Assembly (NCBI GenBank): GCA_964514585.1 | Contig: CAZETU010000001.1 | Coordinates: 165,184 to 229,183, forward strand | Direction: 5' to 3' | DNA from: Candidatus Woesearchaeota archaeon | Lineage (GTDB): Archaea > Nanobdellota > Nanobdellia > Pacearchaeales > GW2011-AR1 | Length of the DNA: 64,000 nt | Shown here: positions 1 to 64,000 of the stretch, in pieces | How positions within the stretch are numbered: position 1 is the first letter of the stretch | Layout of the letters: each line of letters opens with the position of its first letter | The notes under the pieces: generated by a model | The model's input: only the letters and a program-made list of their open reading frames with translations | Told to the model about the DNA's origin: nothing | The model's database searches: none | Program-made: the position numbers and the translations under genes

Positions 1-1
1 A

Positions 2-175
2 GAAAAACGCTCAAGCAAAGAAGTCTGGGATGAAAGAATCAAAAAAATTGAGGTATTCAATCCAGCCTTCGATAAAACAAAACTCAAAAATCTTTCAGGA
101 GTAATCTCAGAATTCGGAGTATTGCCACCAAAACAATTCGTCAAAAAAGCAAAACAGAAATTAAAAAGTTTTTAG
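2..175 (+). CDS. C-terminal fragment of an unidentified protein, truncated by the window start
   Basis: Open frame 2 runs from the window edge to TAG at 173-175, translating ...EKRSSKEVWDERIKKIEVFNPAFDKTKLKNLSGVISEFGVLPPKQFVKKAKQKLKSF. No family recognised. Confidence 0.25.
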   Translation, partial: EKRSSKEVWDERIKKIEVFNPAFDKTKLKNLSGVISEFGVLPPKQFVKKAKQKLKSF

Positions 176-351
176 ATTGCCAAGTCGGCAAATTAGAATT
201 TTAGGCGCAGGTTGTCCTTTGGACGGCGCCGTTAAGAAATTTTAATTTGCATTAAATACGATATTTAGAATTAAATTTTTCATAAAAAATCTAATTCTAA
301 AGAATCGCTAACTTAAGAGGGTACACAAGCGAGGGAGATATCTCCCTGGGT

Positions 352-756
352 TTAAGCAACTTTCATAACCTTTCTAATCACAATCGAAGCAACAACGCTA
401 AATCCAATATAATACCAAATCCAAGTTGAGCCCATCAACGGCGTATAAATACTTCTAAGCCAAGCAAACAAAATCAAAAACGGAATTATCGTCACAAACA
501 TCGGCCTCATCGAAGACTTAAACATAACTCCAGTCAACTTCAGCATCTCAGCATTCAATTCCTGCAAAATTCCCGGATCCTTACACCCTCTAAGCTCCTT
601 CTGAATCTCCTTTTGTCGCTTCTTCAAATTCTGCATATGCTCCTGATTCGTCAACCACTTATGCGCCAACGTAGAAATAAAAGTCACAATAATCGACACA
701 ACTATAATTGAATAAATAGGATACGCAGTCATCACCTCAACTAATGTCATCACCAT
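352..756 (-). CDS. DUF106 / archaeal Oxa1-YidC-EMC3-like membrane protein insertase
   Basis: 134 aa with 3 TM segments and a K/E-rich coiled loop (KKRQKEIQKELRG). Sits immediately downstream of secY as in many archaea. Confidence 0.55.
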   Translation of the reverse strand: MVMTLVEVMTAYPIYSIIVVSIIVTFISTLAHKWLTNQEHMQNLKKRQKEIQKELRGCKDPGILQELNAEMLKLTGVMFKSSMRPMFVTIIPFLILFAWLRSIYTPLMGSTWIWYYIGFSVVASIVIRKVMKVA

Positions 757-892
757 AAATACAATTCACCCTATATAAATCTAATCCTAACCAAACCCAA
801 AAACCAAAAACACGTACTTTCTCCTATATAAATCTAATCATAACCCAAACCGCGCAACAAAGAACTTTCCACCAGAATTTTTTTTGATGTCT

Positions 893-2257
893 TTATGCGC
901 CAAAGAATCCTTTTAGGGCTGGATTCATATCAACCGCGTGCTGCTGTGCAATATTCTGATACAACTGATACAAAATCATGATTGCCAAAAGAATCGCAGT
1001 CCCACCAACCAAAGCTCCAAGTAAATTTGCAACACTAGCCAGGATACCAATCGCAGCTCCACCCATAACCGTCAATGGCGTAACGTACCTCTTCAAAATC
1101 GACTCCAAAACTCTCTCATCTTTCCTAAACCCAGGCATACTCATCCCAGAACTAACAATCTTTTTCGCCTGACTCCTAGCATCCATCCCAGAAGTTCCAA
1201 CCCAAAAGAAGGCAAATAGAATAGAAAATAAAGTATAAAACAAAACATGACCAACAGCTTGTAAAGCATAAACCCATCTAAAACTCCCAGTAATTATCGT
1301 CTCTAAAATAGGAGTAGAATGAATCCAGTACGCAAATCCAGAAATAGGAGTCCCACTAGAAAATCCTCCAAGGAAAGTTGGACTACCCAACCAATTCTGT
1401 AACAACGACGCAAACAACTGCAAGTTAGCAGCCAAAGCCGAAACTAAAATAACAGGAATAACACCAGCATAGAAAAACTGCAAAGGCCACTTAACCGAAT
1501 GCCCCCGAATTCTATCAAACGCCAACGGAATCTCAACCTTCAAGCTCTGAGCAAAAACAACAGCCAAAAATAAAGCAGCAGTAACCAAAATAGGAAACAA
1601 CGCCCTGGCAATCCCAGTCCCATCCCCAGCAGCAACACTGACTACCAGCGCCAAAACTTTACCACTAGCCTCAAACGTCCCTTGAGTTCCTATAAACTGA
1701 AACAACTGTGAAAATAATCTCCAACCAATACCACCAGCAATAAACAAACTAACTCCAGAACCAAAGCCCCATTTCTGGATAACTTCATCCATAAAAATAA
1801 TCAGAAAACCACCAAGGCACAACTGAAAAATCACAAGCCCAGTAAACCCAGGTTCAGCCTGAATACCCTTCATCAAAACATAAACCAATGACTCGAAAAT
1901 CACAAACGCGAATGCCAACAACTTCTGCAAAGCCTGAAAAAATTTCTTACCCTCGTCAGTATTCGTATCAATATTCAAAATCTGCGCCCCATTCAGCAAC
2001 TGCAAAATAATAGAAGCCATAACAATAGGACCAATACCAAGCGAAATAATCGAACCAAAAGAAGTCCCAAGCATAATAGCCAAATATTCAAATCGTGACA
2101 TCGCATTCCCAGAAATACCAAACAACGGAATATTAGACAAAATAAAATAAAACACCAAAATCACCAACGTCCATTTCAACTTAACATTAAAACTAACCTT
2201 CTTCTCAGTCGGCCCCCTTACCTCGGGCAAATTGTGCAACAAATCTCTCAAAGCCAT
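893..2257 (-). CDS. secY: Preprotein translocase subunit SecY
   Basis: 454 aa, 10-TM profile with typical SecY motifs. Lies at the end of the r-protein operon after L15. Confidence 0.9.
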   Translation of the reverse strand: MALRDLLHNLPEVRGPTEKKVSFNVKLKWTLVILVFYFILSNIPLFGISGNAMSRFEYLAIMLGTSFGSIISLGIGPIVMASIILQLLNGAQILNIDTNTDEGKKFFQALQKLLAFAFVIFESLVYVLMKGIQAEPGFTGLVIFQLCLGGFLIIFMDEVIQKWGFGSGVSLFIAGGIGWRLFSQLFQFIGTQGTFEASGKVLALVVSVAAGDGTGIARALFPILVTAALFLAVVFAQSLKVEIPLAFDRIRGHSVKWPLQFFYAGVIPVILVSALAANLQLFASLLQNWLGSPTFLGGFSSGTPISGFAYWIHSTPILETIITGSFRWVYALQAVGHVLFYTLFSILFAFFWVGTSGMDARSQAKKIVSSGMSMPGFRKDERVLESILKRYVTPLTVMGGAAIGILASVANLLGALVGGTAILLAIMILYQLYQNIAQQHAVDMNPALKGFFGA

Positions 2258-2358
2258 GTTTTATGAAGAAGATTTTGTTTTATAAAGATTGTTATCTAAA
2301 AAATCCCCAAATTATTTCAAACAGAAAAACTTAAAAGAAAAGTACTTGGAATCTAATT

Positions 2359-2766
2359 ATGGGTCAAGACCACCTAGAAAACACATACAGAGCAGAATTT
2401 AAAAAAATAAGAATTTATCAGCCAGAAGATTTATTAGAAATCGAAGGAGTTTTATCAGGACAAGAAGACAGCCTTATTTTATATTTAGCTTTAGATCATT
2501 GTGATGGAGAGTGTATATTAAAAGAAAAAGGGAGTACTACAGGAATAGGCTTTCGAGCCAAGGAAGCCTCCACGGAGATAACATATTTGGGAGTTCATTC
2601 AAAGATACAAGGAAAGGGAATAGGACGAGAGTTAGTAAGTTCAGTAGAAAGAATATGCAAAAAACTAGGAATAAGGAAGATATGGTCTAGAAATAATTGC
2701 TATACACCTTTTTACAGAAAAATAGGATGGAATTCAATCCCAGAAGGAATGGGAAAAATCATTTAG
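2359..2766 (+). CDS. GNAT family N-acetyltransferase
   Basis: 135 aa with acetyl-CoA-binding motif LGVHSKIQGKGIGRELV (Q/R-x-x-G-x-G/A). Sits on the opposite strand between secY and rpl15. Confidence 0.6.
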   Translation: MGQDHLENTYRAEFKKIRIYQPEDLLEIEGVLSGQEDSLILYLALDHCDGECILKEKGSTTGIGFRAKEASTEITYLGVHSKIQGKGIGRELVSSVERICKKLGIRKIWSRNNCYTPFYRKIGWNSIPEGMGKII

Positions 2767-2768
2767 CA

Positions 2769-3266
2769 TTACTCTCCCTCTTCGCTATCGTCTTCAGTCT
2801 TAGCAGGTTTCTTCTTCTCAACTTTCTTATACTGCTTAACAGCTTCTTTCTTCACAGGCAAAATAATCTTTCCACCAGCCTTTTCCATTTTCTCAATCGC
2901 CGAAGCCGATGCAGCCAAAGCAGTTATTTCAGCCTTAAACCCTTCACCAACTCCAAGAATCTTATGCTTAGGAAAGCTAATTTTGTCCCCGTCCTTCTTG
3001 AAAAAATTAGCCTTAACGTCCCTCAAATTAATATTCACAGACTTATCTCGCTTTGTCCCCTGAGAAGTAGCTCCCTGCTTTCCAAAATACTTACCCTTAA
3101 CAGATTGCTCTGCAGATTGCTTCTTATGGTCGCCCCGTTTTCCAGTTCCAGCCATACCAAAACCACCCTTATTACCATGGCCCTTATGCTTCTGCCTAAA
3201 CCCCCAACCAACAGTCCGAGCTCCTCGAATTCTAGAATTCTTTGTCCTCTTGTGAACCTTAACCAT
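2769..3266 (-). CDS. rpl15: Ribosomal protein uL15
   Basis: N-terminus MVKVHKRTKNSRIRGARTVGWG...GHGNKGG plus a K/E-rich C-terminal tail. Position is between L30 and secY. Confidence 0.85.
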   Translation of the reverse strand: MVKVHKRTKNSRIRGARTVGWGFRQKHKGHGNKGGFGMAGTGKRGDHKKQSAEQSVKGKYFGKQGATSQGTKRDKSVNINLRDVKANFFKKDGDKISFPKHKILGVGEGFKAEITALAASASAIEKMEKAGGKIILPVKKEAVKQYKKVEKKKPAKTEDDSEEGE

Positions 3267-3610
3267 TACAACATTCTCCCAACTAATTTAACGATATCTT
3301 CATGCTCGCCCAAAATTCCCTTAGGAGCCGCAACCTTACTAGATTTCTTAAACCCGCCTCGTGGAGGATGTAAAAAGTAAACTCCATCCTTATCTTTCCG
3401 AGCCGCTTTTAATTCCTTAATAAAATCTTCACCAACAGAACCATAAGCAACCATATGAGAAACAGACCTAACCATTCCCATTCTAATAACATCTTTCTCG
3501 TCAATCAAAACACAAGTAAACTTTTTCTCCATCTTCAACCGCTTCAAGGTCTCATTATCCTTAATCTTATTCTTAACTTGCCCCGCAATTCTAACTACAA
3601 CGACTACCAT
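3266..3610 (-). CDS. rpl30: Ribosomal protein uL30
   Basis: 114 aa. Operon position between S5 and L15, with L30-like core. Confidence 0.8.
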   Translation of the reverse strand: MVVVVVRIAGQVKNKIKDNETLKRLKMEKKFTCVLIDEKDVIRMGMVRSVSHMVAYGSVGEDFIKELKAARKDKDGVYFLHPPRGGFKKSSKVAAPKGILGEHEDIVKLVGRML

Positions 3611-4494
3611 TAAATCTGAACCTCGCCCAATTTATTCAAAGCTTCCATACATGCCTTAGCAGTGTTAAACGTAGTTTTAACCTTTCCCGAACACCGACTA
3701 TAAATATCCTTAATCCCAACAGCCCTCAAAATCTTCTTCATCTCATCCCCAATAACTAATCCAGTTCCCTGTGGCGCAGGCATCAACTTAACCTCAACAG
3801 AAGAACACTTCCCTTTAACGGTAAACGGAATACTATGCTCCTCATCACAAGAACAATCATACGAAGCACATCCCCTCGGAATCTTAACAACATTCAACTT
3901 AGCTTTCCTAATCGCCTTCTCCTTCGCCGGCAAAGTCTCAGCAGCCCTACCATATCCAATTCCAATATGCCCATGCCCGTCACCAACAACAGCCATAACT
4001 CCAAAAGTCAAAACGTTCCCTTCCTTAGTCTTCTTCTGTGTTTGCCTAAACGCCCTTCGCTTTCCACCACCAAACTTACCCTTAGCCTGACCAATAAACA
4101 AAGTATCAGTACGCAACCCAGGAATCAAAAGATCAACAATCTGCGGCTCCATAATCTTACGACCCGCATCAAAAACCTCACCAATATTCTTAACTTTTCC
4201 AGCCCTAACTTCCTTTCCTAACTGTGTCCGTGGAACCCAATTATCAAGCTTCTCCTTATCCTCTCGAGCAAATCTCTCTTCCCTACTCTCTCGCTTATAC
4301 TCACCACGACCCTCTTCAACTTTAGCCTTAGCATCAAATTCCTTAGAGACCTTCTCATCCTTAGCTTTCTCTTTCTCCTCGACAACTTCAACCATTTCTT
4401 TCAATTGTTCCTTAACATCTAATTCCTTTTCCATTACCTTTTCCATTACTTCTTCAGCCTGGACTTCCTTTTTAGCAACACTCGTCTCTGCCAT
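3610..4494 (-). CDS. rps5: Ribosomal protein uS5 with ~85-aa K/E-rich N-terminal extension
   Basis: Core GHGHIGIGYGRAAETLPAKEKAIRKAK...IPRG is uS5. The N-terminus is low-complexity E/K/V-rich. Confidence 0.85.
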   Translation of the reverse strand: MAETSVAKKEVQAEEVMEKVMEKELDVKEQLKEMVEVVEEKEKAKDEKVSKEFDAKAKVEEGRGEYKRESREERFAREDKEKLDNWVPRTQLGKEVRAGKVKNIGEVFDAGRKIMEPQIVDLLIPGLRTDTLFIGQAKGKFGGGKRRAFRQTQKKTKEGNVLTFGVMAVVGDGHGHIGIGYGRAAETLPAKEKAIRKAKLNVVKIPRGCASYDCSCDEEHSIPFTVKGKCSSVEVKLMPAPQGTGLVIGDEMKKILRAVGIKDIYSRCSGKVKTTFNTAKACMEALNKLGEVQI

Positions 4495-4979
4495 TATGCT
4501 AATCCTCCCTTGATTTTCCCAATCATATCCTTAACCTCTGCTTTCAAATGCTCTCCATTCAACCTGTCTTCCGAAGGGAAAACCTTTTCATTAGCACTAA
4601 TATCAAGACCACCATCAATCAATCCTTTAACAACAGCAAATACTCTAGAACCAGAAAGTGTCCTAGCCATTCCAAGATCCATAACATATTTTCCTTTGCC
4701 TAATTTCTTAGCCATTAGTATACCAGTCAAATATCCAGCAGGAATCGATTTCAAACTTCCGCCCATCTTAGCGTCCCAACCATTCTTCAAGAGTTCCTTA
4801 GAAGTAATCGTAGCAACAACCTTATCCTGAGCCTCGAAACTCTCAACAGCCTGAATAACAAAATGCTTATTTGTTCTTCGCACAACTATCCTTGGTATAC
4901 CAGATTTCAACAAGCCAGTCCTAGCTTTGTAGTCTGTCTTATTTTCTCTTCTCCGTCGCTTCATTGTTCTAAGTCCCAT
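4494..4979 (-). CDS. rpl18: Ribosomal protein uL18
   Basis: N-terminus MKRRRRENKTDYKARTGLL is uL18-like. Operon position matches. Confidence 0.85.
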   Translation of the reverse strand: MGLRTMKRRRRENKTDYKARTGLLKSGIPRIVVRRTNKHFVIQAVESFEAQDKVVATITSKELLKNGWDAKMGGSLKSIPAGYLTGILMAKKLGKGKYVMDLGMARTLSGSRVFAVVKGLIDGGLDISANEKVFPSEDRLNGEHLKAEVKDMIGKIKGGLA

Positions 4980-4980
4980 A

Positions 4981-5382
4981 TTATAATTCCTCCAAACTCT
5001 CCTTTAAGTGTCTTTTGCTCCTAAACTTTCGAGCCCGAATTTGCTTCCTAATTTCCCTATTTTTCTCCTTATCAATCTTACCAGCCCGGATAAGTCCTCT
5101 AACAAAAGTCCTAAGCTTCCTCGTAATAATCACATACTCAGCCTTCCTAGTGTTAACCTTCTTCTTAATTTTTCCAGTTCTCCTTCTATTCTTTCTCTTA
5201 ACAATCTTTTTCCGACCGCCAATTTCCTTAATTTGGATAGCTCCACTCTTATGCAAATCAGCAATATCCATCCTCGTAATCGCTTCCTTAATCTCAGGCA
5301 AATGTTCCTCCACAAAAACAATCCGATTCTTTCCGACCTTCAAAACCTTAGCCGCTAATTCTTTCTTCTTCGCTAGTTGCAT
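4981..5382 (-). CDS. rpl19e: Ribosomal protein eL19
   Basis: N-terminus MQLAKKKELAAKVLKVGKNRIVF plus a basic C-terminus. Confidence 0.85.
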   Translation of the reverse strand: MQLAKKKELAAKVLKVGKNRIVFVEEHLPEIKEAITRMDIADLHKSGAIQIKEIGGRKKIVKRKNRRRTGKIKKKVNTRKAEYVIITRKLRTFVRGLIRAGKIDKEKNREIRKQIRARKFRSKRHLKESLEEL

Positions 5383-5765
5383 TATGCTACCTTCCTATAT
5401 TTGTTTAATATCGTAACCTTCATTTCATTTGCCTTCGCAATAATTTCATTCTTTTTCTTCTTCCCAATAGAAGCAATAACAGCGCCCTGTCCTTTCTTCA
5501 CAGCTTCCATTTCCTTAACATTCTCAACCCTAATAACTTCCATACCCTCAACAAATCCTTTGGTAGTTCCTTCAGCTCCCCAGCCAATCTTCGGCCTCTG
5601 CATTCTACCCTTCCGATTAAGTCTCAATTTATTCTGCCGACCCTTAGCCCCATGCCATTTCTGATTTTTCTTAACACCCTTACCAAGCCTAATCTTTTTA
5701 TGCCAATCAGTCCTCAAAAATTTCGGCTTTTTTCTCGTTGTAGTTTTTTTCTCAGTTTCTGCCAT
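5382..5765 (-). CDS. rpl32e: Ribosomal protein eL32
   Basis: Contains KPKFLRTDWHKKIRLGKG...WHGAKGRQNK. Confidence 0.85.
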   Translation of the reverse strand: MAETEKKTTTRKKPKFLRTDWHKKIRLGKGVKKNQKWHGAKGRQNKLRLNRKGRMQRPKIGWGAEGTTKGFVEGMEVIRVENVKEMEAVKKGQGAVIASIGKKKKNEIIAKANEMKVTILNKYRKVA

Positions 5766-6325
5766 TAAATCTCCCTATAAGGTTTTTTAGTTATAAAAAT
5801 TCCATCCTGAAAAATTCGTCTATCCCGACCAGTCAACCGAGTAGCTTTCTCCAAATTAGCCGCAGTCTGTCCAGCAGCCTCGATATTATGAGACGTAACA
5901 GTAATCGCACTCCCCTTAATATCAACCTTAGCCTCAGGCATAACCCTTGCAACCCTCTGAGTTGTCTCACCCAAAAACGACTTAATCACAATCTTGTCGC
6001 CCTCAGCCTTAACATTCATAGGAAAGTGAACATTACAAACTTCCAACTCATAAACAAAATCCTCACCAGCACCCTTAATCATATTTTTCAAATGCGCCCA
6101 AATTGTCCCAATCATCTTCGATTCTCTTCGTGTAGCGCCCTTAGCAACAAAAACAACCTTGCCATCATTAACCTTAACCGAAACCTTCCCCATATCAAAA
6201 CTCCGTTTCAATTCTTTGCCATTCCCCTTAACAATTATCTCTTTATCATTAACAGCAACTTCAACTCCAGCCGGGATCTCAACAACTCTCTCCAAATCTT
6301 TGTTCATCTTAATAATAAAAAGCAA
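5765..6325 (-). CDS. rpl6: Ribosomal protein uL6
   Basis: 186 aa with two-domain L6 pattern. Operon position matches. Confidence 0.85.
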   Translation of the reverse strand: MLFIIKMNKDLERVVEIPAGVEVAVNDKEIIVKGNGKELKRSFDMGKVSVKVNDGKVVFVAKGATRRESKMIGTIWAHLKNMIKGAGEDFVYELEVCNVHFPMNVKAEGDKIVIKSFLGETTQRVARVMPEAKVDIKGSAITVTSHNIEAAGQTAANLEKATRLTGRDRRIFQDGIFITKKPYREI

Positions 6326-6686
6326 TCAAGCTTCCCCCAATTTTATTTTCAATAGCATACTTATGTCCAACCAATCCGCGGTTCGTAGAAATTACCAACT
6401 TACCAAAATTCCTAGACGGCAAAAATCTCCGAAGATATCTATCAATCCCGTCAGCTCCAACATAATACCTCGGCTTAATCGCCTTACATTCATTCAACTT
6501 AATTATCTTAACAGTTACAGTCTTCTCTTCCTCATTAACTTCATAATCAATATGACCATCTGCCTTCATTAAATCCAACATTCCAACCAAAACCTTAGAG
6601 TACCTTCTAATTACAAGCTCTCGCTTTCCGATTCTCTTCGCATTCATTATTTGGTTTAATCCATCTGATACTACATCTTGACTCAT
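6309..6686 (-). CDS. rps8: Ribosomal protein uS8
   Basis: N-terminus MSQDVVSDGLNQIMNAKRIGKRE, C-terminus ISTNRGLVGHKYAIENKIGGSLIAFYY. Confidence 0.85.
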   Translation of the reverse strand: MSQDVVSDGLNQIMNAKRIGKRELVIRRYSKVLVGMLDLMKADGHIDYEVNEEEKTVTVKIIKLNECKAIKPRYYVGADGIDRYLRRFLPSRNFGKLVISTNRGLVGHKYAIENKIGGSLIAFYY

Positions 6687-6695
6687 TTTATTCTC

Positions 6696-6932
6696 CTAGC
6701 TGTATTTCTTGAAACCGAGCTCAACTGCTAATTCTCTAAAACAGTGTCGGCACAAATTTAAATTATAAGATGATATGTGAGCGCCGTGTCTTCCACAAAC
6801 TTCACATTTCTGAGCAGCGACGCCATACTCTCGAGCCTTAGGTTTGTTGTGTTTCAAAAACTTCTTCAAAACAGCTGGCTTTCCCCTAAGCTGTCTAGTT
6901 ATTTTTCTCCAATCACTCGCTGTCATCTTCAA
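6696..6932 (-). CDS. rps14: Ribosomal protein uS14 (zinc-binding type)
   Basis: Motif CEVCGRHGAHISSYNLNLCRHCFRE. The N-terminus is slightly longer than usual, so the true start may be an internal Met. Confidence 0.8.
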   Translation of the reverse strand: MKMTASDWRKITRQLRGKPAVLKKFLKHNKPKAREYGVAAQKCEVCGRHGAHISSYNLNLCRHCFRELAVELGFKKYS

Positions 6933-7458
6933 TATTCCTTTTTTGCTTTCGCAAAATTTCTGTGTTAAATTTAGTTATAAGATAATTTTCAATTTCTTCT
7001 CGCGTTACAACAATCCTACGCGCCTTTCCCCTTTTAATCTTTTTCGTTTCAACAGACTTCCCAGCTCGACTAAAGACAGCGACGACCTCAAGCCCCATAA
7101 TTCCGACTTCCCTAATATACTCTACACCAGGAATCTCAATATACTCATGGATCCCAAACGAAAAACAATTAGGCTGAATCTGTTTTTCTTTCAAAGTATT
7201 ATCAATCGCAGGAAGCAACTTCTTCAACATCTCCATAGCATCCTCGCCCCGAATCGTAACTTTTGTTCCAACTTCCAAACCAGGTCGAACATTCCAAGTC
7301 GGAATTCTCTTAGTAGCCTTAACTTTAACAGCCTTCTTCCCGCTAAGCTTCTCAAGCAAAATAACTCCCTTCTCCAACTTCTCAGCAACGCCACCAATAT
7401 TCAAAATAACTTTCTCCAACTTAATTTCTCTCATCTTGTTTTCCATTTTCTGTTCCAT
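6913..7458 (-). CDS. rpl5: Ribosomal protein uL5
   Basis: 181 aa with L5 core, positioned between S4e and S14. Confidence 0.85.
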   Translation of the reverse strand: MEQKMENKMREIKLEKVILNIGGVAEKLEKGVILLEKLSGKKAVKVKATKRIPTWNVRPGLEVGTKVTIRGEDAMEMLKKLLPAIDNTLKEKQIQPNCFSFGIHEYIEIPGVEYIREVGIMGLEVVAVFSRAGKSVETKKIKRGKARRIVVTREEIENYLITKFNTEILRKQKRNIEDDSE

Positions 7459-8117
7459 TATGCAATCACCAAGATAGTCTTGTAAGGCAAGCTTACTTCC
7501 CTATCTTCCAATTTAATTTTATAATTTCGACCTCGAGTCAATTCCTCAAAACCAATCAACTTACCTTTCTCACCAGCATGCTTACCAACAACAACTTCAA
7601 TTCGCGCCCCTTCCTTCAATGGCAAAACTTTTTCAATTTTATCTTCCTTAGTATTCAAAACAACAGAGTCCCCAACCGAAAATTTCTCCTTAGTCACAAA
7701 ATTCTGCCCGTCATCAAGATTCATCTGAACCGTCTTCTTATCTAAAACAGTTTTCCCAGAAATTTTAACAATCTTAGTCTCAGCTTCCTTAGCTGAAATC
7801 TCAGTCAAACTATATTTCTTATTAACAATCTCCAGTCGATAATTCAACTTCGCCTTATCTAAATTCAAAACATCAAAAACCTGAACAGGAAAATTCTCAT
7901 CCTTCCGAACCTTATTATTAACCTTAACCATCCCATTCAAAGTCATATACCTAACTTCCTTCCGAGTCTTAGCAATCTTCAAAACATCCCTAAGCAAAAA
8001 CAAAACAGAAATTCCCTTACTAGTCGCATGACTAGGCACAGCTACAAATCTCTTCCCTCGACCCTTTCGCGGGATTGGCCACGACGTAGGCATTTGTGTC
8101 TTCTTAATATGTGCCAT
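7458..8117 (-). CDS. rps4e: Ribosomal protein eS4
   Basis: N-terminus MAHIKKTQMPTSWPIPRKGRGKRFVAVPSHA, followed by a KOW region. Confidence 0.85.
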   Translation of the reverse strand: MAHIKKTQMPTSWPIPRKGRGKRFVAVPSHATSKGISVLFLLRDVLKIAKTRKEVRYMTLNGMVKVNNKVRKDENFPVQVFDVLNLDKAKLNYRLEIVNKKYSLTEISAKEAETKIVKISGKTVLDKKTVQMNLDDGQNFVTKEKFSVGDSVVLNTKEDKIEKVLPLKEGARIEVVVGKHAGEKGKLIGFEELTRGRNYKIKLEDREVSLPYKTILVIA

Positions 8118-8587
8118 TATTTCTTTTTCTCCTCTGCCTTTTTAACTTCAGTCTTAACTCCTTTCTTCTCTGCAGGTTTCTCTTCAACTTTGGCCTCAAT
8201 CTTAGCCTCTATCTTCTTACCAGATTTCAACCTTCGATTATCATCAGTATCCAAAGAAATTATCTTAACATTTGACGGATTAAACCATGTCTCAAGTTTC
8301 TCTCCACCAGCCTTACTCCTCTGAACTCCATCAATCTGAAGCCGAGTATGCTTAACATCAACTATCCCAACCTTGCCCTGCTTGCCCTTAAATTTTCCTC
8401 TCATGATCTTAACCTCGTCACCTTTCCTAACTTCAATACTTCGTCTTCCATATTTCTCCCGAAGAGCTTTGTCCAAAGTCGCTCCCATAAAAGTTCTCAT
8501 AATATGATTAGGCGCGTTAGCTCTAAACTTAACTTGCTTTCTCGGTTGCTTACTCGCATTCCACGTTTTACTAAATTCCGATTTCAT
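8117..8587 (-). CDS. rpl24: Ribosomal protein uL24 (KOW) with K/E/A-rich C-terminal extension
   Basis: KOW region KGDEVKIMRGKFKGKQGKV and tail KIEAKIEAKVEEKPAEKKGVKTEVKKAEEKKK. Confidence 0.8.
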   Translation of the reverse strand: MKSEFSKTWNASKQPRKQVKFRANAPNHIMRTFMGATLDKALREKYGRRSIEVRKGDEVKIMRGKFKGKQGKVGIVDVKHTRLQIDGVQRSKAGGEKLETWFNPSNVKIISLDTDDNRRLKSGKKIEAKIEAKVEEKPAEKKGVKTEVKKAEEKKK

Positions 8588-8588
8588 C

Positions 8589-8990
8589 TTAATAAATTGT
8601 ACTCGCTATTTTAGCGACCTCCTTCCATCTTTCCTGAACTTCTCTAGCAACAGATCCCTTGATCTGCGTACCCTTAGGATTCCCCTTATCATCTTTCAAA
8701 AGTGCAACAGCATTATCCGAAAAACAAACTCGCTCTCCAGTACTCCTTCTCCAAGGCTTCCTCTGCCTAACTAAAACAGCGTCGAAAATCTCGCCCTTCA
8801 TCTTAGGATCCCCTTTTCGAACAGAAACCTTGACCTGGTCCCCAATCTTAGCATAAGTCATTCGTCCCTTGCTAGTCTTACTCCCTTTAACTCCAACAAT
8901 CTTACAAATCCGAGCCCCACTATTATCACAAGCTTCCAAAATACTTCCAATATTCAAACTCCTCGTTGGTTTACCACTTACTGCTTTCAT
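8589..8990 (-). CDS. rpl14: Ribosomal protein uL14
   Basis: Contains LNIGSILEACDNSGARICKIVGVKG. Confidence 0.9.
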   Translation of the reverse strand: MKAVSGKPTRSLNIGSILEACDNSGARICKIVGVKGSKTSKGRMTYAKIGDQVKVSVRKGDPKMKGEIFDAVLVRQRKPWRRSTGERVCFSDNAVALLKDDKGNPKGTQIKGSVAREVQERWKEVAKIASTIY

Positions 8991-9355
8991 TCTACCTTCT
9001 CCTCGACATTTACTTTCTTAATTACCCTAGAAACAACAAAATGAATCATCTTCGAAATCGGCCTTGTCTCCGCAATCAAAATTAGATCTCCGACATTAAC
9101 ATCATCTTTCATACAATCAGGCAACCTAGCGTGAATCTTTGTCTTCCTCTTCTCATATCTTTCATATTTAGGCAACTTAAGCATTCTCTCAAACTGAATA
9201 GTAACTCGTCCACTCAACTTCCTTATAACAGCACCCTCAAAAGTTCGACCTCGCATCTTCAATTTATCCTTACCATGAACAGGACAAAATCTATCTTTGC
9301 ATTCGACCTTAGCCACGGCCTTCTCTGTTTTTGTTTCTTTCTTCTTTGTAACCAT
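8987..9355 (-). CDS. rps17: Ribosomal protein uS17
   Basis: Contains RGRTFEGAVIRKLSGRVTIQFER...IHARLPDC. Confidence 0.85.
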   Translation of the reverse strand: MVTKKKETKTEKAVAKVECKDRFCPVHGKDKLKMRGRTFEGAVIRKLSGRVTIQFERMLKLPKYERYEKRKTKIHARLPDCMKDDVNVGDLILIAETRPISKMIHFVVSRVIKKVNVEEKVE

Positions 9356-9360
9356 TTTAT

Positions 9361-9660
9361 TTATTCGTTGATTTGATCTTCACTAAATCCCATAGAAACC
9401 AAAATTGGTTTTATGTGACCTTTGTGATTTCCTTGCAACTCGATGACTTTGTTTTTGACTGTACCGCCACAAGCTCGTTTCATTTTGAGCTGCTTTGCGA
9501 TATCTTTTGTGTCAACGCCGTCGTCGAATCCGCTAATCATTGTGTTAACTTTCCCAAAACGCCTTTTTTCCGTCATAACATCAATCTGTTGCTGCGTTTT
9601 AGCAATTTCACCACAAACGCAAGCCGGAACCGGCAATCCACATTTCGGGCAAATATCCAC
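9361..9660 (-). CDS. Translation initiation factor aIF1/SUI1 with N-terminal Zn ribbon
   Basis: Zn ribbon CPKCGLPVPACVCGE plus SUI1 core KRACGGTVKNKVIELQGNH. Canonical archaeal position after L29. Confidence 0.75.
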   Translation of the reverse strand: MDICPKCGLPVPACVCGEIAKTQQQIDVMTEKRRFGKVNTMISGFDDGVDTKDIAKQLKMKRACGGTVKNKVIELQGNHKGHIKPILVSMGFSEDQINE

Positions 9661-9661
9661 T

Positions 9662-9823
9662 TTATACTTTTTCTCCTAATTTAGTTTGATTCTGCATAGT
9701 TAACAACCGCGCAATTTCCTTTTTAATGCTTTTCTTTTTTGTCGGATTCTTCAATAATTCGATCTTCAAATCGACAATCTTCTTCGCTGCTTCCTTATCT
9801 GTTATATTTTTTTCTTTTGCCAT
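9662..9823 (-). CDS. rpl29: Ribosomal protein uL29 (absent from the ORF track because it is under 60 aa)
   Basis: My minus-strand translation is MAKEKNITDKEAAKKIVDLKIELLKNPTKKKSIKKEIARLLTMQNQTKLGEKV. Its ATG overlaps the upstream stop by 1 nt (TAATG). Confidence 0.7.
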   Translation of the reverse strand: MAKEKNITDKEAAKKIVDLKIELLKNPTKKKSIKKEIARLLTMQNQTKLGEKV

Positions 9824-10125
9824 TATAAGACCTCGCCGTCTACCAATTTACCTAATTTTGAAATATCAAGCCCAGTTCCTCTCTCCGCTTTATCAAATTC
9901 CTTTTGCCATGCTTCTTGCCAAATGCCATACTGTTTCATGCTTTCAACGTGAGTCTCAAAGCAACCTTTAATATACCCTCTATTATTTTCTCCTACTGCA
10001 TTGTGCATTTTTAAGATATGACGATGAGCTTCCGAAGCAACACCTTCATACAATTTTTTCAGTTCTTTTCTAGCCTCACCATCACTCAAGCCTTCAACCC
10101 TCTCGTCATAAATATTCCTTTCCAT
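9823..10125 (-). CDS. Hypothetical 100-aa, probably helical, protein embedded between rps3 and rpl29
   Basis: Overlaps the S3 stop and the L29 start by 1 nt on each side, so it is translationally coupled inside the r-protein operon. No family recognised. Confidence 0.5.
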   Translation of the reverse strand: MERNIYDERVEGLSDGEARKELKKLYEGVASEAHRHILKMHNAVGENNRGYIKGCFETHVESMKQYGIWQEAWQKEFDKAERGTGLDISKLGKLVDGEVL

Positions 10126-10811
10126 TATTTCTTTTTAACCGCCCTTTTCTTCTTTACTTTCTTAACAGTCTCTTCAATTTCCTCGAAGCTAGCATTCTTC
10201 TTAACCTGATTCATAAACTCTTCATCAATCGTAATCTGGTCATGAACCTTAACGCCAGGAGCCAAAATCGCAACCTTAATTCCAACAATTCCTTGTTTTG
10301 TCTGAGCAACCGATTCAGCTCTATCAACTACACTCGCAGCGTCACCAGTTTTTTTCAAATATCCAAAAGCAAATCTCCAACTTCGAGCCCGGTCACTTGG
10401 CAACTTGCCAGAAACTCGCAACTCAGCACCAAGAGCACCACTATTCTTAATTCTACCAAGAGCCCTATATGCAGAAGCCTTATACTTCATAGCCCCAAAT
10501 CTCTCAAGTGTCAAAGCAATATCATCAGCAACCAACTGAGCATCAAACTCAGGATGCATAATCTCCTCGATATCAACATGCGGATTTTCCATCTTAAATC
10601 TCCTCTTTAAAACTTCAGTCAACTCAGCAATCTTCTCTCCTCGCTTACCAATAATCCAACCAGGCTTATGCGTCGAAACAATAATCTTCTCACCAACAGG
10701 GGTATACTCAATCTCTACTCTCGAAACCTTACCCATACCAAACATCCGCTTCACGAACTGCTTAATATTATATTCTTCCTTCCGAACATTTACAAATTTC
10801 TTTTCTTCCAT
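10125..10811 (-). CDS. rps3: Ribosomal protein uS3 (KH domain)
   Basis: Contains GKRGEKIAELTEVLKRRF and ends in a basic tail. Confidence 0.9.
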   Translation of the reverse strand: MEEKKFVNVRKEEYNIKQFVKRMFGMGKVSRVEIEYTPVGEKIIVSTHKPGWIIGKRGEKIAELTEVLKRRFKMENPHVDIEEIMHPEFDAQLVADDIALTLERFGAMKYKASAYRALGRIKNSGALGAELRVSGKLPSDRARSWRFAFGYLKKTGDAASVVDRAESVAQTKQGIVGIKVAILAPGVKVHDQITIDEEFMNQVKKNASFEEIEETVKKVKKKRAVKKK

Positions 10812-11410
10812 TATTTCTTAGCCCCCTTTTTATTTTTCTTCTTAGTAGCCAAAGATTCCTTAGCCCTAACTTCAATATGAATATGAGCTCTCTTTGCTCT
10901 TCTTCCGCCCTTTCTAAACGGAGCAGATGCCCTATCACTTCGAGCAATCGTAATCACAGGATTCTCAATACCATTAACAACAGCGTTAGCAGCAACCTGC
11001 TTCACAATATCGATAATCGCCTTACATGCATTCTTAGGAAATTTACCACCAGCAAGACCCTTACCTTTCTTATGCCCAACTTCTAAACCAGCCATTGGCA
11101 CAGGTCTCTTCTCAGAGATAACATCTTCAAGTCTCTTGACAGCAGCCTCAGGAGATTTCCTTCTCAATAATCTACAAATAAAAACAGACTGTTTAGGCGA
11201 AATTCTCAAAGAAAATCCATTAGCAATCGCAACATCTTTCTTAACAACTTCCTTCTTCTTAGTCTCAACCTTCTTCTCATCAACTTTCCCTTCTGTCTTC
11301 TTCTCAGTGTCTTTAACTTCCTCAACTTTAGTTTCAACTTTCCCTTCTGTCTTAACTTCTTCCTTCATTTTTTTCTCTTCCACTTTAGTCTCCTTAACTT
11401 CGTCTACCAT
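10811..11410 (-). CDS. rpl22: Ribosomal protein uL22 with ~60-aa repetitive K/E/T/V-rich N-terminal extension
   Basis: Core GFSLRISPKQSVFICRLLRRKSPEAAVKRLEDV...AHIHIEV. N-terminal repeats include TEGKVETKVEE and TEGKVDEKKVE. Confidence 0.85.
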   Translation of the reverse strand: MVDEVKETKVEEKKMKEEVKTEGKVETKVEEVKDTEKKTEGKVDEKKVETKKKEVVKKDVAIANGFSLRISPKQSVFICRLLRRKSPEAAVKRLEDVISEKRPVPMAGLEVGHKKGKGLAGGKFPKNACKAIIDIVKQVAANAVVNGIENPVITIARSDRASAPFRKGGRRAKRAHIHIEVRAKESLATKKKNKKGAKK

Positions 11411-11818
11411 TTACTTCGCCTTCGATACCGTTGATTTAGTTGCGCCTATTCCGGCCTTAGTATGCTTTGCCACTTTCCTCGTCTGAGAAAACTCGCCCAA
11501 TCGATGTCCCAACATTTCCTCGACAATCTCAACCTTAAGATATTCCTTACCATTGTGAACTCCAATAGTTTTACCAACCATCCTAGGAACAATAACTAAA
11601 GACCTATCTTGAGTCTTAATCGCCTTACCCTTCGAAGTCCTCTCCTCACATTTCTTAACAAAAGCCTCAACAACATCATAATTTCTCAAAAGCGTCCTTC
11701 GTTCACGTGCCTTAACCAACTTAGCAAATTCTCGAGTGTCCACTGCTTTCAACTCATTAACATTCTTTCCTCGATAAAACTTATCTTTACTTTTCTTTGC
11801 TATTTCTTCTGATGCCAT
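11411..11818 (-). CDS. rps19: Ribosomal protein uS19
   Basis: Contains GKTIGVHNGKEYLKVEIVEEMLGHRLGEFSQTR. Confidence 0.9.
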   Translation of the reverse strand: MASEEIAKKSKDKFYRGKNVNELKAVDTREFAKLVKARERRTLLRNYDVVEAFVKKCEERTSKGKAIKTQDRSLVIVPRMVGKTIGVHNGKEYLKVEIVEEMLGHRLGEFSQTRKVAKHTKAGIGATKSTVSKAK

Positions 11819-12516
11819 TATCTTTTCTTCCTCCCAGTTCTTCTAGGTCGAATCAAACCAACCTTCTTTCCTGGTGGCGCATTTCGTTTCGCAATCTTAC
11901 TCTTAATCCTCTTCCCTCGACCACTACCGAACGGATGATCAATAGCGTTCATCTTAAGTGCAGAAACTCTTGGCCATAATTTAGATTTAGTTTTCATTAT
12001 ATAAAACTTCTTACCAGCCTTCAAAATTGGTTTAGTCATTCTACCGTCCCCAGCGGCCCTACCAATAGTCGCCCTACAATTAATATTAAATTTCTTTTCT
12101 CTCTTAGACGGCATCATAACCGAAACAACATCTCCAACCTTACCAACGATATAAGCAGCATTACCACCAGTTCTAACAAACTTTCCACCATCCTTAGGAT
12201 TATGCTCAATATTGAAAACTTCCATCCCATTCTTCAAATCTCCAAGCTTCACAATATCCCCAGGCTTATTCCCATCAGCAGAAATCGTCTGCCCAACATA
12301 CAACAAGTTCACAGCAAAATTACTAAACACCTTGCCCTCCTTATTTTTGAACTTAGCAATAGGAACCGAATGCCCAGCCGAAGCCGTCAACTTAACGCAC
12401 TCAAAATCTCCCTTCAAATCCGCAATATAACCAGGCCGAACCTCACTAGCTTTATTCCTAGTTCTATAAGTATGACTTCCCTTTCCTCGTCTCTGCTGAA
12501 TAATTCTCTTTCCCAT
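11818..12516 (-). CDS. rpl2: Ribosomal protein uL2
   Basis: 232 aa with motifs GRNAYGRI-like GGNAAYIVG and HPFGSGRG. Confidence 0.9.
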   Translation of the reverse strand: MGKRIIQQRRGKGSHTYRTRNKASEVRPGYIADLKGDFECVKLTASAGHSVPIAKFKNKEGKVFSNFAVNLLYVGQTISADGNKPGDIVKLGDLKNGMEVFNIEHNPKDGGKFVRTGGNAAYIVGKVGDVVSVMMPSKREKKFNINCRATIGRAAGDGRMTKPILKAGKKFYIMKTKSKLWPRVSALKMNAIDHPFGSGRGKRIKSKIAKRNAPPGKKVGLIRPRRTGRKKR

Positions 12517-12773
12517 TACATCATTCCCAACTTAGTCGCAACATCGACCGCCGGGTACTCCAATTTTAATTTAACATAAGCCACTTTCTTATTTTTCAAA
12601 GTATGCGTCCTAACTTTAGCAACCTTAACATCAAACAAAGCCTCAACCTCGTCCTTAACATCCTTCTTATTAATCGCTCTGTCCACAACAAAAACCAAAA
12701 TATTATCCGTTTCAATCTGCCTAACTATCTTCTCCGTCGATTTTATCTTCTCCAAAATTATTGTCTTGCTCAT
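12516..12773 (-). CDS. rpl23: Ribosomal protein uL23
   Basis: 85 aa at the operon position between L4 and L2. Confidence 0.85.
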   Translation of the reverse strand: MSKTIILEKIKSTEKIVRQIETDNILVFVVDRAINKKDVKDEVEALFDVKVAKVRTHTLKNKKVAYVKLKLEYPAVDVATKLGMM

Positions 12774-13555
12774 TTGAATCGTTCCTCAATTTCTTTAATT
12801 GCTTTTTCAGTATAACAAACCAATCGACCAGGCTCACCATTAGGCGACAAATCCTTAATATTCAAATCATTCACATTAACAACTTCAATTCCCTTCCGCT
12901 TCATCTTCTCTTCATTCCCAAGAACAAATAACATTCCAGCGTTAGACTTATACTTCCGACCCCTCATCTTTCCAATCCCAGCCCGAATAGACTTATGCTT
13001 TAAAACAGTGTAAAAAGCGTCCCCAAAAACAATCTTCATAGCCGCAATAAAGTCCTTAGTCTTAACTTCTAAAATATCATTCCCAAAAACAAATCCAGAT
13101 TCAACTTTCTTCCCATATTTCTTCTCCAAGCTCTTAGCGTCTACTGTTCCAGCCAAAGCAGAATTAAAAGCAATCAAAAGCTCCTTCTTGTTAATTTTCA
13201 AAAACGGATTCTTAGCACTTCGTGGAGCATGCGGTCTTCGTCCACCTCGAGTATTCGAAACTGTAGCACCGATCCAATTAAAACTAGCTCCGTGCCTCGA
13301 CATAACCTTTCTCGGAACTCTAGAAATTCCCTTACCATAAGTAGCCTTCCAATCGTGCCTCTTCTTCTTAGAAATACCAGAAGCAGAATACTGAGCACCA
13401 GCACCTTCCATAGCTCCGTAAGGCTGAGCAAAAACACCCTTCTGCGCCTCGAAAACCTTCGACAAAATATCCTCACGAATCTTAACGCTAAAATTCTTAG
13501 GCAAATCTACAGAACCTTTTTCCTTACCAGCTTTATCGAAAACTTTTGCCTTCAT
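12770..13555 (-). CDS. rpl4: Ribosomal protein uL4
   Basis: 261 aa with L4 core, positioned between L3 and L23. Confidence 0.85.
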   Translation of the reverse strand: MKAKVFDKAGKEKGSVDLPKNFSVKIREDILSKVFEAQKGVFAQPYGAMEGAGAQYSASGISKKKRHDWKATYGKGISRVPRKVMSRHGASFNWIGATVSNTRGGRRPHAPRSAKNPFLKINKKELLIAFNSALAGTVDAKSLEKKYGKKVESGFVFGNDILEVKTKDFIAAMKIVFGDAFYTVLKHKSIRAGIGKMRGRKYKSNAGMLFVLGNEEKMKRKGIEVVNVNDLNIKDLSPNGEPGRLVCYTEKAIKEIEERFK

Positions 13556-14487
13556 CTCAACTCAAGCACCTCAAGCTTTTTCTTCGCCATAAATTTACTT
13601 GGCTTCATTGCAGGCGTAATCACAATCCCTCTCTTCTGCGGTCCAGGAACAGAACCCTTCAAAATAATATACTCATTCTTCAAAACACCATAATGCTCAA
13701 ACCCACCTTTCTTTTCAAAATCACCCTTGCCAATCTTCAAAATTAAATTATTATAACAAATTCTACTATGATATCCAGTCTGTCCCATCTGTGGAGCCCT
13801 AAAAGTAACTCTACACGGATGCCATGGCGCCAAAGATCCCGGTCTCCTTCGACCCTTCTCCGACTTACTAGCTTTCAATGCAATACCAAATCTCTTCATC
13901 GGACCATTCGTCCCAAAACCCTTCGTAACTCCTCTAACATCAACAAGCCCCTCACTGAAAACCTCACTAACCAAAATCTCCTTACCAATCTTCTCCTTAA
14001 CAAAAGCCAACTTCTCTTCCTTCGACCCACTAACGCCAATCTCCAACATATCAGCCTTATTCTTATCAACACAAGTTCCCTTAACTCCAGAATAAACAAT
14101 CACCCTCAAATCATCAAACTCAACATCATCCTTCAACTCACCAACCTTCTTAGAAACCTTAACACTCTTTTTCAACTCCTTCCCATTAGCAACAACAATG
14201 TCCTTCGTAACCTTGCCATCCTTGTAAAATCGAACAGAATAAATCTTCATAGCCGGACATTCAATAACTGTAGCCGGAACAGCAATTCTCTTCCCCTTCG
14301 TCAAAGAAGCCTCAGTATCATCTTTAACCCAAGCAGAAATCATCCCAACCTTATATCCAACAAAACCCATAACACCAACACCATCCTTTTTCAAAGGCGC
14401 CCAATTCACACTAGGCACAACTTTCTTCGCCCGCACCCTCGGGTAAAACTGCAAACTTCCACTGTGTATTCCGTTGTTATCTGTCAT
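13552..14487 (-). CDS. rpl3: Ribosomal protein uL3 (start reassigned to the internal Met of MTDNNGIHSGSLQFYPRVRAKK)
   Basis: The archaeal uL3 N-terminus RRGSLAFSPRKRAK aligns with SGSLQFYPRVRAKK. The ORF-track start at 14565 adds 26 unlikely residues. Confidence 0.85.
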   Translation of the reverse strand: MTDNNGIHSGSLQFYPRVRAKKVVPSVNWAPLKKDGVGVMGFVGYKVGMISAWVKDDTEASLTKGKRIAVPATVIECPAMKIYSVRFYKDGKVTKDIVVANGKELKKSVKVSKKVGELKDDVEFDDLRVIVYSGVKGTCVDKNKADMLEIGVSGSKEEKLAFVKEKIGKEILVSEVFSEGLVDVRGVTKGFGTNGPMKRFGIALKASKSEKGRRRPGSLAPWHPCRVTFRAPQMGQTGYHSRICYNNLILKIGKGDFEKKGGFEHYGVLKNEYIILKGSVPGPQKRGIVITPAMKPSKFMAKKKLEVLELR

Positions 14488-14635
14488 TTTATCAATAGAG
14501 CATAAGCTCAGTAGTTTTACTACGTGATATAACCCTGGTAGCACCCAAAGCGCAATCGTGATCAACCAATCACAAAATTCTCTTCACCCGAACATTTAAG
14601 TTTCGGATGGAACCGTAAAATTACTCACAAATTCG

Positions 14636-14682
14636 GGTATATAAAGATTACTATTACGAAATTTCCACAAACCTTTATAAAA
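14636..14682. promoter_or_regulatory. Divergent promoter region between the r-protein operon and the 14703 gene
   Basis: TTTATAAA lies at 14673-14680, ~25 bp upstream of the ATG at 14703, suggesting a leaderless mRNA. A TATA-like TTTATATA is on the minus strand at ~14638-14645. Confidence 0.4.
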
Positions 14683-14702
14683 CAAAATTACGTTTTTAGC
14701 AT

Positions 14703-15353
14703 ATGGCCATCAAGACTCCAGACATTCTCCCAGGCGAAAAAGGTTATGTTTCTAAAAAAGATCGAACAGCCGTAAAAAAATCAGTCGAGAAGAAAACAAG
14801 AAGAATCACAAGAAAAAAAGAAATGACCATTGGTAAAATCAAAACTGGGTCAAAAGGTTATAGAATCGGTCGACCATCAGTAAATCCAAAAAAAGAAAAA
14901 AAATATATAATCTGGAGATACTCTCGAAAAATCGGAGAAATCGTCATTTCAAAAAGAGATACACCAGATGAAGAAATTTCTCTTAAGTTTAACAGGTTAG
15001 GAGGAATAGGGAACTACAAACATTTAATCCAGGACGCCGATTTCCAATTCCAATGGGCAGTCAAAGAACAAGAACTCCTACTAACCCAAAAAAGATGCCA
15101 CGTCTGCGGAAAACCAATTTCAAAAGCAGCAAAACCAAATCTATACCACTACAACATGTTCAAGAAACGAACAGACCTCCTCGAAGAAGCATCAAAAGTT
15201 GCTCCACAAGTCGTCTCAGGAAAACTAACAATCGAAGAAGGTTGGGAGAAATTCAATGACACCTTAGAAGAAGGAAACAGATACTACATGTCCCTAAAAG
15301 AAGCCGCACTGGTTTGCTCAAGCTGTGCTAAAAAGAAAAATCTAGAATTCTAA
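14703..15353 (+). CDS. Basic protein with C-terminal zinc-ribbon / degenerate HNH-like motif
   Basis: K-rich N-terminus. C-terminal CHVCGKPI...NLYHYNM...VCSSCAKKK gives C-x2-C ... H-x-N ... C-x2-C. Stop overlaps the next start (TAATG). Confidence 0.45.
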   Translation: MAIKTPDILPGEKGYVSKKDRTAVKKSVEKKTRRITRKKEMTIGKIKTGSKGYRIGRPSVNPKKEKKYIIWRYSRKIGEIVISKRDTPDEEISLKFNRLGGIGNYKHLIQDADFQFQWAVKEQELLLTQKRCHVCGKPISKAAKPNLYHYNMFKKRTDLLEEASKVAPQVVSGKLTIEEGWEKFNDTLEEGNRYYMSLKEAALVCSSCAKKKNLEF

Positions 15354-15601
15354 TGGAAAAAAACTGGTTCGTCTACATTCTCGAGTGCCAAGATGGCTCA
15401 TTCTACACAGGCATCACAAACGATCTCGACAAAAGGATGAAAGCTCACGCCGAAGGCAAAGGCTCCAAATATGTCCGCCATAAAAGATTCAAAAAACTTC
15501 TCCGATCAAAACAATGTGAGTCAAGATCAGACGCTCAAAAGACAGAGTGCCACATTAAGACATTACAAAAATACGACAAGTTAGATTACTTCAACCCCTA
15601 G
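15353..15601 (+). CDS. GIY-YIG nuclease domain protein (UPF0213/YhbQ-like)
   Basis: Contains WFVYILECQDGSFYTGITNDLDKRMKAH, which is the GIY-YIG signature. Confidence 0.75.
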   Translation: MEKNWFVYILECQDGSFYTGITNDLDKRMKAHAEGKGSKYVRHKRFKKLLRSKQCESRSDAQKTECHIKTLQKYDKLDYFNP

Positions 15602-15965
15602 CTTCTAAAATCGGCAAGTTAGCCTCAGTAGGAACATAAATCACTTCAGTATTCCCATCATTCAAACCCTCAACAAACTTATACCTAATGTACTCCTCAG
15701 TAATACTCCCAGCAATAATGCTATTAGCATCAGCAATCCCCTGGGCCCGTATAACCTCGGCCTCAGCTTTCAACTTAGCCGACTCCTTCAGGGCCTGAGC
15801 TTCTTGAACAGCAATTTGCCTATTCCACTCAGCCTCCCTCAACTGCGCCTTACCATTCAACTCTCGAGAATAAACCTTATATCTAGGAATCCCCCACAAC
15901 ATAAATCCAATTAACAGCATTACAAAAACAATAGCCACAACAATACCAATCACTTCTTTTTTCAT
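15591..15965 (-). CDS. SPFH/band-7-like protein with N-terminal TM, apparently lacking the SPFH core
   Basis: C-terminus VIRAQGIADANSIIAGSITEEYIRYKFVEGLNDGNTEVIYVPTEANLPIL resembles stomatin/QmcA C-terminal regions. Total length is only 124 aa. Confidence 0.4.
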   Translation of the reverse strand: MKKEVIGIVVAIVFVMLLIGFMLWGIPRYKVYSRELNGKAQLREAEWNRQIAVQEAQALKESAKLKAEAEVIRAQGIADANSIIAGSITEEYIRYKFVEGLNDGNTEVIYVPTEANLPILEARG

Positions 15966-15999
15966 ATCAAAATTAAGTTCCCAATCTATTTAAAACTTC

Positions 16000-16704
16000 T
16001 TAAGCTACAAATTCAGCTTCACTAATTTTTTCTTTCCCGTCACAAATAACCTTTCTAACAATAACACCCTTTCTCTTAGCCATCTCTCTAATCTCAGTAG
16101 GTTTCAACTCAGCCATATTACTTGGGTAAACAATATCTGTAACATTAATAGTATGATTCACTTTCACTTCCTGAAAATCTCCAACCCCAAAAAGTAACTC
16201 GTCAACAATTCCCTTATCTTCAGTCTTCAACACACAAAAATCAGCCACAGGTCCACCATCTTTTTCCTTACCAGGCTTCCCACTCGCCGGAGCTTTCGGT
16301 TTAACCTTCAGGTCAAAACCATTTCCCTTAAAAGTCAAAGCAAAAAAAGCCTTTGGATATTTATCCATTAAATCAAAAATTTGCGAAGCTTCAACATCAG
16401 CATCAATCACATGTTTTCTAACACCCTGAAAATTACTAACCTTCTTAATTTCAAACCCCATCTCGCCTTTCAAATCCAAAGTCGAAACAATAACACCCTT
16501 AATAGCAACAGGTCCATTAGTCTGCTCCAAACACCGTCTCACAAAAAGATTAGCATATTCAACACCGCCCTTAACAGCCCACTTCTTTGCCTGCCTTTTC
16601 CCGTCAAGCAAATACTTATTTTTATATTCCCCTCGACCAAATTTTAAAAACGCAATATGAACCTCATCATCAAAAACTCCCTCAAAGATTTTTTTCACAA
16701 CCAT
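16000..16704 (-). CDS. Hypothetical protein, two domains joined by a G/P/K-rich linker
   Basis: 234-aa ORF with no recognisable motifs. Confidence 0.45.
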   Translation of the reverse strand: MVVKKIFEGVFDDEVHIAFLKFGRGEYKNKYLLDGKRQAKKWAVKGGVEYANLFVRRCLEQTNGPVAIKGVIVSTLDLKGEMGFEIKKVSNFQGVRKHVIDADVEASQIFDLMDKYPKAFFALTFKGNGFDLKVKPKAPASGKPGKEKDGGPVADFCVLKTEDKGIVDELLFGVGDFQEVKVNHTINVTDIVYPSNMAELKPTEIREMAKRKGVIVRKVICDGKEKISEAEFVA

Positions 16705-16759
16705 GACTCATAAATACTAATTCTCTTTATAAATTTTCCTCATACCAAGATTTTATAAA

Positions 16760-17797
16760 TTGGCAATCCATAGTATTATCATGCTTGATCACAGCGACAT
16801 AAAAAGGGGATTAGTCGTCGCAATAATCGTCGGTATCTTCGCCCTAACCTTCTTCGTCCTAAGACCAATTATCATCTCAATAATCTTCGGATTAATGTTC
16901 GCATACTTATTCAATCCAATTCACAAAAGAATCAAAACAAAAATTCCAGGGAAAAACCTACCGGCACTTCTCTTAATGCTCGGCATACTAATTTTAATAG
17001 CAATTCCAATTTTCTACTTCACGCCAATCTTAGTAAAACAAATATTCAATACGTATGTAATGTTCCAGGGGTTTAATTTTCAAGAATTAATAGGCCAATT
17101 TATAGAAGGGGATATAGCCTCGACAATAGCAATCAACCTAGATAATATCGTAGGCAAATTTTTCTCTTCTCTTCTTAGTCAATTCACAAGTCTCGTCGTC
17201 AATTTACCTTCTCTTTTACTTCAATTAGCAGTATTCTTATTTACATTTTACTTTGCGATAAGAGACTCAGAAGAATTAAGTAAATACATAAAATCACTTT
17301 CTCCATTCTCAGAATCAACAGCAGGAAAATTCTTAAAAGAATTCCGAGGAATAACTAACGCAATCGTCTTCGGTCAAGTTCTTATAGGAATTATTCAAGG
17401 TCTTTTAGTAGGGCTAGGGCTATTCTTGCTCGGGGTCCCACAAGCATTAGTCTTAACTTTTGTAGCATGTCTCGTTTCGATAATTCCAGTCCTAGGCTCG
17501 TGGTTTATCTGGTTGCCAGCTGGTATATTCCTAATTATCGCAGGGCAAACATTTTCAGGAATATTCATGTTGCTATACGGAGCAATCTTCATTTCAACAA
17601 TCGATAATCTTCTCCGCCCATATTTCCTATCAAGACAATCAAATCTCCCAGTTGCACTAAGTGTTATTGGAACAATTGGCGGACTATACTTTTTCGGAAT
17701 CGCCGGGCTTATCTTAGGACCTTTAGTCTTAGCCTACGCATTAATCATAATTGAATTCTATCAACAAGGGAAACTAAAGGAACTATTCAATAAGTAA
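16760..17797 (+). CDS. AI-2E family transporter (UPF0118/PerM-like)
   Basis: 345 aa, 8-TM pattern with conserved IIPVLGSWFIWLPAG region. Confidence 0.75.
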   Translation: MAIHSIIMLDHSDIKRGLVVAIIVGIFALTFFVLRPIIISIIFGLMFAYLFNPIHKRIKTKIPGKNLPALLLMLGILILIAIPIFYFTPILVKQIFNTYVMFQGFNFQELIGQFIEGDIASTIAINLDNIVGKFFSSLLSQFTSLVVNLPSLLLQLAVFLFTFYFAIRDSEELSKYIKSLSPFSESTAGKFLKEFRGITNAIVFGQVLIGIIQGLLVGLGLFLLGVPQALVLTFVACLVSIIPVLGSWFIWLPAGIFLIIAGQTFSGIFMLLYGAIFISTIDNLLRPYFLSRQSNLPVALSVIGTIGGLYFFGIAGLILGPLVLAYALIIIEFYQQGKLKELFNK

Positions 17798-17800
17798 TCT

Positions 17801-19273
17801 ATGAAACTAAAAATAAAAAATTTTAATTGGCTAGCAGGAAAGCCAGTCGTAATCTTGAACGATAAAACAGCAAAAAGAATGAACGTATTCGTAGACGATA
17901 GGGTTACAATAATGGGCAAAGAAAAAGTCTACGCAATAGTAGATATCTTTCCAAAATTAGTGGGCAAAAGTCAAATAGGAATATCTAACGAATTAGGCAA
18001 AGTTCTAAAATTAAAAAACGGCACAAAAGTCGAAGTCAGCGCCTCAGAATTGTCAGATGCTACATTCTTAATCAAGAAAAAAATGGAGGGTAAGGAATTA
18101 ACAAAAGAAGAATTAAATTATTTAATTTCTGAAATAGTTCATAATGGTTTAAACGAAGCCGAAATAGCATATTTCACAGCCGCCCAAAAATTAAACAAAA
18201 TGTCATTTGAGGAAATTGTGGGATTAACAAGAGCCATGATAAAAACAGGGGCCAGGTTAGGATTTAAAGGAAAATACATCGCAGACAAACATTGCATTGG
18301 CGGAATTGCTGGAAACAGAACAAGTCCAATCGTTGTAGCAATATGTTCAGCAGCAGGACTAACAATGCCAAAAACATCTTCGCGTGCAATAACTTCAGCC
18401 TCAGGGACAGCAGATGTAATAGAAACAGTATCAAATGTAGACCTCTCTCTATCAAAAATAAAAGAAGTCGTCAAAAAAACTGGGGCTTGTTTGGCATGGG
18501 GAGGCTCCCTAGGGTTAGCACCTTCAGACGACAAAATAATCCAAGTCGAACGTCTCTTAAACCTCGACATCGAATCACAACTTTTAGCCTCAATAATGTC
18601 CAAGAAAATTTCCGCGGGATCAAAATACGTTTTAATCGACATACCATATGGAAGGGGAGCGAAAGTAAAAAACTTCAAAAAAGCAAAAGGGTTAGGAGCC
18701 CAATTTATTAAATTAGGAAAACGTTTCAAAATAAAATTAAAAGTTGTCTACACAAACGGATCACAACCAATAGGTAACGGCTTCGGACCAGTCCTGGAAA
18801 TGCTAGATGTCTTGGCGGTTTTAAAAAACAAAGGGCCAAAAGATTTGAGAGAAAAATCCCTTGAGCTCTCAATAGAATTAATGCAACTTTGTGGTATAAC
18901 TGATGCAAGAGAAAAAGCAGAAGAAATTTTATCCTCGGGGAAAGCATATAAAAAATTCAAAGAAATAATAAACGAGCAAAATGGCAAAAGAAATTTCGAT
19001 AGAAAAGTAAGGGAACTTCAACTAGCAAAATTCAAAAAAACAATCAAAGCAAAAAGAAATTCCAAAATAACAAGAATAGACAATAAGGGAATAAACTCAC
19101 TTTGCAGAATTTTAGGAACCCCAGAAACAATAACAGCCGGCGCATATATCCATAGACATTTAGGAGAAGTAAAGAAAGGCGACCCGATAATAACAGTCTA
19201 TAGCGAAAACAGAAAAAAGATGAAAGCGGCTCTGCGTTTTATAAAAGAATTTGAACCCCTAACCATCAAATAA
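17801..19273 (+). CDS. deoA: AMP phosphorylase / thymidine phosphorylase family (DeoA-like, archaeal long form)
   Basis: Motifs HCIGGIAGNRTSPIVVAI and TSSRAITSASGTADVIE. The 490-aa length with an N-terminal extension is typical of archaeal AMP phosphorylase. Confidence 0.8.
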   Translation: MKLKIKNFNWLAGKPVVILNDKTAKRMNVFVDDRVTIMGKEKVYAIVDIFPKLVGKSQIGISNELGKVLKLKNGTKVEVSASELSDATFLIKKKMEGKELTKEELNYLISEIVHNGLNEAEIAYFTAAQKLNKMSFEEIVGLTRAMIKTGARLGFKGKYIADKHCIGGIAGNRTSPIVVAICSAAGLTMPKTSSRAITSASGTADVIETVSNVDLSLSKIKEVVKKTGACLAWGGSLGLAPSDDKIIQVERLLNLDIESQLLASIMSKKISAGSKYVLIDIPYGRGAKVKNFKKAKGLGAQFIKLGKRFKIKLKVVYTNGSQPIGNGFGPVLEMLDVLAVLKNKGPKDLREKSLELSIELMQLCGITDAREKAEEILSSGKAYKKFKEIINEQNGKRNFDRKVRELQLAKFKKTIKAKRNSKITRIDNKGINSLCRILGTPETITAGAYIHRHLGEVKKGDPIITVYSENRKKMKAALRFIKEFEPLTIK

Positions 19274-19318
19274 GTCTAGTATAACAATACTTAAAAAATA
19301 TCAAAAATACGCTTTTTT

Positions 19319-20638
19319 GTGGAAGTCAAAACAAAAATTCTTACACTTTTACTTTTATTAGTTAGCTCCGTTTTATTAGTATCAGCAGAACCGTATATAT
19401 ATTGCTCAGATGGAACACCAGTCGGCTCATGTTCAACGCTAAACCCAGGACTATACTGCGACTACAACGCCTACTATAACCAAAACGGAATCTTAGTCCT
19501 CGATTCGAACAAATGCAGCGCAAACGCAGGAAAATGCTGCCAATCTACACCGGAGCCAACAACAGCAAACGAAGTCAGCACTTATTCCAAATATCTAGCC
19601 GTTAACATCCCATCAAGTGAATCCTGTTCAAACGCATACCAATATTTCGACGAAAGTTACGTCGGAACATGGGTCGATAATACATTCACCGAACAACCAG
19701 GAATTGCAAAAGTATTAGGAGGGTTCCCAACATCAATCCGTTGCATCGACTCGGGCCACAAAATCACGGCCCCAGATCAAGACCCATTTAAACCCTACGT
19801 AGGAGTCAGAGGAAAATCCGGCGCATACATGTCAGTAGAATACTCAATGGAAACTTTCCAAGACCGACAAAAACAAGCTGCCGTCCTCGACTGGACATAC
19901 TACTCAACATCCTACTTCCAACAATCAGGCTCAACCTTAGACCTATTCTTCCCAATAAATAACGTCAACATCCTAAGCTGCCAAACCTTATCAACATCAA
20001 ACATAAGATACACATTATCATCAGACTTAATCCAAAATGCCGACGAGGATTGCATCACGATAGCCGCAGAAAACATAACCTTAGATTGCCAGAATCATTC
20101 AATAATAACAACTTCATCAGCAACAATATCCGGAGTTTATTCAAATCAAAAAGCAACAGTCGTAAAAAACTGTGCAATATCAGATTTCGCTTACGGAATA
20201 AATATAGACGACACATCAAATTCCATAATTCAAGACAACACTCTAACATCAAATTCAATCACAGGAATCCGTATGTCAAACTCAGACTCAAGCCACATAT
20301 TCAGCAACAATGCCAGCAACAACCTCGAAGGAATTTATCTTTCAGGCTCAGGAAATAACATAAGTTACAACGAAATTTGCACAAATACAAACGTAGATAT
20401 CAATGCGGACAGTTCAAACTCAGGAGACGAAAATACATGCAACACGGCTCAAAATTGGAACGATGAATATTATGCAGTTTGCGCCCATCTATGTTTTTGC
20501 GAAGACGCCGATCTAGATTGTAACAATTACATAAGCAACTCAGAACTCGAAGCATACTCAACAAAATGGAAAAACGGGGCTCACGGCGTAACGAGCCTAA
20601 AACTAGCAAGACTAGCACTAAGATGGCACAATCAATAA
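19319..20638 (+). CDS. Secreted parallel beta-helix (PbH1/NosD-like) repeat protein
   Basis: Signal peptide MEVKTKILTLLLLLVSSVLLVSA. Repeats of the form NCAISDFAYGINIDDTSNSIIQDNTLTSNSITGIRMSNS. C-terminal dockerin-like DLDCNNYISNSELE. Confidence 0.6.
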   Translation: MEVKTKILTLLLLLVSSVLLVSAEPYIYCSDGTPVGSCSTLNPGLYCDYNAYYNQNGILVLDSNKCSANAGKCCQSTPEPTTANEVSTYSKYLAVNIPSSESCSNAYQYFDESYVGTWVDNTFTEQPGIAKVLGGFPTSIRCIDSGHKITAPDQDPFKPYVGVRGKSGAYMSVEYSMETFQDRQKQAAVLDWTYYSTSYFQQSGSTLDLFFPINNVNILSCQTLSTSNIRYTLSSDLIQNADEDCITIAAENITLDCQNHSIITTSSATISGVYSNQKATVVKNCAISDFAYGINIDDTSNSIIQDNTLTSNSITGIRMSNSDSSHIFSNNASNNLEGIYLSGSGNNISYNEICTNTNVDINADSSNSGDENTCNTAQNWNDEYYAVCAHLCFCEDADLDCNNYISNSELEAYSTKWKNGAHGVTSLKLARLALRWHNQ

Positions 20639-21732
20639 AAACAATACTAACAATTTTCCTAATCCTAGCTCTAGCTACACTCGCATCAGCATCGAGTATC
20701 ACAAGAAATCTTCCGACAACCCTAATAGACCAATCAGGAACAATTGATGTAGGGTTAGTAGTAGACATAACAAACACCGAAGGATTCTATCTAATCGACG
20801 AAACAATCCCAGAAGGCATGAAGGTCCTAAATCCAGGCTCAGGTTCAACCGCACAAGCAGGCCACATAAAATGGTTCATAACTTCCACAATCCAAGACAC
20901 AACACTTTACTACACGCTTCAAGACGCAACCGGCATCGAACGAGACGTCCAATTTAGCGGAACATATATTTTCGAATCAGATCCAGAAAACGAAATCTCA
21001 ATCTCAACAATATATCTAAGAATCTGCACCGCAATACCAGAACTCTGTGACGGCCAAGATAACGACTGCGACCGAGCAATCGACGAAGACTTTTCAGTCA
21101 TCAGTGAAAATTTCTCGAATGCATTAAGACTCCCATGTAGCACAGGAATCGGTGAATGTCTGTCCGTCGGAGAATACGTTTGTTCGAGTAGTCAATTAAA
21201 CACAACCTGCAGCGCAACTCCAGGAACTCCAATAACAGAAATATTCAACGGGTTAGACGATGACTGCGATGGAACAATAGATAACGGAGTAAGTGGCGGC
21301 GGCGGCGATGACGGAGGTTCTTCAGGCGGAGATGACGGCGGTTCCGGAGGAGGCTCAACAACCCCAGTCAACAACGAAACAAACCAAACAATTGAAGAAG
21401 ATAGTTCAGACGATGACGACGATGACGACAACAACGATTGCACAGAACGTTGGGAATGTGGAGATTGGCAACCAGAAGAATGCGAATATGAAGATACCCA
21501 AATCAGAACTTGTTCAGACAGAAGAGATTGCGGATCAGAAAAAGACAAACCAGAACTAACAAGAGAATGTTCAGCCCAACCCCCAAAAGACAGTTCTCTC
21601 AAAAATATTTTATTAACGGGAAACGTCGTCTCAAAAGTTTCATCACAAGGTCCATTGACAATAATCCTAATCATAGGCGTCCTAGTTATAATCGTCCTAT
21701 ATCTTTTAGTTATGTTCCCAAGAATCAAATAA
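20623..21732 (+). CDS. Secreted Cys-rich protein with MopE-like CxDxDxDCD motifs, G/D/S linker, poly-D tract and C-terminal TM anchor
   Basis: Start set at MAQSIKTILTIFLILALATLASA (signal peptide). Motifs CDGQDNDCDRAIDEDF and LDDDCDGTIDNG. GGGGDDGGSSGGDDGG linker, DDDDDDDNND tract, then C-terminal LTIILIIGVLVIIVLYLLVMFPRIK. Confidence 0.5.
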   Translation: MAQSIKTILTIFLILALATLASASSITRNLPTTLIDQSGTIDVGLVVDITNTEGFYLIDETIPEGMKVLNPGSGSTAQAGHIKWFITSTIQDTTLYYTLQDATGIERDVQFSGTYIFESDPENEISISTIYLRICTAIPELCDGQDNDCDRAIDEDFSVISENFSNALRLPCSTGIGECLSVGEYVCSSSQLNTTCSATPGTPITEIFNGLDDDCDGTIDNGVSGGGGDDGGSSGGDDGGSGGGSTTPVNNETNQTIEEDSSDDDDDDDNNDCTERWECGDWQPEECEYEDTQIRTCSDRRDCGSEKDKPELTRECSAQPPKDSSLKNILLTGNVVSKVSSQGPLTIILIIGVLVIIVLYLLVMFPRIK

Positions 21733-21766
21733 AAACAAGATTGTTCACAAGATTTTCCTATGAAAA

Positions 21767-22267
21767 TTAAGGTTCTTCAGTATACTCACCAAGTTCTTCA
21801 TTTTTATCAAGAAAATCAATAGCTGTAGTGTTATGTGAAATTATTTCTAATTTATCTTTACCACACCAATCCTTATCTTCTTCTAGTAGCCTATTATGTT
21901 GACGAAGTGAATCCGCTAAGTCTTTTCTACCGTTCACAACGGACTCACGAGGAGTGTCATACAAAGGATAAGAGGTTCTCACGCTATCGCCACAATAGCT
22001 AGGCTCATCATCATCGCTTGCATATTCAAGCAAATACTGAGTATCTTTCCGGGAAGCGGTAGTTGTAACTTGTTCAACAAGGAAAAGTCCACCAAAACCA
22101 GGAACATCATATTTCCGAATTCTTTTATTTTTTATGTTCCCTTCTATGAATCTCCCATCTCTAAAAATTACACCCTTTGAGATATCCTCAGGACCAATCC
22201 GACTTTTAATGATTCGGGCTCTATCCGGACCAGAACGACCAGCTAAAAGCTCTCTTAAATTTCCCAT
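21767..22267 (-). CDS. Hypothetical protein in a compositionally atypical (T-rich, lower GC) segment
   Basis: 166-aa ORF with no recognised family. Local composition differs from both flanks. Confidence 0.4.
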   Translation of the reverse strand: MGNLRELLAGRSGPDRARIIKSRIGPEDISKGVIFRDGRFIEGNIKNKRIRKYDVPGFGGLFLVEQVTTTASRKDTQYLLEYASDDDEPSYCGDSVRTSYPLYDTPRESVVNGRKDLADSLRQHNRLLEEDKDWCGKDKLEIISHNTTAIDFLDKNEELGEYTEEP

Positions 22268-22331
22268 AATACATCTATAACAAACTATTATTTAAAATTA
22301 TCCTCAAAAATTATCCCCCATCCAGTAGTAT

Positions 22332-22928
22332 CTAAATAACACTCGCCTTAACAATCACAACATCTTCAACAGGCTTATCCCCTCTCTCCGTCGTAACACT
22401 AGCAATCTTATCAACAACATCCATCCCTTCAACTATCTCACCAAAAACCGGATGCTTACTAGTCACCGGCTGCTTATCATAATCTAAAAAACTATTATCA
22501 ACCAAATTAATAAAAAACTGACTCCCCCCGCTATTTGGCCCAGAATTAGCCATCGAAAGCGTCCCTCGAACATTAGAATGCCCAGCAACAAACTCATCAT
22601 CAATCTTATACTCAGGTCCACCACTACCAGTCCCAGTCGGGTCCCCGCCCTGAATCATAAAGTTAGGAATAATCCTATGAAAAATCACACCGTCATAAAA
22701 TCCCTCCTCGACCAACTTCTTAAAATTCCCAGCAGTCACCGGCATATCCGAATATAACTCTATAACAATATCCCCATGGTTCGTCTCAAATTTCACTTTT
22801 GTATTCATATTACCCTCGATGTTGTCAAACATTTTCATAATAAACAACGTAAACAAAACAAGCAACACAGCTATTATAAATATTGCGACAGCCTTATTCT
22901 GTAAAATCTTCTTAATCTCTTTCTTCAT
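22332..22928 (-). CDS. Cyclophilin-type peptidyl-prolyl cis-trans isomerase with N-terminal TM/signal anchor
   Basis: Contains GGDPTGTGSGGPEYKIDDEF...SMANSGPNSGGSQFFINL...HPVFGEIVEGMDVVDKI. Start moved to MKKEIKK (22928) so it abuts the upstream gene. Confidence 0.85.
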   Translation of the reverse strand: MKKEIKKILQNKAVAIFIIAVLLVLFTLFIMKMFDNIEGNMNTKVKFETNHGDIVIELYSDMPVTAGNFKKLVEEGFYDGVIFHRIIPNFMIQGGDPTGTGSGGPEYKIDDEFVAGHSNVRGTLSMANSGPNSGGSQFFINLVDNSFLDYDKQPVTSKHPVFGEIVEGMDVVDKIASVTTERGDKPVEDVVIVKASVI

Positions 22929-22929
22929 A

Positions 22930-23568
22930 TTAAAATTCTTGCGTAGCTTCGAACCCACCCTCATCATTCAAAAGAATCAAACTACAATAGTTGGAGGTAC
23001 ATCCAATCGCACCAGTATCATATTTATCCAACTTAATTATATTCTTAACAAAATAAATCCGGTCAAACTCATTTCTAAAACCATCAATACCCAACCTACC
23101 AATAGAATAAATAGCAGTATACTGAATCGGAAAATCAGACAAATCAATAGCATTCTCCACAAACTCATTTCTCTCAGGCACCTGTCTAAACATCAAAGGA
23201 TTCCTTTCCTTCTGATTCGACATATTCAAAGCAACCAAATAAACATCAAAATCAAACTCAAACGCCGCCATCTCTTCAGAAGCCCGATACTCATTAATAT
23301 AATCAAAAGCCCCTTGAGAAATAACATCCGCCTGAGGCACCGCAGCAGGTTCATCAGTATCCTCCACATTTATCAAATGGTAATCAGTATTCGTAACAAG
23401 ATAAACTACAAGCACAATAACCAAAACAGCAACAAGCGCCACAATAAGAATTTTAGAATCCCTGAAGTCAATCTTATTAACCATCTCCACAACTTTCTTA
23501 GAACCAGTTTTCTTAGAAGCCTTCTTAGCCTCCCCTTTCTTCACTTTCTTCTTAGCCTCTCCCATCAA
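22930..23568 (-). CDS. Membrane-anchored hypothetical protein (K-rich N-terminus, single TM)
   Basis: 212-aa ORF immediately upstream of the cyclophilin gene. Confidence 0.45.
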   Translation of the reverse strand: MMGEAKKKVKKGEAKKASKKTGSKKVVEMVNKIDFRDSKILIVALVAVLVIVLVVYLVTNTDYHLINVEDTDEPAAVPQADVISQGAFDYINEYRASEEMAAFEFDFDVYLVALNMSNQKERNPLMFRQVPERNEFVENAIDLSDFPIQYTAIYSIGRLGIDGFRNEFDRIYFVKNIIKLDKYDTGAIGCTSNYCSLILLNDEGGFEATQEF

Positions 23569-23617
23569 GTATCCTCGTCAAACAAATTTAAAAACCTTCC
23601 CTTCCCAAGACTAATAT

Positions 23618-23698
23618 GCCCACATCGTATAATGGTATTGCACTGGACTTGAAATCCAGGCCTTTCGAGGCGTCCCGGTTCGATTCCGGGTGTGGGCG
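23618..23698 (+). tRNA. tRNA, class II-like (long variable arm), anticodon UGA, probably tRNA-Ser
   Basis: Acceptor GCCCACA/TGTGGGC, discriminator G, anticodon stem CTGGA/TCCAG with loop CTTGAAA, variable stem-loop GCC-TTTCGA-GGC, T-arm CCCGG-TTCGATT-CCGGG. The D-arm is short and irregular. Confidence 0.6.
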
Positions 23699-24034
23699 TT
23701 CTCACCTCTCATAAGCTCTATCTCCATCAACCCGATACTCAACTCTAGATTCAACCCCCAATCTTTTCTCAATAGAACTAATAACAGTCTCGTTAACTCT
23801 AACCCTCACCGGGCTTAATCCAAAAAAAACTCCAGCAACAAATCCAACATAAAATGATTTCTCAAACAACTTCCCCGTTCTAACCTTATTCTCAAACAAG
23901 CTTCCCATAAAATTATCCTAACACATCTAAGAAGACTTCCTTGTTCAAAAGACAAAGCTACAAAGGCCCCATCTCGATATCAAAGCAGCCAGTCTAACTA
24001 AACCCCACTGCTTCTAAATTTAAATTAATCAAAT

Positions 24035-24322
24035 TTATCCGAACAATGAAGCCAAACCTTCAGCCGCTTCAGCTTTTGGTTCTTCTTTCTTCTTTTCTTC
24101 TGGTTCTTCTGCTGCTGGTGCGCTAGCCGCTGCCGGAGCCGCTGCAATAGACGCGTTCGCAAGCTTGTCCGCGATGTCTACGCCAGATAAACTAGCAACC
24201 ATAACCTTAACCTTCGCTTCGTCAACCTCAGCGCCAGTCGCGGAAATAACTGCCTTCAAGTTATCTTCGTTGATATCCTTTCCAACCTTGTGCAACAAAA
24301 GTGCCGCATATGTGTATTCCAT
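24035..24322 (-). CDS. rpl12: Ribosomal stalk protein P1 (aL12)
   Basis: N-terminus [25 protein letters not shown]-rich hinge, C-terminus EGLASLFG. Confidence 0.85.
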
Positions 24323-24338
24323 TTTGTATTATTCAAGA

Positions 24339-25244
24339 TTAACCAAACAAGCTAGAAAGACCCGCTGCCGACTCTTCCTTTGGTTCTTCTTTTTTAGTTT
24401 CTTCTTGAGTTTGAGTTTCTGCCACAGCTTCAACAGCCACTGGCTCCGGTTCTGGTTCCCCGCTAATTATCCTACTAACAATCCCTTCCTGAACCCCAGC
24501 CTTACTTAAAATAAAATCAATAGTCGTTTCATTCATAATTCCCATCTCAACAGCAAACGGCAAAGCCCGACCAAAATCATTCATAATCATTTCGACCATC
24601 CCGTCCTTGTCAATCTTAATATCAACATAAACCTTCTTCTCATCATTATCAAAAGCAGCAATAGGCTCAATCCCAACCTCAAAAGGAATAATATCAAGCT
24701 TAGCCATAATCGACGCAACAGCCTCAGTAACTTCCTTACCTGCCTTTAAAATAACCTTATCTTTCATAACCGCAATTTTCCCATTCTCAACCTTAGGTGC
24801 AAGTCCAACAGCACTCAAAGCAGAAATATCAGGACCAGGAATCAACTCAGTAGGCCCAGCTTTAACTTCAATATCAAAAGGCGCGATCTGCCCAGCCTTA
24901 GCCTTAGCCGGACTCTTCTCATCAGCCAAAACACCAGCAATCTCAAACGCATCCTTATCCGAAAACAACATAGCCGTCGAGTCATCAACATGCTTAACCA
25001 AATCATGCAACTCTTTAATCCCACAATGACCCAAAGCAAAATTAACCAAACTCTTCTTAACAACCTGAACCTGAGCCTTGCTTCGGAGTTTCTTCTTAAT
25101 ATCCTGAAACTGCGCCGACGGCAAACCTTTAATAGAAATAACCATAACAGTTTTCTTCTTCATCAACTCAGCCAATTCCTTAACCTTAGCTTTCTTAAAA
25201 TCCGAAACATGCGTCGTAGTATCATGCTCAACAGTAACTTCCAT
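24339..25244 (-). CDS. rpl10: Ribosomal protein uL10 (P0)
   Basis: 301 aa ending in the acidic tail ...AAGLSSLFG shared with P1. Confidence 0.85.
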   Translation of the reverse strand: MEVTVEHDTTTHVSDFKKAKVKELAELMKKKTVMVISIKGLPSAQFQDIKKKLRSKAQVQVVKKSLVNFALGHCGIKELHDLVKHVDDSTAMLFSDKDAFEIAGVLADEKSPAKAKAGQIAPFDIEVKAGPTELIPGPDISALSAVGLAPKVENGKIAVMKDKVILKAGKEVTEAVASIMAKLDIIPFEVGIEPIAAFDNDEKKVYVDIKIDKDGMVEMIMNDFGRALPFAVEMGIMNETTIDFILSKAGVQEGIVSRIISGEPEPEPVAVEAVAETQTQEETKKEEPKEESAAGLSSLFG

Positions 25245-25861
25245 TACTTCTTCTCCACAATTACAACCGGCTTGGTCATAGTAAATTTAATCAAAACTTC
25301 CTTAACATTATCATTCTTCCTCGGCAAAATTTTCTCCAATCCCTTAATCGCAGCCGCAATATTCTCAACCAACTGATCATCACTCATATCTTCCTTCCCA
25401 ACAGGAATCTTAATCGCCATCTCTTTATTCTTAACCTTAATAGACTTCTTCATTTTCTCAATCATCATGTTAATCATAGCATCTTCTTCCTTAGGAATAA
25501 TTCCAGCTTGTGGCGACGGCATTTTATTCATAGGGCCAAAATATCGACCAAACTTCGTAGCAACTTTCCCCATCATCGGAGCAACCGCAATAAAAGCATC
25601 ATAACTCTTAGCCAACTTCTTAATATCCTTCCCTTCCTTATACTTCACAAAATCCTCTTCGGTAATCGTATCAATCAACTTCGACCTCTTCGTAAAAAAC
25701 CCAGCCAACTTTTTCTCACGACCATGCGGAACCATAACAAAAGTATTCAAAGCCTCTTTTCTAACATCAAAATTTTTCAAATTCACAATTAAGTCCACGG
25801 TCTGCACAAACTTCCGCTTCTTCTCTTTCCTTAACTCAACCAATGCGTCTTTAATTTCCAT
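25244..25861 (-). CDS. rpl1: Ribosomal protein uL1
   Basis: 205-aa L1 fold pattern, immediately upstream of L10. Confidence 0.85.
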   Translation of the reverse strand: MEIKDALVELRKEKKRKFVQTVDLIVNLKNFDVRKEALNTFVMVPHGREKKLAGFFTKRSKLIDTITEEDFVKYKEGKDIKKLAKSYDAFIAVAPMMGKVATKFGRYFGPMNKMPSPQAGIIPKEEDAMINMMIEKMKKSIKVKNKEMAIKIPVGKEDMSDDQLVENIAAAIKGLEKILPRKNDNVKEVLIKFTMTKPVVIVEKK

Positions 25862-26007
25862 GATACATAAACTGTTAGAATAAACGTTTTTATCCGCGCG
25901 GTATTAAACCTGCTACTAACAGTAGTAATAACCTAGCGAAATTTGCCTATATAAAACTTACTATCCACTACAACAATCCTTATATAATCCCCAAGATAAT
26001 TTTTAAT

Positions 26008-26361
26008 ATGGAACTAGTAGCATTATTATCAACAGGAAAAGGAACATGGGGCCAAATCTCAGGACTAATCCAAAAAGGCGAATGGGAAAAAGTTGTCGTA
26101 CTAGGTCCCGCTTTCGCAAAAGAATTCACAGTCCACGGCGAAGCATTCGACTTCATAGAATTCGACCCAAACAAATCCCTAATCCCACTCAAAAAAGAAC
26201 TCGAGAAAAAATTACAAGGAAAATTCGAAGGCCTAGAAGTCGCACTCTCAATCGCATCTGGAAACGGCAAAGAACACATGGCCCTCCAATCAGCCCTACT
26301 CTCACTCCCCGTCGGAATCAGATTCACAGCCCTAACCAAAGACGGCGTCGTAATGTTGTAA
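26008..26361 (+). CDS. Hypothetical protein
   Basis: 117-aa ORF. TTATATAA lies ~25 bp upstream of its ATG, suggesting a leaderless transcript. Confidence 0.4.
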   Translation: MELVALLSTGKGTWGQISGLIQKGEWEKVVVLGPAFAKEFTVHGEAFDFIEFDPNKSLIPLKKELEKKLQGKFEGLEVALSIASGNGKEHMALQSALLSLPVGIRFTALTKDGVVML

Positions 26362-26772
26362 CTATCTTCTCCAGAAAAAAACAATTAGAGCAAACAAAAA
26401 GGTTCCAAAGATATCTGAATAAAGTTCTGAATAACTAGAAATTCCTTCCTGAACAACTACTTCTGTGAATAGCATAAATATTGAAAATAAAATGGAAAGA
26501 AAAAATAAAAAGATTTTACCAAAGTAATTTTTGTTTTTAGATAATAATAATGCAAGACAAAAAATAAACAATGGAACCACAATAAAAGCAATGATATGAG
26601 AAGAAGTATCCCACAAGGGTAAGTGAAGGGGGCTCATAATGTTAATGCGATTATAAAACAAGGATCCATAACTATTTATGGAAGCAAATACTCCACCCAT
26701 AAAGCAGATTAACATTACCCATAGTTCCTTTTTATTTTCTTTAATCCATTTCATTATAACACTTCTCAACAC
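26362..26772 (-). CDS. Hypothetical polytopic membrane protein
   Basis: 136 aa with 4 predicted TM segments. Overlaps the Tyw1 start by 7 nt. Confidence 0.4.
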   Translation of the reverse strand: MLRSVIMKWIKENKKELWVMLICFMGGVFASINSYGSLFYNRINIMSPLHLPLWDTSSHIIAFIVVPLFIFCLALLLSKNKNYFGKIFLFFLSILFSIFMLFTEVVVQEGISSYSELYSDIFGTFLFALIVFFWRR

Positions 26773-27797
26773 TTCTCAATTTTTAACTTAGCACCCTTCC
26801 TAGAAATACAAACAACACAACTCCTTTCATCCTCAGCCGCAATTTCATACCCGTCCAATTTCTCAGCCAACTTCAAAGCATAATCCTTAACCGCATCAAA
26901 CCAAGGCTGATTATCATAACCCATCCGACCCCGAGCGAACCCAACAGACTTATATCCTTTCACATGAACAAAATCCGGCTCAGCCCTCCGAATCAAATCA
27001 CAATACTCACCAACATTCTCATCCAACATATTAGTTACTTTAGCAAATTCCCCCTCCTCGCCAATGTCAACCAATGTCATTCTAATCACTCTCCGAACCC
27101 GACCCTTCATCCCCCTAATCACATCCAACGTTTTCAAAAACTCATCCCAAGCATTTTTCTTAGTAGACCGATGCCAAATATCAAACAACCTCTTATTAGG
27201 AGCATTAGTAGAAACAGTAATCTGCGTAGGCAAATCCTCGTCACTAAACCCAGCAATCACTTCCGGATTCAATCCATTGGTAACCAAAAAACTAACAGCC
27301 CCCCTTCGACGAATCTCTCTAAACATCTCCCCAAGACGTGGGTATAAAGTCGGCTCTCCAGATAAACTAGTTGTATAAAGTTTAGGCTCCATAGCCGCCT
27401 CCAACTTTTCAATGTCAATTCCCTCACGTCCCCTAAACCCTTCCAATAACTTTTTCCGAGCCTCAACAATCCCATCCAAAATCTCAACCGGGTCATCAAC
27501 ACGAGGCAACTCCGTCCCAAGATTCATTTCAATCGGCCGCCAACAATGCAAACACTGATTTTCACACCACATAACACTAGGCGTCATCTGACAACACCCA
27601 GCACAACTAATCCCATAAAACTTCTCCTTCCAACACTCGCCATTCCCACGCAAAGAATTCTTAGTCCAACGACAAATCTGCACCGCACTAGTTTCCCCAA
27701 CAAGCGCATAATTCATTTTCTCCAACCTAGATCGAACATCGTCTTCACAAATTTTCCGCTTAGGATTTTTTCTAACCATATCAAAACCAAATTTCAA
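26766..27797 (-). CDS. taw1: tRNA 4-demethylwyosine synthase (Tyw1/Taw1), radical SAM
   Basis: N-terminal Cys cluster CAGCCQMTPSVMWCENQCLHCWRP plus Tyw1-type core. Confidence 0.65.
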   Translation of the reverse strand: MKFGFDMVRKNPKRKICEDDVRSRLEKMNYALVGETSAVQICRWTKNSLRGNGECWKEKFYGISCAGCCQMTPSVMWCENQCLHCWRPIEMNLGTELPRVDDPVEILDGIVEARKKLLEGFRGREGIDIEKLEAAMEPKLYTTSLSGEPTLYPRLGEMFREIRRRGAVSFLVTNGLNPEVIAGFSDEDLPTQITVSTNAPNKRLFDIWHRSTKKNAWDEFLKTLDVIRGMKGRVRRVIRMTLVDIGEEGEFAKVTNMLDENVGEYCDLIRRAEPDFVHVKGYKSVGFARGRMGYDNQPWFDAVKDYALKLAEKLDGYEIAAEDERSCVVCISRKGAKLKIEKC

Positions 27798-27809
27798 AGA
27801 TTTATAATT

Positions 27810-28070
27810 CTATTTGCGACCATTTAAATTTTCTCCAGACAAAATAAGTGAGTCGTACAATTCGCTCATCACATCACCCCAAGAGTCTCTAGTAATAGCA
27901 ATATACCTATCTTTAGAATAAGGAACCCATCTATCATTTATTACAACGCCACCCCTAAAAGAATATTTTATTCTACCAAAAAAAACAACCTCTGGTCTCG
28001 TTACAGTATTCTCAATCATGACGTCAGCCCATCTTCCCTTAAGACCATTATAGTTTCCAAATCTCATCAA
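27810..28070 (-). CDS. Hypothetical small protein
   Basis: 86-aa ORF. Confidence 0.35.
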   Translation of the reverse strand: MMRFGNYNGLKGRWADVMIENTVTRPEVVFFGRIKYSFRGGVVINDRWVPYSKDRYIAITRDSWGDVMSELYDSLILSGENLNGRK

Positions 28071-28108
28071 TCCCTATCCCAACATTAACATTTTATATAT
28101 TCTTCCAA

Positions 28109-28351
28109 TCACCCTTCCAAAATTTTTTTACAATCAGTTTTTATAGATTCAATATTTTTTGAAGTAAACCCAGTCTCGTCTCTCCAACCCTTTGAAAAAG
28201 TTTCATACCTTGCCACAATTTGTAAATATAACCGAGCATATATTCTTTTTTCTTCCGGCCCATACTGAGGAAAATCACGATTTAATGCCCACCCCATATT
28301 TTTGCAAGAACGTTCAAACTCTACAGACTTACTAAAATAATCATCCATCAT
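28109..28351 (-). CDS. Hypothetical small protein
   Basis: 80-aa ORF. Confidence 0.35.
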   Translation of the reverse strand: MMDDYFSKSVEFERSCKNMGWALNRDFPQYGPEEKRIYARLYLQIVARYETFSKGWRDETGFTSKNIESIKTDCKKILEG

Positions 28352-28383
28352 TTCACCTAGTCAGCCTCAATCTTTAAAAAAAT

Positions 28384-29820
28384 TTAGATAACCTCAAACA
28401 ACCAAAAAGCCATCAATATCAAGAACGATAACAATATCAAATATCCCGCAATCTTATACGCCCACTTTGCAGTTTTCTCATGTCTCGTAATACTTAAAAC
28501 AGTCAAATAGAAAAATCGTCCACCGTCCAACATCCCAAGCGGCATCATATTAAACAAAGCCACAAGCAAATTAATTATCATAACCCACCAAAGCAAATGA
28601 TAAATAAAAATAACAAAATTCTCATTCCGAATCGGCTTGTAGTAAATTGAACCGTCCTTAAACGACATAAATTTAGCAAAAACCGTCTGAATAACTCCAC
28701 GAGGACTAACCTCATTGTGCCCAACTCCAAGATAAGCACGACCAGCCTCATTAGGATGTTCACTTAAAGTCAAACTATATTCCTGAGTTTCCATCGTAGT
28801 TTTATCCTCAGTAACAAAATTAACAACATCCCCAGGATTCTTCGTTATCAAAAACAACATTAAATCATTCTGATTTTTTATCTTCACATCATTAGCCTGA
28901 ATAATCGCCCCCCTTATCTGAGACCTAACTGCATCAGTGTCCTCAACTACAACCATAGTCAAATTAGAAAATGCAGGATTTAAAACAGCCCCCTTAAACT
29001 CAGAGCCCATTAAATAACTCCTGCCATCAACCATTAATTCAGTCAAATTAGTGTCCGCAATCTGCCCTCCTAAAAGCATAGAAAGCGTCCCAACATCAGC
29101 GCCAACACTGTCAATTGAACTCACATTTACTTCAGCAAGCCCATAGCTATTAAAAGCATAGCCCGAAGCCGTAAACGAAGTAGAGAAAAACAAAACATAC
29201 AACCCATAAAAAATCAAAGCAAAAACAATATTCGCAAAAACCCCAGCAGCCAAAACAGTCATCTGCTCCAACTTCTTCTTCTTATGGAAACCCTTCTTTT
29301 CTTCCTCAACAAACGCCCCTAAAATCGGTCCAAGAAAAACCAACCCAGTCGACTTAATCTTAACCCCAAACAGCTTCATGAAAATCCCATGACTAAATTC
29401 ATGAACAATCGCAACAACTCCCAAAGCCACAATAAAATAAGTAAAATAAAATGGAGGGAAAAACGATTCCATTCCAAACAGCTTAGGAAAATACGGAATC
29501 AACGGAGCAATCGGAGGCGCCGCAACCATTTCTACAATCTCCTTCGAATGTAAAACATATATAAGAACAGTCTTTCCCAGCATCCAAATCATACCACCCA
29601 TCAAAACAAACCCAACTCCAACAATCAAATATTTCAAAGCATGAAGAGTTTTCTTACAATGAGTACCAACCCAATTTATGGCATCCACACCAACCTGCGT
29701 CCGATACATAAAAATAATCCCCTCACGACTCAATTGCTTCTTTCGCGAACTAAGAAACCAAATTACAAATGCAGTAAACAAAATCAAAAAACCAATATCA
29801 TACACCAAAAAGCTCACCAT
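28384..29820 (-). CDS. Site-2 protease family (M50) zinc metalloprotease with PDZ-like region
   Basis: HEFSHGIFMKLFG (HExxH) inside a TM segment, multiple TMs, and a central soluble domain. Confidence 0.7.
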   Translation of the reverse strand: MVSFLVYDIGFLILFTAFVIWFLSSRKKQLSREGIIFMYRTQVGVDAINWVGTHCKKTLHALKYLIVGVGFVLMGGMIWMLGKTVLIYVLHSKEIVEMVAAPPIAPLIPYFPKLFGMESFFPPFYFTYFIVALGVVAIVHEFSHGIFMKLFGVKIKSTGLVFLGPILGAFVEEEKKGFHKKKKLEQMTVLAAGVFANIVFALIFYGLYVLFFSTSFTASGYAFNSYGLAEVNVSSIDSVGADVGTLSMLLGGQIADTNLTELMVDGRSYLMGSEFKGAVLNPAFSNLTMVVVEDTDAVRSQIRGAIIQANDVKIKNQNDLMLFLITKNPGDVVNFVTEDKTTMETQEYSLTLSEHPNEAGRAYLGVGHNEVSPRGVIQTVFAKFMSFKDGSIYYKPIRNENFVIFIYHLLWWVMIINLLVALFNMMPLGMLDGGRFFYLTVLSITRHEKTAKWAYKIAGYLILLSFLILMAFWLFEVI

Positions 29821-29850
29821 CTTATTAAATATAAAAAAGAGTTTAAAAAA

Positions 29851-30015
29851 CTACTTCTTTCGCACAGGTCGAAAATCAGTTCCACCACACTTTCGACATC
29901 TAGCTTTCCCGCCCAAAATTTTCAAAGGTTCAAGCTTCATCTTATGCTTACACACCTTACAAACAAAAGCATTCTTATACAATCGATTTTGCGCCGCTGG
30001 AATTTTTGTTGCCAT
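29851..30015 (-). CDS. rpl40e: Ribosomal protein eL40 (absent from the ORF track because it is under 60 aa)
   Basis: My translation is MATKIPAAQNRLYKNAFVCKVCKHKMKLEPLKILGGKARCRKCGGTDFRPVRKK. It has the C-x2-C ... CRKCG...RP signature. Confidence 0.6.
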   Translation of the reverse strand: MATKIPAAQNRLYKNAFVCKVCKHKMKLEPLKILGGKARCRKCGGTDFRPVRKK

Positions 30016-30076
30016 GTTAATTCATCAGAATTTTAGTTTTTAAAGTTGTCGATAGGTTGTTAAAATATTTAAGAAA

Positions 30077-30475
30077 TTAAACAACTTTTTTAATTAATTT
30101 ATCGCCTTCAACATCCCAATATTCAACCACAACACCGTCAGTAACAGTGCCCTGCAAATCTTCAGGAATTGTCAAATCCAAATTCTCAAAACTCTCACTA
30201 TCCATAATGCTAGCAGTATCTCCACTCACCGATAGAACCTGAGCCTGCCTCTTGTCAATCATAGGAACCTCAAACTTATCATGTCCAGGAATAACCATAA
30301 CTTTCTTCTTCCCAGTCATAATCGAAACAGCCTCAAACCGAACCTTAGCGTGACCATGCTTTCCAGTTTTAGAAATATCCATTTTCTTAACCTGATGTGC
30401 TACGTTGTCAATCAATAAATAAGTTCCAACACGCATCTCCGTCGCTTCAATAACTCTTGCTACCATATTTAACAA
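30077..30475 (-). CDS. eif5a: Translation initiation factor 5A (aIF5A)
   Basis: Hypusine loop SKTGKHGHAKV. Confidence 0.85.
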   Translation of the reverse strand: MLNMVARVIEATEMRVGTYLLIDNVAHQVKKMDISKTGKHGHAKVRFEAVSIMTGKKKVMVIPGHDKFEVPMIDKRQAQVLSVSGDTASIMDSESFENLDLTIPEDLQGTVTDGVVVEYWDVEGDKLIKKVV

Positions 30476-30543
30476 AACAAAAAGTTCATTTATAAAAGTT
30501 TGCTAAACCCAACTCTTAAAAACCCATCATTCTCAATTTAATC

Positions 30544-31206
30544 ATGACAATCAAAAAAAACGACTTCGTTGAGGTTGAATTCACAGGAAAAATTACAAAC
30601 ACAGACGAGATTTTCGATACAAATATAAAAGCACAAGCCGAAAAAGCAAATCTCAACGCCAAAGACATCAAGCCATTCGTTCTAGCAGTCGGACACAAGA
30701 TGTTACCAAAAGGTTTCGACGATGACATCGAAGGAAAAGAATTAGAAAAAGAATACACACTCGACCTAAAACCAGAAGACGCTTTCGGAAAACGAAACCC
30801 TCAAATGGTTAGAATGATCCCAACAAAGCTTTTCCATGAACAAAAAATCGACCCACAAAGAGGAATGCAACTTTCCCTTGATGGTCAACTCGTAAAAATC
30901 TTATCATCCGACCGAGGCCGAACACTAGTCGACTTCAACAACCCACTCGCAGGAAAACCAGTCACCTATACATACAAGCTAAACAAGCAAATCACAGATG
31001 ACAAAGAAAAAATCAATGCAATGCAAGAATTCCTATTCCGAAAACAATTTGAATTCGACCTCAAAGACAAAACAGTAACCTTCAAAATCACAAAAGAATT
31101 CGAGCCATTCATCAAAATGTTCGCCCCAAAATTCGAAGAAATCTTGGGTTTTAAAGTCGAAAGTAAAATAGTTGAAGAAAAGAAACCCGAAGATAAAAAA
31201 GAATAA
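30544..31206 (+). CDS. FKBP-type peptidyl-prolyl cis-trans isomerase (long archaeal type with insert-in-flap and C-terminal domain)
   Basis: Contains DFVEVEFTGKITNTDEIFDT...LAGKPVTYTYKL. Confidence 0.8.
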   Translation: MTIKKNDFVEVEFTGKITNTDEIFDTNIKAQAEKANLNAKDIKPFVLAVGHKMLPKGFDDDIEGKELEKEYTLDLKPEDAFGKRNPQMVRMIPTKLFHEQKIDPQRGMQLSLDGQLVKILSSDRGRTLVDFNNPLAGKPVTYTYKLNKQITDDKEKINAMQEFLFRKQFEFDLKDKTVTFKITKEFEPFIKMFAPKFEEILGFKVESKIVEEKKPEDKKE

Positions 31207-31701
31207 CTATTTGCGACTATGCTTCAATTCTAAATTATTAACCAATCTCTCAATCTCACCAATTTCTGGAGCAAAATCAGGTTCACTCTCTCCAAAATAA
31301 GTAAAGCTAGGAAAAGAATCTTCATCAGCAATCAATCCATGATAAAGTACTTCAAGAATTTCTTTTTGTTCAACCCAATATTTCAAACATTCAATATGAC
31401 CGTCACCACCTCTTAATCTCACGACATTAATGAAATTAACCCCATTACAAACAAGCTCCCAATATGCCCTAAAATTAGCAGATTTAGAATGATCTTTATC
31501 GACAAAGGGCACCCCCGCCTCCACCTTATCACCTCCAAATCTTTTCTCTTTCTGTCTTTGGTTTTTCTCACGTCTCTTTTTCCAATATTCCCTTCTACTT
31601 GATATTACCATAAGAGCTCCAATCCCAATCCCTTTAATAATTTTTATATACACAATTATCCACTCAACCCCACAAATTATTATAAACTCAAATTTCCCCA
31701 A
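31207..31701 (-). CDS. Hypothetical protein; true start probably internal (MVISSRR, ~31611)
   Basis: The ORF as drawn would abut the ftsZ start with only a 6-nt gap. The N-terminal 30 aa are hydrophobic and unlikely to be coding. Confidence 0.35.
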   Translation of the reverse strand: MGKFEFIIICGVEWIIVYIKIIKGIGIGALMVISSRREYWKKRREKNQRQKEKRFGGDKVEAGVPFVDKDHSKSANFRAYWELVCNGVNFINVVRLRGGDGHIECLKYWVEQKEILEVLYHGLIADEDSFPSFTYFGESEPDFAPEIGEIERLVNNLELKHSRK

Positions 31702-31707
31702 TCACTC

Positions 31708-32823
31708 ATGGATGATATACTAGAAAGAGATGATATTTCAGAACTACAGCCGTTTCCTCAAGCCAACGCAAATTCTGAAATAGATAGAGAGTTAGAGGAA
31801 ATTCTAAAACGACAATCCGCAAGAATAAAAGTTGTCGGTGTCGGAGGTGGAGGCGGAAATACAACATCAAGAATGAGAGAAATCGGAATAAAGGGCGGCG
31901 AAATTATAGCAATAAACACCGATGCCCAAGATCTACTTTACGCGAACGCAGACCAAAAAATTCTAATCGGACGTGAAATCTCAAAAGGATTAGGCGCAGG
32001 AAGTAATCCTCGAATCGGAGCAGAAGCAGCAAAAGAACAACAGCAAGATATCAAGAAAAAATTAGCACACTCAGATTTAGTTTTCGTAACATGCGGACTC
32101 GGCGGTGGAACAGGTACGGGAGCAGCCCCAGTTGTAGCCGAAATCGCGAAAAAACAAGGAGCCCTGGTAATCGGAGTCGTAACTCTACCTTTCACAGTTG
32201 AAGGAGCAAAGCGAATCGAAAACGCAATGGAAGGCCTCGAAAGAATGGAAGGAATCGTCGACACACTAATTGTAATCCCAAACGACAAGCTACTAGACCT
32301 AGCCCCAGACTTACCCCTCCCAACAGCATTCAAAGTCGCAGACGAAATACTAACAAACGCAGTAAAAGGAATAACAGAACTAGTAACAAGTTCAGGATTA
32401 GTAAACCTAGACTTCGCAGACATCAAAGCAGTAATGGCAAACGGTGGAGTTTCCCTTATCGGAATGGGCGAATCAGACTCATCCGACCGAGCAATGGAGG
32501 CAGTCGACAAAGCCCTGAACAACCCACTTCTAGACGTCGACATCAAAAATGCCCAAGGCGCACTAGTCAACGTCATCGGAGGAAATGATTTAGCACTAGA
32601 CGAATACAAAAAAGTCGTCCAAAAAATCGGCGAACAATTATCTCCAGATGCAAAACTAATCTCAGGAGCCCAAATCTCAAAAGACATGGAAAAATCCCTA
32701 AAGGTCATGGTAATAATCACAGGCGTAAAATCCCCGCAAATTTCAGGAGAAAGACTCCCACCAGAAGTCGCAAGAAGAAAAGACATGGAAGGAGAATTAG
32801 GAATAGAATTCTTCGATGAGTAA
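31708..32823 (+). CDS. ftsZ: Cell division GTPase FtsZ
   Basis: Tubulin signature GGGTGTG (GLGGGTGTGAAPVVAEIAK) and N-terminal VGVGGGGGN. Confidence 0.9.
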   Translation: MDDILERDDISELQPFPQANANSEIDRELEEILKRQSARIKVVGVGGGGGNTTSRMREIGIKGGEIIAINTDAQDLLYANADQKILIGREISKGLGAGSNPRIGAEAAKEQQQDIKKKLAHSDLVFVTCGLGGGTGTGAAPVVAEIAKKQGALVIGVVTLPFTVEGAKRIENAMEGLERMEGIVDTLIVIPNDKLLDLAPDLPLPTAFKVADEILTNAVKGITELVTSSGLVNLDFADIKAVMANGGVSLIGMGESDSSDRAMEAVDKALNNPLLDVDIKNAQGALVNVIGGNDLALDEYKKVVQKIGEQLSPDAKLISGAQISKDMEKSLKVMVIITGVKSPQISGERLPPEVARRKDMEGELGIEFFDE

Positions 32824-32860
32824 TCAACAATCTTAAAAACCCAAAACTTCTATAATCAAC

Positions 32861-33043
32861 ATGGCAAGCAAAATATCAAGAAAAATTTCGTCGCAATATC
32901 ACAAATATCTAAGAGTTTGGCGACTTCTAAAAAAGCCAACAATGATGGAATTCAAAACCGTCTCAAAAGTCTCAGCAATCGGTCTTTTAGTCATCGGAGC
33001 AATAGGATTCGCAATCTCAATCGTTATGAAGATGATGTTTTAA
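32861..33043 (+). CDS. secE: Protein translocase subunit SecE/Sec61-gamma
   Basis: 60 aa with a single C-terminal TM (EFKTVSKVSAIGLLVIGAIGFAISIV). Canonical position before spt5. Confidence 0.6.
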   Translation: MASKISRKISSQYHKYLRVWRLLKKPTMMEFKTVSKVSAIGLLVIGAIGFAISIVMKMMF

Positions 33044-33324
33044 TATATCACGTCTTTCTCTAAAATTAGAATAATCATTCACAAAATAAGACATTAATTC
33101 AACGGCATAATGAGAAACCATAGCAGACCCAAGCGTAATAGCTCCAATCATGGCAGCACCCTCCATAATTTCCCAACCAGTAAGATTTTCCAAGGCCATA
33201 CCTCAATTAAAGAATTAAGCTTTATATTTACTTCCAACCTCAATCACCAAAATCTTTTTAAACCAACATTTTCTAATTTAAATATCTAATTCTTAGATTT
33301 TTAAGAATTAGCTGGAGCAAAATA

Positions 33325-34041
33325 ATGGCAATTGGTTATGATGACGAATTTGACTATCTCGATGAAGAGAAAGATAGCAACGCAACCGAAGACGCTTTCG
33401 CCCCAAAAATCAAGGGATCAAAAAAACAATCCTTAATGCCAGAAGAATCAGCAAACGAAGAATCAGTTGAAGAACCAGAAGAAGAAAAGAAGTCCGAAAA
33501 AGATTTAACCGAAAGAGGGAAAGCCTTAGCTAGAGAAGAAGCTAAAGCAACAGAAGCCGCAAAACCAAAAAGAGAATTTGAAAATGTGATTTTTGTAGTA
33601 AAGGTTACAACAAACAAGGAAGACAAAGCCCTTGAAATGATCGCTGACAAAGTTAAGAAGAAAAAAGTCGGAGTCTACGCACTTGCACGACCACACGGAC
33701 TTCGAGGTTACGTATTCTTAGAATCCCCTGACCGAGAACACGCAGAAGAAGCAGTCTTCAACTTACCCTACGTCAAAGGAATCATCGGCAAGACAGTAAC
33801 CTACGAAGAAATCAGACAAATGCTCGAGCCAGTCGCAGCAGACATAAAAATCGAAAAGAACGACATCATCGAAATCATCTCAGAACCTTTCAAGAACGAA
33901 AAAGCAAAAGTCGTCAGAATAGATAAAGCAAAGAACGAATGTGTAGTCTCTCTACTTGGAGCAGCAGTCCCAATCCCAGTTACAGTAAAACTAGATAATA
34001 TAAGAGTAATCAGAAGGGAGGAACTCGAAGACGAGGAATAG
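33325..34041 (+). CDS. spt5: Transcription elongation factor Spt5/NusG with ~95-aa acidic/K-rich N-terminal extension
   Basis: NGN region VIFVVKVTTNKEDKA and KOW region KAKVVRIDKAKNECVVSLLG. Confidence 0.8.
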   Translation: MAIGYDDEFDYLDEEKDSNATEDAFAPKIKGSKKQSLMPEESANEESVEEPEEEKKSEKDLTERGKALAREEAKATEAAKPKREFENVIFVVKVTTNKEDKALEMIADKVKKKKVGVYALARPHGLRGYVFLESPDREHAEEAVFNLPYVKGIIGKTVTYEEIRQMLEPVAADIKIEKNDIIEIISEPFKNEKAKVVRIDKAKNECVVSLLGAAVPIPVTVKLDNIRVIRREELEDEE

Positions 34042-34083
34042 TTTTAGCTAAAAGCTTAAAAACTAACCTTTCAAAAAAATACA

Positions 34084-34737
34084 ATGGCATTAATCAAACT
34101 TTTAGTTGAAGGCGGAAATATGACCCCAGGACCAGCGGTCGCTCAACAGCTAGGACCAATGGGAATCAACATGGGACAAGTTATTTCCGACGTAAACACA
34201 GCAACATCAGGGTTTAAAGGCGTCACAGTTCCAGTCCACTTAAACGTAGATCCAGCAACAAAGGAAGTCTCAATCAAAGTATTATCCCCACCAACTTCAG
34301 AATTAATCAAAAAAGAATTAGGAATCGAAAAAGCCTCCGGCGCAAGATTAAAACAACGAGTAGGAAATTTCGCAATTGAACAAGTAATCGGTGTATCAAA
34401 AGCAAAACACGCCAGCATGCTTTCAAACGAGTTCGTCTCAACTGTAAAATCAGTCATCGGAACTTGCCAAGCTCTAGGTGTATTAGTTGAAAGCAAAGAA
34501 GCCCCAGAAGTATTACAAGAAATCGAAGAAGGAAAATATAAAGAAGAAATCGAAGCCCAGAAAACTGATATTGATCCAGAAAAACAAAAAGAATTAGATT
34601 CATACTTTGCAGGAATTGCAGAGGAACAAGAAGCAGTAAAGAAGGCCGAGGAAGCTGAAAAGGCAGCCGAAGAAGAAAAGAAAGCCGAAGAAGCAACAGC
34701 AACCCCAGAAGCCGAAACAGAAGAAAAGAAAGAATAA
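34084..34737 (+). CDS. rpl11: Ribosomal protein uL11 with ~70-aa E/K/A-rich C-terminal extension
   Basis: Contains MTPGPAVAQQLGPMGINMGQVISDVN plus the tail EEAEKAAEEEKKAEEATATPEAETEEKKE. Confidence 0.85.
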   Translation: MALIKLLVEGGNMTPGPAVAQQLGPMGINMGQVISDVNTATSGFKGVTVPVHLNVDPATKEVSIKVLSPPTSELIKKELGIEKASGARLKQRVGNFAIEQVIGVSKAKHASMLSNEFVSTVKSVIGTCQALGVLVESKEAPEVLQEIEEGKYKEEIEAQKTDIDPEKQKELDSYFAGIAEEQEAVKKAEEAEKAAEEEKKAEEATATPEAETEEKKE

Positions 34738-34769
34738 CTTTATTAATTAAACAATCACCTCATAATCGT

Positions 34770-34842
34770 GGGGCCATGGTCTAGCCTGGTATGATTCGAG
34801 GTTTGGGACTTCGCGACCGCAGTTCAAATCTGCGTGGCCCCA
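34770..34842 (+). tRNA. tRNA-Pro (anticodon UGG)
   Basis: Acceptor GGGGCCA/TGGCCCC, D-loop TAGCCTGG, anticodon stem CGAGG/CTTCG with loop TTTGGGA, T-arm CGCAG-TTCAAAT-CTGCG, discriminator A. Closely resembles archaeal tRNA-Pro(UGG). Confidence 0.7.
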
Positions 34843-34888
34843 TTCAAATTCAGAGAAAAGCCCCATTCACTAAAATAACAAAACAAAA

Positions 34889-35104
34889 ATGGCAGTAAAG
34901 AAGAAGAAAATCGGAAGCGCAGGAAGATTCGGCGCAGGATATGGTAAGGTAAAAACCAAACTTATAGCTGTAGAAGCAAAACAGCGAACAAAACAAGATT
35001 GCCCATTCTGTAAAGGCAGAGCGAAAAGACAAGCTAGGTCAATTTGGCTATGCTCAAAATGCGGAAAGAAATTTGCAGGAGGAACCTTCCACCTAAAGGA
35101 CTAA
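34889..35104 (+). CDS. rpl37ae: Ribosomal protein eL43 (L37Ae), zinc ribbon
   Basis: Contains RFGAGYGKVKTKLIAVEAKQRTKQDCPFCKGRAKRQARSIWLCSKCGKKFAGGTF. Confidence 0.8.
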   Translation: MAVKKKKIGSAGRFGAGYGKVKTKLIAVEAKQRTKQDCPFCKGRAKRQARSIWLCSKCGKKFAGGTFHLKD

Positions 35105-35128
35105 AAACCCTTCTGGATATAAAATAAT

Positions 35129-35266
35129 ATGGCAGGATACAAATGTTTTCATTGTGGAAAAAAACTCAAGTCGGACGACTTAAACAAACGTTTTGTCTGT
35201 CCAGATTGCGGCTCAAGAATTTTCTACAAACCACGAACTAAAATGAAAACAGTAAAATCAGATTAA
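35129..35266 (+). CDS. rpoP: RNA polymerase subunit P (RpoP/Rpc10), absent from the ORF track because it is under 60 aa
   Basis: My translation is MAGYKCFHCGKKLKSDDLNKRFVCPDCGSRIFYKPRTKMKTVKSD. Matches the C-x2-C...RCPxCGS+I.YKPR signature, and its stop overlaps the next ATG (TAATG). Confidence 0.75.
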   Translation: MAGYKCFHCGKKLKSDDLNKRFVCPDCGSRIFYKPRTKMKTVKSD

Positions 35267-35637
35267 TGGCAGAAGAACCAACGCAACCAGCAAATCCATT
35301 AGCAAACCTAGATGAGGCAACTCAAGCCAAAATCCAGGAATTGCAAATGATGGAACAAGGCTTTCAGCAACTTTTAATGCAAAAGAATGCATTTTCTATG
35401 GAATCAAACGAAACAGATTTCATAATCAAAGAAGTTGAAAAAACATCTGGCGAAGTTTCAAGGATCATCGGAAACCAAGTTGTTATCAAAACAACAAAGG
35501 AAGAAATTCTAGAAGACATGAAAAACAAGAAAAAGCTAATCGATACAAGAATGAAGCAAATCGACGAGCAAGAAAAAGAATTTTCCGAAAAGATCGAAAA
35601 AGTTCGTGAAGAAGTAATGAAAGCAATCCAGGGATAA
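35266..35637 (+). CDS. pfdB: Prefoldin beta subunit
   Basis: 123-aa coiled-coil/beta-hairpin/coiled-coil pattern. Sits in the conserved archaeal neighbourhood L37ae-rpoP-pfdB. Confidence 0.75.
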   Translation: MAEEPTQPANPLANLDEATQAKIQELQMMEQGFQQLLMQKNAFSMESNETDFIIKEVEKTSGEVSRIIGNQVVIKTTKEEILEDMKNKKKLIDTRMKQIDEQEKEFSEKIEKVREEVMKAIQG

Positions 35638-35763
35638 TCCCACTTTTTATTATTACTTAATTTTCTTTATTTTTAACACGACGAGAGTCTATTCTTCCTC
35701 GATAAATCAACACAATTACTTCACTACATAAATATTTAAATACTGACAATCTAAAAGATACAT

Positions 35764-36159
35764 ATGGCATTCAACCTATTCAAAAAAATTCGAGGCGGCG
35801 AAGAGGAATTCTCCCCAGAGTTCATAGAAATTGACTTAGAGAAAGAAAAATCCAATTCAAAGGTCTTAGTAAAAACATTCGTTCTAAAAGTCTATGAAGA
35901 CATCAACCCAATCTTAAACGCTCTTCGAGAAGGCTACACAATCGCAGTTATAGACATCAAAACATTAAAATCAAAAGACGTTGTCGAGTTAAAAAGAGCA
36001 ATTTCAAAAATTAAGAAAACAGTAGAAGCACTTGAAGGAAAAATCGCAGGATTCGGAGAAAACGTTGTAATCGCAACACCTTCAAAAGTTTTCGACATTC
36101 AAAAAGGCGAAGCAGAATTCGTAGAAACCCCAAGATCTGACGAACTCGAAAGATACTAA
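35764..36159 (+). CDS. sepF: SepF-like (DUF552) cell-division protein
   Basis: Contains KVLVKTFVLKVYEDINPILNALREGYTIAVIDIKTL...VVIATPSKVFDI, which matches the SepF C-domain pattern. Confidence 0.55.
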   Translation: MAFNLFKKIRGGEEEFSPEFIEIDLEKEKSNSKVLVKTFVLKVYEDINPILNALREGYTIAVIDIKTLKSKDVVELKRAISKIKKTVEALEGKIAGFGENVVIATPSKVFDIQKGEAEFVETPRSDELERY

Positions 36160-36200
36160 TTCTCCCTCAATTTTAAAAAGCATTCTTATCTAATATACCT

Positions 36201-36854
36201 ATGAAAACCCTATTCATAGAAACAAAACGAAAATTCAAAGATTCAGATATAAATCTATCCTTATTAGATAATCTAAAAGGCAAAACAATCTCGCTAGCAG
36301 CCACTATCCAATATATAGACCTCATCCCAAAAGTAAAATCCTACTTAGAATCCAAGAACAAAAAAGTCATAATCAAAAAAGGAGCACATTACAAAGCCCA
36401 CATCCTAGGCTGCAATTCATCAGCACTAGATAAATCAGCCGACACCCTTCTCGTAATCACCGACGGAAAATTCCACGCAATAAATAACGCAATCCAACTC
36501 CAAAAACCAATCCTAGTTTTCTCTGGCAAAACCCTAGAAAGAATCACCCAAAAAGAAATCGACGACCACAACAAAAAAACACTAACAAAAAAGAAAAAAT
36601 TCCTAACAGCCGATAAAGTAGGATTATTAGTCTCATCAAAACACGGCCAACACGCTAAAAACATTAAAGCAATAAAAAAACAAATAGAAAAATTCGGCAA
36701 AAAAGCCTACATCTTTGAATCAAACAATATAGACACGTCAGAATTCGAGAACTTCCCCCAAATCAAAATGTGGATAAACACAGCATGCTTCGGTCTAGCA
36801 AGAGACGACATGCGAATCATAAACCTTTCAGATATATTAGAATTTATAAATTAA
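36201..36854 (+). CDS. dph2: Dph2-family diphthamide synthesis radical-SAM enzyme, N-terminally truncated (domains 2+3 only)
   Basis: HILGCNSSALD...LLVITDGKFHAINNAIQLQKPILVF and VGLLVSSKHGQ...INTACFGLARDD align with Dph2 domains 2 and 3 including two of the three cluster Cys. No in-frame upstream extension exists (TAA 3 codons upstream). TATA at -26. Confidence 0.5.
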   Translation: MKTLFIETKRKFKDSDINLSLLDNLKGKTISLAATIQYIDLIPKVKSYLESKNKKVIIKKGAHYKAHILGCNSSALDKSADTLLVITDGKFHAINNAIQLQKPILVFSGKTLERITQKEIDDHNKKTLTKKKKFLTADKVGLLVSSKHGQHAKNIKAIKKQIEKFGKKAYIFESNNIDTSEFENFPQIKMWINTACFGLARDDMRIINLSDILEFIN

Positions 36855-36910
36855 GAAACGCCACAGCCATTTTGACTGGAAGTTTGTGTCTTTGGTGGGT
36901 GGATATTGAC

Positions 36911-37591
36911 TTAAGGAAGGTTAGACAATTCAACCCATAAAATTACGTCTGCAAGAATTCTGGAATCTTTAATTTGTAAGCCCGAAGCCTTTGCTATCTT
37001 TTTCATATCCTCAAGGCTATATGATTTTGATTTTAATCCACTTTCTGAATAAAATATCTCATCAACTTCATTAATTTTAAAAATTTTAATTCCTACAGTT
37101 TTATACCAATTCTTTCTGTCCTCTAGGGTTCCTTTTAGATATACACTTATGAAAATACTTTTCTTGGTCACTTGTGAAATTTGTTTTAAAGTTTGAACTT
37201 CGTCCTTAACATTCCCTAGGGTATTCCAAACACAAAGGCTAAAATCAAAATATTTTAAAGGAAACATTTTACTTATATCTTCCAAATCTCCTTGGAGAAT
37301 TTTAACATTAGAAAAATTCTTTGCAACTCTTCTTGACTCTTTTAGCATAAGATGTGCATTATCTATTCCTATGAATTCCTTTACAAATGGAGCAATTTTT
37401 GGAATTAATCTTCCGATCCCAACTCCTGCCTCAAGAATTTGAGATTTTATATTTAGCTTAGTTCTTAACAGCCTCATTTCATCATTTATATATTTTTGAT
37501 ATTTTTTGGGATAATATTTAGGAATCAGTGCTTTGAATTCTCCTTGTTCAAAATCTTCTCCTTCAAAAAACTTTTCTTTCATTACTCCCAC
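36911..37591 (-). CDS. Class I SAM-dependent methyltransferase (low-GC, T-rich locus)
   Basis: Motif I ILEAGVGIGRLIPKI and post-I acidic GIDNAHLML. Confidence 0.6.
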   Translation of the reverse strand: MGVMKEKFFEGEDFEQGEFKALIPKYYPKKYQKYINDEMRLLRTKLNIKSQILEAGVGIGRLIPKIAPFVKEFIGIDNAHLMLKESRRVAKNFSNVKILQGDLEDISKMFPLKYFDFSLCVWNTLGNVKDEVQTLKQISQVTKKSIFISVYLKGTLEDRKNWYKTVGIKIFKINEVDEIFYSESGLKSKSYSLEDMKKIAKASGLQIKDSRILADVILWVELSNLP

Positions 37592-37722
37592 AAGCTTTCT
37601 AATTATAAAAAACTTATCCCCCTATCTATCACAAGTACGTGGTCGACAACACTTAAAACGTTCACCCATGGAAGTCACAAAAGTCATGGACGCCCCAACC
37701 GACTCCCAGTAAAAGTACACAA

Positions 37723-37803
37723 GATAACGTACGAGATTCACTCTCGGGAGTTATCCCTAAAAATTCTGCAGAATTTTCCCAACGATTTTTTCACCAGAAA
37801 AAA
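37723..37803. repeat. Copy A of a ~85-nt three-hairpin element (candidate structured ncRNA / bidirectional terminator / protein-binding site)
   Basis: Hairpin 0 is GATAAC-GTA-CGAG-ATTCACT-CTCG-GGA-GTTATC. Hairpin 1 is AAAATTC-TGCA-GAATTTT, an 18-bp perfect palindrome. Hairpin 2 is TTTTTTC-ACCA-GAAAAAA. Copy B is at 45526-45607. Confidence 0.6.
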
Positions 37804-37812
37804 TGTTGATGT

Positions 37813-38181
37813 TTACACCTTCGCCATCGAGAACACAGTTTTCAGCGCAACAATAATCGTAGCAGGTACAAATAACACCAATAGCGATGTCAAAACATTC
37901 CTAAGAGCAGTCACAACATAATTATTCAAAGCAACATATTTCAAAGGCTCAACTCCAAGCGCCCCAACAATAACCAAAGAAAGACTCGCTAACAAAAAAG
38001 TTTGAGAATTTTTATCGCCAACATTCATAAAACCAACGATAAGACCAATAAGAACCAAAGCAGAATAAAACAGCCCACCAGCCTGCTCAAGCGATTTATT
38101 GAATAATCCAAAAACAATAGCCAAAACAACACCTGTCAAGAACGCATATGCCCCCAGCAAATTCTCTCTCGATTTCACCAT
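37813..38181 (-). CDS. Hypothetical membrane protein (4 TM)
   Basis: 122-aa hydrophobic ORF. Confidence 0.45.
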   Translation of the reverse strand: MVKSRENLLGAYAFLTGVVLAIVFGLFNKSLEQAGGLFYSALVLIGLIVGFMNVGDKNSQTFLLASLSLVIVGALGVEPLKYVALNNYVVTALRNVLTSLLVLFVPATIIVALKTVFSMAKV

Positions 38182-38290
38182 AATATTACATAATTCATAA
38201 ATTTATAAACTTTCTCTTAACTAGCTCAAATCAATATTATCCAAAAAGTATCGAAAAGTTTATAAAGTGACGTAATTCAATAATTACAAC

Positions 38291-40042
38291 ATGAAACAAA
38301 ACAAATTCACAATTTTGGGGATTTTCGCAGTTTTACTTCTAACTTTAGGTTTGGTTAGCGCAACGACAAGTAGCGTTATGTCAATCGACAATTTAATTAC
38401 CCCAACAAGTGTAGCAGAGAACGCAGGTTCTTTCACGTTCACTTTTAATATAACTTACACAGGAGCATCTTCAGACGCAAACATTTCTTTCGCAGATTCA
38501 ATTGTTTCAACTTTCGGGACATTAGTAATCCCAAACGCAGAAAATATGGATGGTGTTGCATCTGAAACAAAAACAATTACAGGAACAGTATCAAACTTCG
38601 CAGATAAAGGCGGACAGGACTTAATAGTTACAATAAACGCAACAAAAGATTCAGCAAGAGACGATGAAACAAATTTCACAGTTTCAATTACTGACGTAAC
38701 AACAGACGTATACGGATGTATGGACTCAAGCGCAAACAACTACGACTCATCTGCAACAGTAGATGACGGATCGTGTACATACGACGACCCGAACTACAAC
38801 TTCTGTGAAATTAACGGAAATGTAGGAGACTTAGAAATAGCAGACTTTGTAATAAACAACCTTGGAAGAGGAGAAGATGAAGAGTGGGAATTACTTGATG
38901 AAGTAGAAATCGAAGTAGAAATCGAAAACACACACAATACAGACGATGTAGATGATGTATTAGTAGAAATCAAAATCATGCACAACGGAGAAGACGTTAC
39001 AAGCGACTTCGATCTTGACAACGAAGAAGTAGACTTAGGAAGAATCAAAGACGACGAATCAGAAATAGCAATCTTCACAATTGACGAGGTCCCAGCAGAT
39101 CTTGACGAAGGCGATTATAAATTATATATTAAAGCATACTCAGAAAATGACGAAGATACGCAGTGTATAGCAGAATCAAATGACATGGACAAAGACACAT
39201 ATCAAGAAATCAAGATAAACAGAGAACACGATCCAGCAGTTGTTGTTAAAGAAGATATCTTAAAAGTCTCAGCTTCATGTGGAGACGAAAACGTAATGTT
39301 AGCTCTAAACGTATATAACTTAGGTTCAGATAAGGAAGAAAAGGTTTTGGTAACACTATCTAACTCACTCCTTGGAATAGATGAAAAGATAGTTATCGAT
39401 GACTTAAAGTCAGGAAAAAGGAAAGAAGTAACATTCTTCTTCGACGTCCCAGCAGACTTAACAAAAGAAATCTATGACTTAGAAGTTATGACCTATTTCG
39501 ACTACGACGATGACGAAGACGAAATGGACCTATTAGCTTATGATGAAGATTCAGACGAAATTGACGAAGACTACTCAGTAAGATTAGAAGTTTTATCTTG
39601 CCAAGGTCCTTCACCAACAATTAACGTAGCTTTAGAATCTGAAATGACTCTAGGCGAAGAATTAGTAGTAAAAGCTAGGATAACAAACAACGGAGCAGAA
39701 AACGATTTCGCGTTCACTATTGTAAACTACGAATCATGGGCAGAACTTGTAAGTGTGAGCACACAGTCTACATCAATCAATAAAGGAGAATTCGAAGAAA
39801 TCACAGTAACACTTATACCAAAAGAAGAAGGAGTCCATTCTTTCAATATCAACACGATATCTGACGGAGAAACATACACTCAGCCGGTATCAGTAAACGT
39901 CGCAGGAAGCCCAACAATCATCGAAGGAATCAGCGACCCAATCTTCTACATAATCATAGCAATCGTGGTAGTCTTAGTATTAATCCTTTTAACTTTGATT
40001 ATAAGAGTTGCATCTAGAGGAAGCAAATCTTCAGCTTATTAA
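38291..40042 (+). CDS. Acidic secreted surface protein with signal peptide and C-terminal TM anchor plus basic tail
   Basis: Signal peptide MKQNKFTILGIFAVLLLTLGLVSA. Long D/E-rich body. C-terminus ISDPIFYIIIAIVVVLVLILLTLIIRVASRGSKSSAY. TTTATAAA at -25. Confidence 0.55.
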   Translation: MKQNKFTILGIFAVLLLTLGLVSATTSSVMSIDNLITPTSVAENAGSFTFTFNITYTGASSDANISFADSIVSTFGTLVIPNAENMDGVASETKTITGTVSNFADKGGQDLIVTINATKDSARDDETNFTVSITDVTTDVYGCMDSSANNYDSSATVDDGSCTYDDPNYNFCEINGNVGDLEIADFVINNLGRGEDEEWELLDEVEIEVEIENTHNTDDVDDVLVEIKIMHNGEDVTSDFDLDNEEVDLGRIKDDESEIAIFTIDEVPADLDEGDYKLYIKAYSENDEDTQCIAESNDMDKDTYQEIKINREHDPAVVVKEDILKVSASCGDENVMLALNVYNLGSDKEEKVLVTLSNSLLGIDEKIVIDDLKSGKRKEVTFFFDVPADLTKEIYDLEVMTYFDYDDDEDEMDLLAYDEDSDEIDEDYSVRLEVLSCQGPSPTINVALESEMTLGEELVVKARITNNGAENDFAFTIVNYESWAELVSVSTQSTSINKGEFEEITVTLIPKEEGVHSFNINTISDGETYTQPVSVNVAGSPTIIEGISDPIFYIIIAIVVVLVLILLTLIIRVASRGSKSSAY

Positions 40043-40095
40043 TTCTCAAAAATCAAAGCACTAAAGTTTTTTAAACAACCTTTCAATGTAATTAT

Positions 40096-40653
40096 ATGGA
40101 CAAAGAATCCAAAAAAATCATAGGATTATTCTCGAGATACATCGTTATAATATTAGCAGGGCTCGGCAATTTATATTTGTTCTACAAAATTCTAACTCCA
40201 ATCACAATAGTAGTTCTAAGATGGGCGATATCCATCTTCACAACCCCCGTGTTCACAAATAATTTTATTTTCATCAAAGGTATAGCCATAATAGAAATCG
40301 TTCCAGCATGCATCGCAGGAGCCGCATTCTATCTATTGTTTATATTGATATTCTCAAGCGCAGATATAGAACCCATAAAAAGACTTTACGCAGCAATCAC
40401 AGCATTTGCAATACTATTCGTGCTAAACATCCTAAGAATACTGCTACTAATCCCCATGATCAGACTCTCATATTTCGCAGTACTTCATTGGACATTCTGG
40501 CACCTTCTATCAACAGTATTCGTACTAGCAGCATGGTTCGCTGTCGTAAAAATATACAAGATCAAATCAATACCAGGTTACTCAGATTTGAAATATATGA
40601 AAAGCCTAATGCAATCCGGAAAAAAGACCAAACGAAAGAAAAAGAATAAGTAA
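40096..40653 (+). CDS. Miniature exosortase/archaeosortase-family membrane protein (candidate sorting transpeptidase)
   Basis: 185 aa, 5 TM. Cys in VPACIAGAAFY (compare exosortase CSG), and N-x-x-R in VLNILRILLLIPM (compare the exosortase Asn/Arg motif). Sits immediately downstream of a C-terminally anchored surface protein. Confidence 0.4.
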   Translation: MDKESKKIIGLFSRYIVIILAGLGNLYLFYKILTPITIVVLRWAISIFTTPVFTNNFIFIKGIAIIEIVPACIAGAAFYLLFILIFSSADIEPIKRLYAAITAFAILFVLNILRILLLIPMIRLSYFAVLHWTFWHLLSTVFVLAAWFAVVKIYKIKSIPGYSDLKYMKSLMQSGKKTKRKKKNK

Positions 40654-41085
40654 TCCTGCAATCAATATTCCCAAAGCAATAGCAACAAAACTTCTAAACC
40701 TGTCCAACTCCATCATCCACGCCACAGCTGCCCCAGTCCAAGCCCCAGTCCCCGGAAGTGGAATCGCAACGAAAAACATCAACGCAAGATAACCCCAATC
40801 ATTCATCTTGAGTTTAATCTTCTCAGACTTATGATGAACTTTGTTTAAGAATCGTCCAACGACAGCTCGATAAATCCTGTTTTTCATCAATAACTCATGC
40901 AAGAAATCTAAAAACAAAAAAACAAAAAATATCAATAAAATATTTAATATCAACACAATAAGAAAATAAGGCCAAACAGAAATCTGATTCCTAACACAAT
41001 ATTCAACAATAACAGGAAGCCCACCTCTCAATTCAAAAATCGGCAATATAGTCAGAAGAAGCCCAATTAAAATTTGAGTATCCAT
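40606..41085 (-). CDS. Small membrane protein, Sm_multidrug_ex-like (COG2426-type)
   Basis: LPIFELRGGLPV motif near the N-terminus, 4 TM. Confidence 0.4.
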   Translation of the reverse strand: MDTQILIGLLLTILPIFELRGGLPVIVEYCVRNQISVWPYFLIVLILNILLIFFVFLFLDFLHELLMKNRIYRAVVGRFLNKVHHKSEKIKLKMNDWGYLALMFFVAIPLPGTGAWTGAAVAWMMELDRFRSFVAIALGILIAGLLILFLSFGLFSGLH

Positions 41086-41771
41086 TATTTCTTTCCGCCA
41101 AAATCATCAAGAGTCTCAATCAAAAACTTCTCAACAGAGCTAATATCATTACAGTCATCAATATAAATTGTATAGCAATAAAGATTTTTTTCGTCTTGAG
41201 TTATTTTTGATTCATCACCTCTGTCCACAACAACCAAAGTCCTATCAGCAACAATCTCACACGTCGCATAAAGCCTCTCATTCTCTACAGCAACAAACTT
41301 ATCAGTCGAAGCAACTTCCAAGGCTCCAACCCCAACACCTTCTCTCAAAAAAGCACCCAAATCAATCATCGCCCTAGATATTTCACCTCGACACTCATCA
41401 ACTTCAGGGCTTATCGAAACAATTCCTCCATGCTTAAACATGTCAAAATTTCCCTCAACAGCAACGTCATTCTTTCTCGGATCTCCCCTCAAATAAATGT
41501 TATAGTTAAGGTTTGAACCATCTAATGCCGCAAATCTCCCGTGATAAATTCTCAAATTTTCATAATCCTCAATTCTCCAATCAGCGCCAACATATTCAAA
41601 ACTCTTAAGGCTCCCCATATAAAAATACGGAACAAAAAAGCTAGCAAAAAGAATAATAACAATTACAAAAAACCAAAGAGCCTGCCTATTCTCGTTCTTT
41701 TTCACAGACTCTTTAACATCAGCATCACCTTCAGTAACATTCTCTTTTTCAACTACTTCTTTCTTTGCCAT
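41085..41771 (-). CDS. Hypothetical N-terminally anchored extracellular protein
   Basis: 228-aa ORF with a single N-terminal TM. Translationally adjacent to neighbours downstream of the S-layer gene. Confidence 0.4.
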   Translation of the reverse strand: MAKKEVVEKENVTEGDADVKESVKKNENRQALWFFVIVIILFASFFVPYFYMGSLKSFEYVGADWRIEDYENLRIYHGRFAALDGSNLNYNIYLRGDPRKNDVAVEGNFDMFKHGGIVSISPEVDECRGEISRAMIDLGAFLREGVGVGALEVASTDKFVAVENERLYATCEIVADRTLVVVDRGDESKITQDEKNLYCYTIYIDDCNDISSVEKFLIETLDDFGGKK

Positions 41772-41780
41772 ATTCTAAAA

Positions 41781-42371
41781 TTAAAAATGTAAAACCTCAT
41801 ATAAAAATGCATCGGCTCCCTTTATATAATCACCGACGATATAAACACAGTTACCATTCTGATAGACCATATCTTCATCACCCTCCTCAAAAATTATCAA
41901 ATTACTATTGCAGTCCTTCACGGGCAAATCTCCGTTACAAAAACTCTCATTCAAATCCTCATCACTCCCATTAAACCCCTCTGGCATCACGCAGGCCTCC
42001 TGATACCTCAAAACATAATCAGCAATATTACTCAAAATTTCACTAACAGCTTGATTCGACCCAACAAAATAAATCGGTTGCCCAGTATATTGCCCGATAT
42101 CATAAACTCCTTCAATCGAAACATTCTCAACTTCTGAAGGCAAATTTTGAAAACCAAAAACTCGTCCATCAAGAGCAGCCTTCCAAAGTCCATTTTCTCT
42201 ATAAAAATCAATATCACCTTCAGTCACCTTCGATTTATCATCATCATCGCCATTAAATAAAGAATATCCTAACGGAGCTATCACCAATAACCCAATCATA
42301 ACGACTCCAATAATAATTTGATTCCGATGCCTTTTTTTATCAATTTCCGCCTGCGTTTGAATTTTTCTCAT
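41781..42371 (-). CDS. Hypothetical N-terminally anchored extracellular protein
   Basis: 196-aa ORF with a single N-terminal TM followed by a poly-D stretch. Confidence 0.4.
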   Translation of the reverse strand: MRKIQTQAEIDKKRHRNQIIIGVVMIGLLVIAPLGYSLFNGDDDDKSKVTEGDIDFYRENGLWKAALDGRVFGFQNLPSEVENVSIEGVYDIGQYTGQPIYFVGSNQAVSEILSNIADYVLRYQEACVMPEGFNGSDEDLNESFCNGDLPVKDCNSNLIIFEEGDEDMVYQNGNCVYIVGDYIKGADAFLYEVLHF

Positions 42372-42433
42372 GAATAACCATCGAAAAAAGACTTTAAAAA
42401 ACTAACCTCAGCAAGAAATTCATAAGTCTAAAA

Positions 42434-42480
42434 TAAAAAAAGCCCTTCAGGATCTTCCTTGCGGAAGACCCCGAAGGGCG
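42434..42480 (-). terminator. Intrinsic-terminator-like GC hairpin plus T7 tract in the 3' UTR of the S-layer gene
   Basis: Minus strand reads GCCCTTCGGGGTCTTCCGCAAGGAAGATCCTGAAGGGC followed by TTTTTTT. It is a nested 7-bp + 6-bp stem with a TTGC tetraloop. Confidence 0.5.
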
Positions 42481-42517
42481 AGTAAAAATAAAAAATAATA
42501 ATTTTCTATGTATTGAT

Positions 42518-44679
42518 TTATGCAGTAACTATAGTTCCTTCAGTAGCAGATGTGCCTTTTATCTTAGTTCCGACAGTTGTATCAACGTCTTCATTAATCA
42601 AATAAGTAACACCCTTTTCTGTATCAGGAGCATTGTAACCAGCAACTAATAGAGCAGTCTTTCCAGATCTACTAAAAGATTGGATCAAAAACTCACCAGC
42701 AGCGATACCTGTAGCAGATGTAAATGCAGCTTCACTGTATGCACCACCAAGTAACTCAGCAGCAACAGCGTTGATAGCAGAACCACCAACAACAATCAAG
42801 TTCTTTCCAGCAACAGTAGCAACAGCGTTGTCCATTACCGTCATAACACCAGCCTCTGTAGATGTACTAGCGTCACCGCCAGCAACAACAGAAACACGTG
42901 CATAAACTCGATCACTTGGAACACTAAAGACAATCTCATCGTTATCCAAGTTAGCCTCTGGAGTCTGGATAATCTGACCGTTTGTAGTCATGATATCGTT
43001 ATCATAAGTACCAACAGCAGTACCGCCAACAGTTAAGTCACCAGCAAGACCATCCTCTTTATCAGTAGTTTCACTGTCTCCACCGAACCACTTCAATTTA
43101 CCAGCAGTACCTGTCAAATTAACACCACCAACATCAATAGTAAATGGTTGAGCAGCCTCACCGTCAACGAAAGTTATCATCAAGTTACCATTTGTAACAG
43201 AAACATTCATTGCAACAGTAGTATCACCAGAAATCAAATCACCAATATCTTGACTAACAATATCTGCAGTAGCAGTATTATTACTGTCTGAAGTATGTGC
43301 TACAGAGAACCTTGGTCTGATAGAATCTTGAATAGTTCCATCAACGTCACTATAGAACACTTCTAACGAAGAGTTAACTTGAGTTCCTTGTGTCGCATCT
43401 GTAGAACTAGCCCATCTAAGATAAATCTTAGAAGTTTCTTGACTAAGTGTCTTTAATACGATAGAGTCCTTAACTCCATCAGTAGACTCAATAATCAAAA
43501 CAGGAGCATCTAATGTATTAGCAGTAGATGTCAAATCAGTATTGTTCCATAAGTCTTCTGTATCATCGAAGTAGATCTTGAAGTCTTCGTAAGTCACATC
43601 AGTTGTGCCTAAGAATTTAACTTCACCGAAGTTTTCTGGAAGCAAGTAACTTCCACCTTCGTAAACTACATCGTCAGTATCTCTAGTCTCCTTTTGGTTG
43701 TATTTCACACCAACGTAACCATTAACAGAGCTTAGGTCAGCCATAGTCCAAACCCAAGTTGGGTCGTCCTCGTCTTCGCCAATATATTCTTCTCCATCAC
43801 TATAAGTCTTGGAAATTTCTTTACCAGCCTTTATAATGATTTTGCTAAGTTCAGGAGCATTAGAATGATATCCTACAGTGTCAACCTTAACCTTTATGCC
43901 ACCAATCTTCTTAGTTGAACCTGCTGTGATAATCTCTCCATTAATTTGTGCTTTCCCCTCGAAAACATCATCAACTGTAAGAGTCACACCGTCAACGGTA
44001 GTACTCTCTCCAATTGCAAGAGAAATTTCATCAGAAGTAACAACTGTAATAGTAGTATTGGTCATAGAATCAATCTCATATTGCTTTCCAAGAAGAGTCA
44101 AGTAAAGAACGTCAGCAGTACCGCCAGCGGCAGCCCAATCTGCAGTTACATTAAAAGCATCGTCAAATACATATCTGTATTCAAGAGCTTTATCATTAGT
44201 CATAGCAAGAAGTTCACTAAAATCATTATCATCTAATGTAGTTTTAATGGCCATCGTACCAACTCTAATCTCTTCATGAATGTTATAATCATCAGCACCA
44301 GAAGCACCACCGTCATCCCAGTTGAGTTTTGTGTCAAGTAGAGAATCGATCTTACTATCTGTAAGTGTAGATGTTATTTTAGAAGCAGCACTAGACGTAG
44401 TTAAATTAATATAACCACCAAGAGCAACTTCATCTTCTGTAACTCCAGTAGCACCTGTTAAAGTTGTAACAGAACCACCTGCAGTTGCAGCATCCAAATT
44501 AGAAGCAATACTAGAAGCAGCAATATTGTCTGAAGGAGCTGCGTTAGCACCAACAACAATTGCAGTGTTACTTGTAAAAGGAGCCGGGTAAGAAGCAGCA
44601 ACAGCTGTACCTACAGTAGCACCTATTAAAGCAGCACTTCCTAATACTGTAATAGCTTTTCTAAATATTTTTTTCATTA
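42518..44679 (-). CDS. S-layer-like secreted protein (T/G/A/V/D-rich, Cys-free), start reassigned to MKKIFRK
   Basis: Strong Shine-Dalgarno AAAGGAGGT lies 11 nt upstream of the ATG at 44677-44679. Signal peptide MKKIFRKAITVLGSAALIGATVGTAVAAS. 720 aa. Confidence 0.6.
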
Positions 44680-44884
44680 TTATTAAACCTCCTTTCAGTA
44701 CCATTAGCTTAGCCGCCTTGTTCAAGGCCGTGGTAACCCACGTTCAACGTTTCTAATAGTCTGGCAGGATCTTATAACTAGGGAGCGTTATAAGTTGTCA
44801 TCTCTAGGGTGTCCCTATATGTACACTGACTAGTCAATGCATTATTGATAAACAATAACGCCTGACTATAACATCCATTTTTCC

Positions 44885-44963
44885 CTTATAAAGCTTTCCC
44901 CAGACATATTAGAAAATATTCGGTTTTTACACCCATTTTCACTGGTTTACTTATAAAGCTTTC
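44885..44963. promoter_or_regulatory. Duplicated 14-bp BRE/TATA-like motif CTTATAAAGCTTTC (2 copies 65 bp apart) upstream of the S-layer gene
   Basis: Copies lie at 44885-44898 and 44950-44963. The minus strand reads GAAAGCTTTATAAG, a purine BRE followed by a TATA box. Confidence 0.35.
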
Positions 44964-45126
44964 GTTGTCACGATAAAATATAACACATTTCAACATAGTT
45001 TTACATTCGATAAAATTATTTTTTCAAAATATGGGGTATAAAACACCACCTATACCTAAAGCATAAGGCTTATATATCTAAGTAGTTTTACCATATATAC
45101 AAAATTAGCCCAAAATCACACAAAAA

Positions 45127-45483
45127 ATGCCCCAAAAAAAGAAAACAAAAATAAGATATGTTGATGTAAATGTTAACAAAGGAAACTTCGTCTCAAAGTT
45201 AATGGGCGGCAAAAAAACCCACGATTTCTCAGATGTAAAACTCCTCAGAAGTCTACTGAGCAACGAAAAAGCACGAATTCTTTATGCCATAAAAACCCAA
45301 AAACCAAGATCAATTTACGGGTTAGCCAAACTCCTGGGTCGAGATTTCAAATCGGTCAGAGAAGATATTAAAGTCCTAGAAAGATTCGGCTTCATCGATT
45401 TTCATTCAGAAAAAGTCGGCAAAAGAGAATCCCTAATGCCAGTTCTGGTAGCAGACAGACTCCAAATAATCATAGATATCTAA
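45127..45483 (+). CDS. Winged-helix (ArsR/MarR/TrmB-like) transcriptional regulator
   Basis: Contains LLRSLLSNEKARILYAIKTQKPRSIYGLAKLLGRDFKSVREDIKVLERFGFIDF. TATA CATATATAC at -26. Confidence 0.5.
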   Translation: MPQKKKTKIRYVDVNVNKGNFVSKLMGGKKTHDFSDVKLLRSLLSNEKARILYAIKTQKPRSIYGLAKLLGRDFKSVREDIKVLERFGFIDFHSEKVGKRESLMPVLVADRLQIIIDI

Positions 45484-45525
45484 ATATACACAAGCGCCGA
45501 AAAGCGGCGCAACAAAAACACATAA

Positions 45526-45607
45526 GATATCGTACAAGATTCACTCTTGGAAGATATCCAAAGGAATTCTGCAGAATTCCCCCAAAGAATTTTGCACCAG
45601 CAAAATT
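45526..45607. repeat. Copy B of the three-hairpin element, preceded by GC hairpin GCGCCG-AAAA-CGGCGC (45494-45510)
   Basis: Hairpin 0 is GATATC-GTA-CAAG-ATTCACT-CTTG-GAA-GATATC. Hairpin 1 is GGAATTC-TGCA-GAATTCC. Hairpin 2 is AATTTTGC-ACCA-GCAAAATT. All three stems show compensatory changes relative to copy A. Confidence 0.6.
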
Positions 45608-45615
45608 TTTAACGT

Positions 45616-46113
45616 CTAAAAGACCTTACAAACCTTCATTCGAATTACTAAACTATCACTACCAGAAACAATACTTCTCTGCGAAGCCAAAACATTCCCC
45701 GTGCAATTCCCCTCATCTATCCTCAAAAGCCCCTGCGTCCCATCATCTTCCTTAACAAAAAAATCAAGCTGATAAGCATTCACACTTGCCTCACTTTCCA
45801 TCAAATCCCCCAAAATATCACTCAGACTCTCATTTAGATAATCACACGCAGAAACCCCCAAATTGCTGCACCGATCACCCTCATAACAACTCTTAAACAA
45901 ATCCTCAACAGCATCATAATCCGGCTCGTAAACAATCGCACAATCAGTCGTATATTTCATCAAAGCACTCAATATATGACTCGTCTCTAAACTATCGCTC
46001 TCATCCGGCCCATCTCTAAGCGAAATCACCAAAAAAACCATCAACCCAACAACAACCAACACAACTATCAAAACAAACCCAACCATCTCCTGCTGCCCCT
46101 TATTGTTCCTCAT
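45616..46113 (-). CDS. Class III signal peptide (archaeal type IV pilin-like) protein
   Basis: N-terminus MRNNKGQQEMVGFVLIVVLVVVGLMVFLV has the KG/Q prepilin-like cleavage motif followed by a hydrophobic helix. Confidence 0.5.
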   Translation of the reverse strand: MRNNKGQQEMVGFVLIVVLVVVGLMVFLVISLRDGPDESDSLETSHILSALMKYTTDCAIVYEPDYDAVEDLFKSCYEGDRCSNLGVSACDYLNESLSDILGDLMESEASVNAYQLDFFVKEDDGTQGLLRIDEGNCTGNVLASQRSIVSGSDSLVIRMKVCKVF

Positions 46114-46624
46114 GAATCTTCACCCCCACAACTAATTTTCCAATCTCACACCTCGGCTCACCACCCAATTCCTTCATATTCTTACAAATCGACACATAAC
46201 TCGAATATTCCTTCACATTACTCTGCCCAGAATCATAAATCTCATAATAATTACAATTAAACCCAGGACATTTCTTAACCTCATCAAACGCAGGATAAAC
46301 CAAATAAACCTTCACAGAAGCAACAGGCCAAAACACCTCATAAGCAGCACTAAAATCTCCAGTCATAATCCGAAGCTTATCCTCATCTAAAGTCATACTC
46401 TCACTAGAATCATAATTCAACTCAGGCATATCTGCAATAACCCGCAAAGAAGAAATCGCCTTATCTCTCTGAAGCGAAGCAGCCCCACCCTGAATATCAC
46501 CAACCCAAATCCCAAGAAAAAACAACCCAACTAAAACAAAAAAGAACATTACAGCAACTATCATAAACGCCATCTGCATAATTTTCATCTGCCCTCGCGC
46601 GCGACATTTCACCATAATCCACAC
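46100..46624 (-). CDS. Class III signal peptide (pilin-like) protein
   Basis: N-terminus ...RARGQMKIMQMAFMIVAVMFFFVLVG. Exact start is uncertain. Confidence 0.45.
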   Translation of the reverse strand: MWIMVKCRARGQMKIMQMAFMIVAVMFFFVLVGLFFLGIWVGDIQGGAASLQRDKAISSLRVIADMPELNYDSSESMTLDEDKLRIMTGDFSAAYEVFWPVASVKVYLVYPAFDEVKKCPGFNCNYYEIYDSGQSNVKEYSSYVSICKNMKELGGEPRCEIGKLVVGVKIHEEQ

Positions 46625-47577
46625 AACTCCATATCATTTCTCCTCTCAAGAGTATCACCTAAAGGCCGCAAATTCATCAAATCTTCAGTAGTAGCATTAC
46701 CAACCAAGCCACTCCAAACAAACAAATCCCCTTTCAAATTCGTATTACAGCCTCGAGCATCCATCAAATCAGCCTTCTCAACAAACATCTCCCCAATCTT
46801 CCCAGCTCGATACATCAACCGCTCAACATTACACTCATAAATATTCTCATCCGAAAAAATCGCAGCATACATCAAACTCCCAACATAATTCATGTCCTCA
46901 CCCTTCTTCACAACAATTCCCTCATCATAAACCGAATCACACTTAGACAAACACGATCCATAAACCGAAATATCACAATCACTCCCCTGTCCAAAACAAA
47001 CATTAACAGCCTCAGGAAAATCACAGCCAACATTTTTCCCAATCGAAATATCATACTCTGAAACCCCAACATTAGGCATCCCAAAACTCAAAACCTCATC
47101 AGCAATCTCATCAGGTGCATCCATAAAACAATAATTCTCACTCGTCAAAAAAATCAAATCCGAAACCTTATACGGAAAATCAAAAGGCTTAGAAAAAACA
47201 TAATAATCCTTACCGGTATTCTTCTCCGAAGAGAAAATATACTTATTATAAACGGAAGTAGCCCCGCCAAAATCGCCCCACTCACCATTCATCCCAGTTT
47301 CCGTCGCAACCGCAATATCATTTTTCCCGAAACCACCAGTGAAACAAATATTCCTAATCTTAGTTTCCTGTCTAAAAGCTATCTGACCAAAAGAACCCTC
47401 GCTAAAACCGGCTTGCAACGGATCAGTAATTATCGAAATACTTTTTCCAATTTCAGTATTTGACCCATAAACTTGAGTATCTCCCGTATTCATAGCCCCA
47501 AAAATCGCCAAGAATAAAATCGCTCCACCAACGATAATCGCAAATAACCACGCAAAATTAAATTGCCCCTTTTTCAT
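46609..47577 (-). CDS. Class III signal peptide (pilin-like) protein, large
   Basis: N-terminus MKKGQFNFAWLFAIIVGGAILFLAIFGA. 322 aa. Confidence 0.5.
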   Translation of the reverse strand: MKKGQFNFAWLFAIIVGGAILFLAIFGAMNTGDTQVYGSNTEIGKSISIITDPLQAGFSEGSFGQIAFRQETKIRNICFTGGFGKNDIAVATETGMNGEWGDFGGATSVYNKYIFSSEKNTGKDYYVFSKPFDFPYKVSDLIFLTSENYCFMDAPDEIADEVLSFGMPNVGVSEYDISIGKNVGCDFPEAVNVCFGQGSDCDISVYGSCLSKCDSVYDEGIVVKKGEDMNYVGSLMYAAIFSDENIYECNVERLMYRAGKIGEMFVEKADLMDARGCNTNLKGDLFVWSGLVGNATTEDLMNLRPLGDTLERRNDMELCGLW

Positions 47578-47615
47578 AAAAATACAATGCCAATACTTTT
47601 TTTAAAATCTCCTAA

Positions 47616-48107
47616 TCAGCTTATCATAACCAACTTATCATAAAAATCCTTCTCGATCCTCAACCCCTTCGAAACCTCGACACAATAAGGATTCCCCTGC
47701 GCAGTAATCTTCTCCAAATTAATATGTTCAATCAATTTCCACTGCATATTTTCAGCTTTCTCCGGCGGAACCAAAAAAGTATTAGCCCTATAAACATCAT
47801 AATTCCGAATCTGATCATAATCCGCCCCAGGCCTAGTTATCGTCGCCGACAAATTAGCAAAACAAACCTTCTCAATCCCCGACGGCAAATCAATATCAAA
47901 ATTAACAGCACTCGACTGACCACTAAGCGCATCATTCACACCCCCCTGCAACTCACGATAAAACAACCCAACACTCGATGCATCTCCAATATCCAAAAAA
48001 TAATCAACCGCAATAAATGCCACAACAACAAAAACAACTATCAACAAAATCGCAAAAATCATACCAAAAGGCATTCCCATCGTCTGCTGTCCCCTCTTCA
48101 ACCTCAT
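47616..48107 (-). CDS. Class III signal peptide (pilin-like) protein
   Basis: N-terminus MRLKRGQQTMGMPFGMIFAILLIVVFVVVAF. Confidence 0.5.
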   Translation of the reverse strand: MRLKRGQQTMGMPFGMIFAILLIVVFVVVAFIAVDYFLDIGDASSVGLFYRELQGGVNDALSGQSSAVNFDIDLPSGIEKVCFANLSATITRPGADYDQIRNYDVYRANTFLVPPEKAENMQWKLIEHINLEKITAQGNPYCVEVSKGLRIEKDFYDKLVMIS

Positions 48108-48221
48108 AATAATTACATAGCAACCGATTTTATAAAACTATAGCTAAAACTATACAATCTCCAACAACACCATTTTGCCGTTGGTAAAATTAATAAAAAA
48201 ATAAAAAAATAATTTTTATAT

Positions 48222-49499
48222 TCAGTAGAGGATGTTCAAACCTGCAATATCTCCAAAGTTAAGAGTTCTTTTCCCAATATCTCCTTCCCAAGAATAGCCA
48301 AACATTGTTTGTTCTCCACATTCAGAATTATACAAATCTCCTAAACCAATTGCATGTCCAAGTTCATGTGTTAAGATATTTTGTAAATCCATTTTCAAAG
48401 GATCTCCATCTCCCCAAGCGAAATCTGTATCCAACATTACGTCAAACTCTGTAATTTGCCTCTTTTTTGGCGGTCCTCCGAAATAACCCCAAACTGAACA
48501 AACTGCGATTACACCATCTTGATCATAGTCGCCAAAAGAGATTACATTTGTCCCATCTCCATTAATTCCGGTTGGATAACTAGAATCAAGAGTTTGAACT
48601 CCAAAGTTAATAAAATCCGTGTCAGCCCAATCTACCGGCTCATTCCATTCACCTATCGATTTATCAACCGCAGCTACAAATTGCTCTGCCGTAACGCCTT
48701 CTTCTCCTTCCGTTACACTTATTAGATAATTAGGCGATGTCCACCATTCCATATCTCTCGATATGAAACTATAACAAGCATCATCTTTTACAGGCTTAGC
48801 TTTCTTAATCAATTTAGACCCACCAATCTGTTCATGTCTGCCATCCGCATAATGAATAAACGTGATTTTTTCTTTATATTGTCCAAGTCCTGCTCCTGCA
48901 GGCGAAACATATTGCATTCCATTTAATCCAGCACAATGGTCGTTTTCAATTTGTTGTATTATTGCAAAGGCACCCCAAATTTCAGGTCCGATTTCTGTTC
49001 CATCAGCAGTCTGCCAAATCTCATCAACCAAAACAGCGTCCGTAGGTGCAGCAACTATCTTAACAAAATAGTTCCATTTACAAATCTCTCCTTTAACCTC
49101 ATATTCGCCACTTTGATGATTAGTCAACCAAGCTCCAGAACCAATATAACTCTCATGTCCATAGTGTCTATCAAGTAACCCATCGTCATCACAATCTTTA
49201 TTACTTAACCATGCATCGTTCCATTTCATAGATAATTTAATATCCCTATAATCGTGGCACCATTCCGCATCTCTGTAGGAATCACAATACCCGCCATTAA
49301 AAAATCTTCCTTGATAATTATAGCCCCATTCGTCAAAACCAGTCGTTATAGTTTCTCCTTCAGAATTAACCAATTCTCCACTTTGAATTGTCATACATTG
49401 ACCAGAAGTCTTCTCCTTATTTTCACTCCCAGCAAAAACCAAACCAATAGTTGAAAACATCATCAGCAGAATTAAACTAAATGTTATTATTTTTTTCAT
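48222..49499 (-). CDS. Secreted metzincin-like zinc metalloprotease (HExxHxxGxxD)
   Basis: Signal peptide MKKIITFSLILLMMFSTIGLVFA. Active-site motif HELGHAIGLGDLY. Strong SD AGGAGGT lies 8 nt upstream of the ATG. Confidence 0.7.
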   Translation of the reverse strand: MKKIITFSLILLMMFSTIGLVFAGSENKEKTSGQCMTIQSGELVNSEGETITTGFDEWGYNYQGRFFNGGYCDSYRDAEWCHDYRDIKLSMKWNDAWLSNKDCDDDGLLDRHYGHESYIGSGAWLTNHQSGEYEVKGEICKWNYFVKIVAAPTDAVLVDEIWQTADGTEIGPEIWGAFAIIQQIENDHCAGLNGMQYVSPAGAGLGQYKEKITFIHYADGRHEQIGGSKLIKKAKPVKDDACYSFISRDMEWWTSPNYLISVTEGEEGVTAEQFVAAVDKSIGEWNEPVDWADTDFINFGVQTLDSSYPTGINGDGTNVISFGDYDQDGVIAVCSVWGYFGGPPKKRQITEFDVMLDTDFAWGDGDPLKMDLQNILTHELGHAIGLGDLYNSECGEQTMFGYSWEGDIGKRTLNFGDIAGLNILY

Positions 49500-49593
49500 A
49501 TTTTTATACCTCCTATAATTTAGTTAAGTATATGTAATCAACGTCGACAAAGTATTTAAATTTTTATACCCCAGCAGATTATACATTATTATC

Positions 49594-52026
49594 TTACAAA
49601 AAATCCTGAGTCGGTCTCACAACAACCGAACAATCAGCGTCCTCATTTCTAAAGGCATCACGACACTTAATATAATAAGTCTCCTGATCATTCCACTCAG
49701 CAACGTGAACACTAGAATTAGAATAAGGCATCTCAACTCCCTCATCAAAACTAAAGTCACAATTATTAAACGAATAAGCACACTCACTATCCCGAACAGT
49801 CACAAGCTTCAACATCTGATCTTCCTCATAAATCCTCGCAACAACCGGCGCATTAGTATCAACATCCAAAGTAAAACTCGCAATATCTAAAGCTAAATTC
49901 CCACCCTCATCGATACACTTAACATAATAATCATGCTCACCACCAACCAAATCTAACCTCTGCGTATGAATTCCATCATCAGTATTCGTATCATAAAACA
50001 TAATGTAGTCATTCTCATTACCAGTCTCAGAATAATAACAAACCGACCGACCATTATTACAACCATAAATCGTCTCAGCATATAACTCAACAGGCGCAGG
50101 ACTAACAGCCCCAAAAATGGTCCCATTAGGCATCAATCTTCTCAACTTCAAACCAGTGCTCCCTCTGAGGCTAAACTTAAAACTCTCTTTATTCTCATTC
50201 CTATCATTCTCTTCAACTCCAGGCTGATCCTTACATCTTACATAAAAGTCAGCTCCATCCCTAGGAATCCCACTAAGCTCACCTTGACAAGTAAACAACT
50301 GCGCCGCATTCATTTGATAAAGCTCACTCGAACAACTCATCTCATTTTGCATATTATCATAATCCTGATCCTGAGTACTCCACCTACAAGTCGACGGCTC
50401 ATTAACATAAAACTCAACCATAGCAGTATCCTGTTCCTCAGCAACACACCCACCATTAACAACCGAAGTAGCCTTAACCTGCGGAGCAGTCACGTCTGGC
50501 GACGGATCAATACAAAACCGAATAGCATACTCAGCCGAATTCTCATTCCCATTCTTATCCTTACACCTCAAATAAAACGTCAAATCCTTCCCATTCTCCA
50601 AAACAAGACCAGTCCCCTCAATCTCAGCAGCCCCAGGCAAACTAAACTTCTCCGAATGATTATAAGAATACAAATTACTCGACCCCACATAACTAATCAT
50701 CTCATCAAATGTCTCAGTATGATTAAAATCAATCTTACACTGCGCTGGCTCATTAACAGTAATCCCAAACTCCAACGGTGTAAACGCTTTTAAGCACCCA
50801 TCACTAGATTCTAAATTAACAATCTTAAATCCAGGACCAGGCGGCGAAATCTTAACATCAGTATACTTATGCCCCAAACTAAGCTCATTATAATTCGGCT
50901 TAATCACAGGCATATCAACATCCCGAGGATTAATATTCACACACTTCTCATCCACTGTTCCCTCATTAACAATCTCACAATTCTGTCCCAAAGATTTACA
51001 CCTATACTCAGAACAAGGCAAAGAGTCATCATTACAAATCTCACAATCATTCCCTCCCGACGGAGCCTGCCACGGCATACACTCAAAAGTCACAACCTCA
51101 GTATCCATCTTCTGATACATAGCAACAAAAACAACAGCCCCAATCCCAACACCAACCAAAGGATTAGAAAGCCACTTCCAAGACTGCGACTCAAGAATTT
51201 TACTATAAGTAGAAAAAAACCTATAAGATCCAGCTCCAGCGGCCAAAGCCGTAGACAAAGCCTCAGTATTTTGTTCCTCCATCCCAAACAAACTTCCAAT
51301 CATCTGACCAGCAAAATAAGCAATTCCTGCCCAAACCAAACCAGAGACAGCTGCATCAGCAAAAGTTCCTTTAATAAGTCCAAGATGAGAAGATCCAAAT
51401 TTAGTACTAGTTTGGCCAGCACTAGTAACCGGAGTCTTAGCAACAACGGAAGAAGTTCCTTCAACAGTTTTTGTAACACCATTAGAATTAGTAACGACCA
51501 TATCATAAGTACCTTTTTCAGCACCAGCAGTAACAGTGGCAGTTGTTCCGTCACCTAAAGCTGCAGTTTCAATACCTTTCTCTCCCATGTATTGTAAGGT
51601 TCCACCATTATAAGTTCCAGCAGGAAGTTGGGTTGTTAAGTCAGCAGCATAAGTAGTGGTTCCAGACCAAGAGCCCGTATTGCCCGAGGCGTAATTCGTA
51701 ACATCAACCTTAGGAGCATTAGAAGGAGGAGTTGGAAGTTTTGAAGTTTCCCCAGCCCCAGCGGATCCCTTAAGTCCCCCAGCACCACCAGTCTCAACAG
51801 TAGAGGTTCCTGCTTCTGCAGCATGTTGAGATGTAATAACACTACCATCGCCAATTATACCATCACCATTAATATCATATTGAAGGTCAACTTCACTAGG
51901 AGTGCCAGCACTAACAAATTCAATATTCCCAATCATAAATGCAAACGCAAAAACAGACAAAATAAACAAGCCTAATTCAAAACTAGCAACGGATTTTTTA
52001 ACAAATAAATCAGACCCTTTTTTCAT
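49594..52026 (-). CDS. Large Cys-rich surface protein, 'module B' paralog (signal peptide, G/A/S-rich TM region, Cys-rich C-terminal domains)
   Basis: 810 aa. After the TM region, FECMPWQAPSGGNDCEICNDDSLPCSEYRCKSLGQNCEI is paralogous to FECKPWQAPSGADDCEKCNGDPLKPCSEYRCASLGAACEI in the 1262-aa protein. Confidence 0.55.
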   Translation of the reverse strand: MKKGSDLFVKKSVASFELGLFILSVFAFAFMIGNIEFVSAGTPSEVDLQYDINGDGIIGDGSVITSQHAAEAGTSTVETGGAGGLKGSAGAGETSKLPTPPSNAPKVDVTNYASGNTGSWSGTTTYAADLTTQLPAGTYNGGTLQYMGEKGIETAALGDGTTATVTAGAEKGTYDMVVTNSNGVTKTVEGTSSVVAKTPVTSAGQTSTKFGSSHLGLIKGTFADAAVSGLVWAGIAYFAGQMIGSLFGMEEQNTEALSTALAAGAGSYRFFSTYSKILESQSWKWLSNPLVGVGIGAVVFVAMYQKMDTEVVTFECMPWQAPSGGNDCEICNDDSLPCSEYRCKSLGQNCEIVNEGTVDEKCVNINPRDVDMPVIKPNYNELSLGHKYTDVKISPPGPGFKIVNLESSDGCLKAFTPLEFGITVNEPAQCKIDFNHTETFDEMISYVGSSNLYSYNHSEKFSLPGAAEIEGTGLVLENGKDLTFYLRCKDKNGNENSAEYAIRFCIDPSPDVTAPQVKATSVVNGGCVAEEQDTAMVEFYVNEPSTCRWSTQDQDYDNMQNEMSCSSELYQMNAAQLFTCQGELSGIPRDGADFYVRCKDQPGVEENDRNENKESFKFSLRGSTGLKLRRLMPNGTIFGAVSPAPVELYAETIYGCNNGRSVCYYSETGNENDYIMFYDTNTDDGIHTQRLDLVGGEHDYYVKCIDEGGNLALDIASFTLDVDTNAPVVARIYEEDQMLKLVTVRDSECAYSFNNCDFSFDEGVEMPYSNSSVHVAEWNDQETYYIKCRDAFRNEDADCSVVVRPTQDFL

Positions 52027-52060
52027 AAATACTACAACAATCAGTTATTTATAAATTCTA

Positions 52061-52576
52061 TTATTCGATAACCCTAAATTTTCTTACATCCGCAGCTCCA
52101 CTTTCTGCTCTAGCAATTACAACATATTCTCCTGGAAGTAAGGAGTCTTTTCTAACAATACATGCTTTCCCCGGCAATGCGTTATACCGATCAAAAGACT
52201 TACCATTTTTGTCTCTAAATTCATAAGAAACACGCTCTCTTTCACTATAAGCCCCTAAATCAATATATATTCCAATGTTTCTATTGTCAATAACATTTCC
52301 AGCATCATTACCCAATTCTGAAATCTCAATATTCCCATTTTCATCCTTATCATCACATTCTCTAAAATTCATTCTGGGATCAGGACTCTTATTAGTACGA
52401 GTTGGGAAATACTGTTCTGATAAAGTTTTAGCATTGGCCTGCCTATCCCTATTCCTCTGAACATGCTTCCCTGCTTCATATGTAGCAATAGGCATACATC
52501 CATTAACAGCAACAGCAGCCAAGCCAGCAAGACCAACTCCTAAAAAACCACGTCTAGTAATATTACCTTTTCTCAT
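52061..52576 (-). CDS. Secreted protein with twin-arginine (Tat)-like signal and lipobox-like Cys
   Basis: N-terminus MRKGNITRRGFLGVGLAGLAAVAVNGCM, giving an RRxFLG motif and AVNGC. Confidence 0.45.
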   Translation of the reverse strand: MRKGNITRRGFLGVGLAGLAAVAVNGCMPIATYEAGKHVQRNRDRQANAKTLSEQYFPTRTNKSPDPRMNFRECDDKDENGNIEISELGNDAGNVIDNRNIGIYIDLGAYSERERVSYEFRDKNGKSFDRYNALPGKACIVRKDSLLPGEYVVIARAESGAADVRKFRVIE

Positions 52577-52705
52577 ACAAACTACAAGAATTCAAACTTT
52601 AAAAGCTTTTCGATTTGTCATCACTCTTAAGAGACAAAGAAAGAAATTATTTAATTCTAATTAATCCATAGGTAAATTTTTATAACACTATTCTCTATTA
52701 AATAT

Positions 52706-53722
52706 ATGGATCTCATTAAACCAAAAAACTTGGAAAGGGGAGACACTATAGGAATTATTTCTCCTTCGGGAGGCCTAGCTCCGTTCGCTCCTCACAGACT
52801 AGATAATGCAATTAAATTCTTAGAAAATCAAGGGTATAAAGTAAAAGAGTTTTCTTGCACGAGGAAAAATAATGGATGGGAATCAGCTCCAGCAGAGGAA
52901 AGAGCCAAAGATATAATGGCCGCATTTTTAGACGAAGAAGTAAAGGCAATTATATGTTCAATAGGTGGGAACACTCTAAATAAAGTATTAAAATATCTAG
53001 ATTTCGGAAAAATCGGAGAAAACCCAAAAATATTATGTGGGTATTCAGATATAAGCGTTCTTCATTATGCAATATTAAAAAAGACAGGGCTATCAACTTT
53101 TTACGGTCCATGTATGATGACCCAGTTTGGAGAGTATCCAAGTCCTCTGAGCTATACTATAGAATATTTTAACAAAGCAATTGTAAATGGGAACATTGGA
53201 GAAGTAGAATCATCAGAAGAATGGACTGGAGAAACCCTAGATTGGTTTGCAAAAAAAGATCTAGAAAGACCTAGAAAATTATCAAAAAACCCGGGCTATA
53301 AATGGCTAAAAGAGGGTAAAGCTAACGGAGAATTAATCGGCGGGTGTCTCCATTCCATAGCACACTTAATAGGAACAGAATATTGGCCAAATCATAATGA
53401 AAAAATTTTATTTATAGAAACACCAGAAGGGGAAGACTTCAAGAAAAGCGAATCACTGGCCGAAATTGATGCTCAGTTAGCAGACCTCGAAATTGCAGGG
53501 ATTTTTAAACAAATAAAAGGCTTGGTGATAGGAAGACCTTTTGGCCAATCAGAAAAAGAAGTCGAAAAATTCAAAGAAGCAATTCTTGATAACACTAAAG
53601 ATTACAGTTTCCCAATTTTATTCGGGATAGATATAGGACATACTGATCCCCAAATAACAATTCCTTTAGGAGCAAATGCAGATTTAGATTCCGAGAAAAA
53701 TTTATTTATGATAAACAAATAA
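52706..53722 (+). CDS. Peptidase S66 family (LD-carboxypeptidase LdcA / microcin C7 immunity MccF-like)
   Basis: Contains IISPSGG, IICSIGGNTLNKVL, nucleophile motif GYSDISVLH and C-terminal His region GIDIGHTDPQ. Confidence 0.75.
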   Translation: MDLIKPKNLERGDTIGIISPSGGLAPFAPHRLDNAIKFLENQGYKVKEFSCTRKNNGWESAPAEERAKDIMAAFLDEEVKAIICSIGGNTLNKVLKYLDFGKIGENPKILCGYSDISVLHYAILKKTGLSTFYGPCMMTQFGEYPSPLSYTIEYFNKAIVNGNIGEVESSEEWTGETLDWFAKKDLERPRKLSKNPGYKWLKEGKANGELIGGCLHSIAHLIGTEYWPNHNEKILFIETPEGEDFKKSESLAEIDAQLADLEIAGIFKQIKGLVIGRPFGQSEKEVEKFKEAILDNTKDYSFPILFGIDIGHTDPQITIPLGANADLDSEKNLFMINK

Positions 53723-53726
53723 TCTA

Positions 53727-54830
53727 CTAATTAACTTCATCTCTCCCAACTTCTCGAACCCCAGCGCTTGAAACAATAATTTTTTTTGGAACTCCAATAT
53801 AGTCTGAAAATTTTGCCTTCGTTGTTCTTCTTGTTCTACGGTCATCAAGTAAAACACGCCCGCCTTCAGATCTTATTTTTTCATAAACTTCTCTAGTTCT
53901 AGCATAAACATCTTCTGAATCACCAAACATTAAAACAGAAGTATCAAATGGTCTTATCTCTTCAGGCAAGTCAAACCCCCTACTGTCTCTCGAAGCATCA
54001 AATGCAGAGTAAAGCATTCTTTCAATACCCATAGAAAATGATCCCAAAACAGGAAAAACATTTTCATTTTTATCGTTAGTGAATTTCAAAGATCTAACTC
54101 TTGGAACGTATTCATATCCCATGGCTAAACTTAATGCCTTATTTTGCTGATCATCCCAATTAACATTATCTCCCTCGGGGCATTTATAGAAATATTCCAA
54201 ATCAAAATCTAAATGAGGCCCTCTTCTAACGTTTTCACCTCTCTTTCTTTTTGTTGCTTTGATCCCCAATCTATCAAAAAGACCTTCACAGGCTGATTCA
54301 TATTGATTAAGTGAAAGGCCAAATCTTCTTCTATCCTCATCAAGAGATAGCATTGCACAAACCTCAAACTCTCGCAATTTTAAAATTCCTCGAGGATCTT
54401 TTATAGGTCTTAGTAGACTCTTATAAAAAAATAATCTCAATGGCAAAGTTCTATAAGAGACAGTATCTCTGTTTAGCCAATCGACAATTTCCATTTCATG
54501 GGTTGTAAGCCCTATATACTTTTCCATTGGGCTAGGCAAAGTAACAAACTTTCTCTCGAAAGTATCTTGGATTTCTGTTCCATCGTTTAAAACTTCACGT
54601 TTCATATAACTAGGAATTTCAATATGTAACGCGTCCATTCCTTCATGGCTTTCTCTAACTAATCTAGTAAGATTATCTCGTACCATAGATCCAATTGGAA
54701 GAGAAAAAGGCAATCCAGGATTCTTAAAAGAGAAAAAAACTCCCCGCTCTAAAAGATCAGATGTTCTAAAATCTTGAAAATTATTAGGAATTTTAAATGA
54801 ATTTGGAAAAGGCAACTTACTTATTCTCAT
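53727..54830 (-). CDS. Class IIa aminoacyl-tRNA-synthetase-like paralog (minimal catalytic core + anticodon-binding domain; ProRS/ThrRS/GlyRS-like)
   Basis: Motif-2-like RGILKLREFEVCAM (REF hallmark). Motif-3-like GSFSMGIERMLYSA. C-terminal class-II anticodon-binding-domain pattern VLMFGDSEDVYARTREVYEKIRSEGGRVLLDDRRTRRTTKAKFSDYIGVPKKIIV. Only 367 aa. Confidence 0.55.
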   Translation of the reverse strand: MRISKLPFPNSFKIPNNFQDFRTSDLLERGVFFSFKNPGLPFSLPIGSMVRDNLTRLVRESHEGMDALHIEIPSYMKREVLNDGTEIQDTFERKFVTLPSPMEKYIGLTTHEMEIVDWLNRDTVSYRTLPLRLFFYKSLLRPIKDPRGILKLREFEVCAMLSLDEDRRRFGLSLNQYESACEGLFDRLGIKATKRKRGENVRRGPHLDFDLEYFYKCPEGDNVNWDDQQNKALSLAMGYEYVPRVRSLKFTNDKNENVFPVLGSFSMGIERMLYSAFDASRDSRGFDLPEEIRPFDTSVLMFGDSEDVYARTREVYEKIRSEGGRVLLDDRRTRRTTKAKFSDYIGVPKKIIVSSAGVREVGRDEVN

Positions 54831-55657
54831 TTTATTCTTTTAGAAGTATAAAGCTCCGAATCTTCCCAAGCCATTTTATTAGAGAGTATCATTATGTCAT
54901 ATCCCATCTTTGATAAATTTTCTCTAAATAAAAACATGTATTCCTTGTAGTTTTTCATTAATTTTTCTAAAGTTTCTGGGAGTAAATCATTAAGGTGTTT
55001 TCTGTTTAATATATCCTCGACAAATCCACTTACAACACCATCCTTAATATAATCAAATTTAAAACTAAGTTCAACATATTTTTCTAAACCAGGCAAATCA
55101 AAAAACTTAATCCAATCTTTCTTATAGAGTGGTGTTATATCTACATGTATTGCTTTTGAAACATCTTCAATTAGTTTTTTAGATGGAACCTCCATATAAT
55201 ACATAGGAACTGCTACAATAAATCCAGATTTTTTGCAAACTCGTCTACATTCCTCAAACGCTTTTTCTCTATTGGACATTAAAGAAAGCACATTGCCAAC
55301 TATTACCAAATCAAATGTTTCATCTTCAAAGGGAAGAGAATTAACATCTGCTTTTTTAAATCTAATATTGTCCAATTTCTCCACATTAGCTCTTTTTGCC
55401 GCCTCTTTTAGACTCATTTCGTTTATATCTATAGAAATTAATTTGCAGGGAATCAGTTTGCTTAATTCAATCGCGGTAAATCCAGTACTGGTCCCAATTT
55501 CTAAAACCTTACTGTATCTATCTATACAAGTTCTATTTGCAATTTCAAAAACAGTATTTCTCCCACCCGGGATCCTGTTTGTTTCTTTAGTTAAGCCAAT
55601 TAATTGATTGTAATCCATTTTATCAATATCATCCGCTGTTAATTCTTCAATTTTCAT
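54827..55657 (-). CDS. Class I SAM-dependent methyltransferase
   Basis: Motif I VLEIGTSTGFTAIELS and motif IV-like DLVIVGNVL. ATGA overlap with the downstream gene. Confidence 0.65.
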   Translation of the reverse strand: MKIEELTADDIDKMDYNQLIGLTKETNRIPGGRNTVFEIANRTCIDRYSKVLEIGTSTGFTAIELSKLIPCKLISIDINEMSLKEAAKRANVEKLDNIRFKKADVNSLPFEDETFDLVIVGNVLSLMSNREKAFEECRRVCKKSGFIVAVPMYYMEVPSKKLIEDVSKAIHVDITPLYKKDWIKFFDLPGLEKYVELSFKFDYIKDGVVSGFVEDILNRKHLNDLLPETLEKLMKNYKEYMFLFRENLSKMGYDIMILSNKMAWEDSELYTSKRIK

Positions 55658-55658
55658 T

Positions 55659-56816
55659 TTAAGGTTTTAAAGTTCCATCAACTCTTGGGAATTGATTAGC
55701 GCTCCAAATAAATGGCATTTCTAAAAGACCCTGTAAAAATCTCTCCCATCCAAGTCCAAATCCAGACGTTTCTTTATAATTATTTAATTTACGAGTTTGA
55801 AGGTATGGTTCATAATCTTCTTTTGGAAGATTAAATATCTCAGATTTTTCTTCGAGCTCTTCTCTAGACCTAACCCTATGTCCACTTCCAATAGTTTCTC
55901 TATATCCTGGCCAAATAATATCTGAATTATTAGCCACTTTTGGGATTTTACCATCTATCATAGAATGATAAAAAGGAACCTCTAAGAGAGGGAATTCTCT
56001 GATTAAAACCATATTCCCCATTATTTCTGTAATTTTAATTTCTTCCCAAGATCCAAAATGCTTAAGTGTAAATTCTTTATATTTCTCTTCGCCCGTTTCT
56101 TTGTATAAAATTTCTAGCGCCTCCTTAAATGTAATTTTCGGTATCTCTAATATGTTCTCGGCAAATTCGCCAAGTTCTCCTAGCTTCTCTTTAGATAAAA
56201 AATATGCTAAGTCCTCATTATTTTTTACCAACAAATCTTCTATTATTTTTTTAAGCAAATTAAGAGCAATAAATTCATTCTCCTTTTGATTAACTTTCCC
56301 TTCATATTCTATATGGTGGAATTCAGACAAGTGAGTTGCATCAGATATCTCTTTCCTGAATGAATTATAAATTGAATAAACATGATTCACACCACTTTGC
56401 ATCATTGCAAGCTCCAAATAAATTTGTGAAGATTCTGACAGAAAAGCTTTTTTGGGCAAGTTAAACCAATCAAGAGTTATTGGACATGTATCTGTTGTGT
56501 AATTCAAAGCCTCTTTGCCATAAACCGCTCCAGGAGAAGATATCATTCTTGTAGTCATTGGAAGTGCAGTAAAAAGGGCATTTAAGTTATCGAAATATTC
56601 ATTTGCAGAAAGATTTATCCTATGATTAATTTTAGCTATATGTCCCCACATTTCATCTTCATTAAATTGATTAACTCTTTCTTTAAACTTTTCAATGGGA
56701 GGAACTACAGATAAAACATTATCAATTTTTGAGAATACCTTATTCCCTTTATAGGAAATTGTCCCATCTTTATTTGCAGTATATGGACCTAACATAAGAA
56801 AAGAACAAATTCTCAA
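55659..56816 (-). CDS. Class IIb aaRS catalytic-core paralog (AsnA / AsnRS-AspRS-like, no anticodon-binding OB domain)
   Basis: Motif 2 SFRKEISDATHLSEFHHIEYEG and motif 3 SGFGLGWERFLQGLL. 385 aa with a ~55-aa N-terminal leader and no OB-fold. Confidence 0.65.
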   Translation of the reverse strand: MRICSFLMLGPYTANKDGTISYKGNKVFSKIDNVLSVVPPIEKFKERVNQFNEDEMWGHIAKINHRINLSANEYFDNLNALFTALPMTTRMISSPGAVYGKEALNYTTDTCPITLDWFNLPKKAFLSESSQIYLELAMMQSGVNHVYSIYNSFRKEISDATHLSEFHHIEYEGKVNQKENEFIALNLLKKIIEDLLVKNNEDLAYFLSKEKLGELGEFAENILEIPKITFKEALEILYKETGEEKYKEFTLKHFGSWEEIKITEIMGNMVLIREFPLLEVPFYHSMIDGKIPKVANNSDIIWPGYRETIGSGHRVRSREELEEKSEIFNLPKEDYEPYLQTRKLNNYKETSGFGLGWERFLQGLLEMPFIWSANQFPRVDGTLKP

Positions 56817-56871
56817 TTTAAAAACATTACTATAGAATAGTTACAGTCAATTCTATACAATTTTATCTTTT

Positions 56872-58653
56872 CTATACCCGACCACTAATAGCCGCAATCA
56901 CTCTTCCAGAAAACCCACCACTAACAATATTCACAGTATTCGGAGCAAACTCTTCCTCGCTCCCATCAACAGTCCAGACATATCCATCATCAGTATATTC
57001 TCCCTGATAATTAACATAACCACCACAGTCACCTAGAGCAGTACAAATCCTATTAGCCCCAAGAGCCCATTCCTCTTCCAAACACTCACATCCCTCAACA
57101 CACTTCCAATTATCATCAAGCAAGCCCTTTTCATAAGTCACAATACATTTAGCACTAGCCTGCCCACAAATCTGCGACGCACTTCCCTCTTCCCAAAAAG
57201 CAAGTCCAGGCGGAAAATTAGGCAAACAAACCCCGCTAGCTCTATTAGTCACAGTTTTCTCAACTACTTCTTCATCATCATCTCCACCAAAAATAGACTT
57301 CCCAGTTATCGGAGCAACAACATTCCCAGTATAAGTCGGATTGCTAAACGATCCAGTCGAAGTAGGATTAGAATAAGTCGAACTACCAACTCCACCACCA
57401 TCACTACTTCCAGCCCCAATTAAAAGCCCAGCAATCGAAGGCTCCCAAATACAATCCCTCCTATCAATATTCAAACAATCATCCTCATCCTCTTGAGCCG
57501 TACAATCCTGCCACCTATTAACTCTACATCCAGAAGTCCCAAAATCCCCAGCGCTCGTCTCAATATAACTCCACAAACAAATCTCATTCCTATAATCAGC
57601 ACAAGGCTCAACCCTCACCTCACCATCAACACAAGTTTCCCTAAAATACCTCGACCCAACCTGGTCGTTCCCCTCGCCAACATTATCATCATAAACACAC
57701 CACGCTTCCCCATTAATTCTTTTCTCACCATCAGCATCCACACACTCAGTCCTCTGACAATAATAATCACTATCCGCAGGCCCACCAAAAACCCCTTCCC
57801 ACTCAGCACACCGCGACCCTAACATATAATCACAGTTCCCACAATTCTTATTCGACCCATCATTAGGATCACAAATATCGTCAGCCTCGGCAACCTTCCC
57901 ATTATTCCAACTCCTAACCTTATCCGAAGAATAAATATTCTCCCTATTCCCACAAGAATCAATCCAATAAACCTGACCCCGATAACACGAAGTAGAAGTC
58001 TGCTTAGCACAAGACGTACTTAATTCCTCAGCCGAACAAAGAAAGTCCTCATAAAAAGTCCTCTGCTCCGACAAGGCAACTTCAGTACCATTCACCGTCT
58101 CAACTCTCTCCCCAGCCCCACAATCAGCCCGAGTCGTAAATTCACAAACCCTATCAAAATCCTTCTCATAAACACAAGCACCCATATCCTGAGCCTGTGC
58201 CGTTGCAATACAACTAACCTCATTAGTTATATCAGACCTATAATCATTCTCAACTCCAAACAGCGTCGACAGTCTCTTACATCGAACCAACGGAACAAAC
58301 GCAGCCTGATCAGCAATTATACAACATCCCAACTGACACTGCGGCACCTCTTCAACACTTCGAGAATCCCACGTCCCACCAGCGTCCGAACAAACTCTCT
58401 GCGGCGTATTCCCCATACAAATTCCTTCCTCACTATCATAACAAGTCCCAAGCTTACAATAAGAAGTAGTCTCACAAGACGTCGGCGAACTCTTAAATCC
58501 AGAATCACAAGTTTCCTCAGGAGCATTAATACACCATCCACCACTCTCAGTCTTTTCACAACAAAAACTCGGGTCAGACATCACAGTCTCAGCAGCAACA
58601 CTAAAAGTAAAACAAACCACAAACACACTCATCAACAAACTCAACTTATTCAT
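56872..58653 (-). CDS. Secreted Cys-rich surface protein, 'module A' paralog
   Basis: Signal peptide MNKLSLLMSVFVVCFTFSVAA. Motifs CGNC, VYWIDSCGNRENIYSSDK, EPCADYRNEIC and LGDCGGYVNYQGEY are shared with the N-terminal half of the 1262-aa protein. Confidence 0.55.
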   Translation of the reverse strand: MNKLSLLMSVFVVCFTFSVAAETVMSDPSFCCEKTESGGWCINAPEETCDSGFKSSPTSCETTSYCKLGTCYDSEEGICMGNTPQRVCSDAGGTWDSRSVEEVPQCQLGCCIIADQAAFVPLVRCKRLSTLFGVENDYRSDITNEVSCIATAQAQDMGACVYEKDFDRVCEFTTRADCGAGERVETVNGTEVALSEQRTFYEDFLCSAEELSTSCAKQTSTSCYRGQVYWIDSCGNRENIYSSDKVRSWNNGKVAEADDICDPNDGSNKNCGNCDYMLGSRCAEWEGVFGGPADSDYYCQRTECVDADGEKRINGEAWCVYDDNVGEGNDQVGSRYFRETCVDGEVRVEPCADYRNEICLWSYIETSAGDFGTSGCRVNRWQDCTAQEDEDDCLNIDRRDCIWEPSIAGLLIGAGSSDGGGVGSSTYSNPTSTGSFSNPTYTGNVVAPITGKSIFGGDDDEEVVEKTVTNRASGVCLPNFPPGLAFWEEGSASQICGQASAKCIVTYEKGLLDDNWKCVEGCECLEEEWALGANRICTALGDCGGYVNYQGEYTDDGYVWTVDGSEEEFAPNTVNIVSGGFSGRVIAAISGRV

Positions 58654-58970
58654 TTTAATTCCCCCTTTATTTTTACAATTACTTTCTTTAAGGATGGCAA
58701 TTCGTTAATCAGTTCCATAATTACTTCCATAGGTACATCATTATATACATGACTTATTAAATTTCTACAGGCATAAAACTTTTTCCAATTAATCTCATTA
58801 TGTTTCTTTATAATCTCACGAGGCAATTTATCAATATTTTCTCCTATAACCTGAAATCTCATAAGCATAGCATCCCAAACCGTCTTATCCTCCAATGATT
58901 TATTCAAATCTCCCTCAATCCTTCCAATCATCTCCTTAATCAAATTTAAATTTAAACTATATTTTAACAT
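58650..58970 (-). CDS. hepT: HepT-like HEPN/DUF86 toxin
   Basis: R-x4-H-x-Y motif CRNLISHVY. 106 aa, overlapping the upstream MNT gene and the downstream gene. Confidence 0.65.
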   Translation of the reverse strand: MLKYSLNLNLIKEMIGRIEGDLNKSLEDKTVWDAMLMRFQVIGENIDKLPREIIKKHNEINWKKFYACRNLISHVYNDVPMEVIMELINELPSLKKVIVKIKGELK

Positions 58971-59250
58971 AAACCACCTCTTTCTTTATATAATTTAATT
59001 CAGGTCTCAACGATTGAGAAGAAACCAAGTCAATTTTTCTCTTAAACAAATTTTCTAAATAAAATAAAACCTCAAAATAATTTTTACCCAAATTCTCTTT
59101 TTCAAGAGTAACCAAAAAATCAATATCACTTCCTCTCTTCTGTGTTCCTTTTAGATATGAACCAAATAACCCAATTTTTTTTACACCCCTCGCTTTCAAC
59201 TTTTCTTTTCTTTTCTCAATCTCACTAATTATTTTTTTCTTATTCATCAT
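58957..59250 (-). CDS. mntA: MntA-like minimal nucleotidyltransferase antitoxin
   Basis: Contains GLFGSYLKGTQKRGSDIDFLV (GS...D-x-D). Start reassigned to the ATG at 59250-59248, which overlaps the upstream TGA (ATGA). Confidence 0.7.
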   Translation of the reverse strand: MMNKKKIISEIEKRKEKLKARGVKKIGLFGSYLKGTQKRGSDIDFLVTLEKENLGKNYFEVLFYLENLFKRKIDLVSSQSLRPELNYIKKEVVYVKI

Positions 59251-60008
59251 GCATACCCCGGAGGCCAAGCCAAACTTCGACTAGCAAATTTAAATTTATT
59301 TCCATAAACCTTATTCTCCAACATGTAAACAGTAGTGCCATCTCCACGCTTAATTTTATCAATCACATAATCAGGATAAAAGCCCATCATACTCGTCACA
59401 TCACTATCCCCATACTTAACTTCAAATTGTAAAATCGAAGTCGCAATCATCAAAGTTTCATAAAGCGCAGAATTTATTCGAACATTAAACTTCGTAAATC
59501 TCTGACTACCAACGGTAGTAGGAGCATTAACCTCAACCCTAATCACACCAGGCTCAATCACAACATCATAATTAATTTCCCCACTCACAACATCATAACC
59601 CTGAGACTTCAGTTCATTAATCGAATTACTATAACAAGTATCCATACTATCCCGAATAGAAATCTCCAACTGATCATCAAAAGTCTGCTTCAAAAACGGC
59701 CTCTGCACAGTACAAGTCTTATAATATTCACTAGTATAGCAAAGATAAGTCAAGTCCTCTCCCTTATACGCATAAGTAAACTCAGGATCAATCAACCCAG
59801 CCTTCGCCTCAAGATCCTCCATCACCTGCTCAACTGCATCCTCAATACAAGATTCAAACCCAAGCTTCTTCCCTTCTTGAGAAAAATAAGTCGGCCGCGC
59901 CCACAAAAAGAAAACCAAAATAGCCGAAACAATAACAATCGCCACTAAAATAAACATAGTCACCTGACCCTTTTTGCCACTGCCCCTTTCCATGCTCATT
60001 ATAGCCAT
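59247..60008 (-). CDS. Class III signal peptide (pilin-like) protein
   Basis: N-terminus MERGSGKKGQVTMFILVAIVIVSAILVFFLW. Confidence 0.45.
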   Translation of the reverse strand: MAIMSMERGSGKKGQVTMFILVAIVIVSAILVFFLWARPTYFSQEGKKLGFESCIEDAVEQVMEDLEAKAGLIDPEFTYAYKGEDLTYLCYTSEYYKTCTVQRPFLKQTFDDQLEISIRDSMDTCYSNSINELKSQGYDVVSGEINYDVVIEPGVIRVEVNAPTTVGSQRFTKFNVRINSALYETLMIATSILQFEVKYGDSDVTSMMGFYPDYVIDKIKRGDGTTVYMLENKVYGNKFKFASRSLAWPPGYA

Positions 60009-60027
60009 CCCTTATTTATAAATTCTA

Positions 60028-63000
60028 TCATAATGCACGAGCAGTAATAGAGCATTCCCTAGGAATATTTCCAAACTCGTCCTCGCACTTAATATAATAA
60101 GTATCCCCCCGAGTCGTAGAAAATGAATGCGTCTCCCCTACACCAAGCATTTCACCACTGTCCCAATCAAACCTACAAGTGCTAGTTGAATACCGACAAT
60201 CCGCATCTTCATTCGTCACAATATACATCGTCCCACCATTCTGCCAAACCCGAGCAACCTGCGGCGTCGAAGTATCATGAATAATCCTAAACTCAGTCTC
60301 GCCCCTCACAAAATCCCCAGTCTCATCCGTACACTCAATATAAATATGATTAGTCACAGCCGGCCGATTCAACATCTGCTCATGACTATTACTCTCGCCA
60401 GTCTCAAACATCTGAATCATATTCTCATATCCCGAAAACGAATAAGAACACCAATGATACTCGGCCCCACCAGAAGTATCAACTTCAACATAAATCGTCG
60501 TCACAGTCGTATTAACCTCAAAGTCTTCACTCGGTTCAATTGAATCAATCGCAATCTTTCTCTCAGGCTTCCGAAGCTCATAAACAAAACTCTCAACATT
60601 AGCATTCCTCTCAGTCTCATCAACAACCCACGGCTGATCCATACACTTCACATAATATGTATTCGTCCCATTAGAAACCGGTAAAATATCACTACAAGTA
60701 TATCCCAAAGGATTCGACGGCCGCGCCAAAGTATCATTACAAATCATAGAGTTAGCCATGGCTCCATAATCAACATCCGTAGAACTCCACTTACAAGTCG
60801 ACAACTCATTCGTCACAATACTAACATCCTGCGAAGTTTTCTCAAACCCAATAATCAAATCATTCTTTGGCTCACTCCCACGAATCATCGGCGCAGTCAC
60901 ATCATCACCCTCGACAACACAAAGATCAACCGTATAAAATCCAGGACTCTCATGCCCCTTAACATCTCTACATTTCACATACAGCGTCATATCCCCATTC
61001 CAATCAGCACCCTGACTCTGCCCATGACTAGGATCAGGCAAAAGAAAACTAGTCGTATGATTCCGAATATAAGAATTCCCACCAAGGTCAAATTCCATAT
61101 TCTCAAACTCATTCATAGCAATATCAAACTTACACTGCGCCGGCTCATCAGTCGTAATCCCAAAAACCAACTGAGTATAAGCATCAATGCAACCCCCTCC
61201 AGAAGTAATACTAAAACCGCTTTCACTAATACTAGTATATTCCTCATCTTCAGAAATCATACTTATCGAAGGCCCCAAAACAGGCGGATTAACATCATCA
61301 GGACTCCCATCAACACACATCTCATCCTCAGTCCCCTTATTGATAATCTCACACGCAGCCCCCAAGCTCGCACAACGATATTCAGAGCACGGTTTCAACG
61401 GGTCACCATTACACTTCTCACAATCATCAGCCCCACTCGGAGCCTGCCACGGCTTACACTCAAACTGAACCTCAATCGGGTCACAATCATCCCCTCCAAA
61501 AAATAAAGAAACAATAACCAAGACAACACCTATTATAAATAAAGCAAGACCAAGCACAGGGATGCCCAAAAGAGGAGCGCTATTAGTCAAAAGAGCATAC
61601 CCAGCAATTCCACCTATAAGCCCGCCACCAATAGACATAAGTAAAGATCCGCCGGGACTAAGACCCAAAGATTTCGCAATCATAGCTCCAGCAATCATTC
61701 CAATTCCAAGTCCAATAGCAAATCCAGCGAAAGGAGCCAAGCTTCCAGCCGCCCCAAGTACACTCGTGGACTGAGAAATTGTAGCAACTGCAGAAATTCC
61801 CTCGAGCGCAAGGGCTCCACTCAAAGAACCAATAGTAGAAACAAGTGAAATAAATCCTGCAGCATACCCAATACCAACAGCCCCCATTCCAATATTATTC
61901 ATTAAAGTATCCTCCCCCAATTCCCCAACAGGAGTTTCCAAATCCCCAATCAATCCAGCAGCCTCCAAAAATTCTGTATAATCTTCGACTTCAGCAATTT
62001 GTCCAGGAACAGGCGCAGACATTTTAATCAAATCAGAAATATATTTAGTGCTTAAATCTGGAGAGTTCCTAAGTTTATAATTATCATTATATTCCCCCAA
62101 AATATTTACAGAGCCCCCACAATCCCCAATACCTCTACACATATCATTCATCTCCTCAACAAATCCCGCTCCCAAACATCCTTTATTCGCAACAATCTCG
62201 CATCCTCCCCATGTCTTAGGCTTATACACAACCGTACACGTCTGACTCGCAATCCCACAAAGTTGTTTAGCTGTCATCTCATACCTCTCGTCCCGAAGAT
62301 TAAATCCGCCAGGATATCTAGGCATACAAACATCAAAACTAAACTTATCAGCAATTTTAACTTCCTCAACTCGACAATTCAAAGTATCCGCACATTCTTC
62401 CATCACATCTTTATCCCCATTCATATCAAGACACTTCCTCCAATTATTAGCAATACAAGCCGCATTCCTAAATTCAACTTCATTCCCCTGGACATCAAAA
62501 GTATTAGTCTGCACACAAATCTGATTTCTATAATCAGCACAAGGCTCTATTTGGACAACACCTTGAGAACAAACATATTTCCAATGCCGACTCCCAACAA
62601 CATCATCTCCATCATCAATCTTCCCATCATACTCACACCATGATTCACCATTCCCATAAATCTCACCCTTAAACTCACAAGACGTTGACCGACAATAAAA
62701 ATTTCCATTATCTACATTAAAATTATCTTCCGAGGCAGATGCACAAATCCCCCCAATAAATCGATTACAATTCCCGCAACTTTCAGAATTAGCATTGCCA
62801 GTTTTGCTAAAATCCCCACAAACATCTTCAGGCTCAGCAACCCTCTCCCAATAATTATAATCATTTAACTTCGACGAATCATAAATATTAGCATAATTCC
62901 CACAAGAATCCAAAAAATAAACCTCATCCTTGCCATCAACACAAGTCGTTTGATCAGTCTTCTCACAAGACGTATTCAAAACCTTAGCTGTACATAAATA

Positions 63001-63816
63001 CCCCTCATTAAACTCACCATTATAACTAAAACAATCGCTCTCCGTAATAAACTTACAATTACCCCCGGCCAAAACACAAGCTCCCTCAGTCTGAATCGAA
63101 GACATCGCCGCACATTGCCCCTCATTAACCTCAGGCCTCCAATCAGTTACAGAATTAGGCCCAAGTGCCAACTGCGTCGTATCAACCTCACATTGTCCCC
63201 GTGTTTCAAAAATAGTTTCAGTTCCAAGAATACAACAGCCAAGTCGCGCCTCAAGCATATTACAATTAGGATCAGCTACCCAACTCGTCGGACAATCACC
63301 CTCTAAAACACTCCTATCATAAATTCCCAAACTCTCATCATAGCAACACCCCTTCTTACAAAAAGAAGTAGAAGCGCACAGACTCCCCTCGGCAAAAGGG
63401 GACGTCTCTACGCAACTCAACGGAGCAGAAGTGGCGCATTTCTCTCCATTCTTAGCTAAAAAGCAACACCCGACATTAGCGGCATTGGACGAGATTGAGA
63501 AAGATTCCACAGTAACTTCCTCAGTTAAAATATAACCGGTTTCGAGTGTCAAATTTATTTCTCTTGCCGAAGCCAACGGCAAGATTGGTTCTTTCAAACC
63601 CTCCACAATTGCATCTGAAAGTTTCCTAAAAATCGACTTCGCCGGCTTAATATCCAACGTAGCCATTCTTTCCGCTATCTGTCTATCTCTCTCTTCATAC
63701 TGCTTATCCAATTCTTCAAAAACTCCATCCGTTGCAGCAATCCCATAAGAAAATGCAAACATAGCCAAAAGCATCAAGGTCAATTCAAAACTCGCAACTA
63801 TCTTTTTACCTTCCAT
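60028..63816 (-). CDS. Giant (1262 aa) Cys-rich surface protein: module A + Gly-zipper multi-TM region + module B in one polypeptide
   Basis: The N-terminal half is paralogous to the 593-aa protein, sharing the motifs CGNC, EPCADYRNQIC and GDCGGSVNILGEY. The central region is G/A/S/I/L-rich and hydrophobic. The C-terminal half is paralogous to the 810-aa protein from FECKPWQAPSG onward. Confidence 0.6.
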   Translation of the reverse strand: MEGKKIVASFELTLMLLAMFAFSYGIAATDGVFEELDKQYEERDRQIAERMATLDIKPAKSIFRKLSDAIVEGLKEPILPLASAREINLTLETGYILTEEVTVESFSISSNAANVGCCFLAKNGEKCATSAPLSCVETSPFAEGSLCASTSFCKKGCCYDESLGIYDRSVLEGDCPTSWVADPNCNMLEARLGCCILGTETIFETRGQCEVDTTQLALGPNSVTDWRPEVNEGQCAAMSSIQTEGACVLAGGNCKFITESDCFSYNGEFNEGYLCTAKVLNTSCEKTDQTTCVDGKDEVYFLDSCGNYANIYDSSKLNDYNYWERVAEPEDVCGDFSKTGNANSESCGNCNRFIGGICASASEDNFNVDNGNFYCRSTSCEFKGEIYGNGESWCEYDGKIDDGDDVVGSRHWKYVCSQGVVQIEPCADYRNQICVQTNTFDVQGNEVEFRNAACIANNWRKCLDMNGDKDVMEECADTLNCRVEEVKIADKFSFDVCMPRYPGGFNLRDERYEMTAKQLCGIASQTCTVVYKPKTWGGCEIVANKGCLGAGFVEEMNDMCRGIGDCGGSVNILGEYNDNYKLRNSPDLSTKYISDLIKMSAPVPGQIAEVEDYTEFLEAAGLIGDLETPVGELGEDTLMNNIGMGAVGIGYAAGFISLVSTIGSLSGALALEGISAVATISQSTSVLGAAGSLAPFAGFAIGLGIGMIAGAMIAKSLGLSPGGSLLMSIGGGLIGGIAGYALLTNSAPLLGIPVLGLALFIIGVVLVIVSLFFGGDDCDPIEVQFECKPWQAPSGADDCEKCNGDPLKPCSEYRCASLGAACEIINKGTEDEMCVDGSPDDVNPPVLGPSISMISEDEEYTSISESGFSITSGGGCIDAYTQLVFGITTDEPAQCKFDIAMNEFENMEFDLGGNSYIRNHTTSFLLPDPSHGQSQGADWNGDMTLYVKCRDVKGHESPGFYTVDLCVVEGDDVTAPMIRGSEPKNDLIIGFEKTSQDVSIVTNELSTCKWSSTDVDYGAMANSMICNDTLARPSNPLGYTCSDILPVSNGTNTYYVKCMDQPWVVDETERNANVESFVYELRKPERKIAIDSIEPSEDFEVNTTVTTIYVEVDTSGGAEYHWCSYSFSGYENMIQMFETGESNSHEQMLNRPAVTNHIYIECTDETGDFVRGETEFRIIHDTSTPQVARVWQNGGTMYIVTNEDADCRYSTSTCRFDWDSGEMLGVGETHSFSTTRGDTYYIKCEDEFGNIPRECSITARAL

Positions 63817-64000
63817 TAAATCCCAGGCGCAAACGCACAGCTCCTCACAGCAAATTTAAACTCAATCCCACTCCGACGGTCAATCAATCGATACAACTTA
63901 CTATCACTATAATCAACCCTCCGAATATCAAACTCAGGATACAACAACATATACCCATTATACTCAAAGTGGCAATACTGCGACTCACTATTCACAACGT
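63816..64000 (-). CDS. 3' end of a further upstream gene (truncated by the window), translationally coupled to the 1262-aa gene
   Basis: My minus-strand translation of the open frame ends ...YCHFEYNGYMLLYPEFDIRRVDYSDSKLYRLIDRRSGIEFKFAVRSCAFAPGI*. Its TAA overlaps the ATG at 63814-63816 (TAATG). Confidence 0.35.
   Translation of the reverse strand, partial: VVNSESQYCHFEYNGYMLLYPEFDIRRVDYSDSKLYRLIDRRSGIEFKFAVRSCAFAPGI

What the first reader, a model, noticed from the sequence alone, without database searches (positions are those of the whole stretch)
52706..56816. Low-GC island of two aaRS-core paralogs, a SAM methyltransferase and a convergent MccF/LdcA-type S66 peptidase
Three genes are translationally coupled on the minus strand, with a 1-nt gap and then an ATGA overlap. 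The first is a class IIb Asn/Asp-type catalytic core with intact motifs 2 and 3 and no anticodon-binding OB domain, which makes it AsnA-like and able to form an aminoacyl-adenylate. The second is a class I SAM methyltransferase. The third is a 367-aa class IIa-like minimal core with REF and GIERM motifs and a C-terminal class-II anticodon-binding domain. It is too short for any canonical aaRS, and the fRxE Glu may be missing. Convergent to them is an S66 peptidase with an intact GxSD nucleophile. In bacteria S66 peptidases are either murein LD-carboxypeptidases or MccF, which detoxifies aminoacyl-adenylate mimics, and an archaeon without murein has no obvious LdcA substrate. The block is compositionally distinct, at ~30% GC and T-rich versus ~42% GC and C/A-rich in the flanks, and it sits inside an operon of giant surface proteins. 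Two hypotheses fit. One is a horizontally acquired module making or detoxifying an aminoacyl-nucleotide (microcin-C, 'Trojan-horse'-type) compound. The other is a non-canonical aminoacylation or amino-acid amidation pathway. A simpler reading is an AsnA asparagine synthetase plus unrelated genes.
Basis: partly seen in the sequence, partly recalled or inferred. Interest (0 to 1): 0.7.

Follow-up and report, generated by a model that had tools for sequence, protein, structure and literature searches.

The report
Archaeal agrocin-84-like nucleotide antibiotic gene cassette
This four-gene block in a DPANN archaeon is a stripped-down relative of the bacterial gene clusters that make agrocin 84 and microcin C, so it most likely makes, and protects the cell from, a small nucleotide that mimics an aminoacyl-adenylate; the same cassette turns out to be widespread in DPANN archaea.

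Summary
Four intact genes sit at 52706-56816, three of them translationally coupled, and this is the lowest-GC stretch of the window.

- **AsnRS-like core.** It is not AsnA. It forms a 100%-bootstrap clade with AgnA, the truncated AsnRS of the agrocin 84 cluster. It shares with 60/60 AgnA-like proteins an active-site signature that real AsnRS/AspRS lack.
- **Methyltransferase.** It is 43% identical over its full length to AgnB1, the gene after agnA, and 34% identical to MccD.
- **S66 peptidase.** It is MccF-type. It has the Ser-His-Glu triad and the adenine-stacking Trp, and it is 34% identical to AgnC5.
- **ProRS-like gene.** It lacks the editing (INS) domain and belongs to a divergent ProRS-derived family. 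That family has an ortholog in a Xenorhabdus agrocin-like cluster.

The cassette recurs in different genomic contexts in DPANN archaea, haloarchaea and several bacteria. Accessory genes vary: aaRS paralogs, decarboxylase, HIT, exporters.

Best reading: a mobile cassette for making, and resisting, an N-acyl-phosphoramidate aminoacyl-adenylate mimic. The family assignment is solid. The product and the individual enzyme steps are inferred. I found no paper linking agn-like clusters to archaea.

The parts
55659..56795 (-). AgnA-like truncated AsnRS catalytic core ('AsnL', 378 aa from the ATG at 56795). It has no OB anticodon-binding domain. Proposed role: the nucleotide-forming (phosphoramidate/adenylate) ligase.
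   Evidence: - PF00152 matches at E 4e-31. asnS scores 142 bits against a cut-off of 414, and AsnA scores 102 against 389.
- BLASTP to pAgK84 AgnA gives 26% identity over 345 aa, E 1e-22.
- AsnL and AgnA form a neighbour-joining clade in 100/100 bootstraps, apart from bona fide AsnRS.
- AsnL shares a signature with 60/60 AgnA-like proteins that the aaRS lack. The flipping-loop Glu-Gly becomes Ser87-Pro88, the first Gln of QSxQ becomes Glu121 (Asp in AgnA-like proteins), and Thr becomes Gly303.
- The ATP/Mg and side-chain residues R147, E149, E163, D292, E300, R307 and R352 are retained.
- Foldseek top hits are AsnRS and AspRS.
54827..55657 (-). AgnB1/MccD-family class I SAM-dependent transferase (276 aa).
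   Evidence: - Pfam Methyltransf_11/25/31 match.
- 43% identity over the full length to the pAgK84 gene directly downstream of agnA (AgnB1), E 9e-74.
- 34% identity over 185 aa to E. coli MccD, E 5e-28.
- 234 bits to the Xenorhabdus cluster methyltransferase. No hit to the unrelated agn methyltransferase AgnC3.
53727..54830 (-). ProRS-derived class IIa ligase without the INS editing domain ('ProL', 367 aa). It consists of a catalytic core plus a class II anticodon-binding domain.
   Evidence: - ProRS models score 98-108 bits against cut-offs of 307-558.
- It aligns to E. faecalis ProRS residues 1-191 and 434-535.
- In the family alignment the conserved positions are motif-1 Pro, T110/E112, R141, F155, R271 and residues of the anticodon-binding domain.
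- The AF2 model has pLDDT 88 and pTM 0.88.
- All 50 top PDB hits are ProRS. The best is the INS-less R. palustris enzyme, TM 0.86.
- An ortholog sits in the X. bovienii agn-like cluster: 29% identity over the full length, E 2e-50, hhalign probability 100%.
52706..53722 (+). MccF-type S66 serine peptidase (338 aa), convergent to the three-gene operon.
   Evidence: - Pfam S66 N- and C-terminal domains match.
- The best PDB matches are B. anthracis and E. coli MccF and MccF-like proteins, E 5e-59 to 4e-48. True LD-carboxypeptidases score 7e-27 to 1e-6.
- 34% identity to AgnC5, E 1e-65.
- MccF residues S118, H311, E243 and the adenine-stacking W186 correspond to S114, H312, E238 and W180. All four are invariant in the 8 aligned proteins.
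56796..56871 (-). Putative promoter of the AsnL-MT-ProL operon, with a TATA-like TTTTTAAA at 56817-56824 about 25 nt upstream of the ATG. This would give a leaderless transcript (inferred).
   Evidence: Read from the sequence. Homologues start at the corresponding Met. Function not tested.
52577..52705 (+). Putative promoter of the S66 gene, with a TATA-like TTTTTATAA at 52677-52685 about 25 nt upstream of the ATG (inferred).
   Evidence: Read from the sequence. Function not tested.

Best explanation
The block is a compact, horizontally mobile member of the gene-cluster family whose only characterised representative is the agrocin 84 (agn) cluster of pAgK84. It also shares two enzyme families with the microcin C operon.

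Proposed function: the three coupled genes make a small nucleotide that mimics an aminoacyl-adenylate. It would be an N-acyl phosphoramidate of adenosine, the chemotype of agrocin 84, processed microcin C and phosmidosine. Such compounds inhibit aminoacyl-tRNA synthetases. The convergent MccF-type peptidase cleaves the acyl-N(P) amide bond, either as self-immunity or as a pathway step.

Shown here:
- Homology and shared gene order with agnA-agnB1.
- Homology with agnC5/MccF and with MccD.
- An AgnA-type active-site signature in the AsnRS-like core.
- An intact ProRS fold in the ProRS-like gene.
- Conservation of the cassette across domains, with swappable accessory genes.

Inferred steps:
1. 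The AgnA-like core binds ATP and a constant Asn/Asp-type substrate and forms the nucleotide linkage. Its Asn/Asp side-chain residues E163 and R307 are invariant in every cluster type. The residues that hold the alpha-amino and carboxylate ends of the substrate in real AsnRS/AspRS are replaced. One replacement is an acidic residue that could deprotonate an amide nitrogen.
2. The MccD/AgnB1-type enzyme alkylates the phosphoramidate phosphate, adding either a methyl or a 3-amino-3-carboxypropyl group.
3. The ProRS-derived ligase supplies the aminoacyl or acyl moiety.
4. The MccF-type peptidase hydrolyses the aminoacyl-N bond.

A specific version I consider plausible but unproven follows the logic of the Campylobacter O-methyl-phosphoramidate pathway. 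Asn would act as the nitrogen donor. The peptidase would release Asp and leave adenosine 5'-phosphoramidate, which the ProRS-like ligase would then acylate.
For: Homology to agn and mcc genes:
- A plasmid tblastn with the S66 protein hit agnC5, annotated 'MccF-like', on pAgK84.
- The pAgK84 annotation shows the order agnA, then a SAM methyltransferase (AgnB1), then LeuRS (AgnB2). It also lists agnC1 and agnC5.
- Pairwise BLASTP: AsnL vs AgnA E 1e-22, MT vs AgnB1 43% identity and E 9e-74, S66 vs AgnC5 E 1e-65, MT vs MccD E 5e-28.
- AsnL and AgnA form a clade in 100/100 bootstraps.
- The signature residues are shared with 60/60 AgnA-like proteins.
- The MccF catalytic triad and W186 are conserved. 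PDB searches place the peptidase with MccF, not LdcA.

Conservation of the cassette:
- It recurs at 39-51% ProL identity in different genomic contexts.
- In 27 species-level loci with at least 5 kb of flank on both sides, MT lies within 6 kb of AsnL in 19, S66 in 19, both in 16, and ProL in 9.

Accessory genes match the mcc/agn logic:
- A LeuRS-derived gene sits at the agnB2 position in six loci.
- An MccE-like PLP decarboxylase occurs in two loci.
- A HIT protein sits next to S66.
- An ABC exporter pair occurs in Natrinema.
- Extra bona fide AsnRS or ProRS copies occur in some loci.

Bacterial AgnA-like clusters show the same core:
- X. bovienii has an AgnB2-like LeuRS (718 bits), a ProL ortholog and an MFS pump.
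- M. xanthus and S. virginiae show the same core genes.

Literature:
- AgnA was proposed to make the P-N bond. AgnC1 has remote ProRS similarity. The agrocin 84 pathway is unknown (PMC8323819; PMC4392301).
[quoted passage not shown] MccF cleaves off the aspartate, and its W186 stacks on adenine (PMC8323819).
- The amide nitrogen of Gln is phosphorylated in O-methyl-phosphoramidate biosynthesis (PMC6429109; PMC11800397).

Mobility: the block has low GC and GC3.
Against: - No compound or activity is known for any archaeal member, so everything functional rests on homology to a pathway that is itself unsolved.
- The window block has no exporter, no resistant target aaRS, and none of the agn genes for the pentanamide or the sugar 'Trojan-horse' moiety.
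- ProL shows no significant similarity to AgnC1 (BLASTP E 0.64; hhalign probability 0.9%).
- AsnL is unusually conserved (65-84% identity) and very common in DPANN, with 601 hits. That pattern would also fit a housekeeping role.
- The AsnL structure model is only moderate (pLDDT 71) and is poor in the active-site loops.
- The tree is neighbour-joining on a small sample.
- Which amino acid ProL uses is unknown. It co-occurs with LeuRS-type genes in other clusters.
Confidence: 0.6

Rival explanations
1. Same cassette, but ProL has a different role. It would be a self-resistance ProRS, a drug-insensitive copy like AgnB2, rather than a biosynthetic ligase. The product would then be a prolyl-adenylate mimic aimed at ProRS.
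For: - ProL keeps a complete class II anticodon-binding domain with conserved residues, plus the ATP-binding arginines.
- Its fold is that of a working INS-less ProRS.
- It sits where agnB2 sits relative to agnA-agnB1.
- Resistant aaRS copies are the known immunity strategy for agrocin 84 (PMC8323819).
Against: - ProL is very far from any functional ProRS: 98-108 bits against cut-offs of 307-558. It has also lost the motif-2 Glu.
- In L028 and L053 a bona fide INS-less ProRS (502 and 473 bits on TIGR00409, cut-off 306.7) sits next to a divergent ProL. The two therefore have different jobs.
- ProL orthologues co-occur with LeuRS-type genes in X. bovienii and in six DPANN loci, where the target would be LeuRS.
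Confidence: 0.15
2. A housekeeping or physiological pathway of DPANN archaea, not an antibiotic. Examples would be a tRNA-independent amino-acid or nucleotide conversion, a non-canonical aminoacylation, or synthesis of a modified nucleotide or cofactor.
For: - AsnL is 65-84% identical across more than 100 DPANN clusters and is very common.
- It lies next to bona fide AsnRS genes in L040, L043 and L048.
- The window block has no exporter.
- ProL keeps a tRNA-binding-type domain.
Against: - Distribution across domains is patchy: DPANN, Natrinema, Haloarcula, and MAG contigs labelled gammaproteobacterium, Paenibacillus, Microcoleus and Zixibacteria (binning unchecked).
- Genomic neighbourhoods differ.
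- The block has the lowest GC in the window.
- Accessory genes are swappable and typical of secondary metabolism and immunity.
- Bacterial relatives sit in clusters with pumps, NRPS neighbours and a resistant-type LeuRS.
Confidence: 0.14
3. A resistance-only island. The genes would detoxify an exogenous aminoacyl-nucleotide antibiotic through MccF-type hydrolysis and modification, and would not produce one.
For: - Stand-alone MccF homologues that confer microcin C resistance are common in bacteria (PMC8323819).
- The block has no exporter and no carrier-moiety genes.
Against: - The AgnA and AgnB1 homologues belong to the producing cluster, and AgnA is the proposed P-N-forming enzyme.
- The three non-peptidase genes form a tightly coupled operon.
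- An ATP-dependent ligase has no obvious role in detoxification.
Confidence: 0.06
4. The simple reading: an archaeal asparagine synthetase (AsnA type) that happens to lie beside an unrelated methyltransferase, a ProRS remnant and a peptidase.
For: Databases name AgnA-like proteins 'asparagine synthetase A'. AsnL keeps the Asn/Asp side-chain residues E163 and R307.
Against: - AsnA equivalog models score 102 bits or less against cut-offs of 309-389.
- Archaeal AsnA structures match only at E 3e-7, against 6e-20 for AsnRS.
- Linkage to MT and S66 is conserved in 16 of 27 well-flanked loci from different phyla and domains.
- The genes are translationally coupled.
- ProL is an intact member of a conserved family.
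Confidence: 0.05

Closest known systems
Agrocin 84 biosynthesis and immunity cluster (agn) of pAgK84, Rhizobium rhizogenes K84
   Same: - A truncated AsnRS without an anticodon-binding domain (AgnA) is followed directly by a SAM enzyme (AgnB1). This is the same order and orientation as AsnL-MT.
- An MccF-like S66 peptidase is present (AgnC5).
- Sister DPANN loci and X. bovienii place a LeuRS-type gene after the methyltransferase, as agnB2 does.
- AsnL and AgnA share a derived active-site signature.
   Different: - The window has 4 genes where agn has 17.
- It has no AgnB2 LeuRS, no AgnG pump, no pentanamide-tailoring genes (agnC2-C4, C6, C7) and no agnD/E/F genes.
- ProL is not detectably similar to AgnC1.
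- The host is an archaeon.
- AsnL is only 26% identical to AgnA.
- The product is therefore unlikely to be agrocin 84 itself.
Microcin C (mcc) operon of E. coli
   Same: - An MccD-family SAM transferase (34% identity).
- An MccF-type peptidase with the catalytic triad and the adenine-stacking Trp.
- The peptidase is convergent to the biosynthetic operon in both loci.
- Sister loci add an MccE-like decarboxylase and a HIT protein.
   Different: No MccA precursor peptide and no ThiF-like MccB adenylyltransferase. The nucleotide-forming enzyme is a class II aaRS core instead, so the route is non-ribosomal.
Phosmidosine (N-prolyl, O-methyl phosphoramidate of 8-oxoadenosine, Streptomyces durhamensis)
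   Same: The chemotype matches the gene content: a proline-type ligase, a SAM enzyme and phosphoramidate-linked adenosine. The compound class is described in PMC6429109.
   Different: Its biosynthetic genes were not found in the papers held, so this resemblance is chemical only. The detailed structure is from my own knowledge. It was not tested here.
Archaeal asparagine synthetase A (AsnRS paralogue, e.g. PDB 1nnh and 3p8t)
   Same: A class IIb catalytic core without the anticodon-binding domain.
   Different: A different lineage. Phmmer gives only E 3e-7 to 1e-6 over the C-terminal third. AsnA models score far below cut-off. AsnL has replaced the residues that bind the alpha-amino and carboxylate ends of the substrate in real AsnRS/AspRS.
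INS-less bacterial-type ProRS (Rhodopseudomonas palustris, PDB 2i4l)
   Same: The same two-domain architecture and fold, TM 0.86.
   Different: Only 20% identity. The motif-2 Glu is lost. The protein is encoded in a biosynthetic-type cassette in an archaeon, and it scores far below every ProRS model cut-off.

Membership tests
agn-type (agrocin 84-like) gene cluster | AgnA-type truncated AsnRS core (no anticodon-binding domain) | tested here: met
   - BLASTP E 1e-22 over 345 aa.
- AsnL and AgnA form a clade in 100/100 bootstraps.
- The signature (Ser-Pro in the flipping loop, an acidic residue in QSxQ, Gly303) is shared with 60/60 AgnA-like proteins.
agn-type (agrocin 84-like) gene cluster | AgnB1-type SAM enzyme immediately downstream of the AgnA-type gene | tested here: met
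   43% identity over the full length, E 9e-74. The order and strand match pAgK84.
agn-type (agrocin 84-like) gene cluster | MccF-like S66 peptidase (AgnC5) | tested here: met
   34% identity, E 1e-65.
agn-type (agrocin 84-like) gene cluster | AgnC1 counterpart (reported to have remote ProRS similarity) | tested here: inconclusive
   - ProL vs AgnC1: BLASTP E 0.64; hhalign probability 0.9%, E 0.063.
- A ProL ortholog is present in the X. bovienii agn-like cluster.
- AgnC1 vs that ortholog gives only a local match, E 3e-4.
agn-type (agrocin 84-like) gene cluster | Resistant copy of the target aaRS (AgnB2 LeuRS) | tested here: not met
   No class I aaRS lies in or next to the window block. LeuRS-derived genes occupy that position in L011, L013, L018, L021, L054 and L057.
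agn-type (agrocin 84-like) gene cluster | Dedicated exporter (AgnG), plus the tailoring genes agnC2-C4, C6 and C7 and the agnD/E/F genes | tested here: not met
   None of the four genes or the immediate neighbours matches such families.
agn-type (agrocin 84-like) gene cluster | Production of a phosphoramidate nucleotide that inhibits an aaRS | not testable with these tools
   Needs expression and chemistry.
microcin C (mcc) operon | MccA precursor peptide and ThiF-like MccB adenylyltransferase | tested here: not met
   No ThiF-family hit among the block's proteins. The E. coli operon was used as the reference.
microcin C (mcc) operon | MccD-type SAM-dependent transferase | tested here: met
   34% identity over 185 aa including the region before the Rossmann fold, E 5e-28. 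Phmmer gives 79 bits, and there is no hit to AgnC3. Which group is transferred was not tested.
MccF subfamily of S66 peptidases (as opposed to murein LD-carboxypeptidase LdcA) | Ser-His-Glu triad plus the adenine-stacking Trp (E. coli MccF S118, H311, E243, W186) | tested here: met
   These correspond to S114, H312, E238 and W180, invariant in 8 aligned proteins. The role of W186 comes from PMC8323819.
MccF subfamily of S66 peptidases (as opposed to murein LD-carboxypeptidase LdcA) | Closer in sequence to characterised MccF than to LdcA | tested here: met
   MccF and MccF-like chains match at E 5e-59 to 4e-48. LdcA chains match at 7e-27 to 1e-6. The LdcA equivalog scores 114 bits against a cut-off of 378.
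MccF subfamily of S66 peptidases (as opposed to murein LD-carboxypeptidase LdcA) | Hydrolysis of aminoacyl-nucleotide amide bonds | not testable with these tools
   Needs an enzyme assay.
Asparagine synthetase A (AsnA / archaeal AS-AR) | Passes curated AsnA equivalog models | tested here: not met
   The best AsnA model scores 101.6 bits against a cut-off of 389.
Canonical prolyl-tRNA synthetase | Passes curated ProRS models and has an intact motif-2 fRxE | tested here: not met
   Scores are 108, 98 and 92 bits against cut-offs of 558, 307 and 550. RDE is replaced by RPI.
Canonical prolyl-tRNA synthetase | ProRS fold with catalytic and anticodon-binding domains; motif-2 and motif-3 arginines | tested here: met
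   TM 0.86 to 2i4l, and all 50 top hits are ProRS. R141 and R271 are conserved.
Known anti-phage defence systems (PADLOC) | Any component model matches | tested here: not met
   Only a generic methyltransferase-domain hit (mad2) for MT. Nothing matched the other three proteins.

The most novel reading that the evidence does not exclude
The constant trio would be a universal, previously unrecognised route to nucleoside 5'-phosphoramidates, shared by archaea and bacteria. The trio is the AgnA-like AsnRS core, the MccF-type peptidase and the MccD/AgnB1-type SAM enzyme.

Proposed route:
1. The AsnRS-derived enzyme adenylylates the side-chain amide nitrogen of asparagine. Asn would bind in the flipped orientation used by AsnA.
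2. The S66 peptidase releases aspartate and leaves adenosine 5'-phosphoramidate.
3. The SAM enzyme alkylates the phosphate.
4. A swappable aaRS paralogue acylates the nitrogen. Here it is ProRS-derived; elsewhere it is LeuRS-, LysRS- or MetRS-derived.

The products would be a family of non-hydrolysable aminoacyl-adenylate mimics. In this window the product would be a phosmidosine-like prolyl compound.

If true, this would explain P-N bond formation in agrocin 84, which is still unsolved. It would also make DPANN archaea producers of aaRS-targeting antimetabolites.
Probability: 0.2. Interest if true: 0.85.

Novelty: new variant of a known kind. Interest (0 to 1): 0.66.

Why it matters
[quoted passage not shown] Here the agn core appears as a large cross-domain family. 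AsnL has 601 hits and AgnA has 741. The family is especially common in genome-reduced DPANN archaea, from which hardly any natural products are known.
- **A minimal gene set.** Comparing loci separates a constant three-enzyme core from swappable aaRS paralogues. That gives a short list of genes to test for P-N bond formation, which is still unsolved.
- **Genome mining.** The pattern suggests a way to search for new aaRS inhibitors.
- **Biology of DPANN.** For these episymbionts, such a compound could act on hosts or competitors.

Tried and rejected
1. PADLOC scan for defence systems: only a generic methyltransferase hit.
2. Viral-contig scan with AsnL: no relatives.
3. AgnC1 vs ProL by BLASTP and profile comparison: not significant. 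I therefore do not claim ProL is an AgnC1 orthologue.
4. Flanking direct or inverted repeats that would mark an insertion: only short, chance-level matches.
5. The L011 class I gene vs AgnB2: weak, E 1e-8. NCBIfam shows it is derived from an archaeal-type LeuRS, so it was recruited independently.
6. From memory I checked four MccF positions thought to bind the Asp side chain (N220, R246, K247, R254). They are not conserved. I could not verify their roles from a held paper, so I draw no conclusion from them.
7. Kim et al. 2006 (PMC1482666) and Taylor et al. 2017 (PMC5938751) are not held. I relied on reviews instead.
8. One literature search on MccF Trp186 returned mostly irrelevant papers.
9. 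Whether the genome has canonical archaeal ProRS or AsnRS elsewhere could not be checked. Only the 64-kb window and 10-kb flanks are readable.

Full report
**1. The observation**

- An S66 peptidase lies at 52706-53722 on the plus strand.
- Convergent to it, on the minus strand, are three genes: an AsnRS-like core (55659-56816 as listed), a SAM methyltransferase (54827-55657) and a ProRS-like gene (53727-54830).
- The junctions read as described. TAA-a-ATG gives a 1-nt gap. ATGA gives a 4-nt overlap.
- Pfam and NCBIfam confirm the families.

Two corrections apply.
- The AsnRS-like gene most likely starts at the ATG at 56795 (378 aa). Gene callers chose that start in other assemblies. All homologues are about 378 aa with an invariant MLGPY N-terminus. 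The TTG at 56816 abuts a TATA-like TTTTTAAA about 25 nt upstream of the ATG. The S66 gene has an equivalent TTTTTATAA about 25 nt upstream of its ATG.
- The block is 33.2% GC against a window mean of 38.4%. It is the lowest 4.1-kb stretch in the window, at about 3 SD below the mean, with GC3 of 0.22-0.26 against 0.30-0.42 for most genes. The contrast is real but smaller than '30 vs 42%'.

The window is archaeal. It carries SecY, a Taw1-type wyosine enzyme, an AMP-phosphorylase-like gene and an S-layer protein. Close homologues are labelled Woesearchaeota, Pacearchaeota or Nanoarchaeota.

**2. The block is a conserved, mobile cassette**

- ProL homologues at 39-51% identity lie in the same arrangement, AsnL-MT-(extras)-ProL with S66 convergent. 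They sit between unrelated neighbours such as ribosomal proteins, glycolysis genes and cation ATPases.
- A scan of one genome per species found 51 loci with AsnL. They come from several DPANN phyla, from Natrinema and Haloarcula, and from MAG contigs labelled gammaproteobacterium, Paenibacillus, Microcoleus and Zixibacteria. I did not check the binning of the contigs with bacterial labels.
- I called ORFs in these loci and mapped them with phmmer. Among 27 loci with at least 5 kb on both sides, MT lies within 6 kb of AsnL in 19, S66 in 19, both in 16, and ProL in 9. Order and orientation vary.
- The extras are informative:
  - A LeuRS-derived 668-aa gene without the editing domain sits between MT and ProL in six loci.
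  - LysRS-like and MetRS-like paralogues appear in other loci.
  - Bona fide extra AsnRS copies occur in L040 and L043 (two each).
  - Bona fide INS-less ProRS genes sit beside a divergent ProL in L028 and L053.
  - Radical SAM enzymes appear in several loci.
  - A PLP decarboxylase related to the MccE N-domain occurs in two loci.
  - A HIT protein sits beside S66 in one locus type.
  - An ABC exporter pair occurs in Natrinema.

**3. What the genes are related to**

- **Link to pAgK84.** A tblastn of the S66 protein against plasmids hit agnC5, annotated 'MccF-like', on pAgK84. The record shows the operon agnA, then a SAM methyltransferase (AgnB1), then agnB2, the resistant LeuRS.
- **Methyltransferase.**
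  - It is 43% identical to AgnB1 over its whole length, E 9e-74.
  - It is 34% identical to E. coli MccD, E 5e-28, including the segment before the Rossmann fold.
  - It does not match the other agn methyltransferase, AgnC3.
- **AsnRS-like core.**
  - AsnL matches AgnA over 345 residues, E 1e-22.
  - In a neighbour-joining tree AsnL and AgnA form a clade in 100/100 bootstraps, separate from bona fide AsnRS and AspRS taken from the same loci.
  - AsnL and 60 of 60 sampled AgnA-like proteins share substitutions that the synthetases lack. The flipping-loop Glu-Gly is Ser-Pro. The first Gln of the QSxQ motif is Glu (AsnL) or Asp (AgnA-like). A Thr before the conserved Arg is Gly.
  - The ATP/Mg residues and the Asn/Asp side-chain residues E163 and R307 are invariant.
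- **S66 protein.**
  - It is MccF-type. PDB matches to MccF proteins are E 5e-59 to 4e-48, against 7e-27 to 1e-6 for LD-carboxypeptidases.
  - The triad and the adenine-stacking Trp186 are conserved. The role of W186 is taken from PMC8323819.
- **ProRS-like gene.**
  - ProL aligns to bacterial ProRS with the INS domain missing.
  - It keeps motif-1 Pro, the TxE loop, the motif-2 and motif-3 arginines and the anticodon-binding domain. In this subfamily it has lost the motif-2 Glu.
  - It folds confidently, pLDDT 88, onto the INS-less R. palustris ProRS at TM 0.86. All 50 top hits are ProRS.
  - A profile search of 1.84 billion representatives shows a family of roughly 45 clusters of 360-420 aa. 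These score above the first canonical ProRS.

**4. Bacterial relatives**

AgnA has 741 relatives, many from Streptomyces, Myxococcus, Xenorhabdus and Burkholderia. Databases name them 'asparagine synthetase A'. I opened three contexts.
- X. bovienii carries, in order: AgnA-like, MT, S66, a nucleosidase-family gene, two glyoxalases, a LeuRS scoring 718 bits to AgnB2, a ProL ortholog and an MFS pump. The ProL ortholog is 29% identical over the full length (E 2e-50, hhalign probability 100%).
- M. xanthus has the AgnA-like gene with a GNAT, a class IIa aaRS-like gene and S66.
- S. virginiae has MT, the AgnA-like gene, ATP-grasp enzymes, a decarboxylase, an APH-type kinase, a ParA-like ATPase, an MFS pump and S66. 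DPANN locus L047 shares the decarboxylase, kinase and ParA-like set.

The window block therefore belongs to a cluster family that spans both domains. ProL is a recurrent member of that family, not a stray ProRS fragment.

ProL is not detectably similar to AgnC1. The review describes AgnC1 as remotely ProRS-like. I leave that equivalence open.

**5. How it most likely works**

Established for the relatives, from the literature:
- AgnA was proposed to form the phosphoramidate bond of agrocin 84. The pathway is unsolved. AgnB2 gives immunity (PMC8323819; PMC4392301).
[quoted passage not shown] MccF removes the aspartate from processed microcin C.

By homology, the block should make an adenosine-based N-acyl phosphoramidate and hydrolyse its acyl-N bond.

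My inference on roles:
- E163 and R307 are invariant in AsnL and AgnA-like proteins whatever the accessory aaRS. The AgnA-type enzyme therefore probably uses a constant Asn/Asp-type substrate and not the variable 'amino-acid' moiety.
- The replaced residues are those that hold the alpha-amino and carboxylate ends of the substrate in real AsnRS/AspRS, and an acidic residue has been gained. Both fit a re-oriented substrate whose amide nitrogen attacks the alpha-phosphate.
- If so, the MccF-type enzyme could be a pathway step. It would release Asp and leave adenosine 5'-phosphoramidate. The SAM enzyme would decorate the phosphate, and ProL would add the acyl group.
- The logic has a precedent in Campylobacter O-methyl-phosphoramidate synthesis, where the amide nitrogen of Gln is phosphorylated and a nucleoside diphosphoramidate is made from Gln, ATP and CTP.
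- The alternative is that the peptidase is pure immunity, as in E. coli. In both loci the S66 gene lies convergent to the biosynthetic operon.

I cannot separate these two versions computationally.

**6. Rivals**

- The plain asparagine-synthetase reading is disfavoured.
- A housekeeping role remains possible because AsnL is so conserved and so common in DPANN. Patchy distribution, changing contexts, low GC and secondary-metabolism-type accessories argue against it.
- ProL as a resistant ProRS is possible. It fits poorly with its extreme divergence and with the loci that carry a bona fide ProRS as well.
- A resistance-only island does not explain an ATP-dependent ligase operon.

**7. Novelty**

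The kind is known: agrocin 84 and microcin C class aaRS-inhibitor clusters. This is a minimal, archaeal variant that lacks most agn genes. My searches found no paper connecting agn-like clusters with archaea. The 2021 review found agn-like clusters only in Ensifer and some actinobacteria. The comparative pattern of a constant trio plus swappable aaRS paralogues is the most useful output.

**8. Verdict**

| Claim | Confidence |
|---|---|
| Family assignment of the cassette | about 0.85 |
| It makes an aminoacyl-adenylate-mimicking nucleotide | about 0.6 |
| The detailed enzyme order | about 0.2 |

Interest is 0.66.

Noticed in passing
window 58650-59268 (-): A HepT-like RNase and an MNT nucleotidyltransferase form a toxin-antitoxin pair with overlapping genes. 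Its GC is 0.28-0.29, even lower than the block. It is wedged among the large surface-protein genes, so it looks like a second small mobile insertion nearby.
   Followed up: partly
window 56796-56871 and 52577-52705: TATA-like boxes (TTTTTAAA at 56817-56824, TTTTTATAA at 52677-52685) lie about 25 nt upstream of the ATG of AsnL and of S66. This suggests two leaderless transcripts. It also suggests the TTG start at 56816 is wrong.
   Followed up: partly
L040:239-5816 and L043:3-4930: Two Woesearchaeota genomes each carry two bona fide AsnRS paralogues of distinct lineages directly beside AsnL-MT, and they have no S66 gene. This could be target duplication for self-resistance or tandem ancestry of AsnL.
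   Followed up: partly
L035:11980-12963, L037:11148-12134, L043:5886-6863, L049:8056-8958, L050:11131-12159: In AsnL loci without S66, a conserved protein of about 300-340 aa follows AsnL or AsnL-MT. The one tested (L035) has no Pfam or NCBIfam hit. It may replace the peptidase.
   Followed up: no
L070:9001-19067 (Xenorhabdus bovienii), L069 (Myxococcus xanthus), L068 (Streptomyces virginiae): The bacterial AgnA-like clusters I opened, apparently uncharacterised, share the AgnA/S66 core. X. bovienii has an AgnB2-like LeuRS plus a ProL ortholog. S. virginiae shares a decarboxylase, APH kinase and ParA-like set with DPANN locus L047.
   Followed up: partly
L021, L036, L038, L042, L044, L061: Contigs labelled Patescibacteria, Paenibacillus, Microcoleus or Zixibacteria carry AsnL at 58-79% identity to the DPANN protein. 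This is either inter-domain transfer or mis-binned contigs.
   Followed up: no
window 49594-52026, 56872-58653, 60028-63816 (-): The large secreted proteins flanking the block have no Pfam family. One (56872-58653) is Cys-rich. An S-layer-domain protein lies at 42518-44725.
   Followed up: partly
L011:10486-10932 (-) and L051:11150-12969 (+): A HIT-family protein lies directly beside S66 in one DPANN locus. An ABC exporter pair lies between AsnL and S66 in Natrinema gari. These are reminiscent of MccH-type immunity and of export.
   Followed up: partly
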